From IMG/VR virus record IMGVR_UViG_3300038365_000136: DNA of 35,404 bases, one strand, 5' to 3'. Numbering within the stretch: the first letter of the stretch is position 1; each line of letters opens with the position of its first letter. The stretch comes from a virus. Shown one piece after another: positions 1-35,404 of this stretch. Below the pieces are notes generated by a model. The model saw only the letters and a list, made by a program, of their open reading frames with translations, did no database searches and had not been told where the DNA came from. Position numbers and translations under genes: made by a program.

Positions 1-2
1 CG

Positions 3-890
3 ACCTCCTGGGCATGGAACTTCGGTGACGGACAAACATCGACCGTACAGAATCCAGCCCACACATACACCGATCCGGGGACTTACACTGTCACACTGAC
101 AGTTCAAAACACAGTTGGAAGCGCCACTGAGACCAAGACCAATTACATTGCTGTCGGGCAAATCCCAGAGGTAACCTCGACACCGATCGTCTCTGCAACC
201 GAAGGATACCTCTACGAGTATCAGCTGACGGCGAATCAGGGAATCGACACCTGGACCAAGGTAAGTGGTCCCTCCTTCCTTACACTTAGCAGCTCTGGCC
301 TCCTATCCGGTACCCCGAGCGCATCTGACGTCGGCAGTCGTTCGGTTAGCATCAAGGCGATCAGCGCCTTCGGGACGGCCTATCAAAACTTCTCTCTCGC
401 CATTGCTGCCATTCCGGACATTGACGACCCGACATGGCCCCCCTCATTCAACACGCTCCCCGTAACCTCGGGAAAGGTAGGGATGCTCTACCAGTATGCT
501 ATTGAAACCAACGAGACTGCCAACCTAATCCTGTCGAGCTCACCTAGCTGGCTTAAGCTGACGGGAAGCGTCCTTTCCGGCACCCCCACACAGGCCGGGG
601 CATACTCAGTCTCACTCAAGGCCACATCTTCTGCTGGGCTCCTTACAGCATGGCAGAACTGGACGATCACAGTCACCACTATTTCCGCGGACCCGGGAGA
701 TGACGATGATGATAAACCTACGCCCACGAAACCAGGAGGAAGCTCCGGAGAGGACCAGATAATCACTGAGGATGTCTCGGGCAATGGCAATGCGTGGCTC
801 GTCGTCATCGTACTGATGACCGCGACCATCGTTGTCGCTGGCATCGCCATGGCAGGCGGTAGTAAGAAGTCTGGAAGAAGGAGGCGGTGA
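3..890 (+). CDS. 5'-truncated surface protein: PKD domain, two putative Ig (He_PIG-like) domains, acidic linker, C-terminal TM anchor and basic tail
   Basis: Frame 3 is open from base 3 into the track ORF 483-890: TSWAWNFGDGQTSTVQNPAHTYTDPGTYTVTLTV (PKD), then two repeats of the PSFLTLSSSGLLSGTP / PSWLKLTGSVLSGTP type, then a hydrophobic helix and KKSGRRRR. Confidence 0.85.
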   Translation, partial: TSWAWNFGDGQTSTVQNPAHTYTDPGTYTVTLTVQNTVGSATETKTNYIAVGQIPEVTSTPIVSATEGYLYEYQLTANQGIDTWTKVSGPSFLTLSSSGLLSGTPSASDVGSRSVSIKAISAFGTAYQNFSLAIAAIPDIDDPTWPPSFNTLPVTSGKVGMLYQYAIETNETANLILSSSPSWLKLTGSVLSGTPTQAGAYSVSLKATSSAGLLTAWQNWTITVTTISADPGDDDDDKPTPTKPGGSSGEDQIITEDVSGNGNAWLVVIVLMTATIVVAGIAMAGGSKKSGRRRR

Positions 891-2314
891 CGATTCGAGC
901 GACTCCCTTCGTAGCCCTAGCTCTCGCCCTGCTCCTCCTCCCCGCTCTCCCCGTGGCCGAGGCCTACGAGCAGAGCACCGAGATCTGGGACTACCCCGGC
1001 ATGGAGAAGGCCGTCATGGACTACGAGGACGGTTCGTTGCAGTCAGAGTGGGGCTACTGGGGCCCCCCGGTCAATGGCGAAAACTCGTCCATATTCTCCG
1101 AAATATTAGATGACGAGAACCAATGGGGAGGAGCGAAGCAGGGCCAGAAGTTCCACTTGATAAGCTTCCGTCAGGACGCAACATATGACTGGCAGGCCGG
1201 AGGCAAGATAACATTCCACACCACCGCCGTCAACATGTTGCAGCTAAAGACGCTGACCCTCCAGACCGCAGTAAGCTTCGGCGATACTGAGATAAGCCAC
1301 GTGAATGGGGAAGCCTGGGTCTACTACACCGGCAGATCGTTCGACGCATCCGGAAACGTGCTTGAGCAGCAGCGCCACGAGCTCCGAACGGAACGAGGTG
1401 ACAAAGACCATATCTACACCGGCTGGCAGGAGATGGTGTTCGATGACCTGTACCATCCTCAAGCGGTCAGATACAGCATCGAGATCGCTATGGGCTTCGA
1501 CGTCACCGACCCTGGAGAATATTATCTCAACATCCAGGTCGATGACATAAGAGGCTATTCCCCGCCGAGCGACGTCCGGTTCAGCTACTTCAATGAGTAT
1601 ACCGGCCTCGGCCTCCAGTCTGAGCTGCTCATCCCAGAGATCAACTACGACGGGGAGTGGCACCGCGTCTACGACGGCCACATGGTCTTCGGTGCCGGGG
1701 AGTACATCTCATACCGTATCCGCGACTACTTTGGACAGGTCATCAACCAGAGCGCGGCATTCATCCTCGCCGATTCCACGGTGTACGTCGACATACCGGT
1801 CAAGATGGTCAAGGTCCAGATAGCCAAGCCGGACTGGTGGACCTCGGACCTCCCGCCCGAATGGCAGCTCATGTACGAGCCGACCGGAAAGCAGATCACC
1901 GTATCCGGATGGGAGCTGGAGATGCTGGCCGGATGGTACAACTTCGCCTGGCATACGCAGAAGGTCACGAACTCGGCCAACAACATCACCGACACCGATG
2001 ACGAGAGCGTAGTGGCCGCCGGCAACGTCACCACATACATCGACGGCAACATCACTGCTGCCAGGTCACACTCGCTCCAAAACTTCTTCCTGACGATGGA
2101 ACCGACCTATTCCGGAACCGTCAATCAGGGAGGCTTCGTCCTGCCCTCCCTCGATTCCTGGGAGGGCATCTACCAGGCTCTGAACGTGCTGTTCACCCAG
2201 ATCATGCAGTCCACCGAGTACAAGGCCGTGATGGTCATGGGCGGGTTGTTCTCCGTCGTCGGCATAGTCGGGATGATAAACAGAAAGAGAAAGAAAGGAG
2301 GCAACCGCAAATGA
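887..2314 (+). CDS. Signal-peptide, beta-rich, C-terminally anchored membrane protein; spike or receptor-binding candidate
   Basis: GTG start overlaps the previous stop; signal-like FVALALALLLLPALPVAEA; C-terminal TM VMVMGGLFSVVGIVGMI plus RKRKK. Spike role is inferred from context only. Confidence 0.7.
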   Translation: MTIRATPFVALALALLLLPALPVAEAYEQSTEIWDYPGMEKAVMDYEDGSLQSEWGYWGPPVNGENSSIFSEILDDENQWGGAKQGQKFHLISFRQDATYDWQAGGKITFHTTAVNMLQLKTLTLQTAVSFGDTEISHVNGEAWVYYTGRSFDASGNVLEQQRHELRTERGDKDHIYTGWQEMVFDDLYHPQAVRYSIEIAMGFDVTDPGEYYLNIQVDDIRGYSPPSDVRFSYFNEYTGLGLQSELLIPEINYDGEWHRVYDGHMVFGAGEYISYRIRDYFGQVINQSAAFILADSTVYVDIPVKMVKVQIAKPDWWTSDLPPEWQLMYEPTGKQITVSGWELEMLAGWYNFAWHTQKVTNSANNITDTDDESVVAAGNVTTYIDGNITAARSHSLQNFFLTMEPTYSGTVNQGGFVLPSLDSWEGIYQALNVLFTQIMQSTEYKAVMVMGGLFSVVGIVGMINRKRKKGGNRK

Positions 2315-2373
2315 GCCAGATAACGAGAAAAGATAAGGATCCGCCGATACCGGTCTATCGGGAGGACGAATGA
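2311..2373 (+). CDS. Possible 20-aa micro-ORF (MSQITRKDKDPPIPVYREDE)
   Basis: ATG follows GGAGGCAACC (2297-2306), overlaps the stop at 2314, and its own stop overlaps the ATG at 2370. Confidence 0.3.
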   Translation: MSQITRKDKDPPIPVYREDE

Positions 2374-3743
2374 TGGAGATCGCCAACATGGACGTCCTGG
2401 GCGTCGTCGGCATTCTCCTTCTATGCGCCTTCGTTGGCGTCTGGATGTTCCGGAGCATGGTGTTCAGCCGCACCCTCGGGCAGGAGGTGTTCATGGCCGT
2501 GTTCATGCTCCTCCTAGGCGCGTTCCTGGAATCGTACCTCCGGGGCACCAAGGACTTCGCCATCATCACCGCCGCCCTGATCTTCCTCATCATCGGATGG
2601 GTGCTGTATCAGACTAGGGGAGTATGGAAGGAGATGGCGAGAAGCTCTGGCACCCGAACCAGGTCCCTCATCCCGATCCTCATGGTCGGCCTGATGGTAT
2701 CGACGCTCATCGTCCTGCCGTCCGGCGCGGATGCTTACAAGACGCCGATGCACGAGGACATGGTCGACAGCACCATCCAGGTCCTGGGGAACGACGGCAA
2801 GCAGTATGCCGCCCGTTACTTCCAGGCCGAGGACCTGCACGGCGTCACCCTGCTCCAGTGGATGAAGGACGGCATAGCCGACTGTGATAGGCTGGACCTC
2901 GCCAGGAACCACTACTACAATCCCTACACCGAGAAAGGCCTCACGGCCCTCAACTCGGCGGACCTGTGCCAGCAATATTACGACCAGGCCATCGAGAACT
3001 ACAAGCGGGGCGACTACTCCGGATCGGCCTACAATCTGGGCCGTGCGCTCCACATGGTCATGGACTCCACCGTCCCGCACCATTCGGCCAATGACCCCCT
3101 CAACGGCCACTCCGAGTATGAGGCGTGGATCCACGAGCGGCAGGGACGCTTCACCGTCGTCGATGGCGGCCTGTACGGATACGCCGACACTGCGAGGGAG
3201 TTCGTGACCCAGAACGCCAATGTGTCCTTCTCCCTCTACGAGATGGTTCGGAGCGACAACTCCACCGACGTCAACTTCGAATCGGTGGCGAAGACCATCG
3301 AGCCTCTGGCCATCAGGACGAGCGCGGCGTTCCTCGCCCTCTACCTGGACGAGATACGAGAGATCGCCCCCAAACTCTACGCCACTGACCACACCAACAC
3401 CGGCATTGAGCTGGCATGGTCCCCCAGCGCCGACCCCGGGTTCGTTCGCTACGATGTCTACCGGTCCGGAGCCAACGGGGAGATAGTCCTCGATGAGGCG
3501 CACCGGGTCATCAGCATCGGCGAACGGGACCGCAACAGCATGACGATCGACGGCCTGGCATCCTACGGGGTCTACCAGTTCCAGGTCGTCACGGTGACGA
3601 GCGACGGGACGCTCGAATCGAACACGGTGGAGCAGCGTCTAGGCCTCACCGCTATAATCGCCGTGCTGGCGATCCTCGTACTGGGGACCGCCGTCGGTAT
3701 CGCTTACACGTCCAATGGACGCAGCCGCAGGAGGAAGAGATGA
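2370..3743 (+). CDS. Membrane-anchored Zn-dependent phospholipase C / S1-P1-like family protein with FN3-like domain
   Basis: Metal-ligand pattern HEDM..., RNHYYNP, LGRALHMVMDSTVPHH, HSEYE; FN3-like LAWSPSADPGFVRYDVYRS...YQFQVVTV; several N-terminal TM helices and one C-terminal TM plus basic tail. Confidence 0.75.
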   Translation: MMEIANMDVLGVVGILLLCAFVGVWMFRSMVFSRTLGQEVFMAVFMLLLGAFLESYLRGTKDFAIITAALIFLIIGWVLYQTRGVWKEMARSSGTRTRSLIPILMVGLMVSTLIVLPSGADAYKTPMHEDMVDSTIQVLGNDGKQYAARYFQAEDLHGVTLLQWMKDGIADCDRLDLARNHYYNPYTEKGLTALNSADLCQQYYDQAIENYKRGDYSGSAYNLGRALHMVMDSTVPHHSANDPLNGHSEYEAWIHERQGRFTVVDGGLYGYADTAREFVTQNANVSFSLYEMVRSDNSTDVNFESVAKTIEPLAIRTSAAFLALYLDEIREIAPKLYATDHTNTGIELAWSPSADPGFVRYDVYRSGANGEIVLDEAHRVISIGERDRNSMTIDGLASYGVYQFQVVTVTSDGTLESNTVEQRLGLTAIIAVLAILVLGTAVGIAYTSNGRSRRRKR

Positions 3744-4615
3744 TGGAAACGCAAGAAGTGATCGACAAACGGCAATGGGAGACCTATGCCAAGGAGAACC
3801 TCGAACGGCAGGCTCTCCCAACCAACACCGAGATAGAGCTGTGGCACGACGGCTCGGCGGAGTTCTACTACTCCAAGATACGCCGCATCGCCTCGGTCCA
3901 GCACGAACGATCGGGGATGACGGCGGAGACCTGGGAGGCATTGACGGAGAAGGACATGCCTCCCACATTCACGGTCCTGCTGCACAAGGGTACGCTGGAG
4001 AGCCACATCCACCTATGCAAGTTCAGAGAGACCGACTTCGGAGCGAGACTGGTGCAGAAGATCACGCTCATGAGCGTCCTTCTGCTCTACATCCCCCTAC
4101 TCAGTTCCCTGGCTGGGCTGCTTCCGACCAACATAGACCTGCTGCAATGGTACTGGGTCGCCCCTATCTCCTTGGTCGCCGGCATCTTCACTATGGTCGG
4201 CTGGTACAACAAGGTCGCCGTGTGCGGACGGCTCGTCCTCGAATGCGCCATGCCAGAGCACGAGAAGGGCAACCATCACGTCTGCTACGTCTGCCACTCC
4301 AAGGCGGGGAACGTGCTCAGACAGCTCAACGCCTGGGACCGCCACGCCGCCTGGATGGATGCCCTGGTCGACGGCCTGGTCGACAATCTCAACCAGCAGG
4401 TCGTGGACATGAAGAACTACATCTTCAAGCTGGAGTACGAGGCGTCCGAGCGTGACAAGGAAACCGTCCACCAGACCGTCAGATACTACAACCGCCGCAT
4501 GAAGATGGGCGATGGCCCGGTCACGTCGAAGAGCCAATTCCCGCTGATCGCCGCGCTCATGGTCCTAACGGTCATCGGGACCGCCGCACTGATGTACGCC
4601 ATCATGGGAGGATGA
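3740..4615 (+). CDS. Hypothetical membrane protein (two central TM helices, coiled region, C-terminal TM)
   Basis: 291-aa ORF, ATGA overlap, hydrophobic segments. Confidence 0.7.
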   Translation: MMETQEVIDKRQWETYAKENLERQALPTNTEIELWHDGSAEFYYSKIRRIASVQHERSGMTAETWEALTEKDMPPTFTVLLHKGTLESHIHLCKFRETDFGARLVQKITLMSVLLLYIPLLSSLAGLLPTNIDLLQWYWVAPISLVAGIFTMVGWYNKVAVCGRLVLECAMPEHEKGNHHVCYVCHSKAGNVLRQLNAWDRHAAWMDALVDGLVDNLNQQVVDMKNYIFKLEYEASERDKETVHQTVRYYNRRMKMGDGPVTSKSQFPLIAALMVLTVIGTAALMYAIMGG

Positions 4616-4619
4616 AGGA

Positions 4620-4910
4620 TTGGCAAGAAGGAGACCTAGCAAGGCCGACGGAAAGATGGAGCCACTGTCGCAGCTAGGCATATGCCTGCTCCTCGACGTG
4701 GTGGGCGCGGCGACCTACTTCCTCCCCGGGGTGGGAGAACTGTTCGACGTCGTCTACGCCCCCATCCAGGCCACCGTCGCCTGGTCCTTCTTCGGAGGGG
4801 AATCGTGGGGGAAGGTATGGACAGGGGTGGCTCTGGCCGAGGAGCTGCTCCCGTTCTTTGACATATTCCCATCCATGACAGTCGGCTGGATGATGAAGTA
4901 CCTGCTATGA
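4620..4910 (+). CDS. Small multi-pass membrane protein of unknown function
   Basis: TTG start (alternative ATG at 4656); two similar hydrophobic hairpins (LDVVG...LPGVGELFDVV / LAEELLPFFDIFP). Confidence 0.6.
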   Translation: MARRRPSKADGKMEPLSQLGICLLLDVVGAATYFLPGVGELFDVVYAPIQATVAWSFFGGESWGKVWTGVALAEELLPFFDIFPSMTVGWMMKYLL

Positions 4911-4918
4911 CGACTGAC

Positions 4919-4932
4919 ATTTACCGGTAAAT
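4919..4932. promoter_or_regulatory. 14-bp palindrome ATTTACCGGTAAAT, copy 1 (intergenic)
   Basis: Perfect palindrome immediately upstream of the SD of ORF 4946. Confidence 0.6.
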
Positions 4933-4945
4933 ATGGAGGCAACCA

Positions 4946-5515
4946 ATGAAAGGCTCGTTAGATTATGTGGACAGAGAAGCGATCGCCAAGCTAAGACAGA
5001 CGCAGATCAACAACATCATGGCCGACTCCTTCAAGCTGAATCGGGAGGTCTTCGGCGAGTTCCTTCCGACTGGCATAGAGCGCATACGCATCATTCCAGG
5101 ACGGGAGGCCCAGGAGCTCCAGGTCCTCACCGCCCTAGTGTACGGCGAGGCCAACAATCAGAACGCCCGGGTCCAGGAGTGGTTCAGGGACCACAAATGG
5201 AAGCGCGTGTGGATAACCGATGAGAAGAGCCAGCGTACCGCCGACCTCTCAATGGTGGAGGATCATCTCATCGAATACATCCTGTTCGACGAGGACGGCT
5301 TCCTCTACTATATGCAGGACGATCGCGGACGCCCTGCCAATCCCCCAAAGTACCTGCAATGGGACATCTACGGCATACGGCACTACATCACCACAAAGCT
5401 GGGCATCATGTCCGCCATCAAGAACGAGGAGCTCATCGCCAACACGCTGGAAGGAAAGGAAGGGATCCCCGCGACCGCCGAGCCGACGGTCATCATCCAG
5501 GAGGATGAACGCTGA
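4946..5515 (+). CDS. Hypothetical protein
   Basis: 189-aa ORF directly after GGAGGCAACCA. Confidence 0.7.
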   Translation: MKGSLDYVDREAIAKLRQTQINNIMADSFKLNREVFGEFLPTGIERIRIIPGREAQELQVLTALVYGEANNQNARVQEWFRDHKWKRVWITDEKSQRTADLSMVEDHLIEYILFDEDGFLYYMQDDRGRPANPPKYLQWDIYGIRHYITTKLGIMSAIKNEELIANTLEGKEGIPATAEPTVIIQEDER

Positions 5516-5985
5516 TGGCTGTCAGGGACGGATACCAGGATGACGACATGTCCGCCGAGTATTACCCAGGTCCGGACGGTCCTGCCGACGACGAGATCAC
5601 GCCGGATGGCGCTCCATCTCAGATATGGCTTGAGGTCACGACCCCAATGCGGGAGGCCCTCTCCTACATCCACAAATGCATCGCAACGAACGACTGGGAG
5701 CCGGTGGCCATCATCAACTTCGCCGAGGCCTCCAGCAACGCGATCGAGAAGGACATAGTCGACCATCCGGAATGGACACGCATGGACCGCGATCGGCGCT
5801 ACGGCGAGGTCCCTCTCGAATACGGCAAGAAGATGACTCCCGAGCATTTCCTGGCTAGATACCGCCTCATACGAGAACTGCTCCGCAAGTACAACGTCGT
5901 AGGCCGTAAAGCGCCGCAAGGTGACCCGGCCAGATTCCTCTCCTTTTCCTCCCTGGTCCCCAGGGTCACGGAGGATGACAGATGA
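5515..5985 (+). CDS. Hypothetical acidic protein
   Basis: 156-aa ORF, translationally coupled on both sides. Confidence 0.65.
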   Translation: MAVRDGYQDDDMSAEYYPGPDGPADDEITPDGAPSQIWLEVTTPMREALSYIHKCIATNDWEPVAIINFAEASSNAIEKDIVDHPEWTRMDRDRRYGEVPLEYGKKMTPEHFLARYRLIRELLRKYNVVGRKAPQGDPARFLSFSSLVPRVTEDDR

Positions 5986-7133
5986 TAACCGAGATCGAGC
6001 CGTGGCTGCGCGAGGCCGCCGAGGACAACGTCGATCCGTTCGGGGCTCTCGAACTGCTCTTCCGTCCCGGCACCTCGATCATCTTCTCCGGCGAGAGGGG
6101 CGGAGGCAAGACCCATTGCGCCATCGGATGCAACGAGCTGGCCGTGAAGCTCCACCCAGGGAGCCATCTCTTCACCAACGTCATCTTCAAGCGGCTCTCC
6201 TTCGAACCGAACGGCTATTGGGAACCGGGCTGCAAGGTCAATCGAACAAAGGACTGGCCCGACGAGATCACCTACGTCACGTCGCTGGAAAAGGTCTTCC
6301 GGCTCACTGGTGAGATCCTCGATGGAAAGAACGACTGGTACGAGGATGACGACTTCGCCATCTATGAGCTGCTGGACGAGTTCCAGAACTTCATCATGGC
6401 CGATAAGTCATACGAGCCGCTGGTCCAGGCGTTCTTCGTGTACCAGGGCAACCTGAGAAAGTTCAAGCATTGCTGTCAGCAGATCTCCCCGTCCATCTAC
6501 AACATCCCCAAGCGTCTCCGCCGCTTCGTCGATGACATCTCCTATGCAGGCTACCTGTCGGCGCACATCCACAAGGAGAAGTTCATGGTCGAGGACTTCA
6601 ACCGCTGCTGGGGCACCCGCATCCCGTTCAAGTATTTCGCCTCGGTCAAGATCGGCTACGACCACAAGGAGGAGCTCCTTGAGGTCCCGACCGTCACCTG
6701 GAATCGTCCCGAGACCGCTTGCGAGGACGGCGACATCATCTACGATCACTTATCGAGCGCGACGTTCCGTCTCAATGAGAAGCCGATCCAGGACCCCAAG
6801 GAGGAGCTGTGGTTCGGCCAGCTCATCGACAAGGTGGGCGGCGAGGCATCGTTCGACGTGGCCACCGTCATCCAGGACTTCTGGGAGCGGTGGGACCGTG
6901 GCGACGATTACGACCAGGGCATGGACTCCAACTATGAGCTGGCCACCAGGATACGGGAGATGAGGCGGCTTCGCACCAAGAAGGGCGACAAGCTCACATG
7001 GGAGCAGATCGCCCGAATAGAGAGCAAGCCGCGCTCCACCGTTCAGACCATCTACTCCAAGTACGCCCCCCAGCTCGACCTCGACCTGGTGGAGCTGGAG
7101 GAACTCAACGGCATGAAGGGAGGAGTGGCATGA
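5982..7133 (+). CDS. Zot/pI-like P-loop NTPase (putative morphogenesis or packaging ATPase) with C-terminal HTH-like segment
   Basis: Walker A GERGGGKT, following HLFTNV strand, Walker B LLDEFQ, RKFKH...PKRLRR; C-terminal LTWEQIARIESKPRSTVQTIYSKY. Confidence 0.7.
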   Translation: MITEIEPWLREAAEDNVDPFGALELLFRPGTSIIFSGERGGGKTHCAIGCNELAVKLHPGSHLFTNVIFKRLSFEPNGYWEPGCKVNRTKDWPDEITYVTSLEKVFRLTGEILDGKNDWYEDDDFAIYELLDEFQNFIMADKSYEPLVQAFFVYQGNLRKFKHCCQQISPSIYNIPKRLRRFVDDISYAGYLSAHIHKEKFMVEDFNRCWGTRIPFKYFASVKIGYDHKEELLEVPTVTWNRPETACEDGDIIYDHLSSATFRLNEKPIQDPKEELWFGQLIDKVGGEASFDVATVIQDFWERWDRGDDYDQGMDSNYELATRIREMRRLRTKKGDKLTWEQIARIESKPRSTVQTIYSKYAPQLDLDLVELEELNGMKGGVA

Positions 7134-8428
7134 TGCCCTGGAAGAGAAAGGCCAAGCAGACACCGCCACCGAGGGTCAGGCGCGAGTTCAGCCTATACAT
7201 GGAGGTGAGGGACGACGAGCCGCTCTCGGAGTTCTACCGCGACGTGCTCGAACATCCCATACGCTCCCGCATGGACTATCGGAAGGACTGTCTCCGAGGG
7301 AAGCCGCGCCAGGAGTGTAACATCGCCGAGCTCCTAGGAGACCTGAGAGTTCAGTATCAGGAGGACGACCCGCATCGGTACAAAAAAGGTCTCCCCGGGC
7401 CGGATATGGCCGCCTACCGCGCCATCGCCGTCGAGTGCCAGACATGCATCCTGCACAAGAACCGTCCCGGCTCCAAGGAGAACGTTCGCTGCCCGATCGA
7501 GGAACCGGTCCTCGAACCCCTCCCTCCGACACCCAATGACGCTCACCGCCCCAGGCGCATCCTCTTCGGGACCGTAGGTTCGTGGCATGGTAGGATCATG
7601 ACCGCGATCCGACGGGGAGGGGAGTCCCCGAAGAAGGAGCCCCGGAAGCCCCGCATACGATACCGCGAGGCGCTGCCGGACGAGACTCCGCAGGAGCCCG
7701 AGGCCGTGAACACGGTCCAGGAGCCACAGGCCACAGGGCAGGCGGTCGAAACGGCCGAACCCGCCCGTAGCGAGGCTGTCCTGGATCAGGAGGTAAGCGA
7801 GACCGACGAATCTGAACCCACCACGGAACAGGTGGAGCCTCCGCCCGTCGAGGCGGAGCGCCCCGCTCCTAAACCCAGAGCCAAGAAGGCCCCGGCCAAG
7901 AAGCCGGCAGCCAAGAAGAAGGCCCAGGTCGCGGAGGAGCCCCCCGCCCCCGAGCTCCCCCCGGAGCCCGTAGCGGTCGAAGCCCCGACAACGAAGAAGA
8001 AAGCGACCAAGGCCACGCCGAAGAAGTCCCCGGCCAAGGCAAAGCCAGCCCCGCAATCCGAGGAGTCAGGTTCGCCGAAGCCGGACACACCTTCAACGAA
8101 AACGAAAGAGATCGTGCCCCCCATGACCAAGACCTCAGAGCCAGAGGGAGAGGGGCAGACCGCAGACGAGCCACATGAGCCAGTGCCGATGCCAGTAGCC
8201 AAAGCATCGACCAAGAAGGCTGCACCAAGGAAGAGGCCAGGACCGAAGAAGGCCCCGGCCAAAACGCCCGAGGCGACCTCATCCCCATCCGAGGAGACCA
8301 CACCGCTCCCGGGACCTGGGAACGAGCCCTCAGCGAAGCCGAAGAAGGCCCCGGCCAAGAAGGCCGCGCCTAGGAAGGCGGCGAAGAAGACGCCGGCCCA
8401 AGAGACCACAGAACTCACCAGTGAGTGA
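7130..8428 (+). CDS. Protein with Cys-containing N-terminal domain and long Lys/Ala/Pro/Glu low-complexity tail (histone H1-like KKAPAKK repeats)
   Basis: Likely start ATG 7130 after GGAGG (track start 6998 overlaps the ATPase); ECQTC and further Cys residues; KKAPAK x3, KKAAPRK x2. Confidence 0.7.
   Translation: MMPWKRKAKQTPPPRVRREFSLYMEVRDDEPLSEFYRDVLEHPIRSRMDYRKDCLRGKPRQECNIAELLGDLRVQYQEDDPHRYKKGLPGPDMAAYRAIAVECQTCILHKNRPGSKENVRCPIEEPVLEPLPPTPNDAHRPRRILFGTVGSWHGRIMTAIRRGGESPKKEPRKPRIRYREALPDETPQEPEAVNTVQEPQATGQAVETAEPARSEAVLDQEVSETDESEPTTEQVEPPPVEAERPAPKPRAKKAPAKKPAAKKKAQVAEEPPAPELPPEPVAVEAPTTKKKATKATPKKSPAKAKPAPQSEESGSPKPDTPSTKTKEIVPPMTKTSEPEGEGQTADEPHEPVPMPVAKASTKKAAPRKRPGPKKAPAKTPEATSSPSEETTPLPGPGNEPSAKPKKAPAKKAAPRKAAKKTPAQETTELTSE
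7883..8358 (+). repeat. Three exact 17-nt intragenic repeats AAGAAGGCCCCGGCCAA (KKAPAK)
   Basis: Copies at 7883-7899, 8246-8262 and 8342-8358. Confidence 0.85.
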
Positions 8429-8445
8429 GATGGAGGCAACCAAGC

Positions 8446-8919
8446 ATGACAAAAACACAAGGATCAGGATGGCACATGGAGAGCAGGCGGCATCACGACG
8501 CTGCCATGAAGGGGAGAAGGCCGACACACCAGCCTGGAAGGAGGGGCGCTAAGGCCCCGCCCACCGGGAATGGCCAAGTCCGCCTCACTCCCGCACAGGC
8601 GTCCTATCTGGCAGACCTGAACTTCGACAACGACTTCTTCCGCGATCAGCTCCAGGGAGCAGAGGACGACGGCGAGGAGATGGATGCCGCCATCTATCGC
8701 ATCCTCATCAAGGGACCGTCCCTCGAAGCGAGGAAGAGCCTGGATAAGGCCGCATCATCGAAGAGCTCTCAAAACCACACATTCAGCAGGAGCGACATGA
8801 CCTACTTCGCCGCTGCCACCACCTGGTCCTCCCAAGGGGCTGGACTGTGGGGCAACGAGAAGGAGAGCAAACAAGCGCGGGAGCTTACCGATAAGTTCTG
8901 GAAGGCGGGGGCTGAGTGA
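8446..8919 (+). CDS. Tag-array protein 1 (MTKTQGSGWHMESRRHHDAAMKG), unknown C-terminal domain
   Basis: ATG 8446 follows GGAGGCAACCAAGC; carries the shared N-terminal motif. Confidence 0.8.
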   Translation: MTKTQGSGWHMESRRHHDAAMKGRRPTHQPGRRGAKAPPTGNGQVRLTPAQASYLADLNFDNDFFRDQLQGAEDDGEEMDAAIYRILIKGPSLEARKSLDKAASSKSSQNHTFSRSDMTYFAAATTWSSQGAGLWGNEKESKQARELTDKFWKAGAE

Positions 8920-9353
8920 TGTCCAGAGCCGATGGGGGCGGCTGGTACGGCGAGTCCAGGAGACACGCCGAAGCAGCGAAGAAGGGACGACCCGCGAGGT
9001 CTGTCAACGCCGGAGCCCCACCTAGCCTGTCTAGGGAGCGGGATCGCCGGGAGTTCTACAGATGGAACCGGGGCGAGGAGTCCAGGGACGTGAAGAAGAT
9101 GATCCGCGAGAAGTACGGCATCGACGCCTCTGTAACGCAGGGAACTGGTACCGCCTTCTCTTGGATCTATGTCAGGTTGAAAGACGATGTATCCCGCGAG
9201 ACCGAACATGAGGTTTACCAAAGCGTCCTTCGGCTCACCGGAAGGGACCGTTACTACGACACCGACCCCGACCGCAACAAAGCAGACATCTCGGTAGAGA
9301 CCCCTAATCGGGCATACAACCCCGAGACCTGGAGACCGGCTAGGGTGTACTGA
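8919..9353 (+). CDS. Tag-array protein 2 (MSRADGGGWYGESRRHAEAAKKG)
   Basis: Start overlaps the previous stop; shared motif. Confidence 0.8.
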   Translation: MSRADGGGWYGESRRHAEAAKKGRPARSVNAGAPPSLSRERDRREFYRWNRGEESRDVKKMIREKYGIDASVTQGTGTAFSWIYVRLKDDVSRETEHEVYQSVLRLTGRDRYYDTDPDRNKADISVETPNRAYNPETWRPARVY

Positions 9354-9354
9354 C

Positions 9355-10722
9355 ATGGCTACACAGCAGTTCAAGCTCGATGACGGCCAGGGAGGATGGT
9401 TCCGCGAGTCCCGCCGCCATGCTGAGGCCGCCAAGAAGGGCATGGATGGCAGGGACCGGCATTTACCGGTAAATTCGCCCACCAAGCCAGTAGCCAAGAC
9501 CGCGCCCAAGGCCAAGAAGCCTAAGGTCGTCCCCGGCTCCACCATCACGACATATGGGGGAGGCCAGGCGGTCGTCCTCAAGGTCAGGAACAGCAGGGCC
9601 TACGGCCCATCATACGTCTACGGCTACGAGCCGGACGGGTTCACACCGATGGAGATGAGCGGCCATAGCGTCGTGGCCGTGGACGGCGAATGGATAGTTC
9701 CAGAGGAAAACAAATTCCGGCAGTTGCTTGAGAGGGATGGCTTCTGCCCTACCAAGCTCCAGACCGAGACCCTGTCTCTGGAGCCGGAGGCCGCTCCGGC
9801 CGTCGAGCTCCCCCCGCTCCAGGATGGGGAACAATACCAGGTCGTTCAGCTCGATGGTGCGTACATCAACAAGGGATGGGCGAGGACCGGCGACCCCCAG
9901 AAGGCTCTAAGCGCCCTCAAGGAGGCCCAGGACGTCCTCCGCCTCTCTGGTCGGGAGGCCAAGTTCGAAATCATCCCCGCCAGGTCTCTGGATGACGCCA
10001 GGGAGATAGTCCGCAACCGGGGCAAGAGCGACTTCCTGGTGACCGGAGACACCTACGACAACCGCCACTGGCTCAAGGAGTTTGGCCTCAAATGGGACTA
10101 CAATGCTCAGGGCTATCGGGGTAAGCTCTCCCCCGCTCAGGCCGAGAAGGTCAAGGCAAGGGACGGGCTCAGCGTCGAAAGTTCCACCGAGTACACCTAT
10201 GACGAGCAGCGCGACTCTCGCATCGCTCGGGCTGAGGCCAAGGCCGATCGCTACGAAGGCTACGCCAAAAACGCCCGTGAACGTGGCGACTCCCGGCTGG
10301 ACGCCGCTGACAAACGCAGCGAGAGGTTCGAGTTCGGGCAGCCCATCCTAGTAGGTCATCACAGCGAGAAGGGGGCGCGTCGGGACGCCGATCGGATATG
10401 GAGCGACACCAAGAAGGGCTTTGAGGAGCACAAGAAGGCCGATGATTACGAGCACAGGGCCAAAGAAGTGGTCGCACAGGCGTCACGGCGCAAGGGCGAG
10501 ACCGAGGGCCACCGGAACGAGGTCCGGCAGCGGAACAGATCCAGGGTGAAAGAAGGAACCAGAATACAGCACCTGATTTTCGGCGAAGGTGTCGTGAAGA
10601 AGATCAACACCAAGACCATGAAGGTGGAGTTCGACAGCAAGGCCGGAGGCGGGGCGAAGTTCTCCCCCAACATCGATTACGCTGATTCATTCGTAGTAAA
10701 GGATGGAGGCAACCAAGCATGA
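9355..10722 (+). CDS. Tag-array protein 3: multidomain protein with DUF3560-like domain and C-terminal Tudor/SH3-like domain
   Basis: Tag GGWFRESRRHAEAAKKG; GQPILVGHHSEKGARRDADRI (DUF3560 signature); GTRIQHLIFGEGVV...KVEFD resembles the PcrA/UvrD C-terminal Tudor; VTGDTYDNRHWLKEFGLKWD resembles DUF5710-type domains. Confidence 0.8.
   Translation: MATQQFKLDDGQGGWFRESRRHAEAAKKGMDGRDRHLPVNSPTKPVAKTAPKAKKPKVVPGSTITTYGGGQAVVLKVRNSRAYGPSYVYGYEPDGFTPMEMSGHSVVAVDGEWIVPEENKFRQLLERDGFCPTKLQTETLSLEPEAAPAVELPPLQDGEQYQVVQLDGAYINKGWARTGDPQKALSALKEAQDVLRLSGREAKFEIIPARSLDDAREIVRNRGKSDFLVTGDTYDNRHWLKEFGLKWDYNAQGYRGKLSPAQAEKVKARDGLSVESSTEYTYDEQRDSRIARAEAKADRYEGYAKNARERGDSRLDAADKRSERFEFGQPILVGHHSEKGARRDADRIWSDTKKGFEEHKKADDYEHRAKEVVAQASRRKGETEGHRNEVRQRNRSRVKEGTRIQHLIFGEGVVKKINTKTMKVEFDSKAGGGAKFSPNIDYADSFVVKDGGNQA
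9461..9474. promoter_or_regulatory. 14-bp palindrome ATTTACCGGTAAAT, copy 2 (intragenic)
   Basis: Exact copy within ORF 9355. Confidence 0.55.
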
Positions 10723-11942
10723 CCAAAGCACAAGGTTCCGGCTGGCATCGAGAATCAAGACGCCACGCCGAAGCGGCCAAGAAGGGACGGCGGGGACGCC
10801 CTCTCAGGAACGAGGGGCCATCGTCCAGCGGCATGTACGTGACCACCTACCCCGTCAAGACCGTCAAGGTCGGGAAGAAGAAGTACGACATCCCCGTCGG
10901 TCCGGACGGCAAGGTGCCGGAAGAAGCGATCGTCGCCCGCTTCCTCGACGAGTATGAGGGAGACCGCGACGGTGGCAAGCGCAACATCGTCATCGATGCT
11001 CACGATTGGGCCGCCACTCGCATCGAGCCGAACCCCACCCCCGAGCAGATCAAGGACTGGTGGGCGCATCCGAACGAGAGCGACATCAAGAACGTCGACA
11101 CTCCCGACGCCAACATCTTCAACATGGCCGAAGGGATGGGCAAGGGCTCCAAGGATGCCAACCAGGCCATTGCCATAGTCGGCGGGACGGAGCCGCAGCG
11201 CAAGGAGGTTCGCAAGGCCATCGCCGACGGATTCACTGTCAAAGAGCAGAAGGCCATGCGCGGCACGACCATCTACATCACCGACCTCTCCAAATGCGCC
11301 GGGCAGTACCACGGCAAGAGCAAGGACGGCAGCTATCTCATCAAGCTCGACCGCCGGTACGGGGTCGAGGCGGACACCGTCACCCATGAGATGATCCACC
11401 ATCTCCGGGCGGTCGATGAGAAGCGCGACGATCCACTCGTCAAGGCCCGCAGCCCCTACGTCGGCAAGGACCGCGATCTCGAAGAAGCGGCCACCGTCGC
11501 CGAGACCCAGGCAAGGCACAAACCTTACGACTTCTGTGGCAACGATGGCTACTACGGGCTTGTCAAGAACGGCAGCACCAAGCGCCACGAGGACCGAGGG
11601 ACCTTCACCCGGAAGGAGGTCGTGAAGGACCAGAACGGCATCGTGCACCCGCCGAAGAACCCCCAGCTCGTCCAATCCGGCAAGAAGGGCCAACGTGCTC
11701 TCAAGGCCACCAAGGACGGATGGAAGGACTCCAACATCGCACACCTGAACATCACCAAGGGCAAGGCCGAGGCCATCGACCAGTGGTACACCATCACCGA
11801 GAACGGCAAGACCGTGAAGAATGTTCAGGTATACTCCCCACAAGGCGTCCAGGCCAAGGTCCGCCCGAGAGCCGGACAGACCGTTTATGAGTACCGCGAC
11901 GGCAAGAAGGTCAAGATCGCCCAGAAACGGAGGTCGAACTGA
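10719..11942 (+). CDS. Tag-array protein 4: putative zincin-like metallopeptidase
   Basis: Tag GSGWHRESRRHAEAAKKG; AGQY...TVTHEMIH (HExxH) with downstream DLEEAA. Confidence 0.75.
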   Translation: MTKAQGSGWHRESRRHAEAAKKGRRGRPLRNEGPSSSGMYVTTYPVKTVKVGKKKYDIPVGPDGKVPEEAIVARFLDEYEGDRDGGKRNIVIDAHDWAATRIEPNPTPEQIKDWWAHPNESDIKNVDTPDANIFNMAEGMGKGSKDANQAIAIVGGTEPQRKEVRKAIADGFTVKEQKAMRGTTIYITDLSKCAGQYHGKSKDGSYLIKLDRRYGVEADTVTHEMIHHLRAVDEKRDDPLVKARSPYVGKDRDLEEAATVAETQARHKPYDFCGNDGYYGLVKNGSTKRHEDRGTFTRKEVVKDQNGIVHPPKNPQLVQSGKKGQRALKATKDGWKDSNIAHLNITKGKAEAIDQWYTITENGKTVKNVQVYSPQGVQAKVRPRAGQTVYEYRDGKKVKIAQKRRSN

Positions 11943-12187
11943 TGCCGCGCAACAAAGGCTCCGGCTGGCATGGCGAGTCCAGGAGACATGCTGAGGCAGC
12001 CAGAAAAGGCCGCCAGCCGAGGTCTTACCGTCAGCGTATGCAGGCGATTCCGATCGACAAAACGGAGCCATGCCTGACCTGCGGCGCTCCGACGCTGCCG
12101 GGCCGGACCCTGTGCCTGAGATGCGCCAACGATTTCAAGAAAGGAGCCGGAGAGAAGGGCGGCTACAACCCTTCAAGGAACTGGTGA
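11942..12187 (+). CDS. Tag-array protein 5: small C4 zinc-finger protein
   Basis: Tag GSGWHGESRRHAEAARKG; CLTC-x10-CLRC. Confidence 0.75.
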   Translation: MPRNKGSGWHGESRRHAEAARKGRQPRSYRQRMQAIPIDKTEPCLTCGAPTLPGRTLCLRCANDFKKGAGEKGGYNPSRNW

Positions 12188-12191
12188 TACC

Positions 12192-12629
12192 ATGTCCAGA
12201 GCACAAGGTTCAGGCTGGTACGGAGAGTCCAGGAGACACGCCGAAGCGGCCAAGAAGGGAAGAGGACCGATCCACCAGCCCCGGCCGGTCAAGCACTACG
12301 ACAACTACCCTGGCGGCGGTCCCTTCGAGTTCGCCCTCGACGGCACCGCCCAGAACATCGAGGACCGGCTCCGGGACGGCGAGAAGAAAGAAGATGTCGA
12401 ATGGGAGATCGAGGAGGTCAAAGGTTCTTACGACCTCCTCGACCGGGAGCACAAGGCCAGCTTCAAAGCCCATGCCCAGAAGAACTATCCGAGGTTCTCC
12501 AAGCAGATGGGATGGCGGACCGCCCCGAAGCAAGGCCGCAAGCCCTCCTCTCGCCCCATGGATCTTGATAGTGAGACCGAGTTGATCAATGAGATCGAAC
12601 GCGAGACCTACGGGAGGTCGAGGATCTGA
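12192..12629 (+). CDS. Tag-array protein 6
   Basis: Tag GSGWYGESRRHAEAAKKG; acidic central region. Confidence 0.8.
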   Translation: MSRAQGSGWYGESRRHAEAAKKGRGPIHQPRPVKHYDNYPGGGPFEFALDGTAQNIEDRLRDGEKKEDVEWEIEEVKGSYDLLDREHKASFKAHAQKNYPRFSKQMGWRTAPKQGRKPSSRPMDLDSETELINEIERETYGRSRI

Positions 12630-13204
12630 GCGAGGCATCCAGCGGTTCAGGATGGCACCGGGAGTCCAGGAGGCACCACGACGCCGCCCTAAAAGGGCGC
12701 GATCGTAGCGCCGCCAAAACCGTCCAGCTTTCCCTAAAGGACGGCTACCGGAAAGAGCGGAGGCCCAGGAGCTCATCGCCGGACGCCAGCTATCAGGTCG
12801 CCTACCTCCAGGCATTCCTCAAGGCCGAGCAGCGAGACATCAAGCAAAATAACAAGCTGTACAAGGAGATCGTCGAGCGGGACCCCTTCGACGACGCCCA
12901 GGTAAACATCATTGACCTTATCCAGGAAGGACAGGCTCGCATCGACCTCCTCCAGCCGCTCATCGAGGAGGCCCGATCGAAGGGCATGAGCAACCAGGCG
13001 TTCGCTAATCAGCTTAGGACCAGACAGGTCAAGCTCAACACCAAGGCCGATAAGCTCCAACAGAAGGAGGAGATCCTCGGGGAGACCGACTACGACGAGG
13101 ATGAGTTCGAGAAGGTCATTAACGCCCGACACGCCGCCGAGTGGCAAAGCATGGTCCTGACGGGGATCATCCACGACATCGAGCGGGGTGAGACGTTCAG
13201 ATGA
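12626..13204 (+). CDS. Tag-array protein 7 (CTG start, helical/coiled, 192 aa); only its last 72 aa appear in the ORF track
   Basis: CTG at 12626 overlaps the previous TGA, 7 nt after GGGAGGT; translation (M)SEASSGSGWHRESRRHHDAALKG... is open and in frame with track ORF 12986-13204. Confidence 0.75.
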   Translation: MSEASSGSGWHRESRRHHDAALKGRDRSAAKTVQLSLKDGYRKERRPRSSSPDASYQVAYLQAFLKAEQRDIKQNNKLYKEIVERDPFDDAQVNIIDLIQEGQARIDLLQPLIEEARSKGMSNQAFANQLRTRQVKLNTKADKLQQKEEILGETDYDEDEFEKVINARHAAEWQSMVLTGIIHDIERGETFR

Positions 13205-14175
13205 GCAAGCCACAAGGCTCCGGCTGGTGGCGTCAGACCCGCCGCCATCGAGAGGCGGCGCTCAAGGGAACACACGGAAAGAGGACCTCCCACTCCAAGG
13301 CCAAGAAGAAAGAGGGACGGATATCGCAGGTGCAGCTAGACGCGCTCAGAGCCGAGTACCGGGACTCCCGCTCCCCACGCTCCGTCAGCGCCGATCTCCG
13401 CACCACTTCGAAGAACATACTCGATCCCACCGACCCTAAGCAGGTACGGAGGTGGAAGCGCGACCCCTCCCGAGCCGACCTCGACGGGGTCGACACCGAG
13501 TCGCAGAACCTCTATCGGATCAAGGTCGAAACGCTCCCGAAGGTCGAATCACGGAAAGAGTACGTCAAGAAAATCGTCGAGAACGCCCGGAATCGCGCCA
13601 AAGCCCTCCGTTCTAGGGCTAAGACGGGCGAAGACACCTCCGAGGCCCTCAAAAGGGCCGCAAACGAGGCTAGAGAAGCTCTAACCCTAGCCGGACGCGA
13701 TGTCGAGGGCATCTTCGGCGACGCGAAGAAGGAGCAGGATTCGAGGATCCGCACCTATCAGGGCAAGTGGTCGGCCGAGCGGCGCAAACGCGCCGAGACC
13801 GTCGCCGGTACCGTCGGCTGCACCATGTTCGAGGCTGATGCCATGATCGCCCGGGCCAAACGTGCTGGCCTCGACCATGATCTGGTCGATTGGGACGCCA
13901 TCCAGGGCAAGGACCTGGAGTTCTCAGAGCGCGTGGAGCGCCTCGAACGGCAGCTCGGCCGGGAGACCATGACCAAGTCCGAGGAGGACCACTACGTCGA
14001 CTGGCAACTGGAGAAGGCTGAGGGAGAGTTCAGCGACTTCATGGCCGAGCAGGAAGAGCGCCTGGTCGAGGAGTTCGGCGGCGACTACGACGCCATGTAC
14101 GCTCACGACCGGCACATCGATCGGAGAAGGGAGGAGGCAATGAGCTATTCCTACGACCCCCACGCCTACGGCTGA
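13201..14175 (+). CDS. Tag-array protein 8 (basic N-terminal half, acidic helical C-terminal half)
   Basis: Tag GSGWWRQTRRHREAALKG. Confidence 0.8.
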   Translation: MSKPQGSGWWRQTRRHREAALKGTHGKRTSHSKAKKKEGRISQVQLDALRAEYRDSRSPRSVSADLRTTSKNILDPTDPKQVRRWKRDPSRADLDGVDTESQNLYRIKVETLPKVESRKEYVKKIVENARNRAKALRSRAKTGEDTSEALKRAANEAREALTLAGRDVEGIFGDAKKEQDSRIRTYQGKWSAERRKRAETVAGTVGCTMFEADAMIARAKRAGLDHDLVDWDAIQGKDLEFSERVERLERQLGRETMTKSEEDHYVDWQLEKAEGEFSDFMAEQEERLVEEFGGDYDAMYAHDRHIDRRREEAMSYSYDPHAYG

Positions 14176-14179
14176 TCGC

Positions 14180-14193
14180 ATTTACCGGAAAAT
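14180..14193. promoter_or_regulatory. Palindrome copy 3, ATTTACCGGAAAAT (intergenic, 1 mismatch)
   Basis: Lies between ORF 13201 and the SD of ORF 14209. Confidence 0.55.
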
Positions 14194-14208
14194 ACCAGGA
14201 GGAATGGC

Positions 14209-14391
14209 ATGGCAAGAAGCAAGAGAAGCAAGAGTGCGTCATGGCACATGGAACGGCGCAAGAAATATCGAACGAGCACCGGGGCGGACTCGGCCAAGCG
14301 GCCTAGTCCTGGCACCCGGACGAAGTGCTTTGTGAAGGGCTACCGGAAGAAGGATGGGACCCGGATCAGAGGGCACTATCGGAGCATATGA
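14209..14391 (+). CDS. Small, very basic protein; the only array member without an intact tag
   Basis: GGAGG SD; SASWHMERRK may be a degenerate tag; C-terminal FVKGYRKKDGTRIRGHYRS. Confidence 0.6.
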   Translation: MARSKRSKSASWHMERRKKYRTSTGADSAKRPSPGTRTKCFVKGYRKKDGTRIRGHYRSI

Positions 14392-14401
14392 GGAGGAAAA
14401 C

Positions 14402-15106
14402 ATGGCAAGAAAACAATCGATGCAAACCTCTATCGTTGGGAGGAAACAAACCCGACTGAGTGAGAATGGAAGCGGATGGTGGAAGGAGCCCCGCCGCCAC
14501 CGCGAGGCAGCTTTAAGGGGGCAGAGAAGGGCAGCTTCTGACGGACAGCAGGTCAAGCCGGAGAAGATCGAGAGGTTCAGCAGAGCCAGCGCCGCGCGTT
14601 CCACATCGGCCGCCACCCGCCCGGAGCCGACTCCCGCTAAGGACCGTTACGCCGATCTCCGGGCCCCGCCGAGCAGCGCCGAGCTACCGAAGTTCGTTGA
14701 TGGCTGGCCCAAGAAGGATGGGCGCGACGTCCCCCACATCGAGAGATGGGACTCCGAGGACGGGTTCATCGTCGCCGGTCCCGCATATGAGAACCACAAG
14801 CGGGGAAGGAACTGGCTTGCAACCATAGATACCGACCCTACCGCCCCCGGAGGTCTCAAGAGGGATTTCGTCGATCGAGGCAAGGGCCGGTACATGTATC
14901 GCAACCAGCTCGACGTCGGCGACGCCTTCGAGGTCGGCGCTGATTATTACACCGGCGGAGGGAGTAAGAACTCCAATCGGGAATATGGTGTGATCATCGA
15001 GAAGCATGGTGGCACCGTTCAGGTCCTTCGCTTTAAGGAGCCAGAGGACGCCATCAAGTTCTCCAGAGAGATGAGGAGCGCCATCAAATGGGCTGAAAGC
15101 AACTGA
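14402..15106 (+). CDS. Tag-array protein 9 with phage-type C-terminal domain
   Basis: ATG 14402 after GAGGAGG; tag GSGWWKEPRRHREAALRG about 20 aa in; RNWLATI...GGLKRDFV...GDAFEVGADYY domain. Confidence 0.75.
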   Translation: MARKQSMQTSIVGRKQTRLSENGSGWWKEPRRHREAALRGQRRAASDGQQVKPEKIERFSRASAARSTSAATRPEPTPAKDRYADLRAPPSSAELPKFVDGWPKKDGRDVPHIERWDSEDGFIVAGPAYENHKRGRNWLATIDTDPTAPGGLKRDFVDRGKGRYMYRNQLDVGDAFEVGADYYTGGGSKNSNREYGVIIEKHGGTVQVLRFKEPEDAIKFSREMRSAIKWAESN

Positions 15107-15122
15107 AAAGGAGGCAACCAAT

Positions 15123-15836
15123 ATGGCAAAAGGAGATGGAAGTGGATGGCATCGGGAGTCCCGACGCCATGCTGAGGCAGCGAAGAAAGGACGACCGACC
15201 CACGCCAAGGCGGGGGCGAAGAAGCCAGGGAGGACCGTGGAGGGCAAATTCTCGGACCCGGATGCTGCATGGGACAGGTTCGTGAACTATGGGAATGATC
15301 CAATGAACCATACGATGCTATCCCCGTCCGGATTTCTGCAACATTACCACCCAGGAATGACTAACAGGCAGGCCATTGATGCCGAGCTTGTCGATATCAG
15401 CAGGAGGGAGAACATCGACTTCTCAAAGTCGAACATCCGGGAAATGCTCGTAAAATACCTGGACACCGAGGTCGGCACAGACAGATACCAAGAGTTGCTG
15501 AGGGACCCTCTGTTCGTCGGCAACGGCCATGAGGCTCAGACTCTTTCTGACTGGAACAATATCGTGAGGGAACGCTCGAAATACAACACCCCTGCCGACT
15601 ACTATCCGACCGAGGCCGAGGCCATTGGATACATCAAGGCCAGGACGTTCGAGCCAGAAGTGGCTCAGACGCTCTATCGGAAAGGGATAACTCCGGAGCA
15701 GGCGGCAATCGTGACCGAAGTAGGCATAGGCGGTTACAGAGACACCATCGGCTATAAGGTATCGAACGGCGACCTGTCATATCCAGAGGCCAAAGAAATT
15801 GCCAGACGGAACGGCGCTAGGGCGAGAGGAACCTGA
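15123..15836 (+). CDS. Tag-array protein 10 (paralog of protein 11)
   Basis: Tag GSGWHRESRRHAEAAKKGRPTHA; C-terminal GGYRDTIGYKVSNGDL. Confidence 0.8.
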   Translation: MAKGDGSGWHRESRRHAEAAKKGRPTHAKAGAKKPGRTVEGKFSDPDAAWDRFVNYGNDPMNHTMLSPSGFLQHYHPGMTNRQAIDAELVDISRRENIDFSKSNIREMLVKYLDTEVGTDRYQELLRDPLFVGNGHEAQTLSDWNNIVRERSKYNTPADYYPTEAEAIGYIKARTFEPEVAQTLYRKGITPEQAAIVTEVGIGGYRDTIGYKVSNGDLSYPEAKEIARRNGARARGT

Positions 15837-15840
15837 ATAC

Positions 15841-16479
15841 ATGACCCGAGGTGAAGGCTCTGGATGGCATCGAGAATCGAGACGCCATGCTGAGGCAGCG
15901 AAGAAAGGCAGACCGACCCACGCCAGGGCATCAAGAGCAAGGCCAGTCAAAAAGACGCCGGATAGCTGGAAATACACCTCGTCGCGTGAAGCATGGAATC
16001 ACGCGGTCGGAGGAGAATGGACCGCCAAGGAGTTCATGGATTACTCCGGAAAGGACTCCATCGCCGGGGCTGTGGACGCCTTCCTGGACGACTACCCATC
16101 GAAGGATTTCGAGGACCACCGGATCCCAGGAAGCAACGCCAGAGAGATGCTCATCAAATACATCTCGCGGGACATGGGATCGGATAAGCTACGCGCATAC
16201 ACCAGAGAAGTGGACGGGCCACAAGATCAGGAGTGGGCCGCGATCGTCTCCGATTACAAGGACGGCAGGAACGACACGCTGCCAACTGAGGACGAAGTTA
16301 TCCGATACATCAAAGCAGGAGCGTTCGATCCAGACGCCGTCGTACAAATGTATAGGTCAGACATAACTCCCGACATGGCTGGACTCCGAACGAGCGCCGG
16401 GACGGGCGGCTACTCCGGTACGGTCGGCTACAAGATCTCCAACGGCGATCTGCGCGTGGAAGACCTCAAGTCCAGATGA
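15841..16479 (+). CDS. Tag-array protein 11 (paralog of protein 10)
   Basis: ATG 15841; tag GSGWHRESRRHAEAAKKGRPTHA; C-terminal GGYSGTVGYKISNGDL. Confidence 0.8.
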   Translation: MTRGEGSGWHRESRRHAEAAKKGRPTHARASRARPVKKTPDSWKYTSSREAWNHAVGGEWTAKEFMDYSGKDSIAGAVDAFLDDYPSKDFEDHRIPGSNAREMLIKYISRDMGSDKLRAYTREVDGPQDQEWAAIVSDYKDGRNDTLPTEDEVIRYIKAGAFDPDAVVQMYRSDITPDMAGLRTSAGTGGYSGTVGYKISNGDLRVEDLKSR

Positions 16480-16505
16480 GCAGATCCAAAAACCCTTTCC
16501 GTTCT

Positions 16506-16521
16506 TACTTTTGCAAAAGTA
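16506..16521. other. Perfect 16-bp palindrome TACTTTTGCAAAAGTA in the convergent intergenic gap
   Basis: Self-complementary; follows pyrimidine tracts downstream of the tag array. Confidence 0.5.
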
Positions 16522-16640
16522 TGACCCCCATTTCCCAGGGGGCCGGCGGGATCCAACGAGTGGATGATTTCTACGGATCGATCGCTTTCCAGCGTAATCA
16601 ATCCATTTTCTGGTTGATTTCAATCCACAGGCCGAAGCCT

Positions 16641-16660
16641 GACGCTCCGTAATGAGCGTC
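16641..16660 (-). terminator. Hairpin GACGCTC-CGTAAT-GAGCGTC, possible terminator of the minus-strand block
   Basis: 7-bp perfect stem 10 nt past the stop of ORF 16671-17465. Confidence 0.35.
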
Positions 16661-16670
16661 CCGAATATAA

Positions 16671-17465
16671 CTAGCTATCTTCGCCCTCCGGGGTTTCATC
16701 CAGCGCGTTGAAGGCCGCGCGGACCGAGCCGAAATGCCGGCGCGTCGCGTTGTACAGCCGCTTATCGGCCCTCTGTATGGTAGTGGCGCGGACGTCCTCC
16801 CCACGGTCCCGGAGCGCCCTCAGCTCGCGCAGCACCTCGTCCCCGGTCATGGCCGCCGCCCTCCGCCCCCTGGCCCTGGTGACCGGCACGCCTCCCAGGG
16901 GCAGCCCCGCCTCCGCGCGTCGCCGGCGGTCCAGGGCGGCGTCCACTGCCTGGTAGAACGATCCGTAGTACCGCCGCGCCGCCTTGTAGACGCTGGGGTC
17001 CGCCTCCTCGACCACCTCGGCCGTCAGCGGCAGGCCGGAGTCCATGTGCCGCAGCAGCCACAGCAGCGTATTATCACCGTCCAGCGCCCGCCGCTTGCGC
17101 ACCCCGGCGTAGTCGATGCCGGCCGCCGCGACGGCCCTCTCCCAGGTTCCGAAGCGGTACGCCCCGGCCGCGACCAGATCGGGGCGGGCCGCCTGGACGC
17201 GGACGTGGCCAAGGTCCTCCCCCCGTGAGCGCATCGCCCTGATCTCGCCGATGATGGCCTTGGGCGTCCACCGCCTCCGGTGGCGGACGCGCTCCAGCCC
17301 GGCAGCCTTCAGCGCCGCATCCAGGGAGCCGAAGTACCTGACGCTCGCATAATAGAGCGGCCCTGAAAGGCTCCGCAGCTCCTTGAGGGACATCTCCACC
17401 CCGGCGGCCTCCAGCTCCCTCAGATCGGCGACGATGCGGCCGCAGCTCCACCTAGTGTTGGTCAT
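16671..17465 (-). CDS. Protein of four homing-endonuclease-associated-type helical repeats, no nuclease domain
   Basis: Four ~52-aa repeats, e.g. RWTPKAIIGEIRAM...AYRFGTWERAVAAAGI and ...RYFGSLDAALKAAGL; locally very high GC. Confidence 0.75.
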   Translation of the reverse strand: MTNTRWSCGRIVADLRELEAAGVEMSLKELRSLSGPLYYASVRYFGSLDAALKAAGLERVRHRRRWTPKAIIGEIRAMRSRGEDLGHVRVQAARPDLVAAGAYRFGTWERAVAAAGIDYAGVRKRRALDGDNTLLWLLRHMDSGLPLTAEVVEEADPSVYKAARRYYGSFYQAVDAALDRRRRAEAGLPLGGVPVTRARGRRAAAMTGDEVLRELRALRDRGEDVRATTIQRADKRLYNATRRHFGSVRAAFNALDETPEGEDS

Positions 17466-17507
17466 GCCTCACCGCCGAGGCGACGTAACGCACGATCTCA
17501 GGATAGT

Positions 17508-17723
17508 TCACGGCCGCCCCCAAGGGCCAGCGCCCTTGGCCCTGGCCTTGCTCAGCATGTTGTTGACCGACTGCCGGCTGATGCCCATGCGCCTGGCGAT
17601 CTCCACGGGGGCGAGGCCCTGCTCCCTGGCCGCGGCAGCCTCCGACTCTCGGATGGACAGCCCGTATTGGAGCTGTAGCTCCCTCTCCCTGATGCACAGC
17701 TCCCTGGCGTCATCACCACTCAT
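17508..17723 (-). CDS. Small HTH DNA-binding protein (sigma70 region 4-like)
   Basis: LAPVEIARRMGISRQSVNNMLSKARAK. Confidence 0.7.
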   Translation of the reverse strand: MSGDDARELCIRERELQLQYGLSIRESEAAAAREQGLAPVEIARRMGISRQSVNNMLSKARAKGAGPWGRP

Positions 17724-18033
17724 CGTATCCCTCCGGCATCGTCAGCCCGATCCTGCTGTCGTAGGACATGCCCTCGCCCATGCGGACATGCACATAGCCC
17801 TTATCATCGACGCGATACCCGAGCGCGAGCACCAGCCGCACCGGGACCGGTAGCAGGTAATCGTCCACGTCGTCGCCCTCGACCAGCTCATCGATGAGCA
17901 CGATGAGGCTGTGGCCGCCGTCGCTCACGTAGACATACGCAGCGTCAAGCTCCGGAGGGAGCGACCGCACGTAGCGCCGTCCCTCCACCACCCACGGGCC
18001 GAGCTGAGCGCGTCGCGCCATCTCCGACGGCAT
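17713..18033 (-). CDS. Hypothetical protein
   Basis: 106-aa ORF coupled to its neighbours, SD-like GGAGTGA. Confidence 0.6.
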   Translation of the reverse strand: MPSEMARRAQLGPWVVEGRRYVRSLPPELDAAYVYVSDGGHSLIVLIDELVEGDDVDDYLLPVPVRLVLALGYRVDDKGYVHVRMGEGMSYDSRIGLTMPEGYDEW

Positions 18034-18036
18034 CGC

Positions 18037-18504
18037 TCACTCCACCCCCATTTGCTTAATGGGCCGTTTCTTCAGCATCTCCGCCGTCCAGTTGAAGGCG
18101 TCCACCTCTTCATCGGTCAGGCGGGAGATGTCTACAGCGTCACCCATGGCACTCCTGATGGCCATCTTCATGATCTTTTCCATGCGGAACCCCAGCATAT
18201 ATTTGGCCTTACCCTCGAACTTGGCCAGATGGTCAGATGCAAGCTTAGCCTGAGAGGAAAACTGGTCCTTTGCGAACTCTTGTTTAGCCTCCTCGCGCAA
18301 CCCCCTCAGTGTGTGCCTGATGACCAAGTACAGGTCCTTGCGGACCTCGGACGGGTTCTTGGTTCGCTGCTCGGTCCGGTAGATCACGGTTAGGTCATCG
18401 TATCCGATTTTCCTCGGAGCTATCTGCTTCTGAAACTCCAGTTGCTCTGCATTGTTCAGGGCCAGGTATGCCTCGCTGGCCTTGGTTATCTTGTCGTAGT
18501 TCAT
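18037..18504 (-). CDS. Hypothetical helical protein
   Basis: 155-aa ORF with GGTGA SD; lower GC than neighbours. Confidence 0.65.
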   Translation of the reverse strand: MNYDKITKASEAYLALNNAEQLEFQKQIAPRKIGYDDLTVIYRTEQRTKNPSEVRKDLYLVIRHTLRGLREEAKQEFAKDQFSSQAKLASDHLAKFEGKAKYMLGFRMEKIMKMAIRSAMGDAVDISRLTDEEVDAFNWTAEMLKKRPIKQMGVE

Positions 18505-18513
18505 GTTTTCACC

Positions 18514-19329
18514 TCACCATGTGTGGTATCTCATTATCTCGGTCGTCCCGTCCGGCATGGCGTACTCGGTGACATGATCCAGGCTGCACTCCTCGCGGGG
18601 GTCGTTGCAGTCCGCCATCCACGAGCGCAGCAGGACCTTCTCGCCGGTGCGCTTCGCCTCGGCGAACTTCGCCTGTCGCTCCTCCTCCCTGGCCCTCTGC
18701 TCGGCCTCCTTCGCCTCCCTGGCCGGCCGGGTCAGCTCGGCCGCCTGGGGGAAGGTGAACTCCTTGCCCAGGGCCTTGATGATCTCCCAGTTGACCTGGG
18801 TGCTGTATGCGACATCCTTGGCGGCCCCGATCTCCTTTAGCGCCTTGGCCGCCTCGCCGAACACCAGGTACAGCGGGATGCCGTCGTAATCCTCGACGGT
18901 CGGCACGATCATGACCTCCCCGGCCCGGATGGCGCGGGCCTCTTCGACCCTGGCCGCTTCCTCGGCCGCCTTCTTCTCGGCAGCCTCCTTCTCGCGCCGC
19001 AGCAGCTCAGCCATGATCTCCGGCTTCATCCGCTGGAAGAGCTTCTTCTCCTCCTCGGTGAACGCCTTCCCACGACCGGGGAAGATGGCGAGGGCGTCGC
19101 CCCTGCGCTCGATGTGGTACTTGGTGATCATGTTAGAGATCTCTCTCTCACCTGGGTACAGCTCCACGTCGAGATAGATCAGGGAGGGGTCCTCGCGGGC
19201 GATCTCCTGGGCCTCCTCGACGCTGAGTCCCATGCGGTGCTCCCCCATGGGAGTATGGTATTTGCAGAGGGTTAGGCTGTGTTCCCTCGCATGCTCCATA
19301 GCCTCCATTCCGTGCAGTCTCCTGGGCAT
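18514..19329 (-). CDS. Hypothetical protein with coiled-coil segments
   Basis: 271-aa ORF; EKKAAEEAARVEEAR and EAKEAEQRAREEERQ. Confidence 0.65.
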   Translation of the reverse strand: MPRRLHGMEAMEHAREHSLTLCKYHTPMGEHRMGLSVEEAQEIAREDPSLIYLDVELYPGEREISNMITKYHIERRGDALAIFPGRGKAFTEEEKKLFQRMKPEIMAELLRREKEAAEKKAAEEAARVEEARAIRAGEVMIVPTVEDYDGIPLYLVFGEAAKALKEIGAAKDVAYSTQVNWEIIKALGKEFTFPQAAELTRPAREAKEAEQRAREEERQAKFAEAKRTGEKVLLRSWMADCNDPREECSLDHVTEYAMPDGTTEIMRYHTW

Positions 19330-19332
19330 GTC

Positions 19333-20286
19333 TCACGCCCTCATTATGGTCATGATGCTGTTGCACTCGGCACAGTCCAGATATGGGCGGCCGTTCTCAT
19401 CGAACTCCCCGCCCATTTTCCACTCCTTTCGAGTATAGTCTCCTGGAGCGGTCCATTTGTGACCGTTCGGGCAGGTCAGCACGTCGCCCGCATGTACGAC
19501 CGTCTCTATCTCACTGTCAAGCGGTAGCAGGTACTCGCGGAAGCTCAGATCGAGGCCGAGGCCATCCGGGTCGATCTTGCCAGGGCTGCCCCTCACCCAC
19601 CGATATAGGAGCGTATCCTTTTCGACCGCCTCTGGATACTCGTCAGCTTTCATTTCCTCGTTATCCCAGAGCGTGGCATCCATCTCTCCGTCGATGACGG
19701 AGAGAATATCGACCGAGAGGTCGGCTGTCTTGTACGAGTAGTCCTGGGCGACGATGACCTTGCCATCCTGGAGGTAGTACAGGCAGATGCCCCCCCCGTT
19801 GTCCTGGTAGACCTCGATTGCCTCGATCATCGCTTGCGCCCTCTGGAGCTGCGCCATGCGAACATCGCGTTCGATGTAGGCGGCCAGCATCTTTTCCAGG
19901 TCCTCCGGCGCGTTGTCCTGCCAGTCTCCAGGTATGCCGTCAAGGTAAGTGCTCACTGCATAACTGATAGTCATGCCCGGCGAGTATCGCATAAATTCCT
20001 CCGTGGTCTGCCCGCCGACGAACAGATCCCACAGCTGCCCGGCGCGCTCGTAGTCCACGGCAGGGATCCCCTGTAGGATCTCCACGCGGCCGCCCTGCAT
20101 GTAGATGCTGCCGTCGTGGCCGTATTCGCCGCCGCCGACCGCGCCGACATAGCGCTGGTTGCCGGTCAGCTTCAGCAGCTCATTGATGTACCGCTGCTCC
20201 TCGTCGGCCGTCGCGCGGCGCAGTTCCTCGCCGCTCTTGTAGTCGTAGATCATCGCCCTGTCGTTGTTCCGCTCGGTCTGTTCCAT
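19333..20286 (-). CDS. Mosaic hypothetical protein: domain shared with tag-array proteins 10/11, plus C-terminal Zn ribbon
   Basis: Likely ATG 20286 after GGAGG; WDLFVGGQTTEEFMRYSPGMT...MLAAYIERD; CPNGH...CAEC. Confidence 0.7.
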   Translation of the reverse strand: MEQTERNNDRAMIYDYKSGEELRRATADEEQRYINELLKLTGNQRYVGAVGGGEYGHDGSIYMQGGRVEILQGIPAVDYERAGQLWDLFVGGQTTEEFMRYSPGMTISYAVSTYLDGIPGDWQDNAPEDLEKMLAAYIERDVRMAQLQRAQAMIEAIEVYQDNGGGICLYYLQDGKVIVAQDYSYKTADLSVDILSVIDGEMDATLWDNEEMKADEYPEAVEKDTLLYRWVRGSPGKIDPDGLGLDLSFREYLLPLDSEIETVVHAGDVLTCPNGHKWTAPGDYTRKEWKMGGEFDENGRPYLDCAECNSIMTIMRA

Positions 20287-20340
20287 ATTCCTCAATCCTC
20301 CGGGGTTCTCCCCCCGACAATACCCTAAATGGTTTACATG

Positions 20341-20348
20341 TATATAGT
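20341..20348 (-). promoter_or_regulatory. Putative archaeal TATA box for the minus-strand block
   Basis: TATATA in an AT-rich gap about 55 nt upstream of ATG 20286. Confidence 0.4.
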
Positions 20349-20517
20349 AATTACGTTGATATAGATAGCTAGTCCGATATGACCCCCGTCCTCAAACGAC
20401 TCGCGATACTTGCATGCGAGGGCAAGGGCTTCTATTTTGGAAGAAGTACCAGGTAACCGGCCAGGATGATGATATTTGATGAACATCACATTATGATGGA
20501 CATTTAATTATAGAGAG

Positions 20518-20525
20518 TTTTATAA
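20518..20525 (+). promoter_or_regulatory. Putative archaeal TATA box (TTTTATAA) for the rightward early operon
   Basis: Purine-rich BRE-like AGAGAG upstream; SD about 30 nt downstream. Confidence 0.55.
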
Positions 20526-20566
20526 CCTCGGACGGCATACCCTGTAGCATATTGGAGGCAACCAAT

Positions 20567-20743
20567 ATGCAAGAACAAACGCAGGAGCCAACAGGAACTA
20601 CGAGCCAGAGTTCTCCTGACCGTAACAAGGTCCGGGAGATCGTTATGAATGTAAAGTCCGGGATCCGGGCCAAGGCCGAGCTCAAGAGGTGCGGCTGTCA
20701 GGAGTGCAGAGCGGCCCTCTGCATCCTCAACGGAGGCGCGTGA
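20567..20743 (+). CDS. Small protein with CGCQEC motif
   Basis: ATG after GGAGGCAACCAAT; first gene after the promoter. Confidence 0.6.
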   Translation: MQEQTQEPTGTTSQSSPDRNKVREIVMNVKSGIRAKAELKRCGCQECRAALCILNGGA

Positions 20744-20745
20744 GC

Positions 20746-21051
20746 ATGGCTATCACCGGATTCGACCGGAACATCAACCAGGGAACCGCCGTCTGCGACC
20801 ACTGCGGCAAGCGCACCTGGAAGAGCAACATCGACCACGGTTATTGCGACAGGTGCAACGCCATATTCGGCGCTGACATCACGCTTACTGATAACAAACC
20901 TGACTCGCCGGAGGCGCTCCAGGCGATCAAGGCCATCAAACAGGCGCTCAACGCTCAGGACTACCCACCGTTCCCTGACGACGGGCAATGGAATAGCGAG
21001 GAATCCGCCAAGATCGTGGCCGAGCACGTCGCCGCCAGGAAGGTGGCCTAA
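20746..21051 (+). CDS. Zn-finger microprotein
   Basis: CDHC...CDRC; ATG in a TGAGCATG junction. Confidence 0.65.
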   Translation: MAITGFDRNINQGTAVCDHCGKRTWKSNIDHGYCDRCNAIFGADITLTDNKPDSPEALQAIKAIKQALNAQDYPPFPDDGQWNSEESAKIVAEHVAARKVA

Positions 21052-21203
21052 TGCCAGCTCGTCAAAGAAGCCGGGGCCACAAACTCGTTAGCAAGCCATG
21101 TCCAGGTTGCGGAAGGCCGTACAAAGGCATCGATGACGCAGGAGATGTCCACACCGAGTGCTACTGGTGCGAACGCCGCAAGGCGAAGAAGGCGGTGGCG
21201 TGA
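21051..21203 (+). CDS. 50-aa Zn-finger microprotein (not in ORF track)
   Basis: MPARQRSRGHKLVSKPCPGC...CYWCERRKAKKAVA; coupled at both ends. Confidence 0.6.
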   Translation: MPARQRSRGHKLVSKPCPGCGRPYKGIDDAGDVHTECYWCERRKAKKAVA

Positions 21204-21400
21204 TGGCCAACTATCCCACTCAGTGGAAGGTTATCAGCAACTACGTCGGCGGCGACGATGTGATCTATCAGGCCTGCCGGCAGAAGCGCGCCCTACGCCC
21301 TGGAGAGCCGGAGCACAGCGGCGTCCTGGACATACGCGGCGTATACCATTCCCGCGAGGAGGCCCAGGCATACGTCGACCAGCTCAACGGGGGTGCGTGA
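21203..21400 (+). CDS. Hypothetical microprotein
   Basis: TGATG coupling; MANYPTQWKVISNY... Confidence 0.6.
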   Translation: MANYPTQWKVISNYVGGDDVIYQACRQKRALRPGEPEHSGVLDIRGVYHSREEAQAYVDQLNGGA

Positions 21401-21402
21401 GC

Positions 21403-21564
21403 ATGGCCGAGCTCGTGCAGGACCACATCGAGCTGGGTAACCTGCTCTACCGCATCAGGCGGGAGACGACCGACCCTGCCATTCTGCCGGTCATCAACGA
21501 GGCGATCGCCAAGAACTGTGAGATCATCGGCACCGCCGACCGCGGCGGATACGGGAGGGAGTGA
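21403..21564 (+). CDS. Hypothetical microprotein
   Basis: TGAGCATG junction; MAELVQDHIELGNLLYRIRR... Confidence 0.6.
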   Translation: MAELVQDHIELGNLLYRIRRETTDPAILPVINEAIAKNCEIIGTADRGGYGRE

Positions 21565-21566
21565 GC

Positions 21567-21806
21567 ATGGATACCATCCTCATAGGATGCGACCATGATG
21601 GACGCCCCCTGCTCGGAGGGAATGCGGTGGACAGGGCGGCCGACGCGCACCGACTGGAGGCTGTTGAGGAGGCACAACCCGAACGCGTCCACGAGTGGTG
21701 CACGGCACGTGACCATGCCGGCAAGTACCGCGTCTGCCTGCGCACTACGGCCTACCGCAAGGGGTGGAGTGTCACCGGACAGTTCCGGCGCTATGGGAGG
21801 GCGTGA
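21567..21806 (+). CDS. Hypothetical microprotein
   Basis: TGAGCATG junction. Confidence 0.55.
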   Translation: MDTILIGCDHDGRPLLGGNAVDRAADAHRLEAVEEAQPERVHEWCTARDHAGKYRVCLRTTAYRKGWSVTGQFRRYGRA

Positions 21807-21808
21807 GC

Positions 21809-21997
21809 ATGTCCAAGAGCAAGTATGCCCACACCTGGGTGGTGGAGGGGGACTTCTGGGGATTCCGCGTCAAGGTCAAGGCCCACTCGGAGAGCGAGGC
21901 CAAGGCCAAGGTGAGGAAGATGGTCCGGGAGGGCAAGCTCAAACCCAAGATACAGAGCAACATCTTCTACGCCAGCAGGGACAACTGGGAGGACTGA
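21809..21997 (+). CDS. Hypothetical basic microprotein
   Basis: TGAGCATG junction; VKVKAHSESEAKAKVRK. Confidence 0.6.
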   Translation: MSKSKYAHTWVVEGDFWGFRVKVKAHSESEAKAKVRKMVREGKLKPKIQSNIFYASRDNWED

Positions 21998-21999
21998 GC

Positions 22000-22224
22000 A
22001 TGGCCACTCTCTCGGAGCGTATCAACGAGGTCATGCTGGAGCTCGACCAGCAGCACTCGCTCATCAGAAAACTCGTTCGAGAGGTCGAAGCCATCGACGG
22101 CATCGAGGCTGTTCCGTACTTCGCTGACCTTCCCGAGTGGCTCGCCACGGCGGACAGGATGGCCGCCAGCACCGTCAACGCGCTCGACCAGGCCGCTAAG
22201 TGCGCCAAGGCAGGGGGGGCGTGA
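22000..22224 (+). CDS. Hypothetical helical microprotein
   Basis: TGAGCATG junction; MATLSERINEVMLELD... Confidence 0.6.
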   Translation: MATLSERINEVMLELDQQHSLIRKLVREVEAIDGIEAVPYFADLPEWLATADRMAASTVNALDQAAKCAKAGGA

Positions 22225-22226
22225 GC

Positions 22227-22442
22227 ATGGCGACCTGGCTCAAGTCCTGCAACGGGGCCGTCTGCCCTCGGACCGGAAAGCCGATCAAGCCTGCCGGGAG
22301 CAAGTGGGGCAGCCGCGCCAAGCCGTGCGTCGGCAAGGACGGCGAGAAATGCGAGCATCTCGGGCAGTATCGAGCCTCGCTATACTACGCCTCGGTCCAG
22401 TGCCGCTGTAAGGGGCCTGACGCGATCGCTACAGTGGAGTGA
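22227..22442 (+). CDS. Cys-rich microprotein
   Basis: TGAGCATG junction; six Cys residues. Confidence 0.55.
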   Translation: MATWLKSCNGAVCPRTGKPIKPAGSKWGSRAKPCVGKDGEKCEHLGQYRASLYYASVQCRCKGPDAIATVE

Positions 22443-22645
22443 ATGGCATGCCACGCCTCAGCAAATGCTCTTTTTGCCCTCATGGACTCACTGACGATAT
22501 TGGCTCCACATGCGGAGCGGAGGACGTTCTCAACGATCCTCAGACCAAGCCCATCGTCCGGAGGACCATTGAGACCGATTGTAAGGATTCCGAGAGGAGG
22601 TTCGGGGAACGCTCCTCTCTCCCCGTAATGATGGTGTTCGCCTGA
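22439..22645 (+). CDS. Cys-containing microprotein
   Basis: CSFC motif; overlapping start. Confidence 0.5.
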   Translation: MNGMPRLSKCSFCPHGLTDDIGSTCGAEDVLNDPQTKPIVRRTIETDCKDSERRFGERSSLPVMMVFA

Positions 22646-22671
22646 ACTGGACCGTTCAAGGAGATTAGATC

Positions 22672-23022
22672 ATGAAACCACGAAGAAAACTGTACGAGCT
22701 GCTCGTCAAGAACGAGATACCGACAAAGCAAGCCAAGGTACTGGCATGTTTTGAGAACGACAATGAGCGACTGACCTCCTGGGAAATCCAGGTCCGGACC
22801 AGACTCCAACAGCCACAGATCAGCACCTCCACTCGCTGTCTGCAAACGAGGGGGTGGCTTAAGGTGACCACGATCCCGAAGCCTGCCAAGGGCCGTCCGT
22901 ACTTCGAATACGCTCTGGCCCACCCAATGCGGGAGATACTGGAAAAGGTAGCCGAGTGCAGGATGGCCGATCTAAGCAAAGCTCAGGGATACATCGATGA
23001 GCTACTGGCAATAGACGTCTAG
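22672..23022 (+). CDS. Archaeal winged-HTH transcriptional regulator (COG4738-like)
   Basis: AKVLACF...TSWEIQVRTRLQQPQISTSTRCLQTRGWL...KGRPYFEYAL matches the remembered pattern of this archaeal family. Confidence 0.7.
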   Translation: MKPRRKLYELLVKNEIPTKQAKVLACFENDNERLTSWEIQVRTRLQQPQISTSTRCLQTRGWLKVTTIPKPAKGRPYFEYALAHPMREILEKVAECRMADLSKAQGYIDELLAIDV

Positions 23023-23035
23023 TGGGGATGAGAGA

Positions 23036-25405
23036 ATGGAGGCAACCAAAGACAGTCAAGACCTCGGGAGCAACGAGCCAATTGTGTCCCGGGACATCTA
23101 TCAGCGCAGCGAGACCATACCGCTCGATCGCATCACGACCAGCGGGAAGAACCCCCGCAAGAGCATGGATGAGGAGCAGCTCATCAGCCTCATGCGTGAC
23201 ATGGCAAGCAACGGCCTCATGCAGCCTGTCCTCGTCCGCCCGATCGGGCCGGAGTTCGGCGGTCGCTATGAGCTCGTGGTCGGCCATCGCCGCCTGGAAT
23301 CGGCCAAGCGGCTCGGCTGGAACGAGATCCGATGCACCGTCCAGGAGATGAGCGACGACGACTCCTTCGAGCGCATGGGTCTGGAGAACCTCGACCGCGA
23401 GGACCTCTCCCCACTCGATACGGCCATGTGGCTAAAGGAGGCGTGGGAACGAGCGAAGGCCAGGGGAGAGAAGCAGGAGGACCTCGCCAAGCGGCTGGGA
23501 AAGAGCCAGGGATGGCTTTCCAACAAGCTCCGCGTGGCGTCCGCTCCCGAGCCTCTCCTCCAGCTCTACGCTCAGGGAAGGATCTCCGACAAGCACGTTC
23601 TCCAAGTGCTGCCGTTCCAAGAGTATGCCATCTATCGCGGCATCGTAGCATATCTGGACAACGCCACCAAGGAAGGCACCGTCTCCAGCCGCAAGCTTGA
23701 GCAGGAGATCGAGCAGATGATCCGCCGGGGGGACGGGACCGAGTACTGCCTCAACCTGGACGATTTTCCGGTAAATATGCGATACTTGAGAGGTCTGTTC
23801 GACTTCTCGAAGTGCGACGGATGCAAGGAGGTCCGTCCCCTGATCGTGTTCGGCGGAGCAACGCACCGCTTCTGCCTGGACCGCTCATGCTGGGCCGATC
23901 TTCTCAACCAGGCCAAGCAGCAGTACGAGAAGGCAAAGGAAGAACCGGAACGCCACGACGAGACCTCTGATGAAGTACCGAACGAGGCCTCCGCTTACGA
24001 CGGGCTATTGCAGGAATACAAGGAGCTCTCTGACAGGATCTACAAGCTCCCCGCTACCTATGGTAATCCGAGCAAGGAAGAGAAGGACCTCAAGAAGGAG
24101 CGTTTGCAGCTGCGCAAGAAGCTCAAGGCGATGGCCCCTCTCAAGACCTGCTGGTTCTGTTGCGGGTTCTCGATCAATAACTACGAGAGCCCCTGCCGGA
24201 ACGGGAAGCTGGACGAGGGGGCCGTGCCGACGGATGCGTGTCACGTCTGGGAGATAGCTCGAGGTGAGGGCTACCTGACCGAGGAGTGCACGGTGGCCAT
24301 GCAGGAGATGCATGAGGAGATCGCGGCGAGAGAGGCGGCGGAGCAGGCGGCCGAGGATGAGCCGGACGAGGGCGACAACCCGACCGACCATGAGCCTGCC
24401 GGCACCGCCCCCTGGTGGGAGGGAGGGCCGCTCGACACCGTCAACGGCATGCCGTGGCATAGGGCGGTAGCTCGCTGTCCGAATGGGTCCTACGTCATTC
24501 TCATGCCGGGCAGCTACACGTACGACTCGGAGGACGGGGACTTGACCGTGACGCTGTCCGAACCGCATCTGTTCGGAGGCCCCGCAGATCCGCTGGAGGC
24601 ATTGGTCGAGATCCTCAACGGCCGCGTCCCCACCATCGATGAGGTCAAGGTCCGCAACCCCACACACTACGAACCGGCAAAGGGCGAGGCCGCCAACGTT
24701 GATGCTGCGACGGATTTACCGGCAAATTCGTTCGACTACCAGATTGTGGATCGAGGGGAGGGCATGACCCATGCCGAGAACTGCACCAGTGAACATGACG
24801 TTCCGGTAGAACGCAAACCCTCCAAGGAGGAGGTCATCGCCCGGGAGCTCCCCCGCGCCCGTCTTCTCGACAGCCATAAGCGCGATCTTCTCTGGCTATT
24901 GACCGAGGAAGGAACGGAGGGGTATGCGGAATATCTGGAGATCCTCCTTGGGAAGCCTCTTGAAGATGGAGTCGACATCGCCGACGTTATCGCCTCGCTG
25001 ACGTCCGCTCAGCTCGACCAGGGCCTAGTGCTCATGGCCGCTGACTACTACATCCACGGAGGTTCCCGGATCCCTGCGGAGGAAGAGATCGTGAAATATC
25101 TCTTTCCCAACAGTAAGAGCGAGACCGATCTGGACATGTCCGATGACATTGGTGAGGTATTCGTCCTGAACAACGAACTGGACTGCCAGCTATCCATGTG
25201 GAGAGACCGCATACGCCGGAACTACGGCAGCATGGACGAGCTCAAGGCCATCGTCAAGGAGGGCGGCGGTCTCCCGGCCATGCTCATGTATGCCGAGTAC
25301 GAGCAGGTCCTCCGGCGCTCCCAGGCCATCAAAGAACGCTACAAGGCATTGGACGCTAGGGAGAAGGAGCGCCTAAAGGCTCCCGCCGGAGGTGACCGCC
25401 GATGA
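23036..25405 (+). CDS. parB: Large ParB/Spo0J-family protein with HTH and long Cys-rich/acidic C-terminal extension
   Basis: NPRK...GLMQPVLVRP...YELVVGHRRLESAK...ENLDREDLSP; HTH KQEDLAKRLGKSQGWLSNKLR; CDGC...CLDRSC and CWFCC...C clusters. Confidence 0.85.
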   Translation: MEATKDSQDLGSNEPIVSRDIYQRSETIPLDRITTSGKNPRKSMDEEQLISLMRDMASNGLMQPVLVRPIGPEFGGRYELVVGHRRLESAKRLGWNEIRCTVQEMSDDDSFERMGLENLDREDLSPLDTAMWLKEAWERAKARGEKQEDLAKRLGKSQGWLSNKLRVASAPEPLLQLYAQGRISDKHVLQVLPFQEYAIYRGIVAYLDNATKEGTVSSRKLEQEIEQMIRRGDGTEYCLNLDDFPVNMRYLRGLFDFSKCDGCKEVRPLIVFGGATHRFCLDRSCWADLLNQAKQQYEKAKEEPERHDETSDEVPNEASAYDGLLQEYKELSDRIYKLPATYGNPSKEEKDLKKERLQLRKKLKAMAPLKTCWFCCGFSINNYESPCRNGKLDEGAVPTDACHVWEIARGEGYLTEECTVAMQEMHEEIAAREAAEQAAEDEPDEGDNPTDHEPAGTAPWWEGGPLDTVNGMPWHRAVARCPNGSYVILMPGSYTYDSEDGDLTVTLSEPHLFGGPADPLEALVEILNGRVPTIDEVKVRNPTHYEPAKGEAANVDAATDLPANSFDYQIVDRGEGMTHAENCTSEHDVPVERKPSKEEVIARELPRARLLDSHKRDLLWLLTEEGTEGYAEYLEILLGKPLEDGVDIADVIASLTSAQLDQGLVLMAADYYIHGGSRIPAEEEIVKYLFPNSKSETDLDMSDDIGEVFVLNNELDCQLSMWRDRIRRNYGSMDELKAIVKEGGGLPAMLMYAEYEQVLRRSQAIKERYKALDAREKERLKAPAGGDRR
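23763..23776. promoter_or_regulatory. Palindrome copy 4, ATTTTCCGGTAAAT (inside parB, 1 mismatch)
   Basis: Reverse complement of copy 3. Confidence 0.55.
24714..24727. promoter_or_regulatory. Palindrome copy 5, ATTTACCGGCAAAT (inside parB, 1 mismatch)
   Basis: Seen directly in the sequence. Confidence 0.55.
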
Positions 25406-26307
25406 GGTATGATGATATCGTCCCTCACATCCAGGACATCATCGGCCAGTATGGTTCGATGCGCCTGACCGTCAGGCAAATCTACTATCGTCTGGTGGCC
25501 GGGCAGCTCGTCCAGAACTCCCAGCAGTCGTACAAGAGCATCGTCGCTCTGCTGGCTAAGGCCAGGCGGAACGGCGACATCGACTACGACGCCATCGAGG
25601 ACCGCACCAGGGAGGTCAAGGAGGGCGAGAAAGATGAGCACTCGGCCCTGAGCTACTTCCAGTCCTTCTACGACTATGTCAAGGGTCTTGACCAGAACTA
25701 CGACATGCCGCTGTGGTGGGGGCAGCCGACCATCCCCATCGTTTTCGTTGAAAAGGAAGCGCTGGCCAGCGTGTTCGAGGAGGTGACCGACCGGCTCGGC
25801 GTGGACCTGGTCGTATGCCGTGGCTATCCATCGCTGACGCTCATGTATGAGCTGTCAGAAAGGATCTCCGACCGCCTCGGCCAGGACGCCGTGGAGGAGG
25901 TCGTGGGCATCTACTTCGGTGACTACGATCCGAGCGGTGCGGACATAGAACGGGCCGTGGGGGAGAGCCTGGACACCGATTTCGGCTCGTACATGAACAT
26001 CGAGAGGGTGGCCATCACCAGGGAGCAGATCGCCCGGTACAACATCCCCCCGGCCCCGGCCAAGCGGACCGACAGCAGAACAGCCGGGTTCGTGGCCAGG
26101 GAGGGAGTCGCCTGGCAGGTGGAGCTGGACGCCATCGAGCCCAGGACGTTGCAGGGCATCATCAGATCGGCCATCCTGGCGCACTATGACCCTGACGTGA
26201 AGCAGGAACGGGACGAGGAGCTGGAGCGGCGCAGGGCCAAGATTCGTCGCTGGATCGAGGAAAGCGTTGACATGGAATACCAGGCGGAGGACGGTGAGGA
26301 AGCATGA
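25402..26307 (+). CDS. Toprim-fold protein of the TopoVI-A/Spo11/DUF2399(JetD)-like group
   Basis: LTVRQIYYRLV (winged helix with YY), FVEKEAL, CRGYPS, YFGDYDPSG (DxD), VELDAIEP. Confidence 0.75.
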   Translation: MRYDDIVPHIQDIIGQYGSMRLTVRQIYYRLVAGQLVQNSQQSYKSIVALLAKARRNGDIDYDAIEDRTREVKEGEKDEHSALSYFQSFYDYVKGLDQNYDMPLWWGQPTIPIVFVEKEALASVFEEVTDRLGVDLVVCRGYPSLTLMYELSERISDRLGQDAVEEVVGIYFGDYDPSGADIERAVGESLDTDFGSYMNIERVAITREQIARYNIPPAPAKRTDSRTAGFVAREGVAWQVELDAIEPRTLQGIIRSAILAHYDPDVKQERDEELERRRAKIRRWIEESVDMEYQAEDGEEA

Positions 26308-26477
26308 GCTGCCCTCTCAAGCCCGGCATAATGTGCGAGGGGACGCCAGAGCTAGCGTCCTCGACGCCATGCCCATCCTGTCCACGTGGACGCGCTAGCG
26401 GCCGAATGAGGCCGCTACGCCAAAACCTCATTCTCCAGACGCTACACCAAACCGCTTCGATCGCGGAGGTTTTCTGA
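26304..26477 (+). CDS. 57-aa Cys-rich microprotein (not in ORF track)
   Basis: ATGA overlap; MSCPLKPGIMCEG...CPSCP. Confidence 0.45.
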   Translation: MSCPLKPGIMCEGTPELASSTPCPSCPRGRASGRMRPLRQNLILQTLHQTASIAEVF

Positions 26478-27515
26478 ATGAACAAGAACATCATACTTTG
26501 TCACCCAGACCGGAACGGCGACCCTGTCGCCGAGGTCTTCGGCGAATTGCCGGACGCGCTGATGGCGCTGTCCGATGAGACTGAAACGGACGATAGCAGG
26601 TACGAGAAAAAGTACTCCGGTCATCTGCTGACCCTGAACATCGGGTACAGGGACGTAAGAAAAACGCACGATGTCCGGAAGTCAGATGAGGAGTACGCCA
26701 TAGAGCTGGCCCGTGCGGTCCTGTTCGATGAGAACTACTCGCCAGAGACTGAAAAGAGATCAAGATTCACCGACCCCTCATGGGAATCGGCCATCTACAT
26801 AGCCCTGCGCCGATGGCGGGAGAACGAGACCGAGATCGACCAGGATGTCCCCGTAAGGCACATGAAGAAAAAGCAGAGGATCGGATGGCTCACGGAGGAA
26901 GTCTACTACGAGCCGGAGATCAACGCTGCCAACGATGCCCTCCTCCACTACCTTACCGAGTCCCTGGGCTTCGTCTGGGAATGGGAGGGATGGGACCAGG
27001 AGCCCAGGTTCATAGCGAATGGCCTGGTGCGCATCCCGGGGACCAAGATCGTCCTCAACCTCGATGGCGAGTACATCCTATCCCCGCGCTGCGACCGATG
27101 CGGTATGAAGACCGGATTCTGCCGATGCTCCGAGGACCTGAGCGAGATGATCGAGGAGTCCGGCAAGCCACACCGGTGCAACGGCTGTTACTTCCGCCAG
27201 GAGTTCGAGGAGGCCAAGGCGGAATATCTCAGGACCGGCACGATTCCCCGAGACGTCCTGGATGACCTACGGGACCTGGCCGAGAGAATAGCCAATAAGG
27301 GGTCATACAAAGGGGATGATTGGGAAGAGGTCGAGTTCGATAACGACGTGGACGCGATAGCGTTCCTAGCCAAGGCATACAGCGGCGAACAGGTCGAGGT
27401 CATGGAGTGGTACGAGTTCATCGAGAAGAACTGGGACGTATGGGTGGAGATCCAGGAAGACCATCTCGAAGATTACGACGACGACAGCTACTGTGAGTGT
27501 CCTCTGGGAGCGTGA
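26478..27515 (+). CDS. Acidic hypothetical protein with Zn-binding motifs
   Basis: 345 aa; CDRC...CRC...CNGC. Confidence 0.7.
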   Translation: MNKNIILCHPDRNGDPVAEVFGELPDALMALSDETETDDSRYEKKYSGHLLTLNIGYRDVRKTHDVRKSDEEYAIELARAVLFDENYSPETEKRSRFTDPSWESAIYIALRRWRENETEIDQDVPVRHMKKKQRIGWLTEEVYYEPEINAANDALLHYLTESLGFVWEWEGWDQEPRFIANGLVRIPGTKIVLNLDGEYILSPRCDRCGMKTGFCRCSEDLSEMIEESGKPHRCNGCYFRQEFEEAKAEYLRTGTIPRDVLDDLRDLAERIANKGSYKGDDWEEVEFDNDVDAIAFLAKAYSGEQVEVMEWYEFIEKNWDVWVEIQEDHLEDYDDDSYCECPLGA

Positions 27516-27519
27516 TGGC

Positions 27520-27759
27520 GTGATCGTTACCCTAGGGCGATACAAGATCCTGGTCCGGAGCGAGGAAACCGGCGAAGTGGTGGCAGCGAACGCTGAGCAC
27601 GAGAGCGTTGAGAAGGCCATGAACCATCTAAAGGGCCGGGCGAAGGAACACGCTGACAAGCGGTGGACGCACCTGCCATACGCAATTGTCAAGGTGGAGC
27701 ATATCTTCGGCCTTGATCCGCTCGAAGAGCTCCTTGAGGACGGTGATCCCCATGCCTGA
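27520..27759 (+). CDS. Hypothetical microprotein
   Basis: GTG 27520 (alternative 27493); ends GDPHA overlapping the next start. Confidence 0.5.
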   Translation: MIVTLGRYKILVRSEETGEVVAANAEHESVEKAMNHLKGRAKEHADKRWTHLPYAIVKVEHIFGLDPLEELLEDGDPHA

Positions 27760-28156
27760 GCGCCGCGTGTTCGAGGGCGAGGTGCATGACTACCGCGATC
27801 AGGGTGGCCGCATGTGGTTAAGGCCAGATGGGTCAAAGCGGAGCATGGTCCTCCCGACGGCATTTGTCAAGGACCTGGGCGGCAATCGCGTCCGCGTCAC
27901 CGTCGAGGCGCTGCCCACCAGGGAGGATGTCAATCGGCAAACCAATGAGGTCCTGGCCCAGGAGCATTGCTACATCGGCCCGGCAGGAGCGACACGCACC
28001 GCCGAGGAGATGGAGGCCAAGTACAGGGAGCTACGGGCGAAGGCCGACGCTGGCGACGTACCGTCGCAACACCAGTTGGAGCTGTTCGACTGGCTGGACC
28101 ACGATATGTGGGCCATATACGATATTGATGAGACGGCCGGGGGTGAGCGCCAATGA
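27752..28156 (+). CDS. Hypothetical protein
   Basis: ATG after GGTGA SD. Confidence 0.6.
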   Translation: MPERRVFEGEVHDYRDQGGRMWLRPDGSKRSMVLPTAFVKDLGGNRVRVTVEALPTREDVNRQTNEVLAQEHCYIGPAGATRTAEEMEAKYRELRAKADAGDVPSQHQLELFDWLDHDMWAIYDIDETAGGERQ

Positions 28157-28494
28157 GCGAAAACGAAGTCCGTTATTTGAGGGTAACGCCAAAAGGTGCA
28201 GAGCTATTGAACAAGGCCACAGGCCGGTTAAGCCTGATGGAGAACAGCGCACTTGCCAAAGAATGCCACGTATGCTGGGGCGATTCCCTCTGGGATAGCC
28301 TCGAACTCTCTAAGGCGGCTAGTAAACCGGCAACGGGAGAAATGTGGTTCTCTCGCCGCTGGCAACTGGCTGAGGAGTTTAAGGAGTGGGCCGCAAAGAA
28401 CGATGCCGCAAGCTCCCCGCTCGGCGTCATTACCTGGCTATCGATGAAGTTCAACATAATCCCGAAGGAAGCTGACGGAGGTGAGCGGCCATGA
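28153..28494 (+). CDS. Hypothetical protein
   Basis: ATGA overlap; CHVC. Confidence 0.6.
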   Translation: MSENEVRYLRVTPKGAELLNKATGRLSLMENSALAKECHVCWGDSLWDSLELSKAASKPATGEMWFSRRWQLAEEFKEWAAKNDAASSPLGVITWLSMKFNIIPKEADGGERP

Positions 28495-28664
28495 TCTCCC
28501 CGATAACCGGCAAGGAAACGGCCTGGGACGAGTGCCCCTACTGTGGTGCGGACATGGGAACCCACGGGCTCCCTCAATTCTGCCCCGATTGTGGTACCGA
28601 GCAGACCTATGAGGGCATGCCCCCGGAGCCGCCAGCGAGGAAGAAGGAGGGGGGTGAGCAGTGA
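28491..28664 (+). CDS. 57-aa zinc-ribbon microprotein (not in ORF track)
   Basis: CPYC...CPDC; coupled at both ends. Confidence 0.6.
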   Translation: MISPITGKETAWDECPYCGADMGTHGLPQFCPDCGTEQTYEGMPPEPPARKKEGGEQ

Positions 28665-29173
28665 TGGCCCGCGACTTCTACCCATTCAACAGCACGTCCT
28701 TGGTTGTCGCCGAGGGAGACTATGCCGTCATTCAGAACCGCAACGGGCATCTCTGCGGCTATATGGTCCTGCCCGCTGCCGAGGTCCCCGAGGAATGGCA
28801 CGGCGACTATGACGCCCCCGGTCTCCAATATCTCAACGTCCACGGCGGCATAACTTATTGTCGGGTCAATGGCGATCAGGTCGTGTTCGGCTTCGACTGC
28901 GCTGATGCTGGCGATGACGAGAACCGTTTACTACGCTTCCCCCGGCATGTGCTGGCACTAGCCGAGGACATGGGGCGACAGCTGAGGGCGTTCGCCTCCG
29001 TCTACGATGAGTTCAAGGCGGCGGACCGGGAAAAGCGCATCAGTATCCTAGAAAACATCCGGGAGAAGGCCGTGTTCAAGGAGGAGATCGGTTTCGGTGG
29101 CTTGCTAGATATGATGGCCGGTGGAACGTCCCTTGATCCATCAGATGGGGACAATGGGGGTGAGCAGCGATGA
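28661..29173 (+). CDS. Conserved phage-type hypothetical protein
   Basis: GHLCGYMVLP...VHGGITY...FGFDCAD pattern, recalled from many uncharacterised phage proteins. Confidence 0.7.
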   Translation: MMARDFYPFNSTSLVVAEGDYAVIQNRNGHLCGYMVLPAAEVPEEWHGDYDAPGLQYLNVHGGITYCRVNGDQVVFGFDCADAGDDENRLLRFPRHVLALAEDMGRQLRAFASVYDEFKAADREKRISILENIREKAVFKEEIGFGGLLDMMAGGTSLDPSDGDNGGEQR

Positions 29174-29580
29174 ACGGCCACCCCAACCGCGAACCTAGCG
29201 TCCGCTACCTCGTGGACCTGGAAATCGTCCTGGACACCGCCGTCCCCTACCGGACGATCTTAGACGTGGTGGAGGCGGTGCGGTCGGAGATGCTCGGCCG
29301 GACCGGCATGAGGAACGACCGGGAAAGGCTCGACTTCGAGAAGGACCGCCTGTTGGTGCACAAGGAGCTGGAGTGGTCATCGGAGTTCACGATCGGCTGG
29401 AACCGGGCCACGCTGGCCAAGCTCCTGGAGACTCACGCCGATGCCATCGTCCGCCTTGACTACAGCGTGTGGGAGCGGAAGCACTGGAAGGAGGAGGACA
29501 TGAAGGAGGACCGGTGTCTTCGGTACGAGCGCCCGACGAACGAAACGGTCGAGTTATCAGGGAGAGGTGAACAGCGATGA
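29170..29580 (+). CDS. Hypothetical protein
   Basis: 136 aa, ATGA overlaps. Confidence 0.6.
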   Translation: MNGHPNREPSVRYLVDLEIVLDTAVPYRTILDVVEAVRSEMLGRTGMRNDRERLDFEKDRLLVHKELEWSSEFTIGWNRATLAKLLETHADAIVRLDYSVWERKHWKEEDMKEDRCLRYERPTNETVELSGRGEQR

Positions 29581-29957
29581 GCACTCAAAAATTCTCTCCG
29601 CTGGAATGGCTGCGGAGCAAGACAAAGGAGAGGATCGACGACTACAAGGAATATCTCGAAGATCACCCCGCCCCTCGCTGCATGGTCGAGGAGGAGTATG
29701 ACAAGGTCACCACCGTCATCGAGGTGCTAGAGAGCGTTCTGGAGGACGTCGAGTCGGTCAATAGAGCGGTCCAGCCCTGGATATCAAAGGGTAGCATGGT
29801 GGACTTCCACCTCAACATGGCCTCCGACGAGGTGACCACGCCCAACCTGCGGATCCTCAGCGACGTGGTGGACCTCTGCGGTTCGCTCTACGTCAGGGTG
29901 GAGAAGGAGGGCCTGGTCTGTGTCAACGCGCTCACTCCAGCAGGAGGTGATCATTAA
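29577..29957 (+). CDS. Hypothetical protein
   Basis: 126 aa, coupled. Confidence 0.6.
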   Translation: MSTQKFSPLEWLRSKTKERIDDYKEYLEDHPAPRCMVEEEYDKVTTVIEVLESVLEDVESVNRAVQPWISKGSMVDFHLNMASDEVTTPNLRILSDVVDLCGSLYVRVEKEGLVCVNALTPAGGDH

Positions 29958-30415
29958 TGGCATACGAGAAAACGCTTGTTGACGCCATGAAGTCGTGGGG
30001 CGAGATAAACTCCGTCCTGTACGCTCATGGATGCGAGGGCACATCATACTCCGAGATACCGGAGAAAGGCTTCCAGATAGAGTTCGTGCGCCGCGTGGAC
30101 GGGCGGCCGACGCTGGTTCGCGTCCCGGTGGAGTACCGCTACCCTGACAGGGCGACCCCCGCCCAGCGGGAGCAGTGGAGGCGCACCAAGTGGCGTTCGC
30201 TGTTCCACTGGATAAAGGCTCAGTTCGACGCCATCGACCAGGGGATAGCCTCATACGAACAGGCGTTCCTGTCCGACACGGTGGTCCTCCTGCCCAACGG
30301 GGGGCGGTCCAGGGTCATCGACGCCATCCGGCCGGAGCTGAACGGGCGGGAGTTCAATCTCGCCAAGCTCCTGCCGGGGGAGTGCATCGACGCCACTTAC
30401 GAGGTGAGACGATGA
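29957..30415 (+). CDS. Conserved phage-type hypothetical protein
   Basis: WRSLFHWIKAQFDAIDQGIASYEQAFL pattern. Confidence 0.65.
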   Translation: MAYEKTLVDAMKSWGEINSVLYAHGCEGTSYSEIPEKGFQIEFVRRVDGRPTLVRVPVEYRYPDRATPAQREQWRRTKWRSLFHWIKAQFDAIDQGIASYEQAFLSDTVVLLPNGGRSRVIDAIRPELNGREFNLAKLLPGECIDATYEVRR

Positions 30416-30669
30416 GCACGCTCGACGCATTCCTGGAGCCAAAGCAGTGCCGTTCAGATCTAGTTGCCGAGCAGAAGCGCCGCAAGGCGGAGATCGAGGC
30501 GCGGCGTCCAGCCGAGGTCCCGCACGAGATGCTCATGATGGAGGAAAGCGAGTTCATAGCCAGCTACCGCAAGGCCTACGGTGTCAACCCGAGGGGCATC
30601 GAGATCAATCAATGGTATCGAGCCGAGCGGCAGCGCGAGAGGCACAAGGAGAGGGGGCTGGTGCGATGA
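30412..30669 (+). CDS. Hypothetical microprotein (N-terminal STLDAFL)
   Basis: ATG 30412 after GGTGA SD. Confidence 0.6.
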   Translation: MSTLDAFLEPKQCRSDLVAEQKRRKAEIEARRPAEVPHEMLMMEESEFIASYRKAYGVNPRGIEINQWYRAERQRERHKERGLVR

Positions 30670-30721
30670 ACCCCCACACTTGCCAGGGCACAAGGAATTA
30701 CGCAGTTTGGAGGTTTTTCTA

Positions 30722-31465
30722 ATGTCTCTCAACAAGACCAAGATCGAGTGGACGGACTATACCTGGAATCCCGTAACCGGATGCAAGCATGGCTGTTCGT
30801 ACTGCTACGCTAGGGGCATCGCCAATCGCTTCGAGGGCTCTAAGGCGTGGCCCAACGGCTTCAAGCCGACATACCACCCTGACAGGCTGCTCGACATTCA
30901 TCCTGGGAAGGCCAAGCATCTGCTCGGAAAGCGAGTTTTCGTCTGTTCCATGGCTGACCTATTCGGTGATTGGGTCCCGGAACGGTGGGTCGAGGACATT
31001 CTAGCGGTCATCGACAACTGGAGCGTGGTCCATGATTACAGGGAGAGACCGATCTTCCAATTCCTCACCAAGAACCCCAAGCGGTACGAGGAGTATACCT
31101 TCCCGGAGAACTGCTGGCTCGGGACCACTGTAGAGAGCGAGGCCCAGGCCCACCGCATCGATGAACTCTTGCATGCGGTGAACTACCAAGACAACTATGC
31201 GTTCGTGAGCTTCGAGCCATTGCTCGGCAAGGTCACGCACTCGCTGCATGGCCTGGACTGGATCATCATCGGTAAGCAGACCGGGCCAGGAGCAGATACT
31301 TATCCAGACCATGAGGCCGTGGACCACCTCTTCCAGAAAGCAAGCATCTACGGCATCCCTGTGTTCATGAAGGACAACCTCAGGTACGACCTCCCATTGA
31401 GGCAGTTCCCGAGTCGCCAGCTGGGGGTGAGCGCCGATGAGCAAACCCTGCTCAAACTGTGGTAA
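30722..31465 (+). CDS. Phage Gp37/Gp68 (DUF5131) family protein
   Basis: TKIEWTDYTWNPVTGCKHGCSYCYA, FVCSMADLFG, FQFLTKNP, FVSFEPLLG, LDWIIIG, PVFMKDNL. Confidence 0.9.
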   Translation: MSLNKTKIEWTDYTWNPVTGCKHGCSYCYARGIANRFEGSKAWPNGFKPTYHPDRLLDIHPGKAKHLLGKRVFVCSMADLFGDWVPERWVEDILAVIDNWSVVHDYRERPIFQFLTKNPKRYEEYTFPENCWLGTTVESEAQAHRIDELLHAVNYQDNYAFVSFEPLLGKVTHSLHGLDWIIIGKQTGPGADTYPDHEAVDHLFQKASIYGIPVFMKDNLRYDLPLRQFPSRQLGVSADEQTLLKLW

Positions 31466-31697
31466 GGAGTGCCAGGATTACACGACCTACTGGAGCCGCC
31501 CACGGTTCAAGGCATTCCTGGACGGAGTGCGCCTGGTCTTTCCCAGGTACTACATCTGCTCGAAGTGCCAGGAGGCCCCATTCACCGAGAAGAAGAAACT
31601 GGAAGATGTCACGGTATCGGACATTCTGGGAGAGCCGCTTCACGAAAGAAAGGCAGGTTGGTATTTCATCCACGCACCAGGGGGTGAGCGGCGATGA
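31437..31697 (+). CDS. Zn-finger microprotein
   Basis: CSNC...CSKC. Confidence 0.6.
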   Translation: MSKPCSNCGKECQDYTTYWSRPRFKAFLDGVRLVFPRYYICSKCQEAPFTEKKKLEDVTVSDILGEPLHERKAGWYFIHAPGGERR

Positions 31698-32035
31698 ACG
31701 ACGGGTCGTTGAAAGCCGTTTGCCCCTGGTGCGGTGCGCTCCTCTACGAAACGCTAGGGGAGGAGGAAAACCTCTGTCAAGCAGAGTGCCGCACCGAGGG
31801 GTGCAAGGGCTCAGAGTGCGGGTTCACCGTTCAGATCGGGCGCAAGCGGGACCGGATCATCTTCATCGAGGACGACGGCGACTTCGAGGAGATGGTCTAC
31901 TCCATTCACTCTGGGGGCTGGCATCGTGACAAGCCCGAGATCGTCCACCAATACACTCCGAAGGAGAGAAAAATGGACCGGGGGTTCGGGCGACAGCTCG
32001 TTTTCGGGGAAGATGCCGGGGGTGATCGGCCATGA
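31694..32035 (+). CDS. Cys-rich hypothetical protein
   Basis: CPWC...C-x3-C-x4-C-x4-C. Confidence 0.6.
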   Translation: MNDGSLKAVCPWCGALLYETLGEEENLCQAECRTEGCKGSECGFTVQIGRKRDRIIFIEDDGDFEEMVYSIHSGGWHRDKPEIVHQYTPKERKMDRGFGRQLVFGEDAGGDRP

Positions 32036-32175
32036 ACGATAATGACAGAGCCGCCCCTAGGCTCTCGAACGGCAAGCACCGGCGGTCGGAGGCGTGTTTC
32101 CGATACAAGCACGGCAGTTGCAAGGATCCCGGCTGCACCTGCAAATGCCACGCGAAGGATGGTGAGCGGCGATGA
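32032..32175 (+). CDS. 47-aa Cys/His microprotein (not in ORF track)
   Basis: C...HGSCKDPGCTCKCH; ATGA overlaps. Confidence 0.5.
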   Translation: MNDNDRAAPRLSNGKHRRSEACFRYKHGSCKDPGCTCKCHAKDGERR

Positions 32176-32321
32176 GCGAGCAACCTGAGCGTTGTCCGTT
32201 CTGCCAAAGCCGAAAGGTGCAGCACCACGCAGGGACGATGTTCTTCTGCACGTACTGCTACGAGTATTTCGTCCACGACCCGGCCCCCGCCGCTCGCGCC
32301 AGAGGTGATCCCCATGCCTGA
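32172..32321 (+). CDS. 49-aa zinc-ribbon microprotein (not in ORF track)
   Basis: CPFC...CTYC. Confidence 0.6.
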   Translation: MSEQPERCPFCQSRKVQHHAGTMFFCTYCYEYFVHDPAPAARARGDPHA

Positions 32322-32670
32322 GCGGTGCGACTGGTGCGGACGGCCGACCAGGACGGCCAAGGATCAACACCTCTACACCATTAGCGGGAAGGACTACTGG
32401 CTATGCGGCGGGTGCTATCGCAGGTCCCTGATACCGCTGCCACCCCCGAGCGCCGAGCTATGCAAGGGATGCGTCCATGAGCATGAGGAGGGCGCGGACG
32501 GAGGCTCAGCCGAGGTGTGCAGGTCATGCTGTGCGCCGGCCAGATGGGCAGATGCGTTCCTACGGCCGAAGAGCACGCCGGACGACATCGGCAAACCGTC
32601 CAACTACGAGGCCGAGGGCTACCAAAAACCCGTCGTGAGCCGCCAGGCCACGCTGGGGGGGTTCGCTTGA
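32314..32670 (+). CDS. Double Zn-finger protein with C-terminal PIP-box-like motif
   Basis: CDWC/CGGC and CKGC/CRSCC; ends RQATLGGFA. Confidence 0.65.
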   Translation: MPERCDWCGRPTRTAKDQHLYTISGKDYWLCGGCYRRSLIPLPPPSAELCKGCVHEHEEGADGGSAEVCRSCCAPARWADAFLRPKSTPDDIGKPSNYEAEGYQKPVVSRQATLGGFA

Positions 32671-32975
32671 GCGCCTTGATCCCGACAGAAGCAGAGGTCT
32701 ACCCCTCAGGCCGCAGGTTCTACGTGGTCCACATCTCTGATCATGCGTGGGACGTGATAAGCAATCATCTGGACATGATGGAGGCGGAGGAGTTCAAACG
32801 AGCACACATAGAGACCGTGTGCCCGTTCGCCAGACGCCATCCGGAGGACATCCACATCGTAGAGGCAGACGGGAAGGACAACCTCCTGGAAAAGATGGCA
32901 ACCATAGAACTCCGACGAGAATCGAGGTCGGCAAGGCTCCTCAAGGGACAGACCACCTTGGAGGCATGGGTTTGA
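32667..32975 (+). CDS. Hypothetical protein with C-terminal PIP-box-like motif
   Basis: TTG start overlapping the previous stop; ends KGQTTLEAWV. Confidence 0.6.
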   Translation: MSALIPTEAEVYPSGRRFYVVHISDHAWDVISNHLDMMEAEEFKRAHIETVCPFARRHPEDIHIVEADGKDNLLEKMATIELRRESRSARLLKGQTTLEAWV

Positions 32976-33070
32976 CGGCCTACATGCCGCAGGCCAAGAC
33001 GGTCGAGTACATTGACGCTTTCGAAGTGAGGTAGCATCAACGGTCACGCCCGGCGACCCCAAACGCTTCA

Positions 33071-33085
33071 CCATCCTTTTTTTAC
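33071..33085 (+). terminator. Oligo(T) tract, candidate archaeal terminator of the early operon
   Basis: CATCCTTTTTTTACT about 100 nt after the last ORF. Confidence 0.35.
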
Positions 33086-33499
33086 TCGACCGACCCATAG
33101 TGATATGGGCGGGAGCGGCTCGTGTTGCCTCACGATTCGGTCCACCTGCGGGATCGTTGCCCTCCACGCTCACTTTATTTCACAAAATGATGCTCGGCAG
33201 AATCCGGCCGAGCCAGTGTTTTTGCCGCCGCCGAACCGGCTAGGGGGTCGAGAGATACATAATAGTAAAAAGAAAAGTTAATCACTATTTGATGCTCCGG
33301 AGCGGGATCTCGGCGTTTTCTCTTTCCCTGTTCCGTCTGCCGCCGCCGTGTCGGTCTTGACCCTTCGATCCATCCTGGGTCCTTTTTACTTTTACCCATC
33401 CCCCCACTCACTGATATATCGCATACATTTCGTACATGGATTGATAATATCGGTGTAGTAATTAATTGCTTGATTGTGATAAAGCAGTGAGGTATAGCC

Positions 33500-33688
33500 A
33501 TGAGCATGATCGAGGAGCATAGGGTTAGTAATAAGGAAGATGAACGAAGAACTCTCTCCGTCCTGGAATGCGAAATAATTGTACACCGTACCGATAACGT
33601 GCAAATCGATGAGGCGGCGCTTCACGAGATCCTAAGACGAAAAAGGAAGGAAACCCTTAGCGAGATCTCTTCACTGGTTCAACAGTAG
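33500..33688 (+). CDS. Hypothetical microprotein
   Basis: GAGGT SD; 62 aa; its 3' end overlaps the convergent AbrB-like gene. Confidence 0.45.
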   Translation: MSMIEEHRVSNKEDERRTLSVLECEIIVHRTDNVQIDEAALHEILRRKRKETLSEISSLVQQ

Positions 33689-33851
33689 TGTTGAGCCGCT
33701 TGATGAAGATCCCGTCAGGGTATTCGTCCAGCTCGAAGGCTGCGACGAAATCCCCTTCCTTTACATCGAAAATCTCCCGCATCTTTTTTGAAATGACGAT
33801 TTGGAAGTTCTCCTTCACCGGCGCAACGTCTAGCAAGCGAGACATGACCAT
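33657..33851 (-). CDS. AbrB/MazE/SpoVT-family DNA-binding protein
   Basis: VKENFQIVISKKMREIFDVKEGDFVAAF...IFIKRL. Confidence 0.75.
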   Translation of the reverse strand: MVMSRLLDVAPVKENFQIVISKKMREIFDVKEGDFVAAFELDEYPDGIFIKRLNTTVEPVKRSR

Positions 33852-33934
33852 GAATTATCGTACTATATTAAGAGAATTAACTACAAGTACATGGAGTTCA
33901 AATGTAATTTATTTACATCATTTCTTAAAGAACT

Positions 33935-33942
33935 TTTAAATA
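33935..33942 (+). promoter_or_regulatory. TATA box TTTAAATA driving a probably leaderless AbrB-like transcript
   Basis: Consensus archaeal TATA 23 nt upstream of ATG 33965; an oppositely oriented TTAATATA lies at 33864-33871. Confidence 0.6.
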
Positions 33943-33964
33943 TGAACTATACGATTTACCCGGC

Positions 33965-34129
33965 ATGGAGCCAATCGCCATCAAACCGGTTAAGGGCAAC
34001 TACCTTACGGCCGTCCCAAAGAAGGCCCTGGATTGTATCGGGGTCAAGGCAGGCGATGAGATCTGCTACTACGTCGATACGCAGAACAGATCGATCACCA
34101 TAAAGCCGAAGGCGGAGGCCCAGGTTTGA
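33965..34129 (+). CDS. 54-aa AbrB/MazE/SpoVT-family protein (not in ORF track)
   Basis: MEPIAIKPVKGNYLTAVPKKALDCIGVKAGDEICYYVDTQNRSITIKPKAEAQV. Confidence 0.7.
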   Translation: MEPIAIKPVKGNYLTAVPKKALDCIGVKAGDEICYYVDTQNRSITIKPKAEAQV

Positions 34130-34231
34130 TGCCTGGGTCGGCAAGCCTCAATGTCCAACGATCTTCTGATGCAGCGGAGGCAACCGATTGCAAGATTATT
34201 TTAGTCAGTGGAATGAATCCGGGGGACAGAG

Positions 34232-35236
34232 ATGCTGAACAGAAATCAGGTTTGGTATCTCGATTCCCTACGCATAAACTTCTTAGAAACCCTACACCGG
34301 AGAAAGGACCTGGACCAGAACACGCTCACGGAGTACAACCGGATCCTGTGCATAGCGACGGAGGAATGGATCGCTGCTGGCTTCGACCCTTTGCCGAAGC
34401 GAGTCGGAGAGGATCATATCGATCATCTCCACCATGTTGTCTACCCTCGAACGCTGTCGCCGTATCAGAATCGCAAGCAGATCGCCACAGTTGGGCAGTA
34501 CTTGCAGTTCTGCGGGAACAACATCGTGAAGAAGATGATGATCCCGTGGCCGCCGAACACCCGTCCCAACGCCCAATGGTACACGGACGAAGAGGCGGTA
34601 AGGATGCTCGACGCATCCGAGCGGAACCCCATGTGGCGGATGCTGATGCACCTGGAGCTGAGAATGCTCTGCCGGAGAGTGGACGCCAAGCGCCTGACCA
34701 TAAAGGACGTCGAGCTGAACATGCTGCAAATACGCGGCAAGGGGCGGCAAGGCGGCAAGTGGAGAACCCTCGCATGGGCTCCCGAAACGCTCTCGGTGGT
34801 CCAGGAGTACTCCGACTATCGCGAAGAATTGATCTCCAACGCATTAGAGATCAATCCGAACCAGACGATACCGCAGGAAGTGATGCTCTACGCGCAGTAC
34901 GGATGGAAGCTGGGAGCAATGCAGGAGGGTGCCCTGGACACGATGCTCAAGGACATCGCCGATGCAGCGGGAATACCGTACAACCTGGCCACGCACCACA
35001 CCAACCGTCGGAGCGGGGCCGGCATCTACATCCGGGCCAAGGTGCCGGTGAGGATAGTGATGGCCGCTCTCGGCCACAAGTCCGAGGCACAGACCTGGAA
35101 GTATGCCGGAATGCACGTGGAGGACATGGCCGAGAATCAACCCCTCGTGACCGAGTACCTGCAAAATGTGAGGGCGAGAATGGTGGACGAGCCTTACCGG
35201 GCAGAGAACTACCGTCCCGTGCTCATCGCGAGGTGA
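34232..35236 (+). CDS. int: Tyrosine recombinase/integrase
   Basis: Catalytic set R (LCRRVDAK), K (RGKG), HxxR (HTNRRS), H (LGH), Y (TWKY); intact, not split. Confidence 0.9.
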   Translation: MLNRNQVWYLDSLRINFLETLHRRKDLDQNTLTEYNRILCIATEEWIAAGFDPLPKRVGEDHIDHLHHVVYPRTLSPYQNRKQIATVGQYLQFCGNNIVKKMMIPWPPNTRPNAQWYTDEEAVRMLDASERNPMWRMLMHLELRMLCRRVDAKRLTIKDVELNMLQIRGKGRQGGKWRTLAWAPETLSVVQEYSDYREELISNALEINPNQTIPQEVMLYAQYGWKLGAMQEGALDTMLKDIADAAGIPYNLATHHTNRRSGAGIYIRAKVPVRIVMAALGHKSEAQTWKYAGMHVEDMAENQPLVTEYLQNVRARMVDEPYRAENYRPVLIAR

Positions 35237-35294
35237 ACGCCTCGCCGGAGGAGGCTCCCTACTACCTCTCTCCGGCAAGGGGTAAAGCTCCTGA

Positions 35295-35313
35295 CCCATT
35301 TTCAGCAAATGGG
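35295..35313. other. Hairpin CCCATTT-TCAGC-AAATGGG between integrase and att core
   Basis: 7-bp perfect stem, extendable by CTCC/GGAG. Confidence 0.4.
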
Positions 35314-35328
35314 CGGAGCCAGCAAATG

Positions 35329-35349
35329 TGGTGGGCCCGAAGAGATTCG
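35329..35349 (-). other. att core: 3' end of a tRNA (T-loop to CCA), not a complete tRNA gene
   Basis: Minus strand CGAAT-CTCTT-CGGGCCC-A-CCA = T-loop end, T-stem 3' arm, acceptor 3' arm, discriminator, CCA; upstream sequence gives no matching T-stem or acceptor 5' arm. Confidence 0.8.
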
Positions 35350-35404
35350 GGGTGCGCATCCACCTCTGGCCATCAAATAGATGCTGAAAACAAGATAGAA
35401 ACCC

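What the first reader, a model, noticed from the sequence alone, without database searches (positions are those of the whole stretch)
8446..16479. Array of unrelated proteins sharing one N-terminal peptide tag: candidate virion cargo-loading system
Seen: 11 of 12 consecutive ORFs (starts 8446, 8919, 9355, 10719, 11942, 12192, 12626, 13201, 14402, 15123, 15841) carry G-W-x4-R-R-H-x-[DE]-A-A-x-[KR]-G near the N-terminus (within about 5-25 residues; consensus GSGWHRESRRHAEAAKKGR). A basic Pro/Lys/Arg linker follows, then mostly unrelated domains of roughly 50-420 aa. Codons vary freely (Ser as TCA/TCC/TCT/AGT/AGC; Arg as AGG/CGG/AGA/CGC/CGA), so selection acts on the peptide, not a DNA repeat. 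I saw the motif nowhere else in the window. Known precedent: T4 internal proteins share a short N-terminal capsid-targeting sequence. Inference: the tag is an address label that binds the genome, the ATPase or an inner membrane protein, so diverse effectors are loaded into particles and delivered on infection. I do not recognise this motif as a named family.
Basis: partly seen in the sequence, partly recalled or inferred. Interest (0 to 1): 0.95.

Follow-up and report, generated by a model that had tools for sequence, protein, structure and literature searches.

The report
Shared terminal peptide on eleven genes
Eleven neighbouring genes of an uncultivated integrative mobile element give otherwise unrelated proteins the same conserved 20-residue end-peptide, an undescribed portable tag that also occurs in arrays in other mobile elements, including a tailed phage's DNA-packaging module. 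It most likely tethers helper proteins to the element's DNA or particle.

Summary
Eleven + strand genes (8446-16479) carry G-[SG]-G-W-x-x-[EQ]-x-R-R-H-x-[DE]-A-A-x-[KR]-G within 5-30 residues of the start. A degenerate DNA pattern hits 11 times against 0.08 expected, and nowhere else in the window. Selection acts on the peptide: 62% of identical residues use different codons.

No Pfam, NCBIfam or PHROG model, PDB sequence or searchable paper covers the tag. It is portable:
- It sits at the C-terminus in a distant homologue of ORF 10719 and in one array member of a sister element.
- It forms arrays of 2-7 genes in at least eight related elements, always after the same Zot-like ATPase module.
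- Arrays also occur in an unrelated groundwater element (7 tags) and in a tailed phage, between terminase and portal genes (5 tags).
- A related motif forms tandem repeats in bacterial hemerythrin and DUF892 proteins.

Tagged bodies include a zincin-like HExxH protein and DUF3560, which elsewhere is fused to Mu portals, ddrB-ParB and RadC.

The cargo-loading reading is plausible but unproven (about 0.4). No virion is shown, the elements are integrated, and no element-encoded partner is shared. DNA or self-association is therefore the likelier partner than the ATPase.

Only first-reader notes on this same window existed in the scan.

The parts
8446..8919 (+). Tagged ORF 1 (157 aa), tag GSGWHMESRRHHDAAMKG at residues 6-23; body unknown and acidic (pI 4.9)
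   Evidence: Pfam and PHROGs find nothing
8916..9353 (+). Tagged ORF 2 (145 aa; GTG 8916 or ATG 8919), tag GGGWYGESRRHAEAAKKG; orthologue in L048
9355..10722 (+). Tagged ORF 3 (455 aa), tag GQGGWFRESRRHAEAAKKG at residues 12-29; DUF3560 domain at residues 291-379
   Evidence: (PF12083, E 8e-24)
10719..11942 (+). Tagged ORF 4 (407 aa), zincin-like protein with invariant HExxHH and EE; the tagged protein with the closest and most numerous orthologues found (47-77% identity)
   Evidence: invariant H223 E224 H227 H228 E255 E256; model: tag disordered with a short helix at 15-21
11942..12187 (+). Tagged ORF 5 (81 aa), tag plus a CxxC...CxxC zinc-ribbon-like body
   Evidence: and inspection of the sequence
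12192..12629 (+). Tagged ORF 6 (145 aa), body unknown
12626..13204 (+). Tagged ORF 7 (192 aa if begun at CTG 12626); no canonical start codon between the stop at 12590 and the tag; orthologue in L075 (37% identity)
13201..14175 (+). Tagged ORF 8 (324 aa), helical body; orthologues in L001, L005, L027, L059, L063 and L075 keep the signature GWW.Q
14209..14391 (+). Untagged small basic ORF (60 aa, pI 11.6) inside the array; conserved in L063 and L059; carries SWHMERRKKY, possibly a degenerate tag
14402..15106 (+). Tagged ORF 9 (234 aa from ATG 14402), tag GSGWWKEPRRHREAALRG at residues 23-40
15123..15836 (+). Tagged ORF 10 (237 aa), paralogue of ORF 11
15841..16479 (+). Tagged ORF 11 (212 aa); residues 26-143 resemble the untagged minus-strand ORF 19333-20295
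5982..7133 (+). P-loop ATPase (383 aa; GERGGGKT), Zot-like by language-model and model-structure neighbours only; conserved just upstream of every related tag array
   Evidence: no Pfam, PHROG or PDB sequence match
6998..8428 (+). Protein with a conserved N-terminal domain, an acidic stretch and a long Pro/Lys/Ala-rich basic tail (pI 9.5); likely true start near 7130; always lies between the ATPase and the first tagged gene
3..4615 (+). Membrane-anchored surface-protein genes of the same co-directional block: PKD/He_PIG protein, 475-aa signal-plus-C-terminal-anchor protein, Zn-phospholipase-C/fn3 protein with 5 hydrophobic segments, 291-aa membrane protein

Best explanation
The eleven genes encode soluble proteins. 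Each carries, on a disordered and strongly basic arm, the same roughly 20-residue peptide: a Gly-Trp turn followed by a short helix, R-R-H-x-[DE]-A-A-x-K, capped by Gly. This peptide is a portable docking module. It can be placed at either end of a protein, and it has been kept by purifying selection in each gene lineage.

Its role is to bring a set of otherwise unrelated accessory proteins to one common partner. These include a zincin-like peptidase, a DUF3560 protein, a zinc-ribbon protein, coiled-coil proteins and others.

The tagged genes always form the distal part of the co-directional block that encodes the element's membrane-anchored surface proteins and Zot-like ATPase. A tailed phage likewise places tagged proteins between its terminase and portal genes. 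The most likely role is therefore to tether these proteins to the element's DNA or nascent particle, so that they leave the cell and enter the next one with the genome. That would be a one-domain-per-protein counterpart of phage internal proteins and polyvalent proteins.

The partner is more likely the DNA itself, or other copies of the tag, than the ATPase or a specific membrane protein.

Shown: the tag, its selection, its portability and its conserved position.
Inferred: binding, packaging and delivery.
For: - Eleven tags against 0.08 expected by chance.
- Peptide-level selection.
- Orthologue-specific tag signatures persist across elements whose bodies share only 35-75% identity: GQGGWF in the 9355 family and GWW.Q in the 13201 family. 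The tags are therefore old and vertically inherited, not recently copied.
- The tag is portable. It is C-terminal in P0012, a homologue of ORF 10719, in L063 ORF 2059-2535, in P0067, P0068 and P0077, and after a DUF7447/phrog_4655 domain in L074. It is absent from distant homologues P0013-P0015 and from the related minus-strand ORF 19333-20295.
- The AF2 model places the tag in a low-confidence arm with a short helix at residues 15-21. The arm has pI 10-12 and there are no TM segments.
- Synteny ATPase, then Pro/Lys-rich protein, then tag array holds in L001, L002, L005, L027, L038, L048, L063 and L075. No + strand terminator-like site lies between 4851 and 16479.
- DUF3560 is fused elsewhere to Portal_Mu, ddrB-ParB, RadC and methyltransferase domains. 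These are architectures of proteins predicted to travel with DNA (PMC5512222).
- In tailed phage L159, five tagged proteins of 85-117 aa and pI 11.4-12 lie between the small-terminase-like gene and TerL, and directly before the portal.
- The window, L074, L159, L013 and L029 share no non-tag protein in the pairs compared.
Against: - No particle, capsid or fusogen is demonstrated. The VP4-like test was inconclusive.
- The ATPase assignment rests on language-model and model-structure neighbours only.
- The elements are integrative, so the block could serve another process.
- A related motif occurs as tandem repeats in cellular bacterial hemerythrin and DUF892 proteins. This suggests a general physico-chemical role rather than a packaging address.
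- The tag is rare in IMG/VR: one clear array contig, a fragment from the same sample that was not checked further, and two contigs with a single N-terminal tag. It was not found in GenBank phages by tblastn.
- No binding was or could be tested.
Confidence: 0.4

Rival explanations
1. The tag is an intracellular tether or sticker. It binds nucleic acid or self-associates, concentrating the proteins on the host or element DNA or in a condensate during replication or takeover. Nothing is packaged.
For: - In-register similarity to 25-residue tandem repeats separated by Asp/Arg-rich spacers in bacterial hemerythrin and DUF892 proteins, a sticker-and-spacer layout.
- The arms are very basic.
- No shared element-encoded partner was found.
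Against: In the window's element family (all eight related loci) and in phage L159 the tagged genes lie inside or directly after morphogenesis or packaging gene blocks, not with replication genes; L074 shows no recognisable packaging genes.
Confidence: 0.25
2. The tag is a processing or turnover signal. It would be a propeptide or recognition site for the tagged zincin-like peptidase (ORF 10719) or for a host protease, timing the activity or lifetime of the whole set.
For: - A zincin-like HExxH protein is the tagged member with the closest and most numerous orthologues found.
- T4 targeting peptides and polyvalent proteins are processed by associated peptidases (PMC5512222).
Against: - L074 and L159 have tag arrays without a detectable homologue of ORF 10719.
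- No conserved cleavage motif follows the tag; the linkers vary.
- The peptidase assignment is itself weak: SprT-like E 0.11, Foldseek E at or above 0.01.
Confidence: 0.1
3. The array is a family of tandem duplicates that diverged beyond recognition except at the N-terminus. The shared peptide would be a relic, or a general solubility or translation-initiation feature, with no common partner.
For: - ORFs 15123 and 15841 are clear paralogues.
- Many bodies have no detectable family.
Against: - The bodies range from 81 to 455 aa and include distinct folds: DUF3560, zincin-like, zinc ribbon.
- The same body family occurs with an N-terminal tag, a C-terminal tag or none.
- The tag occurs on unrelated proteins in unrelated elements.
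- It is the most conserved segment of every protein.
Confidence: 0.1
4. The motif is a hydrophilin-like protective element, comparable to stress-induced KGG-type repeats. It would stabilise proteins or nucleic acid under stress, and the mobile elements merely borrowed it.
For: - It occurs as repeats in tails of bacterial hemerythrin and DUF892 proteins.
- From memory only, SEAARRGW resembles the SEAGRKGG core of KGG repeats.
Against: - The Pfam KGG model does not match the repeat proteins (scanned at E up to 1), the tagged proteins (E up to 0.01) or the ORF 10719 family (E up to 1).
- A single terminal copy per protein, on 11 different proteins of one operon, is not the layout of hydrophilins.
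Confidence: 0.05

Closest known systems
Capsid-targeting sequence of phage T4 internal proteins (IPI-III, Alt)
   Same: A short shared terminal peptide on unrelated, often basic proteins that are encoded with morphogenesis genes. The proposed consequence is the same: co-delivery with DNA.
   Different: There is no sequence relationship. The tag here is about twice as long and can be C-terminal or repeated. It occurs beside a Zot-like ATPase module as well as a terminase module, and also in cellular bacterial proteins. Cleavage and packaging are untested.
Polyvalent proteins of phages and conjugative elements (Iyer et al. 2017, PMC5512222)
   Same: The domain repertoire overlaps. DUF3560 is found fused to Portal_Mu, ddrB-ParB, RadC and methyltransferase domains. 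A zincin-like peptidase is a core member. The genes lie next to packaging or transfer genes.
   Different: Here each domain is a separate small protein carrying the same peptide, rather than many domains in one polypeptide.
Cargo-loading peptides of encapsulins and encapsulation peptides of bacterial microcompartments
   Same: The architecture matches: a short terminal helix, a flexible linker and diverse cargo, at either terminus.
   Different: No shell protein is present, and there is no sequence similarity. The analogy is functional only.
Tandem GW-x-G-D-S-x-G-H-S-E-A-[AS]-R-R-G-W repeats in tails of bacterial hemerythrin and DUF892 proteins (unnamed); possibly KGG stress repeats (PF10685)
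   Same: The pattern G-W-aromatic-x-[DE]-[SP]-x-x-H-x-E-A-[AS]-x-[KR]-G matches in register. Whole-protein hits of the tag profile reach E 1e-9.
   Different: The bacterial motif has Gly before the His, ends in Trp, is repeated 3-6 times and sits in acidic/basic low-complexity tails of cellular proteins. Each single repeat scores only 10-20 bits. The KGG Pfam model does not match.
Pleolipovirus-type proviruses (reported also in Methanomassiliicoccales, PMC10919331)
   Same: An integrative element with a block of membrane and surface proteins followed by an NTPase gene.
   Different: The hallmark VP4 fusogen was not detected. The window is 35 kb, against 7-17 kb for known members. No tag arrays are described for that family.

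Membership tests
T4-type capsid-targeting sequence | Strictly N-terminal short peptide | tested here: not met
   The tag is C-terminal in P0012, P0067, P0068, P0077, L063 ORF 2059-2535 and L074 ORF 4503-4910.
T4-type capsid-targeting sequence | Removed by the prohead protease after loading; cargo found in heads | not testable with these tools
   This needs proteomics or N-terminal sequencing of particles.
Polyvalent proteins (Iyer et al. 2017) | Two to fifteen effector domains in one polypeptide | tested here: not met
   Each tagged protein has one recognisable body. Sizes are 81-455 aa.
Polyvalent proteins (Iyer et al. 2017) | Domains drawn from the shared polyvalent repertoire and encoded next to packaging or transfer genes | tested here: met
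   DUF3560 of ORF 9355 is fused elsewhere to Portal_Mu, ddrB-ParB, RadC and MTS domains. The array follows the ATPase module.
KGG stress-induced repeat (PF10685) | Match to the Pfam model | tested here: not met
   No KGG hit in the tandem-repeat relatives (E up to 1), in the tagged proteins (E up to 0.01) or in the ORF 10719 family (E up to 1).
Twin-arginine (Tat) signal peptide | RR motif followed by a hydrophobic h-region and a cleavage site | tested here: not met
   No hydrophobic segment occurs in any tagged protein. RRH is followed by AEAAKKGR and a basic linker.
Pleolipoviridae-like virus | VP4-like V-shaped fusogen | tested here: inconclusive
   The profile of the 475-aa candidate found no PDB sequence. 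The AF2 model is poor (pLDDT 50). Foldseek and VIA-align give only generic beta-sandwich matches.
Zot/pI-type assembly ATPase (PF05707) | Match to the family model | tested here: inconclusive
   No Pfam hit at E up to 0.01. ESM Atlas neighbour clusters carry Zot in 14-54% of members, with TM 0.44-0.53.
Zincin metallopeptidase (for ORF 10719) | HExxH plus a downstream Glu on a zincin fold | tested here: inconclusive
   HExxHH and EE are invariant in 14 homologues. SprT-like E 0.11 and DUF6782 E 0.016. Foldseek top rows are mostly zincins, but at E 0.01 or higher.

The most novel reading that the evidence does not exclude
The GW...RRH..AA..G peptide is a general 'genome-hitchhiking' handle. Unrelated mobile elements of archaea and bacteria use it to load arbitrary proteins onto the DNA being packaged. 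These elements include integrative Zot-ATPase elements, a tailed phage and a groundwater element. The handle would be a monovalent, plug-and-play alternative to polyvalent proteins and to capsid-specific targeting sequences, and it would work independently of the packaging machine.
Probability: 0.25. Interest if true: 0.85.

Novelty: new variant of a known kind. Interest (0 to 1): 0.68.

Why it matters
If the tag tethers proteins to packaged DNA, it defines a sequence-readable marker for proteins that mobile elements deliver into new hosts. These are candidate counter-defence and takeover factors, and the marker would work in uncultivated archaeal and bacterial elements whose genes are otherwise opaque.

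It would also be a minimal, transferable loading peptide that does not depend on a particular capsid. That makes it directly testable with a reporter fusion and useful as a tool.

Even if the packaging reading fails, this is an undescribed, widely dispersed short motif. It occurs in arrays in mobile elements and as tandem repeats in bacterial stress-type proteins, and a conserved Trp/His/Ala-Ala core invites biochemical study.

Tried and rejected
- **Whole genome and relatives of the ATPase:** no whole genome is held for the window. Scans for ATPase relatives in genome contigs, IMG/VR and GenBank phages found nothing.
- **Tag profile in genome contigs:** the scan failed because a 31-residue query cannot reach the tblastn threshold.
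- **First DNA pattern in IMG/VR:** one spurious hit.
- **Metagenome pattern scan:** about two thirds of the 67 hits were GC-rich chance matches, and I removed them with the HMM.
- **Literature:** searches for motif strings, DUF3560, PA2171 and Methanomassiliicoccales viruses gave nothing on the tag.
- **ESM Atlas for ORF 13201:** no usable hit.
- **L013:** Pfam found nothing. **L029:** a tagged gene lies next to phospholipase C, Fic and subtilase genes, which is uninformative.
- **Phage relatives of L159:** MW202621 has no tags, and GenBank phages have no match to an L159 tagged protein.
- **Tat signal reading:** rejected, because there is no hydrophobic region.
- **DNA repeat or gene conversion reading:** rejected on codon variation and on orthologue-specific tag signatures.
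- **'Unusually large genome' reading:** doubtful. L075 is flanked by an integrase-type gene and host genes, and the 96-kb L001 contig carries a gene of a widespread AdoMet-decarboxylase cluster. Its type I-E CRISPR-Cas is therefore probably the host's.
- **Host identity:** could not be named. Archaeal, Thermoplasmatota-like, is suggested only by Atlas neighbour taxa and by an HMG-CoA reductase gene next to L075.

Full report
**1.

Six-frame ORF listing and translation show eleven + strand genes between 8446 and 16479. Each begins, within 5-30 residues, with G-[SG]-G-W-[HYFW]-x-[EQ]-[STP]-R-R-H-x-[DE]-A-A-x-[KR]-G.
- A degenerate DNA pattern for GW-x4-RRH matches 11 times, all on the + strand. 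Shuffles give a mean of 0.08 and a maximum of 1.
- An HMM of the tag finds these 11 and no others in the window, at 47-58 bits. Reversed sequences totalling 2.05 million residues never exceed 12.6 bits.
- The 18 codons are 66% identical at the nucleotide level and 77% at the amino-acid level. 62% of identical residues use different codons. The conserved object is therefore the peptide, not a DNA repeat.
- The segment after the tag is a basic arm (pI 10-12), and none of the proteins has a hydrophobic segment.
- The twelfth ORF (14209-14391) is a real conserved gene without a clear tag.
- ORF 7 has no ATG, GTG or TTG upstream of its tag. Only a CTG overlaps the preceding TGA.

**2. What the tag is.**

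No named family or solved structure covers it.
- Pfam, NCBIfam and PHROGs have no model for it.
- No PDB chain contains it.
- The paper library returned nothing for several motif strings.

A profile search of 1.84 billion representative proteins gave 64 hits at E below 1e-3. Of the 63 hits other than ORF 10719's own cluster representative:
- 41 carry one N-terminal copy. About half of these have bodies homologous to the window's own tagged proteins.
- 3 carry one copy at the extreme C-terminus.
- 16 carry several copies.
- 2 carry one internal copy, and 1 has no copy above the 10-bit threshold.

The multi-copy proteins are mainly bacterial-type hemerythrin and DUF892 proteins. Their Asp/Arg-rich tails hold 3-6 repeats of GW[YF]GDS.GH[SA]EA[AS]RRGW. 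In register, these share G, W, the aromatic residue, the acid, S/P, H, E, A, A/S, a basic residue and G with the tag. The relationship is plausible but rests on summed weak repeat scores.

In the AF2 model of ORF 10719 the tag lies in a low-confidence arm with a short helix at residues 15-21.

**3. The tag is portable and old.**

The ORF 10719 family shows all possible states.
- Close homologues carry N-terminal tags.
- P0012 has none at the N-terminus and a clear copy at its C-terminus.
- P0013-P0015 have none.
- The L001 orthologue was called without a tag only because the gene caller chose an internal Met.

In the sister element L063, one array member (ORF 2059-2535) carries the tag at its C-terminus. 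In the window, a domain of tagged ORF 15841 recurs in the untagged minus-strand ORF 19333-20295.

Orthologues keep lineage-specific tag variants across elements: GQGGWF for the 9355 family and GWW.Q for the 13201 family. This argues for long vertical retention under selection rather than homogenisation.

**4. Context.**

All genes from position 3 to 16479 are co-directional, with overlapping or closely spaced junctions. No + strand terminator-like site lies after 4851. The upstream part of the block encodes:
- membrane-anchored PKD/He_PIG, phospholipase-C/fn3 and other surface proteins;
- a P-loop ATPase, whose only family assignment is by Atlas neighbours (Zot-like, mostly archaeal Thermoplasmatota clusters);
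- a protein with a long Pro/Lys-rich tail.

The order ATPase, then Pro/Lys-rich protein, then tag array recurs in L001 (5 tags), L002, L005, L027, L038, L048, L063 (6-7 tags) and L075 (5 tags). A fermentation-metagenome contig (UOOM01002442) is nearly identical to the window.

The elements are integrative.
- L075 is followed by an integrase-type gene and host genes for AdoMet decarboxylase and HMG-CoA reductase.
- The 96-kb L001 contig holds a member of that same AdoMet decarboxylase cluster. Its type I-E CRISPR-Cas is therefore probably the host's.
- Distant, untagged relatives of ORF 10719 lie with a related ATPase in 10-12-kb integrase-flanked modules.

I could not show that the element is a virus. 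The 475-aa spike candidate gives a poor model and only generic beta-sandwich matches.

**5. The tagged bodies.**

- ORF 9355 carries DUF3560. In longer proteins this domain is fused to phage Mu portal, ddrB-ParB, RadC, ParB and methyltransferase domains. These are the architectures described for polyvalent proteins that accompany DNA into new hosts (PMC5512222).
- ORF 10719 has invariant HExxHH and EE motifs. Its similarity to zincin peptidases is sub-threshold.
- ORF 11942 looks like a zinc ribbon.
- The rest are unassigned.

**6. Tag arrays outside this element family.**

- L074 (groundwater, 11.6 kb) shares nothing with the window except seven tags. These are N-terminal, C-terminal or internal by gene call.
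- L159 (IMG/VR UViG_3300009506_001376) is a tailed phage. It has two tagged genes between a small-terminase-like gene and TerL, which is 51% identical to an annotated large terminase. Three more lie directly before the portal gene, which is followed by a 1578-aa protein with two HExxH motifs. Its tagged proteins are 85-117 aa with pI 11.4-12. A related phage, MW202621, lacks them.
- With the tags masked, BLAST finds no protein shared among the window, L074, L159, L013 and L029 in the pairs compared.

**7. Interpretation.**

What is shown: a selected, portable terminal peptide that marks sets of proteins in mobile elements, placed with morphogenesis or packaging genes.

What is inferred: it docks these proteins to a common partner so that they travel with the genome.

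The arrays lie beside at least two unrelated machineries, and the elements share no candidate receptor. The partner is therefore more likely DNA or the tag itself than the ATPase or a membrane protein. Small basic T4 internal proteins are the nearest functional precedent, and polyvalent proteins are the nearest in domain content.

The bacterial tandem repeats, the rarity of the tag in viral databases and the absence of any particle evidence keep my confidence at about 0.4. The rivals, with their tests, are:
- an intracellular tether or condensate sticker;
- a processing signal;
- a relic of duplication;
- a hydrophilin-like element.

**8. Novelty and score.**

The motif is undescribed in the libraries and papers I searched. 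An array of 11 tagged genes would surprise specialists in archaeal and phage biology. The proposed principle, a shared terminal targeting peptide, is known, so I class it as a new variant of a known kind. Interest is 0.68.

Noticed in passing
window 12590-12650: Tagged ORF 7 has no canonical start codon. Only a CTG at 12626 overlaps the upstream TGA (CTGA, where other junctions have ATGA). The near-identical contig L054 has the same sequence, so this is either a non-canonical or coupled start, or a recent start-codon loss.
   Followed up: partly
window 14209-14391; L063 4192-4353: An untagged 60-aa basic ORF inside the array is conserved in L063 and L059. It carries SW[HV]MERR[KH]KY, possibly a decayed tag, and a C-terminal motif, GYRKKDGTRIRGHYR in the window and PYTKRDGTHVKGHMR in L063.
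   Followed up: partly
window 34126-35403: The last, 3'-open ORF is 35% identical over 267 aa to a stretch of L075 that overlaps a gene with a precomputed Phage_integrase hit. Pfam found nothing in the window ORF itself. It is probably the element's integrase region.
   Followed up: partly
window 23036-25405 and 30581-31465: A 789-aa ParB-N/HTH_ParB protein with a long C-terminal extension, and a DUF5131 (phage Gp37/Gp68-type) protein. A ParB orthologue directly follows the tag array in L063, so window 16.5-23 kb, with its minus-strand genes including an HNH-repeat protein, looks like a variable insertion.
   Followed up: partly
L001 13455-21170: A complete type I-E CRISPR-Cas operon lies about 1 kb from the end of the tag array on a 96-kb contig that also carries a host-type AdoMet decarboxylase gene. 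It is probably the host's system, next to an integrated element.
   Followed up: partly
L072 and L073: Small integrase-flanked modules (10-12 kb) each carry two untagged paralogues of the ORF 10719 zincin-like protein plus a distant relative of the ATPase. They may be an ancestral, tag-free form of the element family.
   Followed up: partly
L159 9041-13777: A 1578-aa protein after the portal gene of the tagged tailed phage has two HExxH motifs (HEFAH, HESAH). Its N-terminal part matches the gene that follows the portal in Pelagibacter phages. It looks like a MuF-position polyvalent protein.
   Followed up: no
L029 4016-7135: A single tagged 160-aa protein lies between a subtilase gene and Zn-phospholipase-C and Fic genes on a 7-kb contig. 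A phospholipase C also sits in the window's upstream module.
   Followed up: no
window 8446-16479, about half the tags: A second mini-motif, P-[TI]-H-[AQS], follows the tag by 2-4 residues in several proteins (KGRRPTHQ, KGRGPIHQ, KGRPTHAK, KGRPTHAR) and in orthologues in L063 and L075. In L074 the tags are instead followed by KGG..AP.ER.
   Followed up: no
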